DNA of 62,903 nucleotides, counting the filler, from Hausera hauseri (lineage: Eukaryota), in NCBI GenBank assembly GCA_046269625.1. It is 12 parts of 12 records of this genome, joined end to end, with 100 filler letters (N's around TTAATTAATTAA, not from the genome) between each part and the next. Parts side by side here need not be neighbours in the genome. Positions count along the whole stretch, not along the records: positions 13,676 to 17,768 come from JBJURY010766985.1; positions 17,869 to 25,481 come from JBJURY010004902.1; 10 more parts are not named here. One strand, written 5' to 3'. The translations under genes were made by a program, and so were the position numbers. Positions 1 to 62,903 of the stretch are shown here, in pieces. Numbering within the stretch: position 1 is the first letter of the stretch; every line of letters starts with the position of its first letter. The notes beneath the pieces were generated by a model. The model ran no database searches. It saw nothing but the letters and a program-made list of their open reading frames with translations, and was not told where the DNA came from.

Positions 1-508
1 TGCATTGTGGAAGTTCATATTACTTCGTAAAATAAATTTAAAAAAATTTATTGATTATTGATTGTCAATCCTGTGGTGGTTTGGTGCTGTGTGCTCCTTT
101 CCATCTACTTCGGTTATGAATAACCATTCTTATACATTCAGTTTCTGTTTTTGTACTTCTGGATATCGGTTGCGTTCTGTTTCAAATTGCTGACTGTTTC
201 GGATTGTTCGCGGCATATTTCGACTATGACTTTGATTTTGCTTTTCTTATCGGAGTGTTCATTTTGACGTTGGAAACTGAATTGTCAGTCGTTTGACGTT
301 CGATTTAATCAAACGAGATTCTTGTTTTTCCGCAAAATCCCCCTTTTCTTAGAAAGTAGGGTTTATCAAACAAATCCGGTATGATTAATATTTATTTTGT
401 ACAATTTTTTACGATAGTAAATTAGAACTTTGTGTGTAGTGCTTCCAAGTACTACAGACACCGTAATCAGATAAACAATAAAAGTCACAAATGTAAAGAA
501 AATTTTAT

Positions 509-1156
509 TTATACAACATTTAGCGAATTGATAATTATCTCTGTAAGATTATACACATCTGATGCAACTCCAGCTTTCAGAAATGGGACCTAAAACCATT
601 AATTAATTTACTGACAAATTTCGTACCATTTCAGGCGACTCAACAAAATTACTGGCAGTAACATACCACCTATTCTTATCCCTTCTGTATTCTTCAGCAG
701 CCAATTTATTCACAACTGTTTCCAGATTAGGATTGTTCAATAAATCGTATAACTCATTTAGCATATTAATTGATTTATCTACGGCTGACCAATTCTTTTC
801 TATGGGAAGAAGTGATGTGAAACCTGTGATATCACAAACATTTGGATGCCATATTGGGGTGATGACCTTTATCTATAATATGCATTATGAGTTACTATTC
901 TGTATCAATATGTACCTCTGGCGGATTGAAGGGATACTGGGAAACAAAGTTGAGACTCACAGTGATTCCTTCTGGATAAGGAAGTATTGATGGATAGAAT
1001 TTAAATATGTAATTTGCGCCCATTTTTCCATAGAATTTAAATTTTTCCGAATTACTTTTCTACAAATAATATAAGTTTCATTACGTGGCTGCAATTTACC
1101 TTTTTTATTTCATTCAGTTCAACTTCAATTCGTTTGACATTATTGCATTTTTTCAT
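509..1156 (-). CDS. Ubiquitin-conjugating enzyme E2-fold protein, catalytic Cys replaced by Ser; 4 exons (1156-1100, 1059-916, 872-627, 589-509)
   Basis: Manual splicing over GT-AG introns of 40, 43 and 37 bp gives MKKCNNVKRIEVELNEIKK...YPFNPPE|IKVITPIWHPNVCDITGFTSLLPIEKNWS...LLNNPNLETVVNKLAAEEYRRDK. It has the UBC signatures YPFxPP, HPN and the downstream W. The ORF track missed it. Confidence 0.85.
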
Positions 1157-3929
1157 TTCTTCTCGATTTATGATAATTGTCTAAGAGGTATCAGCTTTTA
1201 TATCGTACGTTTGTGATAAATGAGGATATTTATGACTTAATTCTTTCCTGTTAAATCATTTTGTACGGAAATAAAACGAATGACTACGATGTGTCGTTCG
1301 TTAGTGTGCTTTGGCTAATATAATGTTTCTGTTCAGAATTAATAACACCATTCAATACATTTCCAATAAGAAAATATTACTCCAAAGGGATCCGATTGAT
1401 ACATATTTTGTATCTCACAAATGTTCACTCTCGAGAAATTAAACAACTTGAAATATTGCATCGATAAAACTGAACGAATCGATAATATAATATGAATAGA
1501 AAATATTTGTCATTGAATAATTCTAATGGGGTGATAAGGAATTACTGCCAATAAGTGATTGTTTGAATCGATTAATTTTGAAATAATTGTTCTTGTATTT
1601 ATTTTGTCGTGTATTTATTTTGTCGTGGCATAAAAATTTCTTAGCCACTGGCTTGAGCGTATTCTTCAGTTAATAGCTTAAAGATTCTGAATTCAGTATT
1701 GAATTTTTATTTATCAATTTAATTTTAAAATAGTTTAAATGACAAAACAATACACTCTCGCAGTATCATGACTCAAAGACAAACAATTAAACAGAATAAT
1801 ATTGAGTATATCAAAAATACAATGTTTTTCAGCGAAAGTCTATTTACACGTGTTATCGGATTCATTACAATACTGAACTTAAAAAACCGCACAATTAATA
1901 AAGTAACTATGATGTATCACAACGTTATCTGACGACCTGCCAACTCCTCGTATGAATAATTCTATGTAGGACAAATTTCTATTATCTTCGTCACAAAATT
2001 CGAGTAAATTTCGATATTGTCATAGATACAACAATGCGAATAACCGAGATATGTTATCATACCCGGCATTTTACACATGATAATAATATCACTCAATATC
2101 GACGAAAATTCTGAATGTTCGTTGGAAATGATATGATTTTTTGGCTGACAGTTTGTAAACTCATCTGATTGTCAGGATTATTCGATGGATTGAAATAAAC
2201 TACTCGTGATGTTTTAAAAAACAACTTTAATTTCGACTATAATTTCGATCATAGGGATCGCAATATATTTTGATAATATTTGATTTTACACATGGACTTC
2301 TATCGTGTGGATCAGAAAAATTGTACATTTAGTCTTCAATTTCTTTAATATCAAATTTTTTAGTCAATATTCTGATTTCGTTTTATGAGTTTCCAAGAAA
2401 ATTATTTAAATCTCGCCCGTGGTACTTATAATTTAGCCACCTTCTAAATCAATCGAGTTTGTACCACGAAATCGTGAATCCGACACATTGTCACTGTTTA
2501 TCTTTTCATTTCATTCACATATCTATTTACATACAAATTATATCTCAGAAGAGATTATCTATTATTTAATTTCTTTCCCGATTCGCCCGCATACAATTCT
2601 CAATACATATTGTCAATTTAAATAATTTTGTTTTAATTGACTACATGAGGTTTGAATTGAAATTTCAAAAAATGTATTTTCAGCAGAAAAGTTCGTTTCA
2701 CCAACGCGATGAAAGTCATATATCGTTCTACTAGTACAAATGCAGATGGTAGCGAATATCGTGTACTTAACTAAAATAACACAGCTGCTACTATACACGA
2801 TCAATGTCTTATCACGAGCTACATGATGAAGACGAGCCTTTTGTGGCACATCACAAAACTCCTATGTAACATTTTCCGCTGATGGGACACTACACTTGTC
2901 AATAGCATCCACTACTTAACTGAATATTTACCTAACAAACATCGATCATTCTTTGCGACGTACTCCAAATTATCCTTACTATTGCAGATGGAATATTACC
3001 AGAGATTATGAAATTTATTGTATTGATAAATTATTCAGCATTCGCGTTGTATTCGTGATTTTTATGTTATATTTTATTTTAATCGGCTTAAGAAAGGCTT
3101 CTTAATTTATGGCTACTGCGGTGCTAGCATTAGCCGAATAAAAAAGAAAATGGTTTTTTGTTTAAATAAGTAGACAATAGTGAGCTCTTCACCACACTTC
3201 TATGATTGGTCCGCCGACCAGTTTTCTCCACCAGATTGGCTATTTTGAACATTTCACTAAAATTTTCTCACGACCTCCCCCCAGAAAGTGAGGTCAAGCA
3301 AAGAGGTTCGTACCAGGTGATATCGATAGTGCGTAACGAGGTGAGCAAAAGGTAACAGAGGTGTGGCTTACAGAAATGTAAGGGAGAGGCGCTAGAAGAG
3401 GAAGAAGCAAAACAGGAAATGCTTCATGTATAACGCGAAACATGTAGCTAGCACTGAAAAAATGTGTACAAGGGGTAAATCTATATCGGCGATTGCAATG
3501 GAAACTATTGCAAGTCGGTTAGACCATTGGGACATTGGGAAAATCGATGGGAAAATTTTAAGCGGGTAAAATTTCCCCATGTTCAAGTTTGCCGATGATG
3601 CAAATTTATCTAATACATTGCCCATAAGTTGGGGAAATTTTCATATTATAGCCGCCTCACGATCAGACCAATGGATCGGGGTGAAAAATGAAATCGAACG
3701 AACGAAAAAACGCATTGTTGAAAAGTCTACATCATCATCGTTGTAAATGCCTTCATTCATTTTGTAAAAAGTCGTGTGAATTTTATTTTATACGACGACA
3801 ACGACGACGAACTCATAATTGAGTACTACTACTCACAAGGAGAATGATTGTGATCAATGAAAATATCATTATTTCACATGATTTGTACACAAAAAAACAA
3901 CAACAGCAATAACATAATACACATATATT

Positions 3930-4290
3930 TCACAAAAGTGATCGTAACGTAAGCCACAATAAGCAGTAATGTCCACATAGTATAGTTATTGGATGTTGAT
4001 AATGAATTCGATTATATTCAACACGGTATGAAGATGATGGCCGTTCAATTTGAGAAACTAACGATGACGGATAGTAAAATCCGAGTGGATCGAATACTCT
4101 GCCGACGTTGGTCGGACGGACGTACACAGCAATCCAGTGTTCACCTGGCAACGGTGAAGTTTGTGTATTGACAATAAAGCCACCAATTTATTGTTAATCA
4201 CGCGGCACACAGTCCGGTGGAAACACGCCCCGAAATTTCACACCCAAGAGCAGTTTTCCGTAGTGCCTGAGCTCGGTGGAGCTAAATGTG
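3930..4290 (-). pseudogene. Adenain-like cysteine protease of Polinton/Maverick type, with in-frame stops
   Basis: FRGVFPPDCVP...GGFIVNTQTSPLPGEHWIAVY...FDPLG...YQHPITILCGHYCL carries the H, D, Q and C catalytic motifs of Polinton/adenovirus proteases. Confidence 0.85.
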
Positions 4291-4413
4291 AATTAAGTAT
4301 AACAGTAATAAATTACTTCATAGTACGACAAAGAAGAAGAAGAAAAGGTGAGACAGCGGATTTTACTTATACAATAATGGTTCCGTTTTTCGTTATTTCA
4401 ACCTCGGCATCAA

Positions 4414-4513
4414 NNNNNNNNNNNNNNNNNNNNNNNNNNNNNNNNNNNNNNNNNNNNTTAATTAATTAANNNNNNNNNNNNNNNNNNNNNNNNNNNNNNN
4501 NNNNNNNNNNNNN
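4414..4513. other. Artificial contig linker N-TTAATTAATTAA-N (also 9195-9294, 13576-13675, 17769-17868, 25482-25581, 30302-30401, 34931-35030, 39569-39668, 43625-43724, 51347-51446, 58413-58512)
   Basis: The same 100-bp spacer, with stops in all six frames, occurs 11 times. There is also a 10-N gap at 42582-42591. Confidence 0.98.
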
Positions 4514-5290
4514 TAAATCGAAGGTACATGAGATTGCTGAGATGGTAAGCATCTCACTTAAACATGTGCGCAACATTTTACATAATTGTTTGAACATGCG
4601 AAAGCTATGTGCTCGATGAGTGCCGTGCATGCTCACTGAGCAGCAAAAGTTGATTTTTCTCAACATAGTTTGGAAACGTTCAAGCATAATTGGAAGGAAT
4701 TTTTGCGCCACTCTGTAACTGCTGATGAAACATGGATACATCTCTACACAACGGAGGCCAAGGAACATTCAAAACAAATGGGTGAAAACTGGTGGAATTG
4801 CACCAAAGCGGTCGAAAAGGCAACAATTGGCTGGCAAGTTTATAGCAATTGTTTTTTGGAATGTGCATGGTATAATTCATATTAACTATCTGCAACATGG
4901 AAAAACAATCACTTCGCTATATTACAGTGAATTATTGGATCTATTCGATGCTGCAAACAAGGCAAAACAAGCAAATTTAGCGAAGAAAAGTATTCTGTTT
5001 CATCAAGACAATACACCGACTCATAAAGCAATTAAAACGATGGCCAAATTGACCGAATTGGGCTATGAATTGGTTCCCCATCATCCGTATTCTCCAGATT
5101 TGGTACCCTGCAATTAATATATGTTCCCAAACTTGAAGAGGTGGTTACGTGGCCTAAGATTTTGCTCAAATGAAGATGTTATTGCCGAAACAAATGCCAA
5201 TTTTGACGAATTGAGGACAGACTACTATAAAAAGGCACGAAGTGTATTGAGTAGGAAGGCAACTACGTTGAATTTTCGCAAAAAGGTCCG
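4514..5290 (+). mobile_element. Mariner (DD34D) transposase remnant
   Basis: CARW(*)VP, VTADETWIH, FHQDNTPTH and HHPYSPDLVPCN motifs, with frameshifts and stops. Confidence 0.92.
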
Positions 5291-6779
5291 AGACTTCAAA
5301 CCGCTTATTGTCATTTTTATACAGGTAATTTTATGATGTTAATGCAACATTTACAAATTTATTATCCAATTTAATAATTTTGTGAACTGTTTCACATATC
5401 TTACAATCAGAACTATTTGCAGATTAGTCCCTAAACAATATGTCCCGCTTCACTAAATCGGTAATTTTATGATTTATTAGTCATTGTTAATTCATTTTTG
5501 GTAACGGAAAAACTCGAAATGTTTTCGTGGTAAAAATGGGGAAATATTGATGAAAGATGTGTAAATATGGTGAAAATTATAAAAATAGGTGAAAATATGC
5601 AAATGAGTGTTTTTGTGGAAAATGGTGCAAAAATGAGGTTTTTATATAGGATGAAAGGTCGGTTTTGCTATCTACTCATTTCTTTGTCGCTGCATAGCTA
5701 ATTTATGTAGTGACGTAACGGACCGTGGCGTGGGACTCACTGACATAGGACAGACGGCCGGGCAATCGGTCACACTGTGATGCACCCGAAAATTCGGGGG
5801 ACCGAATCCCCTCCAGTGGGTCAAGTCAGAGATACAAACCTCAATTTCGGTATGTATCTGTTGCCACAAAATGCTGTCGAAAAAGAGTAGCAATTCAATT
5901 CCAATGAGTTGTGTACGGGTACAAAACTGCGTAGCAGCCCAAGTGGAAAAAGGCGAGACATGTTGACGGAACATATCGGAATGTATCATAATTTCCCCGT
6001 CATCACCAAGTTTCAATGGTAATAAAACTCCAACATCGGTGAATGTCAACAAGTATGGAACAGAATGTTGTAAACTTGGAGCACTTTTCAATTTCTTCGA
6101 AAAAACGCCAAATAATAGTTTAAACTTCGCGTACGAAGTATGTTGGTAGAGAATTAAAAGTTTGCCGATAGTTTTAAAATATTTCTCGGAATTAGTACAG
6201 TTGTAAAGTAAGCGGAACAACGCAGCCCTCCATGTGGATAAATTGCAATGACCATTTCAACGAGTGGAAAATGTTTACCGGCGCCAAGAAACAATACTTT
6301 AATAAATGCAAGGAGGAAAATTCCGCATGAAGTGAAAATTTCCATCACGTTTACAAGAGAAATAGCTGAATTCGGGAACAGAATAACTTCAGTGACCTCG
6401 GGCGACTTGACAGGGAAGGAGCTATCGCGATTCTTAAATTGATTGGGGTAATGAAAATCAACAGTAAAACGATATATAAAAAATATGGCAACAGCGGGAA
6501 ATAAAATGTTTTTAAAAGGTATAAGAAAAAAACAGTTGCTGACAAATCTGCACACAAGTATCACTCTTATCCCATCGTGCACCAACGATCATAGCGTGGA
6601 AGTGTCAATAAAGACCGTAGAGGAACATAGTGATTTCTTTCACGCAACATCTCCAAAACGAAACTGATTGACCCATTGACCGAATGCGTCAGGTTCCATT
6701 CGTGTCTCGTCTATTGCCAACGGTAACTCACCATGTGATACACTGATGTCACGGACGCAAATTGCCACCGGCCAGAATC

Positions 6780-8778
6780 TGGGTGTTTTCTGAGATTCCG
6801 AAGAAACTCGTTCGATTTGCGTAATCAATTCTCTAACGATTTTTTGATGGGCTGTTACTAAATCGTTTTGACACGAAGTGTCTAGGAAGGCTTTAGCAAT
6901 TTGTTCGGCAAAACTTGCATAGTTCAAAACAAACGGTAAAATTCCGCAACGGGATTTCCTCGATATAAAATCACGGAAGGAAGCAATACATCCATCTATA
7001 AAACTGTTAAAAGACCGCTTGGCTTGTAAAAACAAAACGCCCCAAGTTATCTGAAGAAACTCGTACGAAGAGTTGTCAAATTGTCGATTAACAACGACAA
7101 CCCTACGAATTTGATTTGAATCGTGTTGTTCTAGTACTTGGATGAAAGTGGTTAAATGATCAGTAAGTTGAGCAAATACGACATTGGATTCTTGACACAA
7201 ATATTCGATTTTCTCCATTGCACCAGTTTTCATATTGAATGGTTCGTTTCGCTCGGATGAAAGTCGACAATCAAGTCAGAATAAACAAACCGGAAATTCT
7301 TTTTCAAGAACAAGAGGTTGTAATTTAGACATAAATGCTTCAAAAATAATTTCGAAATTATCCGATAATGCAAGTCTGACGGGATCACTTGGAATGCTAC
7401 TACCGGTTTCCATTGCATGTTTTCCTCAAAGTTTATCGTGAAGCTTTAGGTGTGTGCGATACTACTTTAACAGGCGTGCCGGATTGACCTTTTACAATCA
7501 ATTTGTTTCGAACCATGTCGATAAGGTTAGATATTTCTTGATTGTACACCGTAGACATTTTTTTCAGATATACCAATTGTAAATTTTGGAACAACTTCGG
7601 TTGATTGTTTTTGAACCAAATTATGAAATCAGCGAACGGTTCTAATTCAAGTCGACTGTTACACTGCGTGTCTATAAGTTTATCAGCGTTTCCTGTTGAC
7701 GCGCCCATCAGTTTATTGTACAATCTCCTCAGGGCATTATTAAATTCCGTTGCGATGTTTCTTGAAATGTCATCGGCTATTTTATTTATTTTGATACTGC
7801 TGAGATCACCAAAATTGAGATGAGTTAAGGGCTTAATGTGATTTTGTCCTAATGTAATGCGTTCAAGCAACTGTTCAAGAGTTGCTTGCAAAAGATCGCG
7901 ATTACGACTTGTAAGACGTACGATTTCATCACGATCTCTAAGACATGACATGGATGACTCGACTTCTGCAAGAAAGAGTTCATATATGGAAAATTTACTT
8001 TCCAACTGTTCGATTTGTTCTGTCGCCGAGTCAAGATTAACCATCAATTGTAGCAGTTGATTTTCCGATGACATAATCGAATGCACGTTAGTACCTTCCA
8101 TCGCTAATAAATGTTGTCGCAAATATTGTCTACTGAAATTCAACAGCATTTATAACAGCATCCGTTGCTGCAAATTTTCTTCTTCTTCCGTATTCAAATT
8201 TGGGTTTCGACTGAAGTCATCTTGATCCTGTACGGTTGAATCCCCGTCAGCATTACCGGAATCCAGTGTTGTTGATTTTCCGGGACTATAGATTTCTTCA
8301 AGGTTAATACTAATCGGTAAATGGATGAATGTAATGCAACTGAAAAGAATGACATTTTGCAAGTACATAACTCGCATAAGTCCATTAATAAATCTATGTT
8401 TATCCTCGATCATATTCGCAAATATCCGTTTACTGCTTCCGTCGGAACATTTGAATTCTATATCAAAACTTGGTTGATTTGGTGAATCATGACAATCAAC
8501 ACATGTTAAATTTTTGACGACTGAAATTAATTTCCGTTTTAATTCATTCTTTTCAGATTTCTTAACAATATAGATGAAAATATTCGGTGAATTATTCATT
8601 GAGACTAAAATAAGGTAATAAAAGTTCAAACTTCGAAAAAAGAAAAATAATCTAACCAGATAGAACTAAAATTGCCTTCTTTTTCTTATTTGGTGTCGTT
8701 GACACATTTATATGAGATTCAATTCGCTCACTAAAGCTATAGAAATATTTAAGAAGAGTATCTTGAGAAACATCCATG
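6780..8778 (-). pseudogene. EXOC1: Exocyst complex component 1 (Sec3) disrupted copy
   Basis: LAMEGTNVHSIMSSENQ, NFEIIFEAFMSKLQPL, KSRCGILPFV and ERVSSESQKTPR match EXOC1. There is an in-frame TAA at 8150-8152, further disruption near 7430, and similarity ends after KTPR. Confidence 0.8.
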
Positions 8779-9520
8779 AAAATTTTTAAATAATTCAACA
8801 GCAGAAAATATCAAACAGACTGTCTATAAATTAAAAAATAATTTATCGGAAAACTTCTAATGTTTATGCTTAATTATCAATATGTAAAATAACAAATTGA
8901 ATGTGTATGTATGTAAACCCGAGTGAAACATATAGAATCGTGTTTCGGTGATTAAATTCAATAGATTGTATTTGTTATAGGATATTTGCTCTTATTACAT
9001 ATATTCCAACTAATAATTGTACAATTTACCCATAATCTAAGCATGCGCCATTTTAATATTGCCTAATAGTTTTCATTATTTCTTGTTCTATTTGGTTATT
9101 TATGTACCATTTTTGTTCAGTAATACTAAATAATTTCACTGACTTTATTTCGTTAATATCCTTTTACAAATTTTATATTTTGTATACATGATCANNNNNN
9201 NNNNNNNNNNNNNNNNNNNNNNNNNNNNNNNNNNNNNNTTAATTAATTAANNNNNNNNNNNNNNNNNNNNNNNNNNNNNNNNNNNNNNNNNNNNATATTG
9301 TTAAAAGTTAAAAAGTATGGTTATCAAATAAATGTAAAAATTAAATTGAGAACTTTACACAACAATTGAAAATGTTAGAATTGAGTGTAAAATGTTCGTT
9401 TGATTATTGTTTGGGAATATTATTTAAGTACCTAAAAAGATTTCTGAACATGTTTGTTTAAATATTTGTAAATAAACAGCAACTTTTTAAATTGTTTGCT
9501 TTTATTTGTTCGCTGTTCCA

Positions 9521-9886
9521 ATGGAAATTGATCTTTCCAATCCACCGATATCCGTAACGAATTTCGATGTTTATAGAATTGTTAAGGAAATGGAAATAAC
9601 GAAACAAAATGAAGGTGTCGCTCCATTGTTAGTTCATACTACCGTGAAATATTTCGAAAATGAAACTGACGTTTCTCACATGTCTGAAGAAAGCATTTTG
9701 GCGTTTCAGACATATGCGAAAAATAAAGGATTTAACAAAGATGAAGCATTTAATTGTATAAATATTCTCCCTCGTAATCGTGGCACTTTAACACCAATTC
9801 TGCAGAATCTGACTCAGCGGTTTACTGACGACGATGTTGATGAGATTTTGTTGAAGATCAATGAGCTTTTTCCAAAGATGCAATAA
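9521..9886 (+). CDS. CRCP: RNA polymerase III subunit RPC9 (C17/CGRP-RCP)
   Basis: Intronless ORF with VTNFDVYRIV at the N-terminus and EAFNCINILP...QRFTDDDVDEIL at the C-terminus, matching the Rpb4/RPC9 HRDC pattern. Confidence 0.75.
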   Translation: MEIDLSNPPISVTNFDVYRIVKEMEITKQNEGVAPLLVHTTVKYFENETDVSHMSEESILAFQTYAKNKGFNKDEAFNCINILPRNRGTLTPILQNLTQRFTDDDVDEILLKINELFPKMQ

Positions 9887-11543
9887 TGGTTTTTAGAACT
9901 TGTAGAAATTAATAAATTAAGTTTGTTTTGTCATTTTTGGTGGACCCGTAACGAAGTTATTGGTGTTTATTCATTTATTTGTGTAATTTTGACTTCTGTT
10001 ATTTGGTGTGAATTGTTATTATACGAAGGGAGTTTGTTGTAAAATTTCAAAATATTATTCTTATTCAAATGTCTAATCGGATAATTTATTTTTCTAATAT
10101 TTATAAGACCGATATAGTAAGGGAATAATTTATTTTTCAGAAATTTCATCACTGACATTTTCCAGCAATTGATAATTTCCCATATTCTATTGATGTATAT
10201 TTTCTAATTTTATGTTCCTGTTTTTTTAGAAATATAATAGACTGTTGTATTATTGTTTAGTTTATATTTAATTGATGTATGTAATTGAGTATATTTGTAC
10301 AAAAACATGCAGAGGTAAACTTATGCCATCAACGACCTCTCTTGGTTTTTGTTGACTACCAAGTTGTCGAGACTTGATAGACTTTGCAACCGAACCCGAT
10401 TTATCAGTCATCATGTTAAAAGGCAATATTGCTTCCATATGTCATCAGTTTGTTCATAGATTAAAACCAATTTATATAACAATTATATTATGTTATCAGT
10501 GGGAAAATAAATAGTTGAGGAACTATCAATAGAGCAAAGTAATTGAAATTATTTGTTTTTATATTCGTTTTGACCCACTCAACCTTCTTTAAGATCCTTA
10601 GACTTATAATTTTCATATTTTCACAAACATTCTTTGGAACATTAGTGTGCATACGTAAATGTTTTGTTGGTTTCCGCATTTTGATTTTATATCCGTAGGT
10701 TTCACCTTACAATTACATTATCGACATTTTTCAATTTCCTCCCATAACATTGGGATTTTATGTATACTTTAATATTATATTGTAATTCAGAATAAATGTT
10801 AAAATCAATTTAATTATTATTCATATATCATAATAATTTTTGTAAATTATCCACAATAAAGTTATAAAACCCTTCCATAAAATTTATATATTAAGAAAGG
10901 ATAGTGTTTATTTTATAGTTATGATTGTTTGCAGTCACTCAAGAGCTATTTGAATTGAAACTCGCACCCCATGTATGCAAAATGTGTCGAACATTTTAAT
11001 CTATCCGCATTAATCAATTTTTCAGTAAATGCATTTTACACCTATCGAAATTCAAATATAGAACATCGAATTTAAAATTTGTTTTAATTAAGATAAGTAT
11101 AACCAAATCACTTTTACATGTAATAAGAATTCTAATTAAAGTTCCCTGAATTTCAAATTTCTTTGGTTTGAGTCTTTAATTTAATATAAAAAGTCAACGA
11201 CTGTTCAGGGTATGTACTGAATATTTTTTTCACAAAACACCAGTAGTATATGGCTTTAGTTTCTGAATGCAGGTGTAAGACAAACTATTAATTTTACACA
11301 TCCTACAAAATTTTAACTTTGTAACGGAAAGCTACATTTGTTGAAAAGATCAAAATATTATTTAATTGGGCGAATACTGCACTATCGCCGAATATATCGC
11401 TTTGTCAAAATTGTACAATTGGTACCAAAACTTTTTAATCACCTGATTTGTTTTAAAAATCAACATTACAATTTATAAACAAAATTAGTGAAATATTGAA
11501 ATTTTGACGTCATTACGTACTAAAAATTTTTTTTGCTTCTATT

Positions 11544-13050
<1,507 letters not shown>

Positions 13051-13675
13051 GTAAGTTACTCTCGAGTCGTATTTCAATTAGACGAATGTTCAAATTATAA
13101 AAAAGAAAAGAGACTTTCCAATAACAATGACAAAACTAATTTTAATTTTGCTAAACAACACTTAAGTCATCACCTTCAATACAACATAAATCGAATATAT
13201 GTCATGTAAATAGCTGAAAAATAATGGCAAATTTTTAGATAAAATTAAACAACGTCATTAAACAGAAAAACGGACTTTACAAAATCCGAGTTGATGAACT
13301 TTTCAATGGACAAGGTACGAAATTTGGTTATGGCGATATTAAATCATGCAATAACTGTATTTCATCAAATGGTAAACAAATAATTTCAAAATTTAAAATT
13401 CTAAAATCTAATTTAATTCATGAAAATAGAAGACGAATTGCAGAATCTATTTTGCAACTTAGTAAATAGAAGTGAGGACATGAGGCCAATCGTCCACTCC
13501 GCATGGAAGGAAAGTAACCAATTGGAGCGGGACATGTCATCGGGGGTAGGAAAACTGACCAACCACAAAGCACCANNNNNNNNNNNNNNNNNNNNNNNNN
13601 NNNNNNNNNNNNNNNNNNNTTAATTAATTAANNNNNNNNNNNNNNNNNNNNNNNNNNNNNNNNNNNNNNNNNNNN

Positions 13676-15800
13676 AAAAACACGTTCCAATCGCCGTTGG
13701 TATGTTTGTTGTCCCAATAAAAGTGGTCGGTCAGCGGTAGTATTACGTCTTTCACGGCTGGAATTGTGTACATGATTTCCTGCAGCGTTTGGAAACGATA
13801 ATGGAAACGGAAATTAAGCCGTGGTATCGCAATAATTCCATTAAACCATTGATTTGGATAGATGAATATGAATCTCTGATGTTCGGTGCGACCGATGAAT
13901 TTTACCTCTGCCACAAAATATTGCCTTTTAATGCACAGGAACGGCTCGTACCGGAACATAATAAATTCATCGGTCGATATCTGGGAGCAGCATGCCACTC
14001 ATGCAACTTAACAAGACGTGTGAGGCCATTCTTACCGGTGACCTTCCATAATTTCCGAGGTTATGATTGACACCATATACGGAAATGGGTCATCAACGGA
14101 TTTCCGCAGTGGGAACTGTTTATAATCCCAACAACAGTGGAGAGGTACCTGTCCCTGTCTGCTCGAATTAACCGGTTCTAGGTACGCTTCCTTGATTCAT
14201 TGCAATTTCTCAATGAATGACTGGCGAAGCTAGTAAATGCCTTGCCGGATTTGCCGATAACCCAAACACAGTTCCCCACACATATTGCATGCAACAAAGG
14301 TATATTCCCATATGACTTTGCTGTGTCGTAAGTGCGGCTTCCGACAGCAGATGAATTGCCGCAACAATGGGCCGGAATCACAAAGGATGAGTACCACAGA
14401 GCACAGGAAGCGTGGGCAGAGTTCGGCTGCAGAAACATGTTTGAGTATATGCCCCAGTATCTGAAACTGGATGTGTACTTGTTAACCGATGTGTTTCAGA
14501 CATTTCGTGCTAAGGCGTTGGCGGATGATAGGCTGGAGGCGCTAAACTTTTACTCCATACAGAGAATGAGTTGGGCATCTACACTAATGTCGCTGAACAG
14601 GAAAATTGAGCTGCTGCAAGACCCGAAAATGTACCGACTATTTGTTGTTGGTATTCTTGGCGGCATGACATTTTTCAACAAGCATCACGTAAACAGTGGT
14701 GACGATGATACAACATCAATGTTGTACATCGATGTTAATAACCTGTACGGCTGGGCGCTTTCGCAACCCTTTCTGTACGGTTTATTTAAATGGATAATGG
14801 ACAAACAAGAACTGGATACATTGCTGGTTAGTCTGCCAGCAGCAGCAAACACGACAGAAAGCAGCTCAGTCGGCTACCTAATAGAAGTCACACAACTGAT
14901 TCGTTCAATCCGCTTAAATCAGGCGCCGATATTCAAGGCGTACATTGATGGAAATTCAGAGAAACGAGCTGCAGCTTGTACAAAGTTCAAAAAGGACTAA
15001 CACAAGTTGAAAAATAATTATGTCTACGGCAAAACAGTAGAGAACCTCAAAAGCCACTCAGTGTGTGCCTATGTAACAACGAAAAGCGACTAGTTACGTA
15101 CACCAGAAAGGCTCAGTTTAGGAAGTCAATGCATATCACCGATGGATTGGTTGCAGTGCTGTTGAACCGGGAAGAAGTCGTACTGGACCGACCAAGCTAT
15201 ATCGGACAAGTAGTATTGGACCTGAGCAAGTTGCGAATGTACGAGTTCCAGTATCGCGACTTGACACGTTACCGGCAAATGTTCAACGGCTGTGAGATCA
15301 GTATCGTTGCCGGTGACACAGACAGCTTTTCAGTGAGCTGAAAAACGTCAATCTCCACCAATTGTTTCGGCAAATGATGGCAGATGGACTACTGGACACG
15401 TCCAATTACCTGCAGAATCACCTTCTGTATAGCAACGCCATCACGAACAAAATAGGCTGCTTCTCGGATGAAAGTAAAGGCCGTGCCAGATACCGGGAAT
15501 AGATATTCCTGCACCTAAAGTGATACAGTCTGTTGAAACGCTGTGGACCGAAAATGCTGGCAAATATAGTCCAGTTAGCCCAAACAGAAATTAATCACAG
15601 TGATTATCGCCGTGTCTATGAAGAAGGACAACCCGGTGGAGAGCAATAAAAGGCTTTTGTATCTCAAACGATCATCCGATCAATTGAGAACCAGCTGTAT
15701 GCTATTACTAACTCTAAAGTCGCTTTACCATGCAATGATGATAAGCTAAATTGGGTGGGGCGAAATAAAAGTTGGGCGTACGGACATTGGCGTTTGAGAT
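13676..15800 (+). mobile_element. Protein-primed family B DNA polymerase (Polinton/adintovirus-like), decayed and 5'-truncated
   Basis: FHNFRGYD (ExoII), YLKLDVYLLTDVF (ExoIII), YIDVNNLYGWAL (motif A), KLKNNYVYGKTVEN (motif B), AGDTDSF (motif C) and a Cys/His insert in the exonuclease. Many stops. Confidence 0.9.
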
Positions 15801-16508
15801 ATCACACGCTCAGTGCTCATAAACATTTCAATGCAAATATGCAATTCAGTCCAGCCAGATCATTGACATTTGTGAATTTTGTTTTACTTTAATCTGCTGT
15901 ACATGTTTTGTTATATATGATAAATAACGTGTTTGTACACTATTTTTTGTCTTCTGTTTTATAACAAGAAAATGTGGCTTAAGTTGGGTAGCATTACGCA
16001 AACGGTTATGCGGCACACGTCACCTATGTTGAAAGACCATTAGTGAAATATTTAGAACAATATTAATACAATATTACAGAAGCAATACCAAAACATAATT
16101 GATCGAAAATCAAGCTAAAACACGACACCAAAAATGCAAATAACTTTTTATTTTAAATTACAATCTAAAACCAAGTGTAAGCCAAAGGATATTCTGAACA
16201 AAACGTAATTGTTGAATTCCATAGTAGTTTGTCAAATTCGATTCGTTGAATATGTATATATCACATGCTTAATTTCTGTATAAAATTAGGCTAAAATTAT
16301 TTTTTCACCAATGTGCATTTCTAATTATTAGTCCAAATCAATGGAGTTGTAATGTTTATCAAAAATAAATTAAAAATTTCATTACTCAAAAACTCAAATA
16401 CTTTTTATTATTAATGTAAAACAACACAAGAAACTCAAATAAATTTTATTATATATCATAAACTAACAATACCAAAAACTAATCACAAACTAAAAAGAGT
16501 ATGTCTAT

Positions 16509-16901
16509 TTAATTCATTAGGGTAAACTTCCACAACCTCCACAATGACGATTTAATACCGCACGGTTCTTTGTATCTTTTCACTTTCATTGTCAGATATC
16601 CTTTTACATCTTCCGATGGCAAAACAGCTGTTTGTCCACTTGCACTCACAATTTTCGCATGTAAAATCAGAAACATCAAATCATTGTCCACTTTCTTCAT
16701 CGTTTTTTGCAATGCATCCAAGTCACTGTCACCTATTTTCTTTGTCAACAGACCATATTTTACCTGCCTCGTTTTGATCGGTGTTGATAATTTCACTTGA
16801 ACGGGGATTCGCAGGTCGTGTATATTGTAACCGTTGTACACTCTAGACTCTCTGAGGGAATACGGGCCGTACTTGGACTCACTATTGCTTTCTAAATACA
16901 T
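16509..16901 (-). CDS. Accessory protein of the pPolB element, possibly an OB-fold ssDNA-binding protein; convergent with polB
   Basis: Clear homolog at 51554-52009 (YSL..R.YNGYN.H.L, VKY.LL.K, AVLP.E..KGYLT.K.K..KE..GIKS..W...KF) in the same position relative to polB. The SSB function is inference. Confidence 0.7.
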   Translation of the reverse strand: MYLESNSESKYGPYSLRESRVYNGYNIHDLRIPVQVKLSTPIKTRQVKYGLLTKKIGDSDLDALQKTMKKVDNDLMFLILHAKIVSASGQTAVLPSEDVKGYLTMKVKRYKEPCGIKSSLWRLWKFTLMN

Positions 16902-17016
16902 ATTAAGGACAAAAAGTAATAATGAAATTGACTTACTATCTTAACTGCAACCTGGCACAATTGAACTTTCGGTGTTGTTGTTGATGTTGATGTTGTTGTG
17001 TTGTGATGAAATTTTA

Positions 17017-17052
17017 GAGACAAAGTGAAATGAAATGACATGCATATTTATA
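17017..17052 (-). promoter_or_regulatory. TATA plus initiator-like promoter of the accessory gene
   Basis: TATAAATAtgcATGtCATTTCATTTCacTTTGTCT is nearly identical to TATAAATAgagATGcCATTTCATTTCgcgTTTGTCT at 51508-51543. Confidence 0.7.
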
Positions 17053-17054
17053 CT

Positions 17055-17222
17055 AAATTTGTTCAAATCGGTTTATTTTCGTTGTAAATAATTGACCAAA
17101 TATGTACCAACCGGTTTGCCATCATTGTAAACAATAGGCAAACGGTCAATGAAGCCATTGACCAAATTTGTTCCAACCGGTTTGCTTTCATTGTAAACAG
17201 TAGATAAATGGTCAATAACGCC
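17055..17222. repeat. 66-bp tandem repeat (two copies plus a partial) with internal palindromes
   Basis: Units 17091-17156 and 17157-17222 each read ATTGACC...AACCGGTT...TTGTAAACA...GGTCAAT. Confidence 0.85.
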
Positions 17223-17243
17223 AGTGACGCCATCTGTATTAAG

Positions 17244-17717
17244 TCATTCATAGTAAATGCGTACAATTTCCATTATTGAGGATTTAAATTCTGGATATTG
17301 TGTTACGTTGGAAAAAAGAGCAGATTTGACATATGACAACAGGCCCATACATTAGGAATGTCCTATCCACCTTTCTTTCTTTACATAGTGCACAAAAAAC
17401 TATTAGTGTTGTACCTTGTTTGCTATTTTCTCTTTCAAGTTGTTGTTTAATTCACCACACAACTTTTCAAGGGTATCAAAGTAATCTGTTTCGCATAATC
17501 GGTGAATATACATTTGACTTATCGAAAGAATTAAAATTTCTATCGAGTCGCAATCTGTTGTCATCATCAATGATATTGACGCCAAATCTGCTTTGTAGCC
17601 AAAATAATCGCCGCGCACAATTAACTCAATTTCGAGTACTCGCCACCATTGTGTCGACTCGGAATGTGTTAATCCATCCAAATTTTGCAAATGCTTCAAC
17701 TGATCAATTATTTCCAT
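17244..17717 (-). pseudogene. Protein with a C-terminal IAP-type RING finger (C3HC4_3), frameshifted
   Basis: After the 104-aa ORF, shifted frames read CALCKERKVDRTFLMYGPVVICQIC and NVTQYPEFKSSIMEIVRIYYE*, a decayed C..C...CGH.V.C..C....CP.C...I..IVRIY pattern. TATAAATA lies upstream. Confidence 0.7.
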
Positions 17718-17949
17718 GATTATTATTAATGTTACTATAACCTACCCGTATTTATAGTTTTGAACCAANNNNNNNNNNNNNNNNNNNNNNNNNNNNNNNN
17801 NNNNNNNNNNNNTTAATTAATTAANNNNNNNNNNNNNNNNNNNNNNNNNNNNNNNNNNNNNNNNNNNNAATAAAACTTCTACCCGATAATTTTCAATTTA
17901 CAATGACAATATCCGTAACAACGATGTAAGAAAATATGTAATAAAGTTC

Positions 17950-18470
17950 TACCTTAAAATTCAGAATCTCTGACAAAAACAATTCTCTACACGCAAATGA
18001 GTTTGATACTATTGATAAATGGTAAATACCACTATAATGAACGACAATCAGTAGTACTGTATTTCTCATAATTTTCAAATTCATAGAGTATTTGTCAATT
18101 CGATTGAAAACGGTAAAATATTACCAATACTTTATCGACAGCCACTGTACAATTGATGTATAATTAAGAATTATTTTTATAATTACTGCACAATTTCAAC
18201 TACATAGAACCAAACTACATACAATTTGGTATTGTCATGAACGTAGGTGCCAATATTATAAAAGTTCTACTCAATTTAACATATCCTCTATTCTGTTTTG
18301 TCAGCATAAGACTTATTTGTCATCATCTTTGCACTTATATCTTTTCCATCACTGAAAGGTCTATAGTTTCCATCGTTATTTTTTAGACAATGTTCCAAGC
18401 ATCAACAACAATTGTTCTCGCCTTCCCGCCTCCCGACTGCCCACTAGAATTATGTTATTTTTACATCATC
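17950..18470 (-). pseudogene. Possible highly decayed P-loop ATPase (dynein heavy chain AAA2-like) fragment
   Basis: IILVG/GQSGGGK across a frameshift, plus a downstream ILYEFEN segment. Weak. Confidence 0.25.
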
Positions 18471-20790
18471 ACTCATTTTTTATATCCATCACATATTTTA
18501 CGTCTGAAGTTATTTACATACTCTCTGAGCACACACTCAACCATATAGGTAACATTTTAAACATAAAACTATATTTACAATATGTACATTTTGCTTGTTC
18601 CCATGTCAAAGGATATTCCAAAAGATTTTTTGATAGCGTTGCCAGTGACGTAGGTAAGAATGGGAAAGAGTCGTTAACGATGAAATATTGCAGATCAGAG
18701 AAACACGTATTGGACGTGCAATATTGGTTACTAAAATTTGGTTGAAAAGCCAACAAAAAATAATCATTTCGATTGATCCAATGAAAATTAACGGGAATTA
18801 CAGTCTTTAATGCGTCACTCGTTGTTTGCCGGAGACTGTAATTTCTGTTCGTGAAAAATTAGTGGTAGTGGGCAAGTGTGATCACAGTTAGTAAATATTA
18901 TTTCGAGTAAGTCGTAACACGAGCTATTTCAAATAATATTGTAGTATGTTAGTCTTTATTGTTAGTGTACATATTAGTGTAACCAGTATAGAATTAAACT
19001 TCATGGGAATCTGTGGTCTTTGTGTTTTCTTTTTAAAACAATTTGAAAATTCGAGCTGGAACGATTTAATCGATTACACGCCATCACGAATATCTTGTCA
19101 CGCTCAACTAGCCCCGCATACAATGTGTTAATGGTCGAAGGAAAACGATAAAAATTTTGTTAATACGTAAAATTCTTCTGCATGTAACGGTGAAAATTGA
19201 CGAAGTGCGAAATGACGTAATATTTTGAACGCCATATTGCATAATCTTAGCTTTATTTGCAAAAATATTTTTCATATTTTTAATCAGCATAAAATATTGT
19301 ATTTGCAGAACTTGTAAAATTTCGACTAGTATAAATTGCTGACCTTTGTAATCTCATACGTTGGATTATGAATTTTCGAAGGATATATGCCCTTTTTTAA
19401 ATTTAATTGATGCAGCAATTTTGTTTTAAAATGATTTTATTAAAATAAAGTAATTTTAGAGTGTACTACAACTTCACATAAAGAGTTATTATGTAATAGC
19501 ATTGACGTCTGAAGTGAGCTTGACGGATGAAGTGAGCTGTTTCCACTTCCCTATCGATATTTATTTTTGTTACTGTAAGAAGTTTGCCTAGCAATAATAT
19601 TTTACATTTTTACCTTGTGTTCATGTTTTATTTTTGGAACAGCCGACCATATAGGTTTAATAATTGTTTAAATGCTGGACCCCAGAATCCAAAATGTAAT
19701 TTTATTATTGATGTTTTCAACTGTTAATCTCCGTATATGTTACCAAATGATACCCAAACCTTAATAACTTGGTCAAAATATAATAAAAAAATCGTTTCTA
19801 ACGTTTATCTTCGTTTTGTAGGTCGGTCTGGAATTCCTTGAATCGTTTTGTCAGTCAATTTGGGGCTTAGATAGTTGTCTCACAGTTATCTGTGAAGTTC
19901 CTGATCTGCTAGTTCAAAGATCATTTCTGAAGTTTGTTGCTGAAATTTACGTACGATCAGAAAGCAACATGAAATCGAACAAATCGGTTCTTACAGACGT
20001 GTAAGAATTGGCTAATTTAACTAACGTTTCTTTTGTAAAACCCTACCAGCAGCGAGACACCATGGTGAAGGTATATCGCAAATCAGTTACATTCAGTACC
20101 TATGGTAGACAACTAATAACGAAGTATTGCAACGTCTTGTACGCACAAAAACTTATTAGACAAATTGTACTGTTTGTTCTCAGGATTTTCTTTCAATCTC
20201 ATCCCTAAAGTTTTTCAACTCAGCCACAGGGGGTATTGTAGTGCCTGTATCAACCTTTTGTCATTGTACTTTTCTTTCTTTCGTGTTTCTTCATGTAAAT
20301 TTTATGTACATAGTTTTTCTTATTTTTGAGATAGTGTTGTAAGTTATTCCATATTGTTAATTTTGTAACATATTTTATGGCTTTATTTTATGTTAGAAAT
20401 TTATTTTCACTTTAATGTGTGATAAACATGTGTAATTTTGTTTGTTTGATTAGGTTGATTTATAATATGAAATTTAATTTTTTTTGAAACAACTGCTGGG
20501 GTTCCTGGATAACAGCCAAATTCTCTTGATTTTGCGATTTTCAATGTCATTGATTTTGTTTGAAACGCACGAAAACTCAGACTGAAATAAAAAGCAATAA
20601 TTGAATATTTCAAATAAATATTAATAACTCTTACATGATTTTTTCTGTTGGAAATTTGTATGAAACCGACAAACAAAAGGATATGTTATTAGTTATAGAG
20701 TATCACAAAATTCCCGGATTTCAACATAATGATTATATTTGGTTGGTGCAGAGAAATTTGGTAGATAACATTTCGATGCACTAACACAAT

Positions 20791-22739
20791 GTGGTTAAAA
20801 ATTTTGAATTTATTAACTTTATTATTTACGTCGAAGGGTCAACGGCCGATATGAATATACTACAACGAAACTACAATTGGTGTCAGAAGTTGGATTCGAA
20901 CGTAAGCCACCAGTCTGCGATCAGAAACCAGCGTTTTCACAATGGTGTTGCAGCCGGTCTTATGATATCGTCATATAACGATAATATCGGTCCATCTTGG
21001 ATTTTGCAGCAATGGAATTTGAAACAACGGAATGATAAGATAGAACTTACGGCTGAACAGGCTGGAATTATGTTTGGTCTTGGTCTTAATGGAAATTTGA
21101 ATAAACTCGATAGGAAAACTATTGGCAGAGAATTAAAGTCATTGAATGGCATGACTACAATGGCATTTTTAATTGGACTTTGTGCGTTTAACATGGGATC
21201 AAAGAATTCTCTTCTGATGTCCTACATATCTATTCATTATGGTCGTATGTTGCTAGATGACAGAGATAACAGTAATCAAATCCCCTCCTTATCAAAAGTC
21301 GCCTAAATCATTTCCGCGGGGTTAGTAAATTTCACATTGGGAAACCAACAAATGGTACGATCTTTAATTGAAGAAATCAGACGATTTAGAGAACAACTGT
21401 TGACAGAAAAAATTGGTTGTTCGGATATCGAACACTCTGCAACAACTGTAGGATTCAGCGTTGGATTGATATTGTTTCAACATGGTGACATGTATAGAAA
21501 ACACCATAATCCCGATGAATTGATACCTTTGTTGCGGTATCTGAAAAGCGATTATCAATTTCCTATTGCGAAAAATTATATGGGCAGTATTCAGGATTCA
21601 CAGAAGAATATTTTGAAGAATTATGACCCGAAAAAGCCACAAATAATATCGCATTCGTTGAATTTTATTGGTTTTCAAAGTATGACTTCCAGATTTCAAG
21701 AAGGTGAATGTTACAATATGGATATCACGAGTCCGGGTGCTGCTGTGGCACTACGAATGATATTCATGGCTTCGAATAACGAATCAATAGCCAGTGAATT
21801 ATAGTGTCAAAATACGTTTTATCTTTTGGAAGATATCCGTCCTCCAGTTTTGTTTTTCCGTCAAGCAGCCTATGGTATGATTATGTGGAACGGTATTCTA
21901 CCGATACAACAATGGATAGATAGTATGATCCCGCAATTTACTTCCCGTAAGGCTCTGCAAGCCCAACCGACGGATATTGTTGAAAAACATATTGTGACGG
22001 CCAATGCGAGTTATCTTCAGTTGCTCGTGGGGTTATGTTTTGTAATGGCCATGCGAAATGCTGGTACGGATGGTCTTGCTACTATTCTTTCGCACATTGA
22101 GAAGTTATTATCCATCAAAAACGATTGTGAATTATTTGAGAACATTGGCCAATACTTTTATGATTGGATTTTATCCACTCTCTTTTTATCGGCGTGCATG
22201 ATTGCATCTGACACTGGTAATTTAAAGCTGTTGCGTGTGTCTCGAAATCTCTGATCAATAAATCGAGCTAAAGATACACTTAATTACGGTGTCTGTATGA
22301 TGTATTCTATTTCCATTGGGCTTTTATTCATGGGCGACGGAAATCTAACTTTATGTAAACCTCCAAAATCCTCTGCACTTCTTCTTATAGCTTTTTTCCC
22401 AAGATTCCCTTTAACCTATTCTAGAAATAGATACAATTTGCAGGCATTGAGACATCTATATGTTATTGCAACACGACTACGAATATTTTGTGCTGTTGAT
22501 ATTGACTATCAGAATGCTGTTCCTATCAGTTCCAGAGTAAAGTTCAAAAACGATATTAAAGAGTCTCATGGCTGTGTTGTATTCCCTCGTGAACACCCGT
22601 CATTAATTAATGAGATTGAAGTACTTGATTCCAAAGGTGAAGATTTTCCACAGATTTACAAACCAGGTACGGAATCCTGGAATGTATTACGCGAGTCACT
22701 GTGCAGTGGTAGATACTCTTTCGTTATAAAGAAATTGTC
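20791..22739 (+). pseudogene. ANAPC1: Anaphase-promoting complex subunit 1, C-terminal PC-repeat region, with in-frame stops
   Basis: FHNGVAAGL, AGIMFGLGLNG, NMDITSPGAAVAL, SIGLLFMGDG, NRYNLQALRHLYVIA. TAA (21304), TAG (21802) and TGA (22252) interrupt one frame. Confidence 0.9.
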
Positions 22740-22894
22740 TGTTATGCCATTAAAAGACATAAAGTTATCACTTACTAAGAATCCAGCCGATAAAATACGT
22801 GGAGATACCACGCTTCCCATCGTGTTGTTTATCACCGCCATTATCCATCTACCTTTCTGTAAATAATAAATTAATACATACTGCACACGTAACA
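22740..22894 (+). repeat. Putative LTR of the adjacent Gypsy element
   Basis: TGTTA...TAACA inverted termini with an internal AATAAA. It begins about where APC1-like coding ends. No canonical PBS seen. Confidence 0.5.
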
Positions 22895-25370
22895 CAATGT
22901 ATCGACACAATACAGTTATATTACCTCATTCATAAAGACACCGCCTTCAAGGACTTCTATTTGACTCACAATGGATTCATTTTAACTGACCTCCCACACA
23001 TCATGTTCTTACAATACTACCTCTGTATTCACATCCACCCTAGAATCCGCGGCGGTATGATTTCACCAACCAGTGACATCACCGATAAGGTAACCACAAA
23101 ACCAAAATCCGTTGTCTACTATGCAAAATAAAACCACCTAACTCCTTCAACCGATAATTAGCTTTTCTCACAAAAGCCCTACAATTACACCTTCACATTG
23201 CTCTGAATACCTTACAGACAATGAAAACTCTAGTAATACTTGGCTCCATTTCCATCAACTTGGGCTACAATACAACGGCATTATCGACTCCTTAACCAAA
23301 GTCCATAATCTACTCTACCTTCTACCAAACTTCATAAAGACCTCAATCCATAACTTACTGGACATATTTCAACATCCTGACCCTTATACGCAATTGTTCA
23401 ATGCTGTATTAAAGCTAACAGAACCACCAATTGATTCGATAATACAACGATTCTTTAATGAAAACGCAATGGGGACACAAAAACTTAGTGTTTTCTTACG
23501 CACTTCGTTGGCACACTTACGTACCCTGGGTGTCATCAAGGAACACAATCCGGATCGACTTTGCCGATATTTCCTTAATGCTTTACCCATTCAAATTAGG
23601 GCTTTACTTACGGTTGTTGAGAATTCTACAGCTTTAGATGAACTAGCTGAATTAGCCGATAAAGCACATGAAGTTTTACAAATACAATCACAACCCATCA
23701 TATCAGCAGCAATTACAACCGACGACAGTCAACAACATACATCTATCGAACATCAATTGAACCAATTACGCTCCGAAAATGCGGCACTACAACTAACAAT
23801 TAATAACTTCAATGATAAGCTGAACGACCTTTTATCACATCGGCGGAATGCTTCCTCCCTCATCGAACCCGTTCTTTCTCAAGAAATCGAACACCGCCAC
23901 CAACGCGGTCATTTATATGTTATTATCATAACAAATTTAATAACAAAACAAATAAATGATGTCTAGGCTGTAGATATTATTCCTCGCATCTACACTCAGG
24001 TAACATTGTTTGCATCTATCATGCAAAATTTTGATCTAATGCTCGGAATTGTATTTCAGGCTGTAACTATAAAACTAACCATAACTACACCACTGATAGA
24101 CGTCCCAGTTTCTTTAACAATAACCGTCCAAACTCGCCAATCCAAAAAAACTAATTTCGCCGCCAGTATTTACGGCAGAATCTAGCAAAGGCAACTTACC
24201 TAATTCTCCTTGCCGACACACTTCTTTGACAGTCTTTACACTAAAACCTGCAATCTCCACTTCTAACATTTAATCCATAGACTTTTTATTCGACATCGGT
24301 GTAGCAATCTCATTACTACCACTTTATTTTTCGGTTCAACATTTTCGCTTAAAACAAAACCTTCATACACCGCCTCCGGTCAACCCCTTTATATTGTCGG
24401 AACACTTCTCACTATTTCATTGGAAGTTTACAGTCGCTAACGTCCAGACAGCAATACTTGGCTCCAATTTCCTGGCGCACAATAACTTGCTAGTCGATTG
24501 TAATTAACGATGCCTAAAACCAAATACACCTGAAGACTGTAGTACAGGAATAGGCAGCACACCGACGACAACACAGCCAACAGTAGGTAGGCAATCAGTC
24601 TTAAAACAGTCAATACCTCATACCAATTCTCTTAATTATCACGTTTTACCTCGTAAGCTTTCAAAGGACAATGTTGATAGTCAGCTCAATGTCGACTCTC
24701 ACGATCTTGTGTCTTTATTAGAATCACTAAACAACACCACTTACTCAACTAATGTCTTGTACACGACCATTCTACATGAAATTCAACTCGATTTCCTACC
24801 AACAATGAACCAACATTCACCAAGTACTGCCAGCAACATCGGTCCATTGCCACTTCCAATATTCCAGCAACTACCCGTAAGTTTGCAACAAATCATCAAT
24901 ACTTCTTGTCCTCGTATACTTCAGAAAGATCGGAACTTCATCCCTATAAACGGCATTTACCATCATATAATTACACGACACCAAAGACCAATTCGTCAAA
25001 AGGTTTGTCCATTGTCACCTCGTCGCATGCAGACAGTAGAGGCGGAATTTTGTGAACTCGAGCAATCAGGTATTGATCGTAGATCTAAATCCCCATGGTC
25101 TTCGCCCCTCCACGTTGTCCAAAAAAGATGGATCATTCCGACCATGCGGCGATTATCGCCATCTTAATATTTTAACCATAATGGATGCATATCCATTACC
25201 ATTGATCAAAGACATTACATCGGCTTAATTCTACTACATTGTATTCAACAACTGATTTAGCAAAAGCGCATCACCAAATTTCTGTCGCACCGGAAGACAT
25301 TGAGAAAACTGCAGTTACCACACCTTTCGGTCTTTATGAGTACTTGTACATGCATTTCGGTCTCCGGAAA
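22740..25370 (+). mobile_element. Ty3/Gypsy LTR retrotransposon, CsRn1/Boudicca-like clade, decayed (gag, protease remnant, start of RT)
   Basis: Gag FLNALPIQIRALL...LDELAELADK, CHCC zinc motifs, AAAAAAC-TAA slippery site at 24145-24154, RT start [12 protein letters not shown]...CGDYR...DLAKAHHQI...KTAVTTPFGLYEY. Confidence 0.88.
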
Positions 25371-25581
25371 GTAGGTGGTTATGCGTTGTCGAGAATAAGG
25401 TCAGTTTTTTCCCACGGTCGTGTATGGCGGACTCGGTACGGGCCAGGTGTAGTGTTCCACGAGCGGAACATGGCCCGTAGANNNNNNNNNNNNNNNNNNN
25501 NNNNNNNNNNNNNNNNNNNNNNNNNTTAATTAATTAANNNNNNNNNNNNNNNNNNNNNNNNNNNNNNNNNNNNNNNNNNNN

Positions 25582-28500
25582 CGATTTTATTTCTTTTATT
25601 TTTATTTAACTAGATGTTAGTTTCATCTACTTTTTGAACCATGTATGGACATTTATACTAGTCTGTCTAATTTTGGTGTCTTTCCTTTTTTATTCAGGGA
25701 TGTATAAAGCATGACCTTGTCTCCAGGTTTAAAGTCATGTGGTTTAACTTCTTCGTCATAACGATCTTTATATTCCTGTCGACATATTTTTATGTGACGT
25801 GAGGCTAAATTCCATACATATCCTAATTTTTGTTCTAATAATTCTTTATACTTCATGTCTTTTAAATGAGAGACGGGCATTTTAAAATCTAAATCAATCG
25901 GCATGAGTATCTCTAAGATACATCAAATAAATAGATGTTTCTTTTTGCAGGTTAAATTGTATTTCTAATTGCAAACAAGCATGGTTTGATATACTCGTCC
26001 CAATCGTCCTGTCGTTCGTTAACCATGGAAGCCAACACATTGGTTAAGATTCCATTAAATCTTTCTACTGCTCCGTTCGTTTGAGGATGGTGCGGAGTGG
26101 TTTCAACTGTAATATCTAAAATATTTTTGATATTTCCGCCATAACTTCTCCTGTGAAGTTCGGTGCTTGGTCCGTCAATAATTTGGTTGGCGCTCCATAA
26201 TTAAAAACAATTTCTTCGACAAAGGCTTGAGCAATAGTTTGGGCTTTTTGATCTGATATTCGTACCACAAATGGCCATCTAGAGAATAGGTTGACGAACA
26301 CTAGCATGTATTTATTTCCATTCATTGTCATAGGTAGCGGTCCTAGAATGTCCATTGCTGAGAATTCCATTGGAGCTGGTGGGCATTCCAATGGTTTGAG
26401 AGGAACTTTAATTTTTGAACCAGTGTTCTCCCTAGTAACACATATTGAGCAACTCTTGCACGAATTTTAAACGTCTTTAGTCATAGTGTGCCAGTAATAT
26501 TTTCTTTTCAATCTTCCTAAGGTTCCTTTTACTGATTGGTGTCCTCCTATTATACCATCATGATATTGTATCAATAACAATTTTATATCTTCTTGGGGAA
26601 CAACTACAACTGGTTTTCCTTTATAATAATAATATAATACATCATTCTTTATTTCATAATTTTCGACAAACTTTTTTATATTGGTATAAAGATCAATGTC
26701 ACTTGGTATTACTTTTCTCTTTAGGTATTCCTTGATTTGTTTAATTTGTTCATCATTTTGCAGTTTTTGTAATAAGGATTTCTCTTGTTCTATAATGCTC
26801 CATATAGCTGCTATGACGCCTGGTTTATCCGTGGATTCTTCGATTTGGTCTATATCTTCTGGTATTCTTGACATATAATCTGCATTAGCATTCGCTTTTC
26901 CCATTTTATATTCAAACTTCAAATCATATGGTTGAAGCAACATAGCCCATTTCATCAGCCGACTATTTGGATTCTTATGGTTTTTCAACCACTGCAGTGG
27001 TTTATGATCAGTGTAAATAATAATCGGTTTGGTTTCTGATAAATATTGACCATATTGTTCTAACGCATAAACTATTGCAAGTAATCCACGTTCAATTGTT
27101 GAGTAATTCTTTTCATGTTTTCTTAATTTTCTTCCTCCGAACGATATAGGATGTTCTTGTCCCTGGTCATCTTTTTGAGATAAAACTACTCCAATTCCAA
27201 CTTTACTGGCATCCGTTGCTAAGATATATGGTTTTGACATATCTGGGTATGCTAATATAGGTGGAGCCAATAGGTTATCTTTTAACTGTTGATAGGCCTT
27301 TTGACATTCTTGTGTCCAAACAAGTTTAGAATTTTCTTGTAATAATGCATGCAACGGCGAAGCTATCTGTTGATAATTTTTAACAAATTTTCGATAATAA
27401 CCTGTGAGGCCGAAAAACTTTCGGACTCCTTTAACTGTCTTAGGAACTGGAAAATCTTGAATTTTATTTACTTTTCCAATTTGAGGACTGATACCTTATT
27501 GGCTTACCGTATGGTTTAAGAAGTCTACTTTGGTTCGAGCAAAACAGCATTTCTTTAAACTAACCTTTCTTCCTAGAAGTGCACATCTTTCTAACATATC
27601 TTTGAGGTGTTAATCTACGCACATACTGATAGATCCATCTTTCTTTTGTACCATTACAATAGGAGCTGCCCATGGCGAATTACTTGGTCGGATTATGTCA
27701 TGTTGTTTCATTTCAGCTATTATTTCTTTTGCCCTTTCTCTTTTATCATAATTAAGCCTGTACGGTCTTTTTTAATAGGAGTCTCCATTCCTTGCTTTAA
27801 TTTAATTTTATGCTTGATAACTGGTATTACTCCCATATCGTATTCATCTACAGTGAATACATTTTCATATTGGTGCAATATTTTTATTATACCTTCTTTT
27901 TCTACATCTGTTAGTATGCTGTCCTTTCCAAACAAATCATAATCATTCCAATTAATAGGAGTCTTAACGGGTTTCGATATTTTCTTATTTTTATTATGAT
28001 TACTTTTCAATCTATTTATTGGTTCATTTTCTAGCCGTATTCCGCTTTCTTTTCGTGATTTGTGTCGTTCTCTTTCCATAAATTCGGACAATTCTTGTAC
28101 AGTGGAGATAATGGCTTCTGTTGCTTTATTGCCTACATCTTTTGTAGGGTATATGTAAGCGATTCTTGTGCCTTTCCTTACTAATTTTGATTTATTTGAA
28201 ACATTGGCTATTCGAACAATTACCTGTTTTTCTCGAATATTATCGATTGCATGAGCAACCCATAATTCACTTTTATCCATGAAGTTTACATTTGGTTCAA
28301 TGTAGACATCTCCCTCATCTCGACCTTCTACTAAAACTTTAAGTACAACCTCTGTCCTAGCTGGTATTAATACATCTTCTTTGATAGATACTGTATCCTT
28401 TTTCTCTTTCTTAATTCTCCGATATGGTTGGATTTGTTGAGTTTCTAAATTTATACACATATTCTTCAATTTTGCTAATGCATCGCATCCCAGTATAGCT

Positions 28501-28937
28501 TCAGCTACTAATTCATCGGCTATTCTAAATTCTTGTTCGAATTTTTGATTAAGGACTCTTGTTTCGCATTTGATTAAATCTTTTACATATACTTTAGTCC
28601 CGAATGCTCCAATATTCGTAATATCCTCTGTGGGTTTTTGTAACTTCTTTTTTAATTGCTCCGGCAGCTGTTTTCGTGAAATTATTGAGGCTGATGCTCC
28701 TGTATCGCTTACTTTGGTGATGGGGTATCCATCTATCCATATTACTGTTCTTGGTATGACTTTACTCCCATCTATACTAGTTATTAATTCCCCTTTTGGA
28801 GCGGATGGATAAAACGTCAGCTTCATATGCTTTGGGTCATGATTGTCTATGTCACTTAAACAGTGTATATCAATGTATTCATTAGGAGACATGAAATATT
28901 GTTGTTGTTCCAACGGATGTTCATTCCACCTTCTCAT
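25582..28937 (-). mobile_element. Ty3/Gypsy pol: protease, dUTPase-like domain, RT (core deleted), RNase H, integrase
   Basis: DTGASAS protease; SPWAAPIVMV; LATDASKVGIG, YTDHKPL and ANADYMSR (RNase H); H-H-C-C and MDILGPL...TDQAPNF...PHHPQTNGAVE (integrase). The domain order is Gypsy-type. Confidence 0.95.
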
Positions 28938-30301
28938 TTGAGGAATATCTGATAGTAAAGTTCTCCGCTTTTACTTCTGGCGGTAGTCAAACTCAATGTC
29001 CTTTTAGTATCTTTAATAGATTTAGACCTTTTTCCTATCTCCTTTGGTGGAGATTTATTCTCATCATCCTCCTCTTCCTTATTTTTATTTTTATGTTTCC
29101 ATTCAGCATCCTTTTTAATCAGAAAACAGCTAGCTATGAATGGGATCAATGCATAAATAATTTTCCATGTACATCCGGCAGCTTGTTTTATGCCATAGCT
29201 CTTAGTTATCATGGTTAAAATAGCCTTTATGAAAGCAAAAATGTAATAAAATCCTAGCCATCCGGAATTAAATTGGCCGAACAACATGTACCATTCCCAT
29301 GCTGTCGCAAATATATCCTTAGCTATTTTCTTCGCATATTCTGGTCCCATCAAATTTTCTCAGTTAGCTTTGCCAGTATGATCGGCTAAACCTCTCATTG
29401 CCATTTCTGTTAAATCTTTCTGTCTTTGTTGATGAAACATCATCATTCTTCTATGATTTTCCATATCTTGCTCAGAGTATACACCCATCTTTACTAAGTC
29501 CGTTAGTGGCTTGTATGTTTGTTCTGTTTTCAAATTAATTAAACTAATCCTCCGAGGTGGAGTAATCTGTTCTTTCTTCGGCATCCTTATCCATAAATTA
29601 TCGCTTAGTCGATATGCTGGCGACATAGTGTATGTACAATTTTGATGTACATATGGTTTTTCTGCCGGGTCTAATAATATCCGAGTAATTGGTTGCAGAA
29701 AACGTGGTTTCTCCTTATACCAAATAGGTAACTCCATGGTACACTCAGTTGTTGGTCTCAATTTAACAGCTACTTTTGTGCATTCGAAAGTTACAAGTGT
29801 CTCACCCATCGTTCGAGCGAACTTTCCCTCTGCATCAGGAGATTCAGCTGGATCCTTCATTATTCCGTCCGTTATTGCCGATAGATATATTCGGTTCCTG
29901 ATTATCTCTCTGTTCAATTTACAGTCATTTAGTATTATCTCTCGATACATAGCGTAAATGTTTTCTTGTTGAAAGTGATAAATAAAATCAATCTTATTAT
30001 CAAAGTATAGATGAGGCTTTATTTCCGATTTATGAATTTTCCTTTTGGCTTTTGTTATCTCTGTTGTGGATAAGAATATTCCTTTATAATTTGTTCGAAA
30101 TACCGTCTGATCACATCTCCTGGTATCACTTTCTAATTTAAATCTCATTCCATCTTGAGGATTCGCTGAATATACTATGGTAGGGGTCTCGATCATATCT
30201 GATACTCGGTCTAATCTACTTTTGGATATTTCTTCTTTATACATTCGTCCTTTTGTTTCATTAAATTTTCCTACCTTTAACAAAGCTAACTGACATTGAT
30301 C
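28934..30301 (-). pseudogene. Chuvirus/herpes gB-like (class III) envelope glycoprotein, C-terminal half with membrane anchor; one in-frame TGA at 29360-29362
   Basis: CKLNREI...GKFARTMGETLVTFECTKVAVKLRPTTECTMELPIWY...FLQPITRIL...NCT...PAYRL...W, then aromatic membrane-proximal and hydrophobic segments (WEWYMLFGQF...YIFAFIKAILTMI; IIYALIPFIASCFLI) and a charged tail. The family call is from motif recall. Confidence 0.72.
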
Positions 30302-30401
30302 NNNNNNNNNNNNNNNNNNNNNNNNNNNNNNNNNNNNNNNNNNNNTTAATTAATTAANNNNNNNNNNNNNNNNNNNNNNNNNNNNNNNNNNNNNNNNNNN
30401 N

Positions 30402-31085
30402 GCATTGGAAATTCATAGTAGAAAATGGCATAGTAAAGACACGAAAAGGCAAGATATGGATACCAACGGATAAGAGGGAAGAAATGATAAAGCAATGCCA
30501 CGTCATGCTATCTCACGCCGGAATAGAAAAAGTAACAAAATACATAAGCAGTAACTACGACATTACAAACATAAAAGACACCGTTAAGGAAGTCATTGGA
30601 CACTTGTCAAAGAAATAAGACCGTGACAACGGGTACAAAGGAAGAGACCGTGAGACTCAATGCAAACGAACCATTCGAGAAGATCTACATTGACATTTGT
30701 AGACCGTTAAAAGAAACCTGGAGGAAGAAAAAATATATATTGGCGATCATAGACCAGTTTAGCAGATATATATCACTATCGGCAATAGCAAAACAACACG
30801 AAGGAACCATAAAAGACGCCGTGCTAAAGACTTGGATTCGCAAATTCGGCGCACCGAAAGAGATACACACAGATTGCGGAAAAGCATTTGAATCTAAGGT
30901 ATTTAAAGACATGACGGCGTCAATGGACATCAAAATGTGATATTCAAGCCTGCATAATCACAATGCCAATGGCATAGTGGAAAGGCAATTCCGAATAATT
31001 AGAGAATATGTGGGTGCGACTCTCCACGATCGACAACGAACAGATTTGGGAGAAATACTATCAGAAATCCTTTTCCTACTCGTAT
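30402..31085 (+). mobile_element. Gypsy-type integrase fragment
   Basis: CHVMLSHAGI, DTCQRNK, PFEKIYIDI, IIDQFSRY, FGAPKEIHTDCG, NANGIVERQF. Confidence 0.88.
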
Positions 31086-31109
31086 AAGGATGGTACTACC
31101 AGGGAGACT

Positions 31110-31985
31110 CGATCTACTAACAAGTATATAAAAATCATTCAGCATAATTACAATTTCAATTGTATTACGTTCCCATCAACAATACACGAAATCGAAAGAT
31201 TTCGGCGAGTTAACCAGATGTCCATCAGTATCTTTGGATGGGATGAAACGGATAAATTCTATCCTTTAAAAGTGTGCGGAGTGGAATTAGAAGACCATAG
31301 GGACAGACAATCGTGAATAGAAGAATTTCAATGGGGTAAAATACTTTGAGCGTCTAGTGAGATTCCAAATAACAAAAAATGAGACAAGAATTAAAATTTG
31401 CAAACGATGCTTACCCCGTTGCTACGACAATCATTGCATTAGAACGAAATTTTGCACAGAAGATTATATTGAATTCAAAGAGTTTGAAAAAAATGCGTAA
31501 AATGTCAATTGTCGTATATAGTGACTTCGAAGCCATCCTATGTCCAGTTCGGAGTTGTAGTCAAAATCCGCAACAAAGTACCACGACGATATACCAATAT
31601 CACAAACTATAATTATTTCGCATGTATGCAAAGGGAATGGACAAGGAGCCACATTTTTTTAGGAGTCCAAATTCAGCACTTCTTTTTATGCAGCGCTTAG
31701 AAGATATGGCACAAAAGATTGAAAATATGCGGCATAAAAGTATGGTGATATCACCGAAAGAAGAATATGAATGGAGAAAGGCAACAACGTGTTACGTGTG
31801 CTCAAAATCATTCAAGAGAGATAATCATAAAGCTCGGAAGCCCTGCCAAGTAACAGGCAAGTATAGAGACGCAGCATGCAGTGCGTGCAATCTATGCTGC
31901 AGAACTGTTACATCTGTGCCCGTAATCTACCACAATCTTAATGGGTACAACTCTCATTTCATAGTCAGAGAACTACGTTGTGCGA
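31110..31985 (+). mobile_element. pPolB N-terminal/exonuclease fragment, same family as 35218-39033
   Basis: QHNYNFNCITFPSTIHEI, IVVYSDFEAIL, CYVCSKSF...GKYRDAACSACN and IYHNLNGYNSHFI are colinear with 36260-37170. Confidence 0.85.
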
Positions 31986-32914
31986 CCAATAATGAACCGG
32001 AATGAATAGTAAAAAGGGTAATGAAGCAGAACTTGGGGTCGAATTTTAAGTTTAAATATATTAGGTGTATAAAACATATATTGCTTTAATCAATCATTTG
32101 TATTTTCATTATATTTTGTAATTTTTTGAAAAAGGTGAACAAAACATCTTTTCTCCAGTGGAATTTCGAAACGTCATTAGATTTTTTGTCTTAAAAAGTT
32201 CTAACGGAATATATTATTTCACAGTTGAATGATGTATACGACGAATATAGTCCTTCTAAACCCACTATTATGGAACATGGCCGGCAAGATGTTTTTGATG
32301 AAGAAAGTTCAGAGCGCCCTAAAGAAATCTCCGATTATGATATTGAAAATTTTGAAAAAATTGTGAGAAATGACCTTCGTATTGCATGCAAAATGCTCTA
32401 TGAACAACTTAATATCACTAAGGGATTACTAAATTCAATTGTGAAAGAAATTAACTGAAATTAACAAAACTGATTTCAAATTGTTCTCATTCTCACCAGA
32501 CTTGGCACCAAGCGATTTTTCTTGTTTGCACATTTGAAAAAAAACATCTCAGAGGTTGGTAATTCGATGATAAGGGGCGTTACCACAAATAGTTGAAGGC
32601 TTTCTTCAAACAAGGCCACCATATTTCTTCGAAACTGGGTTCCAAGATTTGAACAAGCGTTGATACAAGTGTACATAGAATCATACATAGAGGATCATAC
32701 ATAGAAAGGTAGTTGCCTAGATATATTTAACTTTCTATTTATTCAGTAATAAACGTTACTCTTCATCTATTTCCCTTTAATTCCGGCTCATTAGTGGACG
32801 AACAACGTATATAATTTACTAATAATAGCCGTAGTAATATTCTTATAAATGTATTAATTTGTGGATTGTAAAATATTCAGTATCGTTTTAATTTTAACAA
32901 TTTTATTTTAACAA

Positions 32915-34170
32915 ACATGTCTACTCCAAAGAGAAAGAACCTCTGCAATACTCAAAAATGTCGCATCATTCAAGCAGAAGATAATGAAAAACAGTCCACA
33001 GCCTCGAAGAAAAATTAAAAGATATTGCTGCTGATTTTGGAATAAAGCCGTCTTGTTTTTCCACCATACCCAAGGACAAGGATGCATTTATTTCTCGCTT
33101 CTTCGCGAATAAATTTTCGCAATCAGCAAAACTTTTTCGTCCAGCAGACAAGTTTACCGAGGTGGATGCTGTTCATCTAAAATGGTTTTTATCATGCCAT
33201 TCACATTCCAGTATCTGACGAGCTTATCTTAGCTAAGGCTAATTCATTTGTCGGACAGCTATCTTTACAAAGTCCAGTTTCCTATTCCTACATTCAACGC
33301 TGGAAGTGTCGCCCTGACATCTGCAAAAGTGATTCGTGGTGAAAGGGCATCTGTGACTCCTACAATGGTCAGTGTTTGGTGTCAAAATATTCTCCCATAC
33401 ACAATGCGGAAATATTCCTCAAATTACATTTTAATTGCGCCGAAACTGCACTATTCAAACATGAATATCAATCCTTATTGGGGCAAGCAAACGTAAAACC
33501 TTCATAACCTCAGTAATCAATACATACGAAAAACTTGATCGTCAATTTGCAAACCGAAAGCGAAAAATTGCTATGGACGTGGACAATTGCCCTTCTCACC
33601 CAAAATTTTCGGAATTACTGGCGGTAAACTTAATCTTCCTACACCCTAACACAACATCACAAACGCAGTCTATGGATTGTAGAATCATCAACAGCTTGAA
33701 GAGCTAATGAAAAAGATGATTATTTCGCACGATTTCAAATCTACACTCTTGGAATGCTTACATTGGCTTCATAAAAGTTAGCAGTCTGCTGTTTCGGTTA
33801 CCACGATTACTAATGCTTTCAGAAATGCTGGTTTTGTATTGTCTGTTAATGAAGATGTTTTCACCATTGTGCAGAAGGTGGAGGTCGTTCGGCCTGAGGC
33901 AGATATTGAAATGGATAATATTTTGGACCGCTTACGACGTGTCTTTAGCATACCTAATGATTTAACTGTAACCGACTAGATCAACGCTGACAATACGGTG
34001 GTAAGGGACGGACTGTCATTCAGATGATGAAATTATACAGTCTATTCAAACCACAAATTCAACTAGCAGTGATGATGACGATGAATTGGCCAAGATTGAA
34101 GACCTTGCGCTATGCCCAGCTGAGTCACTTGATATGCTACAGAAAATTCGCTTCACTCTCATGAAGTAGT
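32915..34170 (+). mobile_element. Tigger/pogo transposase remnant
   Basis: CENP-B-like HTH start, IRGERASV, VDNCPSHP, FLHPNTTSQTQSMDCRII and an acidic tail. Many disruptions. Confidence 0.8.
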
Positions 34171-35217
34171 CCAAATTATCAGCATGCAGATGCCATATAC
34201 CTATCCTTATCCACCATTGCCCTGCAATCCAAAAAACATGTAAACGTCAAGATGAGAATATTAAATGACTATAAATGATATTATTAAAAGAGTTTGTTTA
34301 AATTTTAGTATGCGTACTGTGCTTTGAATTAAATTTTGAACGTTGCATGGTTTTCTCTATTTTCCAGATTTTGTAAAAAACTGTTTAATAGTAGCTTTTA
34401 ATCTAGCTAAAGGCACTTCATAATAACCGGCATAAACTGCACCGGTTATAAAAATTAATAATATTTTTAAATTAATTGAAATAAGTGATGAAAAATAGCT
34501 TACATTTGAAATGTACTTTACATTTTTTATATTATTTTATCTCCACATCTATTCAATAAACCGTTTTCATTTTCCAAAACATCAAGAAAAAATGACTATC
34601 AGCTTCAATTCTGACTTTTCATGTTTTCTACGAAAATCTGGCTGAAATGTATTTTTTATTATTATTTTGCATGCAAACGATTGACAGTTTTCCGCTGTTT
34701 TTATGAATCATATCAGGAGTTATGCTGCTCCAAAATTTTTTTGACTTCGATTTTTTATGAAATATGGCCTTAAAGCCTTTTAGATTTTAGAAAATTTTCT
34801 TGAAGAATTTCAATCTCTAACAATTTTTTAATTAAATTTATTAATAAAAATATAATTAAACTCTTATTAATTTTTATTTATTTATTGAACAATAAATTTT
34901 AAATTAAAAATTTAATTAATTTTAACTAGANNNNNNNNNNNNNNNNNNNNNNNNNNNNNNNNNNNNNNNNNNNNTTAATTAATTAANNNNNNNNNNNNNN
35001 NNNNNNNNNNNNNNNNNNNNNNNNNNNNNNTTGGTTTTGTGAACTTTTATACCGTTTTGTGAACATTTATAACATAAAAAGGTTAAACACATTTATTAAC
35101 GAACAAAGAATACTACACACAAGTAAAACATTTCTCTGTCTCTTCCTAAACTCCTGTTTAATGTCTGTCATCAATATCGATCGAACAACAAGTTCTACAT
35201 AGTCTTCTTTTGACCAT

Positions 35218-38200
35218 ATGTATAACAGGGTTCAGTATTATATATACCCTATATGTGAGGTAGTGTGCCAATCCAATTACGAAGATTTTTACAATGTCTA
35301 TTAGCAGCACTTGATTTCCTTCACCAAGTCGAAAAAACAAATATTCAGTACCAGTATGCCAATGACGACCTTCGTGCCAAAGGAAAATCAAAGATGCAGT
35401 TCATATATGTATTGCACGTGTGTAATACACAACCCTCAGAATTGCCACAATACTATGAGGAGCTATTATGGACACAAATTCAATAGGATCACTTATTATA
35501 TCTGCTCAGGATGTGAGGCTGTATGTGATGTAGAATACATACAGTTTTACGAAGATCACAAACATCATTTGACTGACTTCGCATCAAAGTCAAAGAAGAT
35601 CATATTTAATGAACATAAACCTGCAGTACATCATACAGTACCACAGCCTTCAGTACCAGAGCCTGCAGTACAGCCAGATGCAGGACTGAAACGCGCATCA
35701 GGCGTAGCGGCTCTGTCAAAAAGCTAAAGACAGCGGCTAGTTGATGCTGCAGAATTAATGAGGAAATACCGCAAATATGTCATTGAGGCAACTGGTCAAA
35801 CAATCATCTAGGAGTTCCTGGAGTACACAAAAGAAGAAACTCAGTGGATTCTTTAGGATAATATGACTGAACTCAAAGCCCTTAAATTCAATATGAAACT
35901 GGAGGCCACATACGTCAATGTTGATGGCGAAGAGTCCAAAAGGGCCTTCAAGACCCATATTGGAAAACACCAATATAGTGGAATGGCTTAATGAGGAACA
36001 TGGAAAGCTGACCCGTGAAGCCGATGAGAGCTAGGATAAGAGGAGTGGATGGACTCTGTCAATCATCAAGAGACTGATTATGTATGTGCACAAGTACTCA
36101 CCCATGCGGGGCAGCTCCTATATACAACTTCCGGAATGGATCACTAATAAAAAGGCACGTTTCAATGTCCTTAGTGATGATAACAAGTGTTTCATGTATG
36201 CCATTTTATGTAAACTCATACGGAATCAAAAACATGCTGCTGATCGAGTTTGGCTATATAAGAATGTGCAGCACAACTATGACTTCCAGTGTATCACATT
36301 CCCTACATCCATAGATGAGATCAAGAAGTTCAGTCGAACCAACAATATATCAATCAATATCTTTGGATTGGATAAGGAAGAAAAATTCAATCGTCAGCAG
36401 ATATGCGCTGTTGAATTGGAAGATCATAGAGATCTGCTCCTATTAGACGATGATGAAAATAGGCATTTCATCTGGATAAAGAACTTTGAACGTCTAGTCA
36501 GATCACAAATTACGAAACATAAAGAAAGAATCGACAATATAAACGATGCTTGTCTTATTTCAGCGACAAGTTAGCTGTGAAGAAGCTTGTAGAGCACAAG
36601 ATGTGCTGCAACAGCAATTACTGTGTAAGGCCAGAATTTCCCAAGGAGGACTATATTAAATTCAAGGAGTTCGAGAAAAAGATCAAGGTCCCAATAGTTA
36701 TCTATTCCGACTTTGAGGCTATCCTGCGTCCAGTTCAGAGTTGCAGCCCTAATTCTCAACATAGCAGCACAACGGAATACCAACATCATGAACTCTCACT
36801 GTATTGCATGTATGCCAAAGGACTGGACAGTGCACCATTTCTATTTAGAGGTCCAGGTGCAGCAGCACATTTTATGAAACGACTTGAAGACATGGCTCAT
36901 AGGCTTGAAAGCATGTTTCAGCAGCATATGGACACAATGAGCATGTCGAAACAGCAAGAAGATGAATGGCGCAAGGCAACAGCATGTTACTTGTGCGACA
37001 AGTCCTTCACAAAGGAAAATTGGAAAGTCAAGGATCACTGCCATTTTACAGGTGCATACCGAGGGGCAGCATTCAATAACTACAATCTTCGCTTCAAAAC
37101 ACGTACATATGTGCCTGTAGTATTCAAGAATCTCAGTAGTTGTGATTCCCATTTTATAATCCGAGAATTAGCCAACATTGTTGGTAATATAGATGTGATC
37201 CCATACAGTGAGGAGAAATACATCACTTTCACCAAGCATGTGGGCCGCATTAGACTTCGTTTCATAGACAGCTTCCGCTTCATGTGCTCGTCACTGGATA
37301 ATTTAGTGAAGATCCTCACTGCCGAAGAACTCAAGGAGACGAAGCGGTTTTTTCCCATTAACTTTGACTAGTAAAGAGGAAAGGAGAGTTTCCCTACGAC
37401 TATATAACCTCATAGGAAACACTGGATAATATCTCATTACCGCCTAAGGATGGCTTTTATAGCCCGTTGTTGGACTGTGATATCAGTAATGAGAAGTACC
37501 AGCATGCTCAGAATGTCTGGATGGCATTCCAATGCGGGGCATTAGGGGAATACAGCGACATATACCTCAAGACGGACGTACTGTTGCTGACAGATGTCTG
37601 AGAGTTTTAGGGATGTTACAATGAAGATACATGCTTTGGATCCGGCTCATTTCATTACGGCTCTAGGGATGAGTTGGGCAGATATGCTGAGATATACTGG
37701 TATTAGGCTGCAGATCATTAAGGATTATGATATAATTCTTATGATCGAGAGAGGCATTAGAGACGGATTATGCCAGGCCATTCACATTTATAGTAAGACC
37801 AACACAAGTATATAGTCCAGTATAATCCATCCAAGGAATCCTCATATCATACCTGGATTCCAACAACTTGTATGGATATGCAATGAGCGCCCCATTGCCA
37901 TATGATAACTTCAAATGGGCCGAACATCCTGAAAACATCCATATATTGTACCTGGATCCCGCTGGAGATACGGGCTATACACTGAAGGAAGATGTGGAAT
38001 ATCCTGCTACCATCCACGCAAGGCATCAACAGCTGCCTTTCCTCCCTGAGAGCAGGCCTCCACCCTATGGAAAGCATAGAATACTGCTTTATTATCTGGG
38101 TAATAGAGAGAGGTATGTAGTTCACTACATCAATCTCCAGCAGGAAGTTAGATATGGACGTCGTATTACCAAGATCCATAGAGTCCTACAGTTAAGTTAG

Positions 38201-39033
38201 TCCATGTGGCTGCAACCGTACACAGATCTCAATACAAAGCTGTGGAAAAATGCCAAGAACGACTTTGAGAAAGACCAATTCAAGCTTTACAACAACTCGG
38301 TCTTTGGCAAGACGATGGAAAATATCCGCAACAGAATCAACATCGAGCTAGTATGTGACTGGAAGCGGGCAAAGAAGCTTATTGTCAAGCCCAACTTCAA
38401 CAGCAGCACCATATATACGGAGAACTTGGTGAGCATCCATATGCTGAAAATATCCTTGGTATTTAGCAAGCCCATATATGTGGGTATGGCAATCCTTGAC
38501 CTATCAAACACCTTAATGCATCATTTCCATTACGATATAATGGTCCCGAATTCAAGTTCATGCAGCTGATGTATATAAATACTGATAGTTTCATCTACCA
38601 GATCCATGCAGGTGATATGTATAAGGACTTTGCCCAGTTGTCCCAATATGTGGATACCTCGGACTATCCAAATTATTCAATTGCCAACAAGAAAGTCCTT
38701 GGGAAATTCAAAGGCGAGGTGAATGGGGCAATAATATCGAGATTTGTGGCTCTCAGATCTAAAATGTACGCCCTAGATGTATGTGGCCAAGTAAAGAAGC
38801 GGGCAAAATGGGTTCAAAGGGTTACATTGGTCAAGAAGATTGGCTTCAATGACTATATGAGAGTTCTGCAGGAGCAGACTCACATCATTTCAGAGATGAA
38901 ACGGATCCAATCTAGGGATCATAACATCCAAACTGTAACCTTACAGAAGTAAAGCCTAGATTGGATGGACGACAAGAGGCAGATCCTCAGCAATGGGATA
39001 CACACACTACCTCACGGACATTTGGCGTTGTAA
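35218..39033 (+). mobile_element. Nearly full-length protein-primed DNA polymerase B with N-terminal extension, decayed
   Basis: RSGWTL, GSSYIQLPEWI, DNKCFMYAIL, YSDFEAIL, KDHCHFTGAYRGAA, FIDSFRFM, YLKTDVLLL, YLDSNNLYGYAM, KLYNNSVFGKTMEN, YINTDSF, RSKMY, DDKR. Confidence 0.93.
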
Positions 39034-39176
39034 ATATTGTTATTCTTTGTTTAATAAATTTTGTATTTAGAAATATTGTATTGTATTTTTGATAAAGTAA
39101 TGTTGGATATAGGATAAGGCCAAGTAAAACTAAGTAACTACAATATAGGTTAAGACCAACTAATTGCATAACACAT

Positions 39177-39551
39177 TTATTTAGTAACAATATAACTTTG
39201 ACATAACACTAAACACTTCTTATAAGCACAATGTGAAACATGTTCACGATAAATACATGCAATGTTTTTTGGTACAGTTACCAATTTGTTACATTCATGT
39301 GCACATATTCGCAATTCTGGAAGTGCGCTATTAAATATCTTCTTTCGCCCATCAGCATGATCTTTGACATAGAATATGGATTCATTTATATCACACATAT
39401 TCCCAATATCTCGCATAATGCAATCTCTGCAAAAGTGGGTATTATATTCTTCCCAAGTCAGTTTGTGATGATGGTGTGTCAAATAAGCATTTGTTGCTTG
39501 AGCCTTGTTTGTACAACAATGTAGTGTAGGCCTAAAAATAGCATAAATCAC
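39177..39551 (-). CDS. Cys/His-rich small protein convergent with polB
   Basis: 124-aa ORF with CRDC, CAHEC and a His run. It shares an AT-rich terminator-like gap with polB. Function unknown. Confidence 0.45.
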   Translation of the reverse strand: MIYAIFRPTLHCCTNKAQATNAYLTHHHHKLTWEEYNTHFCRDCIMRDIGNMCDINESIFYVKDHADGRKKIFNSALPELRICAHECNKLVTVPKNIACIYREHVSHCAYKKCLVLCQSYIVTK

Positions 39552-39738
39552 ATGTACTATACTAAAATNNNNNNNNNNNNNNNNNNNNNNNNNNNNNNNN
39601 NNNNNNNNNNNNTTAATTAATTAANNNNNNNNNNNNNNNNNNNNNNNNNNNNNNNNNNNNNNNNNNNNCTCCTTTAGCTATTAGGGCTATGATTATCTGT
39701 GTTTCCTCTGAGAGTATATCGGATGGTGAATATATTTC

Positions 39739-42700
39739 CTATTTTATATTTTTGATAATATCTTCAGATTGTGCTACTAATTGTAGATAATGACGGTTCA
39801 GTTTTGGATCTCTAGCATAGTTTTCTAGGTTTAGCTGGACTGAGCTATCCAGGTTTAACCAGTCTGTTGTTTGGTCGAAATTCCTAATAAAGACTTGGTT
39901 TTCTTGCCTGTTTTCTTGTGATCTTTTTTTTTCATAGTGTTCTACTTGTTTCGACAGTGATAGAAATGGGTTCGCGATAAAGTTTGGTGATTCACTAGAT
40001 TCTATTTGTCTACAACTATATTCGACTGTGTGATCAACGTTTCCTTTATCAGTATCAGATAAAAAGGGCTTATTTATTGATATTTCCTTCATTCTTGCTT
40101 ATTTTCGACGTTTTAAATGCTTGGGTTTAAGAATTGTGGCTTCTTCTGTTATCGTATGTCCTTCAGTCGGAGTAATTTCCTCGTCGTTATTTGATTGTTC
40201 GGATTTTCTTATGTGAAAAATTAAATTGACTAGGATCAGTAACAAAAACCATATAGATGAGATTTCCTGATTAGTATTTGTTGTCGGAGGAGCAGCTTCG
40301 GCTGTTTCGAATAATATAAATGGTATAGCAAGTAGCATTAGTGTTGAGTAAGTAAATCCGTTGCTATCTATGTTAAAGTGATTTTTTCTTAATATTGGCT
40401 TAATGACGGTATCGTTTTCCTTGTGGGTGTTAGGATTTGTAATTTCTTTCTGTACTGTTTGCTCGGTTATTTTAATAGGTATGAGTTCTTGTGGACTGAT
40501 GTTATCGCTGGCCATTGTTTGGTCGTTATTGACGTTGGACTGAAATGTTTCGTGCTGTGCCTGGACTACAACTGATGGTTTATGATTATCGTTTCCTTTC
40601 GTCTCATCGTGGTCGTCGTCGCTATGCGGTGTCCTCACGTTTTTCCATTTTGGATGATTCTCTATTATAGTCGATGCACAGGATACGTTTCTCGAAAACA
40701 TCTAATCGTCGTAGGTTCTTCGTTATATCTGTTGTCACTTCCCCTTCATTATTTGATCTTAGTCGACGGGCACATATTAACCTTTCTCGTTCCTCTTTGA
40801 ATGGTCTAGCTATTTCTACCCTGTTATTTAGCTCGCAAATTATAAGATGGTACCTTAGTGCATTAAATTTGCCCGAAAATCCACATGCATCCACCATGTT
40901 AAGCTTATCAATATCTTCGTAATCCAACGGGGTTAATGACGTATTTACATCCAGATTCAGATACTTATTCCACACTATTTGTGCTTCTTCTTCTTCATAG
41001 GCATCTATTTCTTCTTGAATAAGGTCATCTTTTATTTCCATTAGTGTATATGTCATTGAACAATTGATCATAAATGAATCTGTTTGAATTTTATTTATTA
41101 GCTCTTCACCGTAACTCTTGAATAGTCCAAGGCATCTATCGGCCAGTTTGACAATTCTTTTAGGAGGTTTATCTGCTATTAATTCCAGGGATATTCTTTG
41201 GAGAAGACTGATTATGTCGGCTACGGGAAATAATAACGGTTTTACTCGTAAACAACGAGTGATCAGCACACGTTCTCTATGGCTTCCGACAAATAAGGGT
41301 CGATATTTAACTTTATCTCCATACACTATCCTTTCTTCGTGGGTTAACCGGTATTTTTCTATTAGTGGGGCGAGTGACCGAAGGCAACGTATTATCTGTA
41401 GTGTAGAATGGGTTTCTAATCGGGCTTTTAACAGTAATTCATGTTTTCAACATATGGGCTCATTGGTTGGTATCCCCATTATATCGCTCCGGATTTCTAA
41501 CATGGTATTGGTAGGTTATAGCCATATAGGTTGTATGGATATTTCCATTAAAATTCGTCGAAATAGGTAAAATCCCTCATAGTACACTTCGGCTTGAAAA
41601 TCACTTAACTGGCAGAATAGTAAACTATTGGCTGGAATTTTATAAGAAGTATATAAGATGCTAGCTCTCAGAAGTAATTGGTATTTATAATCTGATTCTT
41701 TAAGGTTTATTCTGGTTTCCTGTTTTAGTCGATCAAAATATGGTTCGTATAAGATTATATATAATTTCACGAAGTCTTTTCGGTCCTCGTTTGGTAATTG
41801 ATCTATACTATCTCCTAACAATAAACAATTAATGATATCCCTGACCCATTCACGAAGGGTTTCTGCGAATATATGAGGTTTTATATCTAATTACATCGTT
41901 ATCAGACGAGTAATCCTATGAATCTTTTCGGATAAACTTTGGTCTGTACATGTAATCAAACATTTCATTTTTTAATTCTGCGTCGTTTTTCGAAGATTTT
42001 ATTACATTTAGTGTGTCTGACGGAATAATTTGGGGTGAAAATTTTTTATTCTCACGAATGGTTTTATCACGGACGAAATCTTCTCATTCTATTTTAAAAG
42101 GCTTGGCTATCTCTTGGTCGTCATTCAACATACAAAATAGTAGTCGATACCATAATGCATTCAGATTGCTAGATAGTCCTCTGATGTTTATTTAATTCAA
42201 TTGATCGATTTCTTCGATGCCTTCTTTAGTTAGAGGTGTATCTTTGTCACTACATAAATAGTTGTTCCATAGTATCCGGGCTTCTTCTTTTTCCATTTCC
42301 TCTATTTCCATCTTGCCTATTTTATCTTTTATTGTCATTAATGTATATGTTAACCAACTATTGATAATGAATGAGTTAGTTACTTTTTAATTCACTAGTC
42401 CTCCACCATAATTCTTGAAAAGTCCAATGCACTTTCGCCAAACTTCTCAGCTCTTTCTTGAGATCCGTAAACGCTGCATAACGGATGTTTGCTGTAATAG
42501 AGCAAGTATATTTACAACAGGGATTCGTGGTACTTCTTTTCTTAAAAAGTGAGTAAGAAAAATTCGTTATTGTGAGATTCCNNNNNNNNNNTATATCTAA
42601 TTACGTCGCCATAAGAGAATAGCCGAATATTGTCAATTTCCTTTTAATGTAAACATATTTATCGTCATTCATTAATTCACATCTTTGCAGGTCCCAATAA

Positions 42701-43606
42701 AAAGTACGGGCGCAGCGTATTAGTTCCGATGGAGAGTGCATATGGGAGTTTTGATTTAATATTAGCTGTGTTTTTCAAAGTTCTTTTAGGGTCTCTGTTA
42801 ATTCTTGTTGGTATAAGTATTCTTCCGTCAGTTGATTGGTGTATGAGGATACTAGTGGAATTTCCATATTATTTGAGGGAAATTAATTTGGTAAGCAATC
42901 TATGTCGTTACTATTGTTGAGAATTTTAGCTTCTCTTTTATTGAGATGTTCATTCCAAATAAATGCTGGGATATGTATTATCTTCTCTTTTATTGAGATG
43001 TTCATTCCAAATGAATGCTGGGATATGTATTATCTTCCAAAATCCATTAGTCTCGTCGTCACCACTAGGAAGTTTACCTAGCATAAATAATGAGAATATC
43101 CATAGTATTATTGAGATCCATGAGGAATTCCGGTGTTGCGGTGTGATCTCCGCTGCGTATGTTATATTAATCATAGATATTATACATATTCCCGTAAAGC
43201 GTAAGGTCCCTAATGAGAACGATGAATAACCTTTTATTCCTGAGGATTCCCGTTTTTTATCCTTCTCTTGAAGTTCTTGAATCTGCACGGTTCTTGTTTC
43301 GTTTGCAATTTCGTCCAAATATTTAATACTGTTGCTTGCAAACTGTAGCTGATCAATCTTTATCCATTGCTCTGAAGAGCAGTTGCTATCGAGAGGTTGT
43401 CTCATACTTCTCTTCCAAGCTCGTTTTGCCTCTTCTACTCCACTAATGAGTTTTCGGCCTCTTATATTTAGATTATGGTGCTTATACATCTTTAATGCTC
43501 GGCTGGCGGTTACATAGTCGTGATTTTGGGATCTTCCTGGGTTGGTTAAATCGGAAATTGTAAAATATACTTCTTTACAACTTATCTTTATCAGGAGTTT
43601 ATTCAA
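39739..43606 (-). pseudogene. Unknown, internally duplicated polyprotein-like coding region, broken into ORFs of 100-234 aa
   Basis: All long ORFs are on the minus strand with no introns evident. A module at 40760-41326 is repeated at 42060-42580, and there are two signal-peptide plus TM-like pairs. Confidence 0.55.
42931..43034. repeat. 52-bp tandem duplication
   Basis: TTCTCTTTTATTGAGATGTTCATTCCAAAT(A/G)AATGCTGGGATATGTATTATC at 42931 and 42983. Confidence 0.92.
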
Positions 43607-44000
43607 CGGGGGTAATGCATCAGANNNNNNNNNNNNNNNNNNNNNNNNNNNNNNNNNNNNNNNNNNNNTTAATTAATTAANNNNNNNNNNNNNNNNNNNN
43701 NNNNNNNNNNNNNNNNNNNNNNNNTATAACTTATAATAATTTAATACTTTTATGCAGTTTGAAAATAAAAGAAACAATTAAAGGGATTTGACAGAAAGTT
43801 GTTAAGCGGGCCAAATAAAATTGGAGGAACAAAGATAATAAATAATAGGGTTATCAGAATTAATGAAAGACTAAATTACGAATTTAATTTACTCCGCAAA
43901 TATACCATATCGTAACGTTGAATCGTAAAGTTATAAATTTGTCAACACCTTTAATGAAAGCAGTTCCACTGAAAAAATTTACATCAGAGTTCAAAGTATA

Positions 44001-44303
44001 TTGATGTTTAGGTTAATAAGCGAGACCGGTGTAAATCCCGTTCATGCGTTTAAGTATGCAGAAAATGAACAAATTAACAATCCGAAACCGGTTAACAACT
44101 ACCGAAGTCAACTTTGGGACAAATGGAACATTCCGAAACCAACGAAAGTTGTTCGAACAGAATTTAACGTAACTAATAACATTGTTAAAATGCAATTTGT
44201 TGTCAATAATTCGGATTCTACGGAGTTTTGGTTCTATAAAAATAATCTGATCAGTAGATATCCGTGGAAATTATTCGAATCGAAATCGATAAAGTATAAA
44301 TAA
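44001..44303 (+). CDS. Hypothetical protein or exon; weak chromo-shadow-like pattern
   Basis: KPTKVV...MQFVVNNSDSTEFW...SRYPWKLFE loosely follows EPEKII...LMFLMKWKDSDEADL...KCPQIVI. Confidence 0.22.
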   Translation: MMFRLISETGVNPVHAFKYAENEQINNPKPVNNYRSQLWDKWNIPKPTKVVRTEFNVTNNIVKMQFVVNNSDSTEFWFYKNNLISRYPWKLFESKSIKYK

Positions 44304-44739
44304 CTTAACATATTTAGGATCACTGATCGTCTATTCTCGATTTTTACCAAAAAATGAAACATTGCGTTTGATTGACTCTCGTAATGAGTACACTGTATAT
44401 TTATGATATTGTGAAACAAACGATAAGCTGAATATGAAATTATCCGTATTAATGTATACTTTTTACAAATTGAACACCTATTTATTGAATATTTAAACAA
44501 ACAATAAAAAACAAATCGTCCAACTTTTTATGGGTTAATGTGAGCACCACATTCAGATTGTTAAATAATGACCATAGGCTACGCTACGGTTTTTCTCAAT
44601 TAATGTTTAATACTTATTTAATAAGCGGCCATCTACTCCACCGGCAGATCAGATATTTAAATTTTAATATTATTTACGCAGAGAAGCTTTACCTTTTTAG
44701 ACTTCAAAATTTTTGTGACACCAAAAGATTTCGGACTCA

Positions 44740-44900
44740 AAAAATGTCGGAAATATTCTGGAGAATATTGAAAACTGGGTTTATTTCATCTCCAAGAAAC
44801 GCGACAATACCGTTATGCCTTATTTGTGAAAAAACATTTTCAAGTGATGCAATGAAGCCATCGAAGTTATCTGATCATTTAAATGGAATGCAAATTTTGT
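44740..44900 (+). mobile_element. hAT (Buster/Charlie-like) transposase BED-finger fragment
   Basis: LKTGFI...PLCLICEKTFSSDAMKPSKLSDHL. Confidence 0.8.
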
Positions 44901-45391
44901 AATATGTAATACAAACATTTTCGGAGAAATTTGGTAACTAAACATTCTTGACGTTCTTCCAAATATCAGATCAAATGCGTCAGTCAAAACTAAATATAGA
45001 AAATTAAAGACAAACGAAAAACACAAATACGAACCTTATTCCCATCAACAAACACCATCAAATGCCGAGTTTCTGCCTCTATCGGATCGTAATGGGTCGG
45101 CATTAACCACTCACCAATCTTATATCTATCAGCTGAAAATAAAAAATGTAAAGCAAAATTCAAATGTGAAATAAACAAATTAAATATTGAAACAAATTAT
45201 TTTATAACATTATCAAAAAAAATAATTATTTTGCCATGATTCCGTTAATTTTCTATTAAAATGAAATTTAATTTTTTCAAAACAATCATGGCGCCATTGC
45301 AAAAAATTTTTTCATATTCACAATCAGCATCAAAAATAGTATATTTCTGAAACGGTGGCAACTAAAAACCCGGCTACCAGCAGGGTAAGTT

Positions 45392-47180
45392 CCCTTGTCA
45401 GAATTTGATACTTTTATAGCTTTACGAAAATTCTGATTATGCTGATTTTGTTTATGTCTCAGCAATTATTATGGCATCAAATGGGAAAATAATTCTCGTT
45501 CTCAGGTACGGATTTTGCCCTTCTAGTAGTTCGTCATCAGAGTATGAACAGGATGATGCATCAGACCAGAGTTTGGTTTCGTTTAATAAATATTTGTCAA
45601 TGTCTCATGGCACAGGAAATGATTGTGATAATAGCAGCAACCCTTTGTTACTTCCAACACTGACCAAGCATCAGGTTTCCCACCGTTTTCTGAAACATCT
45701 GGCTGGGTGGACAAAAACACAACTTACTTTACACCAGCTGATTATCTGGATCGATTTATACCAAATGATATTTTTGTTAAATTGACGAACTGGACAAATT
45801 AATGTGCCCTAATCGAAAATGCCAAATTGATTCTTGATGATACACTGGAAATTGATTGGAAACCGGTGTGTTCAAACAATGAAATTTTTCGTTGGTATAA
45901 CGCTTCTTATGGGCATAATCAAAAAGCCTTTCATCCGCTCTTATTGGACTGATGAATTGATGTTCACGCCTTACTTTGTCACGCCAGGTAACTTATCCAG
46001 AGACAATTACGTTAGCGTCCTACGGTACCTACGTTTCAGCGATCCTTACACAACAATACCTAATAAAACATCAAGAGTTCATCAGAATTTTGAAGCAGCG
46101 AAAAATATCTGTAAGTAAATTATTCCACGTCATAATATCGGTAGAGAAGTCGCCAATCTTGTTCAAAGGACGACTTTCAATAGAATTGTTTATACGAACA
46201 AAGTGTGCAAAATTCGGTGTAAAGTTATTTTTGTTGTGTGATTCTCAGCGAATATTTACTCACTAAAAAGCTGTACGCAGGTTCTCAAAGTGATTTCTCC
46301 ATGAACGAAGCGCCAAACCTATCATAAAGTGAGAGCATCGTTTTAGTTTTACTAATAAAGGCGGGATTGTTGGATAAAATCCATATAATTGTTATGGACA
46401 ACTGGTTAATGAGTCTTAGGTTGTTGGAATAGCTGGAAAGTAGCCACACATACGTTCGAGGTACTATATGTCCGTTCCGAGGAATATCCTAAGAGTTGAG
46501 AACACAACTCATGGAGAAAGACACATCTGCTTGTATAAAACGTGGTGAAACACTGGCCATAAATTTTTTTTTGATAAAAAACAAGGTTTATTTCTAAGTT
46601 CCGTTGATGCAGCTAGTGACGTGGAAAAGCCACGAGTTTTATCAGTAGGCCAAGTAGTTATTATCCACAAACCGGAGGGGGGGAGGGGGCGGCACTATTG
46701 ATCAATATCATCAACACATGGGTAGTGTGGATGTCCTAGATCAATTACTTGTGTCATGTAATTGTTGACGAAAAACCCAAACCTGTTTCAAAAAAGTTGG
46801 TTTAAACATTATACCAAAGTTGATTGTCAATACCTTTATTATCTGCAAACTGGAAGCTTCTTTATCGACTTCTTGCGAATATCAGTTTTGCATATGACTA
46901 CGGTAAATTCAGAAATGAAGAATCGTGGGCGTCGTATCTGGATTCCACAACTGCCTGCCTTAACCCCCCCCACTGTGATTCACACAGCTGTAGAGATAAC
47001 GTCTACTGAGAAAAAGCCAAAACCAACCAAACGCTGAGGAAAGTGTTACGCTCGAGAAATTCGCGAGGAAACACGTTACCAGTGCACTGACTGCGCTGAG
47101 AAACGTGGTCTGTGTCGAGTTTCGTGTTTCCGTATATATCATGAATACTTACAGTAATTATTTGGAAATGTATGTAAGGG
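45392..47180 (+). mobile_element. piggyBac transposon, decayed
   Basis: GITLLMGIIKKP..RSYW, ILFKGR...KFGVKLFLLCDS, VMDNW, HMGSVDVLDQ, and a C-terminal Cys-rich ETRYQCTDC...GLC. Ends read CCCTT...AAGGG. Confidence 0.88.
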
Positions 47181-47274
47181 TCATGAGGATTATGTTGAAT
47201 CTGAGGGAGATGCATAAATGGAGTATTATGCATCTCAAGTCGTCTTCTTCATTCTTTCAAAGAATTGAATAATA

Positions 47275-48462
<1,188 letters not shown>

Positions 48463-49849
48463 GAACATAAATTTGATCGGTAATGTATGACTAAAATACA
48501 TGAAACTGTCATTTTGCATATAGTTTATTATACAGGAGTGTGTAGTCTATTCGTTTATTTGGAGTAACTTCGGCACTCACAGTAGATTTATGGTGGTAAT
48601 ATGACAGTTAATCACGTACCAATTAATCATACGACATTTACTTACAAATAGTTAATCATATTGTTTGCTTTCACTTAACTAATCACGTATATATTTTATC
48701 CAAACCAATATTTAAAATAAATTTTAACTTATTTTTCTTGTATTACAAAAAAAAGAAAAAGACCCAAAAAGTTTCAACTGTTAAATCTGCTGAGCTACAA
48801 GCAAGTCGCAAACCTCTACAACTGTGAGTCCACCAACTACGAATCACTTCGAACCCAATCAAAATAAAAGAAGACAAATAGACAACCGCAGTGATATAGG
48901 CCCGCTTAAGGAAAGGCAGACAGACGTGATTTTGTCAAAATTTCTAAGGGTTTGCCACTCACAAATAGAAAACTATGGCAATCTGACAAATAGTCCACAA
49001 TTTTCTACGACACACAAACGATTTTATCAATCGAGCTAATTAGGGCCTTTGGCTTTTATTTTCCTTTTTCAAAAAAAGGGAAAATTAAAGTATAAGAATA
49101 ATAAAAAAATTAAAGAAATTAACACCCACTTGTAGGTATTACCAACCAGCCCAAGGTTTTCAAAATCGACCCATAGTTACTATGCTGACTCAGTCATAAG
49201 CTTCAAAATTGGCAAATTAGTAGATCGATGAACATCTAATCAGTGAGAACGATAAGACTAGTTATACAGAATTTATTTGCTTTTTTCAAAAAAAAAGAAT
49301 ACAACTTCTGATTCATGATTATGAACATCAGCATTATATGGTTAATTTTTTTGTTAAAAAATGTAAATTTCAGACATCGTAATGAGATTTGTTCACGAAG
49401 AATATACACAATAAAAAATTTACAATAGCAGGAGATGATAATTACTCCGCATTCACAATTACAATAATCACAGGAGGTAATTATAACTTCACAGTCACAG
49501 AAACAATTAGAAAACGACAGACGGCAATACTCTCGTAATTAATACAATTTACATTAATACAATTATTACATTTACAAACAAGGAAATGATCAACACATTG
49601 AGGCATAATTCACCCTGCTCTCATAACAGTATTACTTTATTCACATTTAGTACACTCAATAGTCACATTTGTAATCTAATTGCATCCGATTTTCTTTTTA
49701 AAGGAATTTTGAATACGTCGTACGTTCAAGAATCACATGACCTTCATAGCAACGGCAGTGAACCAAAATTTCATCATAATCATGATTTCTCCGATAGAGT
49801 ACCGCAGTGTAATCAAATTTTTTGTATTACAAGGATATTTTTGATCAAC

Positions 49850-50750
49850 TGGTAACGACATGCCAGAATGATGCGCCATCACTGACAACAGTGAAATACT
49901 GGGCGCACAAGTTCAAAGGTTGAAGAACATCAATTCATGATGACCCTTGCGAAGGAAGACTACAAGAAATTTGAGATTCCAAAGATGAAAAATTGCTGCA
50001 CATTGTGCGAGAAGATCGACGAATCTCTGTAAAAGTGTTGGCAACTTACTTAATTATCAGTGTCGGTAGTGTTCACATCAAACTGAGAGCTCTTTGCATC
50101 AAAATACTATGTTCCAGGTTCGTTCCTCGCTTCCTGATAGGGGAAATGATGCAGAATCGTCTGGAGAGCTGCCAAAACAACCTGTAAATTTGGAGACAAA
50201 ATGGATACAGATTTCTGCACAATATCGTAACAGGATGAGCGCCACTCTCCATGTACTTACCTGAATCTAAACGAAACTCAGTGGAGTGGAAATTGCCTGG
50301 CGAGAAACCATCAGGGATATCACATGGAAGATCGTGGATGTTGTCCATTTTCTGGGACACCAGTGGCGTTGTGTCAATGGACTTTGCAGACAAGCACACC
50401 ATAATCAACACTAAGCATTACAGTGAACTTATTTGTTTATCGTGAAAGAAGAAAATCCAGATGCCTTCTTGTGTGATGTTTGCACGATAATGCACCTGTG
50501 CACACAACGGCCATTTCTCTGGCTGTTTTACGTTTTTAGATCATGCGTCATTCAGTCCCGATCTTGTGCCGAGTGATTTCTGGCTCTTTCGAAGTCAGAA
50601 AAGCATTTGCTTTACCAACGCTTATCTGATTCCAACGAATTGAGAGGCACTGTGGAGAAATTCCTCGTCGATTGTCCCAAAAAATTCATTCAGGATGCAT
50701 TCCTGGAACTCTTGTGTTGAGAGAAACGGGTCTTATGTAGAAAAATGATG
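49850..50750 (+). mobile_element. Mariner transposase remnant
   Basis: DDPCEGR, EDRRISV, CSRFVPR, IVTG, LHDNAPVH, FSPDLVPSDFWLF. Confidence 0.9.
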
Positions 50751-51477
50751 CTTATGTATGGTCAACTTTTGAATTATAAAAATGATGTTGATTGGAACTG
50801 GCTTTCTGTCTCAGGTCAGATACTTACGACAGAAAGTACATGTCGTTTCCAGGTATATTTTCTTACACATTTTGTAATAGATATAAGTTCCATCTATTGA
50901 ATGCGATTTTGATATTTTAGTGATGCATTTGTCTTTTAGAACATGTGTGGTGCTTTGGTCCAATTTCTAATTTAAAATATTGTATAATGACGTGTATTCG
51001 TGCATATCACTTTCAACTATATAAATCCAATTGTGTTACTTTTTGGTTGTCTGGCACAGAATCCGTGAAATTTTTATTGTTTTGCCATTTTTTAAATTTT
51101 CATCCTCAACACTTTCTGATTGTAAAAACGAAATCCTAATGTCGTTGTTTGCGTTCATGATTATTGTCACGGTTGGAAGTTGGTCGCCATAATGATAGTT
51201 CCCTTGTTAGAGTTCTTGTAAGAATATTAATCTGTATATCTTATATTTTTCGTCTAATTGCCATTTGTATGCGGTATATATTTTGTATGTGGTATATAGG
51301 GTTCAAATACACCTATTCTACGACTCTCCAATTTGGCCGAAGGTACNNNNNNNNNNNNNNNNNNNNNNNNNNNNNNNNNNNNNNNNNNNNTTAATTAATT
51401 AANNNNNNNNNNNNNNNNNNNNNNNNNNNNNNNNNNNNNNNNNNNNTTATATGATACAATACTCACAAAGTAAATGT

Positions 51478-51543
51478 CTATTGTTTACAATGAGAATAAA
51501 CTTTTGATATAAATAGAGATGCCATTTCATTTCGCGTTTGTCT
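51478..51543 (+). promoter_or_regulatory. Conserved promoter of the accessory gene (TTGTTTAC motif, TATA, initiator-like)
   Basis: CTATTGTTTACAATGA also occurs in the 66-bp repeats at 17091-17156 (minus strand). The TATA block matches 17017-17052. Confidence 0.7.
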
Positions 51544-51553
51544 TCTTTAAACC

Positions 51554-52009
51554 ATGACCTTGCAAAACAATTCTGCAGACGACAGTCTCTCAAAAAAGCC
51601 ACGGTACAGCGAATATTCGCTCAAAAATTTCCGATTGTATAATGGATACAACTTACATTATCTGCACAACGCTATTCAATTGCCATTGACAGAAACGGTC
51701 AAAATCAAACCGGTGAAATATAGTCTATTGGTGAAAAGATCAGCGACGATGATTTGAATATGATGGAAGACACAATTAGAAAAGTTGACAGTGATTTGAC
51801 GTTGAGTAAGGATATCCGAGATACATTGTCGATTTTTCTCAAAAAGAAATATGGCGAAAATTGTCAATTCACATGGCGGAGAAACAGCAGCAGCCGTTTT
51901 GCCACCGGAAGGAGCTAAAGGCTACCTGACACTGAAGCTCAAAGGATTCAAGGAAAGGAGCGGCATCAAATCCCCAATATGGAAAATGCGGAAGTTTGTT
52001 ATGATTTAA
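51554..52009 (+). pseudogene. Homolog of the 16509-16901 accessory protein, frameshifted
   Basis: YSEYSLKNFRLYNGYNLHYL...VKYSLLVK...AKIVNSHGGETAAAVLPPEGAKGYLTLKLKGFKERSGIKSPIWKMRKFVMI*. Confidence 0.8.
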
Positions 52010-52314
52010 CTGATTTACTTTGGGTATTTTTGTGATTTTAGTTTTCTCTGATCAATAAATAAATGTATTTGCGTTACATATCTTGTTTTCTCGTGCAAGG
52101 TTATTGTTTTACGTTTACTTCTATCTTACTTAATAATAATAGGTTATGTAAGTAACCGAAAACAAAACACAAAAGACACTGAACAAAATATGTTATTGAA
52201 ATATAAAAAACAACATACATAGGATAATTGTCAGTGATTGTAACAGTAACTGAACTGAATTGAACTGATTTGTCTGAACCGACAGAGCACCGATTGTTTG
52301 GACGTGCCTTTATT

Positions 52315-55300
52315 TCAGCCTCCAATGTCCGTACGCCCAACTCTTATTTCGCCCCACCACTTTCGCCTATCATCGTTACATGACAAAGCGACTTTCGCAC
52401 TAGTAATTGTGTACAGCTGGTGCTCAATTGATCGGGTGATCGTTTGAGACACAACTGCTACTAAATGTCCTCCTTCTGCTGCTGCTTCTTCATATATATG
52501 GCGATAATTACCGTGGTCGATTTCCGTCTGTCTCAGCTGGGCTTCTTTTGCTCGAATTTTCGATCCACAGTCCGTCAGAAGACTGTAGCACTTTTGCGTT
52601 GGAATATCCATTCTCGATACTGAACCCGACCTTCATTTTCATTCTTGATGCAGCCGATTTTGTTGGTGATCGTGCTGCTGTACAACGGATGATCCGGTGG
52701 GTAATTGGACGTGTCCAGTAATCCATCTAACTGCATTTGCCGCAGTACCTGTTTGCAATTGACTTTTTTCAGCCGCATGAAAAAACTGTCTATGTCACCG
52801 GCAATTATACTAATGTCACAGCCGTCAAACACTTGCCGGTAACGTGCCAAATCGCGATACTGCAGCTCATACACAGGCAACTTGCTCAGGTCCAATACCA
52901 CTTGTCCGATGTAACTTGGCCGGTACCGAATGACTTCTTCTCTGTTTAAAAGCACGGCAACCAATCCATCGGCAATGTCCATTGACCAACGAAACTGCGC
53001 CTTACTCTTGTACGTGACCAACCGCTTTTTCTATTGCATAGACATACATTGAGCCGCTTTTTCATATTCTCCACTGTTTTTCCGTGCAGGGAATTGTTTT
53101 CCAGCTTGTAGTAGTCCTTTTCGAACTTTGTACAAGCTGCGGCTCGTTTCTCCGAATTTCCATATATATACGCCTTGAATATGGGAGTCTCAGCAAATCG
53201 GATTGCACGATGCAGCTGTATGACGCGTACAAAGAGCTGCATGTAGAACTGTAGCAGACGCCAATGGATCACGTAAGTCAGCTTCAGTTCATTGGTCATG
53301 AATAGTTTCTTCACTTTTGAGCTTAGCAGACATTGGTTAAATGGTACGACCGATAAAGCGTCCAAAACGTTATGCAGCTTATCTGGTACCAAGACATCGA
53401 CCTCCATGAGGTATCCGACTGAGCCTGTCATGTCTGCTCGTGGTAGGTTGACCATTGTGTCGTCCAGATCTTGTGTGTCGACTATCCATTCAAATGAACC
53501 GTACGGCAGGGGTTGCGCAAGCGCTCAGCCGTACAGGTTATTAATATTAATATACAGCAGTGATGTGGTATCGGTAGCACTGACCTGATGCTTGTTGACA
53601 AATGTCATGCGGCCGCGAATACCAACATGAAACAGCCGGTACATTTTCGGGTCTTGCAGCAGCTCGATGTCTCGATCCAGTGACATTATAGCTGACGCCA
53701 AACTAACTCCCAGTATGGAATAAAACTTGAGTGTCTCTAGCCTATCTTCAGCCAACGCTTTCGCTCGAAACGCTTGGAACACATCGGCCAATAAGTACAC
53801 GTCCAGTTTAAGATACTGGAACATGTAATCCAACATATTTCTATATCCAGCTTTGTCCAAGATTCTTGTGCTCTCTGATATTCAAGTTCTATGATGCCTG
53901 TCCATCGCGGCGGTAATTCATCTGCTGTCCAGAGTGGCTCATATGATGTTTCAAAGTCATATGGAATTATGCCTTTGCTGCGTGTAATATGTGTGGGGAA
54001 CTGCGTTGAGGTTGTCGACACATCCGGCAAGGCATTCACCAGCTTCGTCAGTGATTCATTGAGAAATTGCAATGAATCAAGGAAGCGTACCTGGAACCGA
54101 TTTATGCGTGCTGACAGGGACAGGTATTTCTCCATTGTTGTTGGGATTATGGACAGTTCCCAGTGCTCAAATCCGTTAATTACCCATTTCAGTATATGGT
54201 GACAATCATAACCTCGGAAATTATGAAAGATCACCGGTAGGAGTGTCCAAACTCGCCTCGATAAATTGCATAAATTACATGCTTCCAAGTATCAACCGAT
54301 AAAATGGTCGTGATCCGGTACGAGTCGTTCCAGTGCATAAAACGGTAATATTTTGTGGCACAGATAACATTCCTCTGTAACTGCAAACGTCAGGCGTTCA
54401 TCTTTATCTGTCCAAATCAGGGGTTTTGTGGGGTTATTGTGATACCACGGTGCGATTTCCGATTTAACTATTGTTTCCAAATGATGCAGGAAATTACGCA
54501 CACAGTTTCAGCCGTGAAACACGCAATACTACGGTTAACTTGTAGCTTTTATTGGGACAACCAACATTCCAACGGCAATTGGATTGTTTTTGATCGTATA
54601 CATCGTGCTGTGGTAGGATTGCTTCAATATCAGCATATATCACATATGCTGGACTGCCCGTTTTAGACCAGTCACTAAATCTCATCTCCTTTTTGACTGG
54701 CATGACGTATATCGTAGTTCGTGATGCATTCTGTCTGCACAGCGCCACATGTTTTCCCACGTGCTTTCTGATCTGAAGCCGTGCAGACATGTAGGACACC
54801 ATTCACAATGTATTTATTTTTGGACAAACTGATGGTGATCCATGTTCAACAATCGGTTCAAATTTGTTATAGCCACGTAATGAAATTTTTCTGCCTGCTC
54901 CAACAATAACAAATTTACTGTGCGTCTATTCAGGTTTGGACTTCGATAGATATATCCACATGTGGATTCTTGTAAATTTCTTCATCTGCCGGTATTTTAA
55001 CTATTGCATTGTACCGGAACACGTTGATTGACAGCGTTGAATTACGCCGTTCAAATGTTGAATGGTTTTTAGTTTCATCGGCATCCAGTTTTCGTCTAAT
55101 TGCAATTCGGAAAAATACTGCCGATACTGACTTGGACGATATGCATTATGTCTATCAACTTTGTCATATTTTAATAGCTCCGGAATACTGTAAATAAAAC
55201 AGTAATCATCGTCCGTGTGTCTTACTTTCACTACCGCATAAGGGTGCTTTAGAGCTTCAGGTGTAGGTATGAATGAACGTCCGGACAGGTAAATTATGTC

Positions 55301-55690
55301 ACTCGACGTTGTTATAATAAAACCGAGAGTAAAAATTTTTATTATTCACCAACCACGGCTTTTTTGGGTGTAGTTGGCGATTTTTTCGGCCAGCTTTCCT
55401 CATATGATGGCAATGAAATCTTTGTAATATTGAACTGCTCGATGTGACAGGTACCATTGTTTCCTTTCATCTTCAACGTTTTCAAATTCTGCAATTGCAT
55501 AATATTGCACTTTGAACTTGTGGTGTTTGAATTTCTCCACTTCCGTTTCTAACCGGTTGCTCACATGAGCGGGTACATGCCTCACTTTAATTGCTAATTT
55601 CGACGACATGTTTACTTTTATGTCCACGTACTGTGGTGCCACGGACTCGGCCGCCACCACAACCCAGCTGCAACCAGGATATGTAGATTT
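52315..55690 (-). mobile_element. Protein-primed DNA polymerase B, same family as 13676-15800, decayed
   Basis: DDYCFIYSI, VIYADIEAIL, FHNFRGYD, FLDSLQFL, YLKLDVYLLADVF, YININNLYG, KLENNSLHGKTVEN, AGDIDSF, NDDRR. Confidence 0.92.
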
Positions 55691-56492
55691 CCTATTATCG
55701 GTTCACATCGATTTCGTACAAAGATAAAAGTCAACCCTTTTCCTTTTAGAGAAATATGATCTTTGTGTAAATGTCATAAACGGAGTATTAACCTTTCCAG
55801 AATTCAATAATTACCCATTATAACAAACTTCCATCCCATGTATATTGTGGTATGAATTCATTTCAATTTATTTACATTTTCTTGTAAACGGTATCGATAT
55901 ATCCACAGAATTATCCGATTGACATTATTTTATTGGAGTGACAAAAACTGAACAAACAAATGGTGTAATTCATTTTGTTAAAAGCTATTACACCGAATTT
56001 CATTAAAATCTGTGTTTTACACTAAGGAACGTGTTTTGATATCATTTTATTTCTCATTATTCATCAACTCTTTGAAAACCTTATGATTTTAGTCAATATC
56101 GCTCATAGTTGGAATCAGGACTATTTGGTGAATTACAAAACGGCATTTCATGTAAACGTTATTCCTACACGGCAGATAGCACTAGAATTTAATGAAAGAA
56201 AGTGCTTCAAATTCGAGAAAGCATGATTCCAACGTTTACTTTCACAAACCCTTTCGGAGACGAGGAGAATATGTCCACTGAAACTTCTCCTATTTGTATA
56301 TTAATAATATGAAGAAAAAATGGAATTTATGTATAGATTACGTATAGAAAAATAATTGTTATTTGATGTAATAAATCTTCCTTTGTTCAATTTTGTGCTG
56401 CTATCTAAATTTTGGGAAGTTTCGTTAGAATTTCGTTATTGTTGAATTTTTTACCTCGTATTTTACTTTAATTAAATTTTATCTCTACGAAT

Positions 56493-57629
56493 ATGCTAAC
56501 AATATTACAATGGTGTCAGGTGAAACAATTGGCCAGTGTCAAGTCGAAAATTAACTTTAATATTGTGTTTTTGAAGAAACCGAAATTTATGATGCAGAAA
56601 TTTGTCGTTACAGTTGGAGCTACGAAATTATTGATGTTGGAAGAAATCTTTCACGAATGGGCAAAAGTTACGCGTTCGGTAACTGTTGAAGAATTATCGA
56701 CAGTTTCAGAAACGAAGCTAACACAAGTAGATACATTCATCTCATCATACACTGCTAAAATACCAAAGGAATGTGGCTTTGATTTTGAGAAGTTTGAAGC
56801 AACTCTAATTCGTGTAGATGTTACGAGAAATTTTCATCTTGTTCGGAAGAAGTGTTATGCATCTCTTTTACAACCAGATAATGTAATTGAAGATTTAAAA
56901 TTTTCGAAGTCAATTGATAATTTGAACAACTGCGAAAAGTCAGAGAAAAATGGCAGTGTCGCAGTTGAAGAAGTTTTGAAGTTTAAAGCAGGTTGTTATG
57001 GAAAGAGTATATCAAGTTCGATGTCCACGGAAACCATTTGGAGACGGGTGGAAGTGTCAAGCCAGGTTGACCTAAGAAGTATTTGGGTGTGTCGCATAGA
57101 CAACCTTTGTTTAATTGTTAATATTGATGAATTATCGTTCTGGAATGATTTGTTGAAAGATGCGAAAGTTCTTTTTCGCCAGCTCAAGCCAAAATCATCC
57201 ATGACTTCTTCTCTTTCTACAAAAGTGTTTCCTTCTTTATTCTTCCCTTTCAACAGTTCAGAAGCTGGCCTCGAGTTTGGTTTAAAAACACCTATTGCGT
57301 CATACGAGGCGGACGTTTCAAATGATGATGTTGACAAATTCATTCAATCAATTGATCTATATTCGGATATTAACACAGCATACTGCAAACTCATAATAGA
57401 CATTTGTGGACAAAGTGAATATATTAACTATTACCATTATTGGATAACGTCAATGTTTATAGGCAATGTGTCTGTCTGGGTCCACAAAAATCGTCTCGGT
57501 TGTATGATGAACCAAGTAGAGTTGGAGTGGTCTCAAAAATTTACTATAACGACGTCAGAGATAGTCGATACTATAAACCGAGTTAGAGCATTTAATCAGA
57601 CGATGTCCCCGTTCGCTCGGGATATATGA
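56493..57629 (+). CDS. Hypothetical protein (378 aa), probably a fragment of a large host protein
   Basis: Long uninterrupted ORF in AT-rich DNA; no motif recognised. Confidence 0.5.
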   Translation: MLTILQWCQVKQLASVKSKINFNIVFLKKPKFMMQKFVVTVGATKLLMLEEIFHEWAKVTRSVTVEELSTVSETKLTQVDTFISSYTAKIPKECGFDFEKFEATLIRVDVTRNFHLVRKKCYASLLQPDNVIEDLKFSKSIDNLNNCEKSEKNGSVAVEEVLKFKAGCYGKSISSSMSTETIWRRVEVSSQVDLRSIWVCRIDNLCLIVNIDELSFWNDLLKDAKVLFRQLKPKSSMTSSLSTKVFPSLFFPFNSSEAGLEFGLKTPIASYEADVSNDDVDKFIQSIDLYSDINTAYCKLIIDICGQSEYINYYHYWITSMFIGNVSVWVHKNRLGCMMNQVELEWSQKFTITTSEIVDTINRVRAFNQTMSPFARDI

Positions 57630-57829
57630 GCAAATGGTATCAAAAAGTTTCCCTGGGTACTGAATAGCAGCCAGTCTGCTAGGCACATCTTCCTTTCATG
57701 ACCCAAGGCTCTTTAAGGCAATACGGCATAATAATAAACCATGAGAAAACAGAAGGTCAATGGGAAGGGAAACATTAAAATTCAAAATTTTTCACAAAGT
57801 AAAACCAAAATAAATGCATCAGCAATAAT

Positions 57830-58412
57830 TATTTGCAAAATTATCAGGGGCAGAAAGTTTTACTGTGTTGCAACATAGGGATGTGACATTTGGTCTTGGC
57901 CATTATATTGTAAGTTTATTGAAGCAAATGTGGCTGCAGGGGCAGTAAAAGTTAAATGGGCCCTGTTATTAAATTTGATTAGACAGAAATTATGAAAAAT
58001 AATAATATAGGTCAACCCTAGTTTCCTTGGAATAACTCTTGATAAAAGACTCACCTGGAAGTATCACATAGAAAACATAAATGCCACAGCATCACGTAGT
58101 ATGCTACTGATGAAAACACTTTTTGTGAAATTCTGATTGGAGAAAGAGAATATCCGCCACAGCCAAGCAGGTTTTAGAAGAGGAAAGCAGACCACTGACC
58201 AGCTGATCCGTCTGGTACAAAATATCACTGATGCTCTTCAAAAGAAAAACCAGGTTGCAGCAGTCTTTGTGGATCTCAAGCAGGCATACGACAGAGTGTG
58301 GAGAGATGGTCTCTTCTACAAGATGCAGAAGATGGGAGTGGAAGGAAGACTGTACAAATGGGTCAAAGATTTTTTAACGAATCGAAACATTTGTACAACA
58401 TACAATGGAGTA
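57830..58412 (+). mobile_element. Non-LTR (LINE) reverse transcriptase fragments
   Basis: LGITLDKRLTWKYHI, then SQAGFRRGKQTTDQL...FVDLKQAYDRVWRDGL...DFLTNR. Confidence 0.9.
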
Positions 58413-58608
58413 NNNNNNNNNNNNNNNNNNNNNNNNNNNNNNNNNNNNNNNNNNNNTTAATTAATTAANNNNNNNNNNNNNNNNNNNNNNNNNNNNNNNN
58501 NNNNNNNNNNNNTATGTATAAAAAGAACACCGAAAAATAATCAAAGAAACAGAAAACGGAAAAAACGAAATTTTTATTGGGTACCCCCTATATCTCTAAT
58601 TGTAAAAC

Positions 58609-60330
58609 TTAAGAATTAAAGTTTGTCCTTACTTTGGATTCACGAATGGTTTTGAACGATTCGTAAAAATGGCTATTAGGATGGGTACAGAATACATCCG
58701 TAGCCTCGCATCGGATTAGATTTTTTATCGCCTCCACAGTTGACTTGTATTTATCTTGAATATACTCCTGCATTTTTTGTTCCAATTTCACAGTAAAATT
58801 GGTGAACTCGCTAACATTGAGCTGCATTTGATTAATTTTACTTTATCAACAATTGTAAATCATACTTCTCTAATGACGTCTACCACGAACTCCCGCATTA
58901 AATCTTTCACCTCTGCCAGACATTGCAAACTGGGCTTTTCAAACTGATAAATTTCATTGCTTATCAATAATATAAATGGTTTCTCAATGCTGTATGTCAT
59001 TCGTTTGTTTCCTCTTGTATTTACTAATGCGCTTCGAATATCACTCGATGAGGCATTCTGAACTGATAGCGATTTCATTTCATTTTCGTATGTGCCATAC
59101 AAAATATAGCTAATTCTCGCCCCGCCTTCCGGTTCTAAACTATATGACTTTTTATTGCCTGTAATGAGGTCGGAATATAGATCGTTGAACTTTACAATGC
59201 TTTCACGTAAAACATTTTCCTGTTAATTTAACCAATTAATATGTTATACAAATATTTGCATAATACTTACATTTTTGTCAGTGTCTAACATTTTCAATTT
59301 TGACTCCAAATCTTCGATTCTATCGGCAATTTCTTTATTCATAATTGGCAACGTACGATGAATGAGCTCTCTAAGTTTCTGAAATTTATCAGTGATTACA
59401 TGAACGTATGATCTGTTTTAATAATCTAGACGTAACATGACCCACTCGTGGCCCTTGAAGAATATTCAGTGTATAAATACTAAATAAATACATGAAACAT
59501 TCCGCGGCCCGCAATACGGAACATTTTAAGTGTATTTTTCATATTGATGAACCATTTATGCAGGATTTACCAATATTACAAATATTGTCATATTGATGAA
59601 CCTTTTATGCAGGATGTACCAATATTACAAAAATGTCACATTGATGAACCATTTATGCAGGATGTAACAACATTACAAAAATTGTCATGTTGATAAACCA
59701 TTTATGCAAGATTTATAAATATTACAAAAAATTCATATTGAAGAATATGACTAATCTTGAATGTCGAAAGCTAGTACCAGAGTAACTATGAATATAAGTT
59801 TATTAACTATGACGGCAAAGAACTATTTCAAATCCAATCAATACGTACTTTCACTAATACGGCGGTTAATGATCCAATGCCGTGGTCTCTCCATATGTCT
59901 CTGTACTTGGTTTGAAAGTACTTTGCTTCATCATCTCTGGCACATTCCACAGAATGTCGATTTAATATTTTTTGTTGACTTCTGTTCACAACACAAATGA
60001 CACCGAGTGATGGCTTGACGAATTTGCTATTCAAGATATCCCTCATTGTCGTACCTTCATCCATTAAGTCAACTTTTGTTATTACATGAAGTGTTCGTTG
60101 TCCTAAATAAGTAATTCAATCATTGATGCCATCGATAAAGGTTCATTTAAAATTTAAAATGGTTTGCCATGATGGGGAATTAGAAGAAATGAACTACTGT
60201 TCATCGTGTTCATTAATTTTACCTCACATAATTATCATTGGATTCCACACTCAGAATATTGGTTTCGAAACATTTTACGCACAAGCTCTGGGAAATCTAT
60301 ATAAATGTTATTAGATAGACTCATCAAAAC
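58609..60330 (-). pseudogene. Dynamin-related protein (Drp1/Vps1-like), partial and decayed
   Basis: IDFPEL (decayed DLPG), GQRTLHVITKVDLMDEGT, VVNRSQ, EGGARISYI, FEKPSLQC, IRCE...THP. Introns are present along with stops and frameshifts. Confidence 0.85.
59540..59742. repeat. 48-49 bp minisatellite, about 4 copies, inside a dynamin intron
   Basis: CATATTGATGAACCATTTATGCAGGAT(T/G)TACCAATATTACAAA..TGT repeated at 59540, 59589, 59637 and 59686. Confidence 0.92.
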
Positions 60331-60407
60331 ACCACGCATTTTCAGCCTTAAATAAAAAACTACATCTATCAAACTGCTACCCACGTTAAAGGTCGATGTA
60401 GCATTCA

Positions 60408-61306
60408 TCAATTTTTGATTGGCCCATTCACTTTTACCTTTAACTCATAAATTATCTTGCCCTTAACTAATTTCCCTCTTATCACTGAATCCTTTTGTAT
60501 CGAAAATGACTTACATTGGTTATCATTTATCGTCACACAAATAAAACACTGTTCTTTAATTTTATTCCCCAACTCACTCTTTTTAACTCTCTCAAACATA
60601 CAGACAACCCCTCAACAACACAACCCATGCCAACATCCAAAGAAACAGAAATACGAAAGTAACAAACTATAATATTATTAGAATCACCTTTAACGGAAAT
60701 CACAGGATAGTCATCCGATTTAATTCCAATGTCAAGTTTTTCACACAAGCAACGAGAACAACGCCAACGTTTTGTACGGAATTCATCGACGAGAAATTCC
60801 GATACTTTCAATTCATGTGATGAGCATTGACAATTAGGTATAGGTATTCGCATTACCTGATCAGTAATGTTACTCTTAAGATTGCTCATAGGACTAAATC
60901 TCGGAATTGGTGAACTTTCTTCTTCTATCCTCGACGGGAATTTTAAAAAGTGGTTCGAATTTGGTAATGATTCAGAATTATATATGTAACACCAAATTTC
61001 TTGATGGAACGATTTCTGTGCATATGACTGTGGTGGACTGATCAATAACCTATCTGACACGAAAACATAATCCGCTTTCCAATCGATGGGCCGGTGATCA
61101 ATTATCAAACTGGTGAAGGTAGATTGTCCTGAGATGCAACGATCCCAGAATCCGATGAATGAATTTTTCATATCATTTTTATTTTCTGACATCAGTGATA
61201 GTCGGTATTCAACATCTTTTTTCATAGCAGTAGACATTGTATCATCTGTAACAATAATTCCATTTAACGTCATTTTAATTAACTTCATATCTAACGGATT
61301 TATCAA
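60408..61306 (-). pseudogene. Hypothetical protein, possible zinc-ribbon OB-fold (RPA1-C/CTC1/POT1-like), frameshift near 60600
   Basis: CQC...WRCSRC followed by YFRISVSLDVG, similar to the Y.L...L.DGTG strand of C-terminal OB folds. Confidence 0.3.
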
Positions 61307-62329
61307 AGTTCAACAGACCATTTCATGATTTTCCGTGATTTTAAGTCATTTCCACTGTTTAATTCATCATTGTCCGTGTGCTGTAACGTTTCAAGTGGTT
61401 CATCATTATAATTGAAGTATTTAGCATTAGTTTTCATTTCTCTTCGTTTTGTTCTTTCAATATACGTTTAGAGGAGGAATAGACACGGGTTTAATTTTTG
61501 ATTTTAATTTCAAAATTTCAAAATTCCATATTATTGATTCATCAGTAAATTTATTATTTTGATATATATCATGATCATATCCACTATTAATGGGCCATCG
61601 CCAGGTCTCCAGCCCTGGGTAAGAAACGCAGAGAGATAGTGGATGCATAATTCGATACATAGATTCGGAATATGATTGGTTTACAAAAATAAATTAATAA
61701 AGTTTCTCGGATGTCGACAAGGGCTTTTACAATAAACACTATTTTCCATACATATTTACATACTCGGGCACCTATATATTTCTCAAGCAAACTCTGTCCT
61801 TTATAATGTGAACTTTGTAAAATATGTATACACAATACAACATTCATGCATTCTATATACATACATACACACTCTTTTTATACACTATGTACATTGATCT
61901 ACGTCCCCTATGTTTTAGTTGAAATTCGTCCTGATTCCCCAACGAAACAGTCAGGTTCCAAGATAATAATAAACATTTTTAATCTGAAGTTAATAATCTA
62001 TTCTAAACATTCATGTTGTTCGATTCAATAATAATGATAATTCACATTTTGATAATGTAACACTTAATTTGAACAATAAGAAATGAATCCATGATTCACT
62101 TTACGAAAGTAGTTTTTTAAATAATTATTCAATGATACAAAATTTTTAATTTCAATTTTCAAGTTGGGTAAACTGACGTATTTTTAATAAAGGCAAAAAA
62201 GAAATTCTAAATCATTATATTATTTAGTGAAAAGAAAAAACACCTTTTGATAGAAATTCCGGTTTGGCTCACTTACCACACTCCCTATGCGCTAGATAGT
62301 TACGAGAAACTTAACAAGTGACTTTGGTC

Positions 62330-62830
62330 AGTTTCCGTACGGTGCATCCCGGAGTCTGGAGGTGGACGAGAAAAATGTGGATTTTACAGGGAAAGGATAT
62401 ATGGCCATGTTTGGCGCATACAAATGATGTGACGCAGAGTTTATTGAATGGTGAAGGAATGAAGTCGACTGGATGAAAGGCAACTTCACTGGAGTGGAGA
62501 AGTGACCCAGAACCGGCATATGGTTTATGGCGAGTAGGAACCAATCAGTGGTGAACGGAAGCCGGTTCCGTAACTCTGAGCCAATGTATAACCAAATGGC
62601 ACTGTAGTGTTTAGGATGTGTCTGCACTGTTTTAGGCTGTCGGATCGGTGAGAGAATTTTCCCCACCATGTGATTATGCGACACAAAAGTTGAATAATAA
62701 AGCGGGAATCATTGTTAGTGCGAAAGCTGGAGATTCCAGATTTACAGATACCAGAAAGGACGAGCAGGAAAGGTGTATGACTATCGAGTCCATGACAGTA
62801 TTGGAATGAAACTATAATTGCCAATGTATA
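62330..62830 (+). mobile_element. Highly decayed Gypsy-type integrase remnant
   Basis: HPGV, FY...YGHVW and DYAT fragments across frames; GC higher than the flanks. Confidence 0.35.
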
Positions 62831-62903
62831 GATCCGTAGAGACGCTGTATATATGTATATATCTATATTATGTATATCAAATATACACCCCCCGTCAAAA
62901 GTT

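Follow-up and report, generated by a model that had tools for sequence, protein, structure and literature searches.

Polintons or Mavericks, the adintoviruses of the Polintoviricetes, carry a family-B DNA polymerase that is protein-primed (pPolB) and leave degraded germ-line copies in animal genomes. A vOTU-type Cys/His pair ahead of the exonuclease has been described for Polintons, and the corresponding residues are replaced and inactivated in all known Bidnaviridae (PMC11161782). A bidnavirus-related PolB class with an HNH/endonuclease-VII insert has been found in Sf Mavericks (PMC5803895) and as pPolB2 of nematodes and oomycetes (10.1101/2023.08.22.554363). Adintovirus maps in PMC8502044 bear SSDBP and IAP labels as occasional cargo. 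Protein-primed polymerases normally use SSBs unrelated to OB folds (PMC4889955). Proteins of the DUF2738/DUF5871 type occur in algal Polinton-like viruses (10.1101/2022.07.28.501842) and are expanded in Hydra genomes (PMC7642931).

Here we describe a contig from the genome of Hausera hauseri (GCA_046269625.1) that probably derives from the interior of a Polinton/adintovirus-type linear dsDNA virus, now dead and integrated in the germ line, which belonged to a pPolB clade without a name. The window, that is, the whole stretch of DNA analyzed, is 62,903 nucleotides long, filler included. The focal span (positions 13676-17768) is one entire 4,093-nt contig between assembly spacers, so both of its ends are assembly breaks. 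On it lie polB (+), an accessory gene (-) that converges on polB, a short tandem repeat, and what remains of a RING gene (-); every gene is decayed. The gene order proposed by the first-pass annotation thus holds for polB, the convergent accessory ORF, and the 66-bp repeat, but the genes are all broken and the RING gene (-) survives only as a remnant.

The focal polB (copy 1) spans 13676..15801 (+) and matches Pfam DNA_pol_B_2 (PF03175) with an E value of 1.3e-13. It aligns in four segments and three frames with residues 481-1235 of an intact relative, P0001, in which all exonuclease and polymerase motifs are present; its identity to P0001 is 69%, with 64-74% over segments. Copy 1 is interrupted by 8 stops, frame breaks, and a deletion of ~50 residues. 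Copy 2, on contig 51447-58412, is a polB pseudogene at 52313..55630 (-) with 77-78% DNA identity to copy 1; it covers P0001 residues 136-1235, including the vOTU region, and its 5′ end is missing. Beyond that end lie AT-rich DNA and then an intact 378-aa ORF with no match in Pfam or PDB. Both copies are pPolB genes.

Copy 2 also has the accessory gene tail-to-tail with polB, as in copy 1, at 45-55% amino acid identity in pieces. Promoter and frameshifted gene together occupy 51476..52009 (+), the gene itself 51554-52009. Between the copies, dN/dS is 0.23 for polB (649 codons) and 0.19 for the accessory gene (65 codons); purifying selection on both genes preceded decay, and ratios of ~0.2 between copies indicate separate insertions of once-active lineages. 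Duplication after decay, suggested by one stop common to both copies, was rejected given a dS of 0.70 and the polB dN/dS. In copy 1, the converging 3′ ends are separated by an AT-rich region (15802..16508, 27% GC) with AATAAA on both strands, which shows weak homology to the corresponding 303 nt between the genes of copy 2 (score 45, reached by 0 of 500 shuffles). Both genes may have been host Pol II transcription units ending in this common region. The outer flanks of the two copies showed no similarity when compared, and both contigs end without an element terminus.

The focal polymerase falls in a separate, well-supported clade of 34 unnamed sequences, which may correspond to Starrett's Alpha class or Jeong's pPolB2. 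Identity between the clade and named homologues from animals is only ~30%. Elements of this kind are known, but this branch seems to be without a named member. The vOTU-type Cys is present in 23 of 25 clade rows and the His in all 25; both are seen in copy 2, and the region falls outside copy 1. The vOTU name was assigned by motif position and PMC11161782, not by fold match. The HNH/endonuclease-VII insert of the bidnavirus-related class is found in 31 of the 34 members, and some members have an N-terminal Cys/His domain on polB. A model of the clade member P0004 (pLDDT 84.5) matches phi29 polymerase (Z 25.9, rmsd 3.3, 524 residues aligned) and also bidna-like, adintovirus, and MELD PolBs at 16-24% identity, the bidna-like ones best. 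It includes an alpha/beta domain at residues 85-197, a candidate for the N-terminal PRD1-like terminal-protein domain; the fold matches concern other parts of the model. Such a polymerase would have used its own terminal-protein domain to prime replication at the genome ends, and would have copied the DNA by displacing a strand. Polymerase identity, intact relatives, and vOTU residues all uphold the initial reading of an endogenised element related to Polintons/adintoviruses, with which it shares the animal host, degraded germ-line copies, and convergent layout.

The more distant polB relatives belong to ordinary Polintons that carry integrase, ATPase, and capsid genes: 17 outgroup loci scanned yielded an rve integrase in 11, a Pox_A32 ATPase in 8, a clear double-jelly-roll capsid in 2, and a RING gene in 1 (L021). 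No capsid, A32-type ATPase, Ulp1-like protease, or integrase (rve with chromodomain) match was found in either copy's contig among the 145 window ORFs, in agreement with the first-pass annotation as to capsid, ATPase, and integrase, and minor capsid, NS1 superfamily-3 helicase, and single-jelly-roll capsid were not seen among these ORFs either; the contigs are short and cut or truncated. Nor did focal clade members show an integrase, capsid, ATPase, protease, or terminal repeat, the window contigs being cut and the nearest loci uninformative. Contig ends and truncation can account for the missing genes, whose absence is no evidence for the plasmid-like replicon that had also been suggested; a Polinton-type gene set likely extends beyond the contig. 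Scanning prokaryotic genomes with P0001 gave no match; of the 74 loci from a profile scan of these genomes, 71 have the outgroup as their closer relative, and the 3 that come nearest to the clade (L014, L015, and L047) have no informative neighbor genes.

It is unlikely that the clade is instead a linear replicon that has no integrase, perhaps also no capsid or a segmented genome (a MELD virus, a segment of the bidna-like type, or a linear plasmid of the nucleus), and that enters genomes only by accident. The contigs of all 34 clade matches measure 2.7-22 kb, with a median of 5.2 kb, while those of 5 among the 24 outgroup matches measure 0.8-233 Mb, but short contigs are expected from fragmented assemblies. 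Five of the 14 members of the P0006 cluster have contigs of 5.70-5.73 kb, yet others in it have 11.3 and 12.6 kb, and the P0004 cluster mostly has 11-16 kb (12 of 15 among the members listed at 10.9-16.3 kb, near the 15-20 kb of Polintons). The replicon reading gains from the bidna-like PolBs being the best fold matches and from the gene that faces polB tail-to-tail: in four outgroup loci (L001, L002, L004, and L065) it is an integrase, the place taken here by the accessory gene. Bidnaviridae also share the convergent layout. The vOTU residues, however, are intact in the clade, unlike those of bidnavirids, and the presence of two independent insertions within a window of 63 kb fits an element that integrates. 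The focal contigs, which are short, show no NS1 helicase or parvovirus-type capsid.

The accessory ORF of copy 1 (16509..16901, -) is open for 130 aa and encodes a probable ssDNA-binding protein of the DUF2738/DUF5871 type, by its phmmer match and the predicted structure of that protein. The match, P0100, has an E value of 3e-27 and 52% identity; the other three of four HMMER matches (P0101-P0103) were dropped as spurious, being long bacterial repeat proteins, and a word-indexed homologue search and an Atlas search with the ORF gave no match. Relative to its intact relative, the ORF is ~12 internal residues shorter and its 5′ end is disturbed, with the normal N-terminus absent. An intact homologue of 149 aa, P0104, lies on a 10,114-nt contig, and P0001 lies on a contig also of 10,114 nt; from this equal size, the two are probably paired on one contig. 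With two window copies diverged under purifying selection and this probable third, intact pairing, the view of polB and the accessory gene as an element-level unit is supported.

The Atlas neighbors of P0100 are Nucleocytoviricota clusters (language-model features, 0.91-0.94; TM 0.66-0.70 over the 133 residues 17-149, predicted models on both sides), some of which carry DUF5871 (15-30% of members) or DUF2738 (10-13%). Proteins of these families, in NCLDV and Mriyaviruses, we take to be T7 gp2.5-like SSBs. The predicted resemblance supports the SSB-like reading made initially, without proving it, and an SSB function for the accessory protein is quite likely. It differs from these SSBs in its pairing with a protein-primed polymerase, in the length of its homologue (149 aa versus 176-407 in Pfam-bearing clusters), and in having no sequence-profile match: P0100 and P0104 hit no Pfam family, DUF2738/DUF5871 included, up to an E value of 10, and the accessory protein had no Pfam, PHROG, PDB, or phage match. 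Its AlphaFold2 model from a 3-row alignment (pLDDT 36) gave no meaningful fold match. No accessory homologue was found in the 74 related loci; genes beside polB in L018, L053, L021, and L026 appeared by eye to have other ssDNA-binding folds, which Pfam and PDB did not confirm. The convergent gene would have made a small OB-type SSB coating the displaced strand.

The 130-aa ORF has an intact promoter and is alone in having stayed open within a decayed element, and it might be thought a working gene kept (domesticated) by the host. This is very improbable: it is without ~12 internal residues and a normal N-terminus, and at the ~1 break per 65 codons of the adjacent polB, 130 codons would by estimate stay open by chance about 1 time in 8. 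A possible 45-nt GT-AG intron (16892..16936, -) overlaps the ATG of the ORF and is absent from P0100 and copy 2. A host intron of 43 nt is seen in a neighboring contig.

As a decayed Polinton-type fragment, the contig is ordinary. It ties to an animal genome a polymerase clade that has no name and was known from short environmental contigs only, and intact P0001 with P0100/P0104 makes a testable candidate for a protein-primed polymerase with a giant-virus-type SSB. Full-length members without integrase or capsid would make the clade a new group of viruses or replicons. A broader proposal, which we consider doubtful, sees in the 34-member clade a family, widespread but undescribed, of small linear DNA viruses or replicons (~6-16 kb) from invertebrates, in which a giant-virus-type (T7 gp2.5-like) SSB took the place of the Polinton integrase; such a pairing would cross the line that usually divides protein-primed polymerases from OB-fold SSBs, and the window would then hold accidental germ-line fossils and the first tie of the clade to an animal host. 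Our search of largely open-access literature found no printed description of this gene set, and the supplement of PMC8502044 may catalogue the clade. The caveat that these might be ordinary Mavericks with ORFs already catalogued is half right: SSDBP and IAP labels do appear on the adintovirus maps of that paper, but as occasional cargo that may or may not be homologous to the focal genes. In the focal element the SSB-like gene, not an integrase, faces polB.

The accessory-gene promoter block (17018..17096, -) contains TATAAATA at 17045-17052 and an upstream TRTTTAC element. It is conserved in copy 2 at 51476-51543 with a local score of 49, which none of 2000 shuffles and none of 558 control windows reaches; by itself, TATAAATA has 12 sites in the window and lacks significance, and only its aligned position counts. 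The first-pass claim that the second copy keeps both the tail-to-tail pair and the promoter was thus correct. Its extension to the repeats and RING gene is not supported, as the copy 2 contig ends 29 nt upstream of the common block and the repeat does not run on into this remaining stretch.

The 66-bp tandem repeat (17091..17228) has 2.1 copies at 84% identity and a partial third unit at 61%. Each unit repeats the upstream element of the accessory promoter, and the array probably is a local duplication of this element. The units had been called palindromic. They are weakly self-complementary: unit 1, which has nested inverted arms, gives p 0.023 and unit 2 p 0.31, the pair gives p 0.017 against a null preserving the tandem duplication, and folding z scores are -1.6 and -1.0 for units 1 and 2. 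The p value of the pair and the arms of unit 1 would suit palindromes like those of baculovirus hr regions, serving as origin or enhancer, or else a portion of a terminal repeat. That reading is improbable, since palindromy in unit 2 and the partial unit is within chance, the units sit between two genes and not at an end, and copy 2 has a single unit of this type, the 29 nt past it being unrelated. Initiation of protein-primed replication takes place at termini, which also argues against this reading.

The broken gene at 17244..17717 (-) consists of a 104-aa N-terminal ORF followed, in other frames, by a C-terminal IAP/MYLIP-type RING remnant. The remnant keeps 4 of 8 zinc-ligand positions, split over frames, and its best scores are not significant (Pfam E 0.051, PDB E 0.35); 5 of its 9 PDB matches are cIAP1, cIAP2, or MYLIP RINGs, and the C-terminal piece alone had no PDB match. 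It resembles C-terminal RING E3 ligases of this type (Pfam zf-C3HC4_3) in position and PDB matches and differs in its broken frame, lost ligands, and N-terminal part, which belongs to no known family and has no BIR match in Pfam or PDB. An insensitive homologue search, including the N-terminal part and the 10,114-nt contig, found none. A host-modulating E3 ligase of the element, as first proposed, overstates what is a remnant with a tentative link to the element, although we somewhat favor IAP-type E3 cargo. The gene could also be foreign to the element, either a host retrogene now in decay or the cargo of a different element, adjoining the end of the viral fragment; we regard this as possible but less likely. 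The copy 2 contig ends before the RING position, no homologue was found, and the GC content (35%) is nearer that of the host (34%) than of polB (44%) or the accessory gene (39%). Yet RING or IAP genes occur in Polintons (L021, and adintovirus maps in PMC8502044), and the gene lies on the same strand as the accessory gene with no visible junction, is decayed to a degree similar to that of the element, and has its own TATAAATA at 17749-17756, like the accessory promoter.

The contig at 13676-17768 carries the 3′ part of a polB gene (13676-15801, +; Pfam PF03175, E 1.3e-13) for a protein-primed family-B polymerase (pPolB). Aligned with P0001, the top of 58 matches (1,235 aa, 69% identity, encoded on a 10,114-nt contig), this copy 1 falls into four segments in three frames, contains 8 stops, lacks about 50 residues, and is a dead gene. 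All exonuclease and polymerase motifs are present in P0001, together with an endonuclease-VII insert; an endonuclease insert of Maverick polymerases is described in excerpts of PMC5803895 and 10.1101/2023.08.22.554363. The 58 matches and three copies from the window were placed in a FastTree tree (816 columns, midpoint root, without external references). Copies 1 and 2 join P0001 (support 1.0) within the clade P0001-P0034 (support 1.0), none of whose names is informative; the two animal proteins that bear names (from Mytilus and Haematobia) lie outside it. Compared with solved chains, the predicted model of clade member P0004 (pLDDT 84.5) matches phi29 polymerase at Z 25.9 (next best, 13.4), and among predicted viral structures, bidna-like, adintovirus, and MELD polymerases come nearest to it (16-24% identity). 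The vOTU-type Cys is retained in 23 of 25 clade rows and the His in all 25; PMC11161782 reports that both are intact in Polintons and have been replaced in every known bidnavirid and adenovirid. Contigs bearing the 34 clade matches are 2.7 to 22 kb long; in one cluster, 12 of 15 listed members lie on contigs of 10.9 to 16.3 kb, and in another, 5 of 14 lie on contigs of 5.70 to 5.73 kb.

The first-pass annotation proposed that polymerase, SSB-like gene (SSB, a protein that binds single-stranded DNA), palindromic repeats, and RING gene form a module conserved in a second copy. What holds is a two-gene pair with its promoter; the repeats and RING gene cannot count as conserved, because copy 2 (contig 51447-58412) stops 29 nt past the promoter block. 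The blocks of the two copies score 49 against each other (maximum 36 among 2,000 shuffles, 37 among 558 control windows) and are genuinely homologous. Copy-2 polB has 77-78% DNA identity to that of copy 1, spans P0001 residues 136-1235 in nine segments with 8 stops, and faces the same convergent accessory gene, frameshifted. Differences between the copies lie mostly at third positions (dN/dS, 0.23 over 649 polB codons and 0.19 over 65 accessory codons), so they descend from two lineages that split when still active and fell into decay once separately inserted. Copy-2 polB has lost its first 135 residues and gives way to 29%-GC DNA and an intact 378-aa ORF (56493-57629, +) without a Pfam or PDB match, probably host; the ORF lies 0.8 kb from where polB is cut short at its 5′ end. 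No terminal repeat was found.

Among 1.84 billion representatives scanned, the accessory protein has one real homologue, P0100 (149 aa, 52%, E 3e-27); three other matches, bacterial repeat proteins, were dropped. The cluster of P0100 has a second member, P0104, on a 10,114-nt contig, equal in length to that of P0001, so P0001 and P0104 very probably form a third, intact polB-accessory pair. The 130-aa ORF of copy 1 is probably also a pseudogene, because it is about 12 residues short internally and does not have the normal N-terminus. The 5′ part of the copy-1 gene contains a possible 45-nt spliceosomal intron (16892-16936, -) and a (CAA)n-rich stretch, both absent from copy 2 and P0100. P0100 has no match in Pfam, PHROG, or PDB, and its SSB-like character is a likely prediction from the ESM Atlas, where it groups with Nucleocytoviricota clusters by features (0.91 to 0.94) and predicted structure (TM 0.66 to 0.70 across 133 residues). 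In some of these clusters, 10-30% of members are annotated as DUF5871 or DUF2738, which we take to be the T7 gp2.5-like SSBs found in large DNA viruses.

The 66-bp repeat of copy 1 is real (2.1 copies, 84%), and its reported palindromy is marginal (self-complementarity p 0.023 and 0.31 for the two units, 0.017 for the pair). Each unit contains a TRTTTAC element, presumably resembling a forkhead site, which occurs once in copy 2, upstream of its TATA box; the simplest reading is local duplication of a promoter element. The RING remnant (-), which keeps 4 of 8 ligands, lies at the end of a broken gene that has a TATA box of its own. Its best Pfam match is zf-C3HC4_3 (E 0.051), and its 9 PDB matches (best E 0.35) include 5 RINGs of cIAP or MYLIP; a homologue search with the N-terminal part of the gene found none. 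From strand, promoter, and decay, our guess is that this gene was cargo of the element.

Scanning prokaryotic genome bins with a profile recovered the polymerase class on 74 stray contigs at about 30% identity; these are contamination of the genome collection by eukaryotic Polinton-type polymerases. The outgroup (matches outside P0001-P0034) is nearer to 71 of them, and the remaining three have no useful neighbours. Gene content was scanned in 17 longer loci of the 74 (137 ORFs, each 110 aa or longer): an rve integrase occurs in 11, a Pox_A32 ATPase in 8, an adenovirus-type protease in 3, a clear double-jelly-roll capsid in 2, and a RING gene in 1, with no accessory-gene homologue. Several contaminant loci (L012, L018, L053) hold full integrase, ATPase, and capsid sets; L047 looks chimeric. 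Small genes adjoining polB resemble other ssDNA-binding folds by eye (L018:8743-9087, L053:8449-8793, L021:13165-13728, L026:13024-13368), unconfirmed by Pfam or PDB. In four of the 17 loci the integrase meets polB tail-to-tail, whereas here the SSB-like gene takes that place.

The element would work like a Polinton replication module, and copy 1 is probably a Polinton fragment. Integrase, capsid, and termini fall outside the assembled sequence; copy 1 occupies one whole contig, so the element's ends are absent on both sides. That the focal clade dispenses with integrase or capsid seems unlikely. The locus is dead, its cargo types are already catalogued, and each part has precedent. PMC8502044 describes degraded germ-line adintoviruses across animals with IAP homologues as cargo, and its Supplementary Fig. 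S2 labels SSDBP on two Alpha-PolB contig maps, apparently Hydra and Stylophora (assigned from page layout); 10.1101/2022.07.28.501842 reports DUF2738/5871 genes in algal Polinton-like viruses, PMC7642931 an expansion of DUF2738 in Hydra, and 10.64898/2026.06.19.733378 equates Mavericks, Polintons, and adintoviruses (15-20 kb). Excerpts of PMC4889955 and PMC11253617 place T7 gp2.5-like SSBs in large DNA viruses, the DUFs being unnamed there. The former also states that the SSBs of protein-primed systems are not related to OB folds; here a pPolB is paired with an SSB-like gene, the one tension with the literature. Excerpts of 10.1101/2024.03.25.586562, 10.64898/2026.10.13.758929, PMC4981718, PMC3630058, and PMC12085832 contain nothing specific. 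The interest left is an unnamed polymerase clade now linked to an animal genome.

The window comprises twelve short contigs with spacers between. Its host genes (Sec3, an RNA polymerase subunit, a ubiquitin-conjugating enzyme, and dynamin), transposable elements (mariner, piggyBac-like, and Gypsy), and 43-nt intron point to an animal with compact gene structure. A third decayed pPolB (35240-39040, +), of the same class and a different lineage, clusters with the Haematobia-type protein; its N-terminal Cys/His domain, common with P0001 (E 7e-13), occurs twice in tandem, and a Cys/His-rich ORF (39180-39566, -) faces it. At 30402-32000 (+), an rve integrase ORF (30575-30937, E 1e-15) adjoins a fourth pPolB fragment on its upstream side; the N-terminus of the ORF is Gypsy-like by eye, so a nested insertion and a Polinton integrase are equally likely. 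In a Gypsy-type LTR retrotransposon (25582-30301, -), a gene for a fusion glycoprotein of the Monjiviricetes (chuvirus-like) type (Pfam PF24664, E 7e-40 and 2e-13) lies upstream of protease, RNase H, and integrase. Several long ORFs without Pfam families (39669-43624, -) have signal-peptide-like and transmembrane stretches, and 175 nt are duplicated within their region (40961-41134 and 42258-42431), which also holds a 52-bp tandem repeat. The contig of the dynamin-like gene includes a tandem repeat at 59539-59745 (49-bp unit, 4.3 copies).

Follow-up and report, generated by a model that had tools for sequence, protein, structure and literature searches.

The contig at 25582-30301 of the window (by which we mean the whole 62,903-nt stretch of DNA analyzed) very probably carries a dead copy of a Ty3/Gypsy element that is present in multiple copies and, when intact, likely encodes a Gag-Bcl-2-like-Env-Pol polyprotein; the ATGA at the env-protease junction probably arose through a frame lesion in this copy. 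On the minus strand, env lies before pol, and both the domains and the lesions can be read directly from the contig. Based on predicted proteins, Gag and Env share one open reading frame (ORF) in a relative with 82% env identity, and Env and Pol share one in more distant relatives. A planarian flatworm is the probable host. We conclude that the element is a new, decayed member of a kind already described and that this copy adds no new principle.

According to the spacer map, the window consists of 12 unrelated contigs joined by 11 spacers (Table 1). Because env starts at the contig edge (30301) and a spacer follows from 30302, the first ∼40% of env and everything upstream of it are absent; the contig begins mid-env, so gag lies off its edge. 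A search of contig 25582-30301 for an internal direct repeat found none. Codon reassignment was considered and rejected, since the in-frame stops of neighboring contigs are of all three kinds.

Table 1. Features of the element-bearing contig and the adjoining spacer (window coordinates)
Feature	Position	Strand	Basis or remark
Artificial contig spacer, 100-nt N/TTAATTAATTAA	30302..30401	.	Beyond spacer: unrelated sequence
Contig with element fragment	25582..30301	-	Cut at both ends; without LTR, PBS, gag
env ectodomain, C-terminal part	29363..30301	-	PF24664 245-507, structure model, Foldseek
Internal env stop, private to copy	29360..29362	-	Letters of runs X1-X4
env membrane-proximal part	28934..29359	-	PF24664 522-638; hydropathy
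env/protease frame overlap, 37 nt, ends in ATGA (28937-28934)	28934..28970	-	Likely frame lesion
Aspartic protease, DTG at 28706	28464..28754	-	RVP E 9e-10; FIV protease E 0.004
Protease-RT spacer	27775..28463	-	BLAST: homologous to spacers of in-frame relatives P0157, P0011, P0152, P0158
RT remnant	27496..27771	-	Frame change near 27770; stop at 27498; tblastn
RNase H, Ty3/Gypsy type	26926..27243	-	RT_RNaseH E 4e-38
Integrase: zinc finger, core, C-terminal part	25662..26601	-	Integrase_H2C2 + rve

The frame map bore out the glycoprotein frame described in an earlier note on this DNA (30301-28934, minus strand), which is interrupted once by an internal stop (29362-29360) and ends with the stop at 28936-28934; its two pieces, previously given as 307 and 139 aa, were recounted as 313 and 141 codons. 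The pieces match consecutive parts of the Pfam family PF24664 (Monjiviricetes_fusion), at profile positions 245-507 (E = 9e-40) and 522-638 (E = 4e-14), and reading through the internal stop with X gave a single match at E = 1.2e-58. The note had suggested that the TGA at 29360 may be a mutated TGG; the stop is private to this copy: a different letter accounts for 17232 of the 17514 depth in run X1 and for all depth in runs X2 to X4. The model of 29363-30301 has a predicted long central helix followed by a beta-rich domain, as in a class III fusogen. Hydropathy of 28934-29359 predicts a transmembrane (TM) segment at ∼29263-29207, a second hydrophobic helix at ∼29173-29117, and then a charged tail. 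In Foldseek comparisons, which the earlier note had proposed against chuvirus G and gB, the window env fragment best matched chuvirus-like glycoproteins in BFVD (E = 2e-13). Against PDB structures, this fragment alone matched nothing at E ≤ 0.001 (the best was HSV gB, E = 0.011), and the full env of a relative, P0005, matched HSV gB at E = 3e-13. Searching the PDB by sequence with env returned no match, the ESM Atlas search returned no usable match, and the VIA wide structure search returned generic long-helix matches only (Z up to 6.2). Based on the Pfam, BFVD, and P0005 matches, env is a predicted class III fusogen of the herpes gB/chuvirus type, as the earlier note had proposed.

Downstream of env, Pfam placed RVP, RT_RNaseH, Integrase_H2C2, and rve in Gypsy order. 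The pol matches were to Gypsy-type families only, with none of BEL/Pao type, and the Gypsy-type RNase H and integrase and the PR-RT-RH-IN order support the proposed Ty3/Gypsy (Metaviridae-type) backbone with env before pol. Judged from its sequence, this copy is dead: it has lost the RT core, with ∼103 to 112 codons deleted near 27611 and the YxDD motif lost with them (it was absent from all three frames searched), and more stops and frame breaks are present. The integrase is interrupted by stop codons at 26469 and 26118, and its frame changes near 26110 and again near 25950-25905. Loose ends at 27611 were found in all four runs (X1-X4); of runs X3 to X5, whose word shares were small, X3 and X4 were used.

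The closest relative, P0002 (1,130 aa; 82% identity to the window env across 119 aa), is a single ORF with a gag-like N terminus including a zinc knuckle (197-212), a weak ubiquitin match (473-522), a Bcl-2-like domain (∼640-756), a hydrophobic segment (784-802), and env from ∼790. Among the matches listed for profile A3 against the PDB, 60 of 60 belonged to the Bcl-2 family (best E = 0.004), and the Bcl-2 and ubiquitin Pfam matches in P0002 and its kin were consistent but weak, all under curated cut-offs. The window copy and P0002 grouped together with support of 100/98. The trees, built from 10 rows for pol and 24 for env, contain no named references and place the element no further than P0002; pol rows with <200 aligned residues and env rows with <115 were dropped. 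P0002 stops short of the env-protease junction. As the earlier note observed, env is followed by protease without an intervening gag. The family does have a gag, however, which precedes env in P0002, P0006, P0027, and P0101, a position that is off the contig in the window copy.

The protease is in the same protein as env in 13 of the 17 relatives that reach the env C terminus (11 of 15 clusters), and in six of these fused relatives the protein extends to RT, RNase H, and integrase. Env identity to the in-frame relatives is just 24 to 36%, and they are known at the protein level, where gene callers can bridge frameshifts. Together with the joined gag and env of P0002, these fusions indicate that the arrangement belongs to the family rather than to an isolated insertion. 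A scan for env-piece loci gave 75 pattern matches in metagenome contigs and 3 in viral contigs, none confirmed; the RNase H scan gave one distant locus (L001, 34%), which was set aside. Searches with the protease ORF and, separately, with the env C-terminal piece found no longer protein, which is weak evidence.

At the junction, the protease frame, -1 relative to env, is open starting at 28970. The env stop and the first ATG of this frame overlap in the ATGA that the earlier note had reported, and this ATG lies 77 residues ahead of the protease DTG. That note held Env to be fused or translationally coupled to Pol and suggested checking the junction frame in other copies; fusion is supported for the family, and coupling through the ATGA is not. 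In the sole other copy seen across the junction, record 12 of X2, env TM and protease are fitted by two ungapped pieces (83% and 80%) at near-equal spacing that corresponds to a single frame, as deduced across 430 middle letters. By this spacing, the junction broken in the window copy is in frame in an independent contig, so the ATGA is likely a lesion rather than coupling. Between the env pre-TM motif and DTG lie ∼192 codons in the window and 125 to 189 in six comparable relatives. By chance count, ATGA overlaps occur at 12 of 126 shifted-frame stops of the element and at 5 of 80 within pol; such an overlap at a frame break is thus not rare by chance here, although a rate of 6 to 10% means that a lesion would need some luck to produce it. 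Given three other pol frame breaks, the chance of a frame break in the linker is ∼26%.

These same figures bear on an unlikely alternative, in which a flatworm sub-lineage has its ancestral polyprotein split by a programmed ATGA: Gag-Bcl2-Env would end at the TGA as a precursor, the Bcl-2-like domain would use the Env signal anchor as a membrane tail, and termination-reinitiation would give a separate, rarer Pol. Stop-restart occurs in viruses (PMC5972666). The exact overlap, the position of the Met, and the low chance rate agree with it, and a single ORF would imply a wasteful 1:1:1 ratio; were the ATGA conserved, it would give an LTR element an unusual means of controlling Pol dosage. However, no UGGGA TURBS core was found within 100 nt of the junction, the two genes share a frame in the X2 contig, most relatives are fused, and the window copy is full of other lesions. 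The junction is also poorly conserved: 10 X1 contigs lose their fit at 28964, within the overlap, and a depth of 200 at 28995 compares with bin means of >10,000. Frameshifts of -1 are common in LTR elements, and the protease frame has the register and the 37-nt overlap that programmed frameshifting into a minority Gag-Env-Pol product would use, but a search of 29060-28934 found no canonical X XXY YYZ heptamer, and with the X2 contig in frame we regard this as very unlikely. That a chuvirus-like endogenous viral element adjoins an ordinary gag-pol Gypsy by chance, or that the contig is chimeric, would fit the short contig, the fragmented assembly, and the two stand-alone glycoproteins among the 17 relatives (P0115 and P0132). 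This extremely improbable reading is largely refuted by element coverage of 30/30 bins in all four runs, by the X2 contig that bridges env and protease, by P0002, which joins gag to the same env, and by the fused relatives.

If the intact element is a Gag-Bcl-2-like-Env-Pol polyprotein, the implied ORF is ∼2,700 codons. Gag would be synthesized in the cytosol, the hydrophobic segment after the Bcl-2-like domain would serve as Env signal anchor, with the ectodomain threaded into the ER, and the C-terminal TM would bring the chain back across the membrane, with protease, RT, RNase H, and integrase following on the cytosolic side. Signal peptidase and the element protease would separate the chain, the protease domains meeting via membrane tethering and Env trimer formation. 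The Bcl-2-like domain would remain anchored in the membrane, from where it may modulate cell death in the host; Env-bearing particles would bud and could fuse with neighboring cells, as proposed for errantiviruses. The family, a compact, high-copy Burro relative with a probable minimal gag-ubiquitin-like-Bcl2-like-env-pol layout, could be useful for learning how a class III fusogen folds and is excised from within a retroelement polyprotein, and whether elements of this sort pass from cell to cell in stem-cell-rich animals.

The layout is not new: it was published for planarian Burro in 2019 (PMC6431247) and for gB-type errantiviruses in 2026 (PMC13524379). The latter (Chary and Hayashi, eLife 2026) are GAG-ENV-POL elements that occur in flatworms, bryozoans, and nematodes and are not monophyletic. 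Among them, Smed_errantivirus_1-6 of Schmidtea mediterranea (listed spans of 14.5 to 18 kb, 6 kb of added flank included) match the window element in how the genes are ordered, in having a class III env and a Gypsy pol, in being multi-copy, and in approximate size. That study looked for ENV then POL within 2,000 nt, and in the window the frames overlap by 37 nt; the intact RT and integrase that it used for inclusion are lacking here, which concerns the copy and not the family. By eye, P0002 env carries the study's Platyhelminthes C1a motifs and differs from the nematode rows seen, and P0043 and P0154 (the latter 37% identical to P0002) resemble Smed 1 and 2. P0002 itself looks near-identical to no Smed row among the six, so it probably represents another family or species. 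The main text of PMC13524379 mentions neither Bcl-2, Burro, nor a polyprotein.

Burro/GYPSM1, a giant planarian Gypsy (Arkhipova and Yushenova, GBE 2019, PMC6431247), has a single ORF with Gag and CCHC knuckle, ubiquitin/SUMO-like, BCL2-like, env, and PR-RT-RH-IN domains, and its env, with mononegavirus glycoprotein matches, lies in frame between gag and pol. P0002 follows the same domain order from knuckle to env, with weak ubiquitin and Bcl-2-like matches, and the in-frame env, broken in the window copy, is kept in the X2 contig and in most relatives. The ORF implied for the window family is shorter than that of Burro (4,873 to 5,140 codons), P0002 has one knuckle versus two or three, and the MATH, BIR, ankyrin, and Smc domains of Burro had no match in P0002. 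Burro has a dUTPase-like domain at the site of the protease-RT spacer, where the window gave no dUTPase match in Pfam or the PDB. The nematode endogenous retroviruses, or NERVs, reportedly have a continuous gag-env-pro-pol ORF. They belong to the Metaviridae and place env before pol, as in the window (Sacco et al. 2022, via PMC13524379), but their hosts are nematodes and their env rows are, by eye, unlike P0002. Mosquito BEL/Pao elements carry a chuvirus glycoprotein (Dezordi et al. 2020, PMC7642597) and thus have an env family in common with the window element, on a BEL/Pao rather than a Ty3/Gypsy backbone.

On the contig at 25582-30301, the glycoprotein frame begins at the first base (minus strand), so the sequence upstream of env is absent from the contig. 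The env frame contains a single internal stop (29362-29360) and terminates at 28936-28934; the protease frame opens at 28970, with its first ATG overlapping the env stop as ATGA. This re-derivation reproduces the junction of glycoprotein and protease described in the earlier note. The env pieces on either side of the internal stop align to successive stretches of Pfam profile PF24664 (Monjiviricetes fusion glycoprotein), and env read through with X matches profile positions 245-637 of 653 (E 1.2e-58). Downstream, Pfam matches to protease, RNase H, integrase zinc finger, and integrase core follow in Gypsy order. The window is a composite rather than a single locus: its 12 contigs of 4-8 kb are separated by 11 spacers of 100 nt (N runs around TTAATTAATTAA); the contigs are unrelated, and adjacency across a spacer carries no meaning.

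We mapped lesions by comparison with in-frame natural relatives, and the copy on this contig is dead. Contigs of four public sequencing runs (X1-X4; 19,789 records in X1 alone) were aligned to the element contig and covered all 30 of its bins. At position 29360, a different letter accounts for 98% of the depth in X1 and 100% in X2-X4, in line with the suspicion that the TGA there is mutated, and loose contig ends occur at 27611 in 4 of 4 runs. These two observations mark the stop in env and the deletion in RT as lesions private to one copy; the aligned contigs portray a large, diverged family.

Lesions of the element copy and spacers of the window
Feature	Window position	Strand	Size	Remark
Frame change	near 27770	-		vs in-frame relatives
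Deletion, RT YxDD motif lost	near 27611	-	~103-112 codons	vs in-frame relatives
Pol stops	27498, 26469, 26118	-		vs in-frame relatives
Frame changes	near 26110 and 25950-25905	-		vs in-frame relatives
Spacers	4414-58512		11 x 100 nt	join 12 unrelated contigs

We take record 12 of run X2 (763 nt) as the deciding datum on the junction frame. This single contig spans the env TM to the protease, answering the worry that reads might not cross 28800-29100; the two were fitted as ungapped pieces (83% and 80%), and the coordinates of these end pieces appear to place env and protease in one frame. The earlier interpretation of ATGA as translational coupling was not upheld. Ribosomes stopping and restarting at ATGA is an improbable explanation, given the apparently shared frame in X2 record 12 and the lack of a UGGGA core (TURBS, as defined in PMC5972666) within 100 nt of the env stop. 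Moreover, among the loose ends listed for X1, 10 contigs cease fitting at 28964, and X1 depth is ~200 at 28995 versus >10,000 around it, which argues against a conserved junction signal. A -1 frameshift from env into protease is less plausible still, with no canonical slippery heptamer in 29060-28934 and both genes apparently in one frame in the same X2 record. Of 126 shifted-frame stops in the element, 12 carry ATGA, and with three other frame breaks in pol, the probability that one falls in the env-protease linker is ~26%; these figures alone would not settle the junction.

Among the 150 listed matches of a search with P0002, the predicted protein closest by env, and their cluster mates, 17 relatives reach the env C terminus, P0157 included. 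These are predicted proteins known from the protein level alone, with 24-36% identity in env. A protease lies downstream in the same protein in 13 of the 17 listed (11 of 15 clusters; the P0009 match is weak), and RT, RNase H, and integrase are also present in 6 of the 13. The others end ≤25 residues past the env match (two) or are stand-alone glycoproteins (two). Of the proposal that the glycoprotein is fused or coupled to Pol, fusion is supported by these 13 relatives; coupling at ATGA is not supported. It is extremely unlikely that env and pol are neighbors by chance.

Two to three tandem aspartic protease domains follow env in P0004, P0006, P0007, P0010, P0027, P0152, and P0157; P0152, at 4844 aa, shows ankyrin and C2H2 matches in addition, resembling Burro, the giant Gypsy elements of planarians. 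Post-integrase extensions of 430-1500 aa, mostly mutually unrelated, occur in P0011, P0007, P0157, P0152, and P0023. Four of the five have more hydrophobic segments and match no Pfam family, and the extensions are possibly a second membrane protein. NCBI lists the env-pol polyprotein P0011 (HBK71150.1) as a hypothetical protein from a Flavobacteriaceae MAG; animal DNA within a bacterial bin is the probable source.

A search for longer proteins returned one match among 858 candidates, P0002 (1130 aa), with 82% identity to the window env over 119 aa. Its N terminus is gag-like, with a zinc knuckle at 197-212, followed by a weak ubiquitin-like match at 473-522 (E 0.031) and a hydrophobic segment at 784-802; env begins at ~790 and the protein ends within it. 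A profile built from five relatives including P0002 matched 113 PDB sequences at E≤10, and all 60 matches listed were Bcl-2 family (best E 0.004), aligned to the segment just ahead of the hydrophobic stretch. A profile of that segment also recovered P0017, P0081, and P0013, which were absent from its build, and Pfam Bcl-2 matched P0095, P0005, and P0060 below the Pfam cut-off. The Bcl-2-like domain directly precedes the Env N-terminal hydrophobic segment in P0002 (~640-802), and likewise in P0004, P0005, P0017, P0060, P0081, and P0095. That segment could double as a Bcl-2 membrane tail.

In the model of the window env fragment (23-row alignment; pLDDT 70, pTM 0.38), a central helix of 49 residues is accompanied by a beta-rich domain and by membrane helices at the C terminus. 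A Foldseek search of viral models returned 38 matches at E≤0.001, with chuvirus-like glycoproteins on top (best 1.8e-13) and gB fragments among them; against PDB, the fragment had no match at E≤0.001, and herpesvirus gB filled the top rows (best E 0.011). The fuller P0005 env (pLDDT 78) had 115 structural matches at E≤0.001 and matched HSV-1 gB at E 3.4e-13. The chuvirus-like and HSV-1 gB matches support the class III fold suggested earlier, and env as a predicted class III fusogen is well supported.

It is very probable that the intact family encodes one Gag-(ubiquitin-like)-(Bcl-2-like)-Env-PR-RT-RH-IN chain of ~2,700 residues. From hydropathy, we infer that this chain would cross the membrane twice, at a signal anchor inside the chain and at the env TM; this holds only if a second hydrophobic helix, beyond the TM, lies along the membrane. 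The ectodomain would then face the ER lumen with Gag and Pol both cytosolic, and signal peptidase and the element's own protease would free the parts. Budding, fusion, and a role for the Bcl-2-like domain may be functions of the products.

Other contigs of the window carry further features. An APC/C subunit 1-like sequence (20785-22866, plus strand) consists of consecutive in-frame ORFs split by stops, is apparently intron-free, and is likely a processed or element-captured pseudogene; an Exocyst Sec3-like sequence (6640-8665, minus strand) shows the same pattern, with three Pfam-matching pieces and stops. Protein-primed DNA polymerase B fragments, presumably Polinton-like, lie at 13678-15759, 52352-54591, and 36523-37371, and two of these contigs are diverged copies (73-82%). 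On the neighboring contigs, fragments of other Gypsy-like elements, unrelated to the env-bearing copy, occur at 23142-25364 (plus strand; RT 24928-25364) and 30460-31075 (plus strand; integrase). A tandem repeat (unit ~49 nt, 4-5 copies) occupies 59490-59732.

Burro elements are described as carrying Gag, ubiquitin/SUMO-like, BCL2-like, and env (with mononegavirus glycoprotein matches) in frame between gag and pol, BCL2 thus being already published ahead of env; PR, dUTPase-like, RT, RH, and IN come next, and Dugesia japonica is noted to hold decaying fragments (Arkhipova and Yushenova 2019, PMC6431247). In Chary and Hayashi 2026 (PMC13524379), errantiviruses of nematodes, bryozoans, and flatworms have only gB-type env in GAG-ENV-POL order; of the nine flatworm elements listed, six are from Schmidtea, where they have 1-215 copies. 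Compared by eye, P0002 env resembles the six Schmidtea rows there, is near-identical to none, and is unlike the nematode rows compared. A planarian is accordingly the likely host. The env-before-pol Metaviridae lineage of the earlier note is real in layout and identity, and both papers already contain that layout. The element would work like a compact Burro but falls short of Burro in size and extra domains; this copy is a decayed but otherwise ordinary GAG-ENV-POL gB-type Gypsy element.
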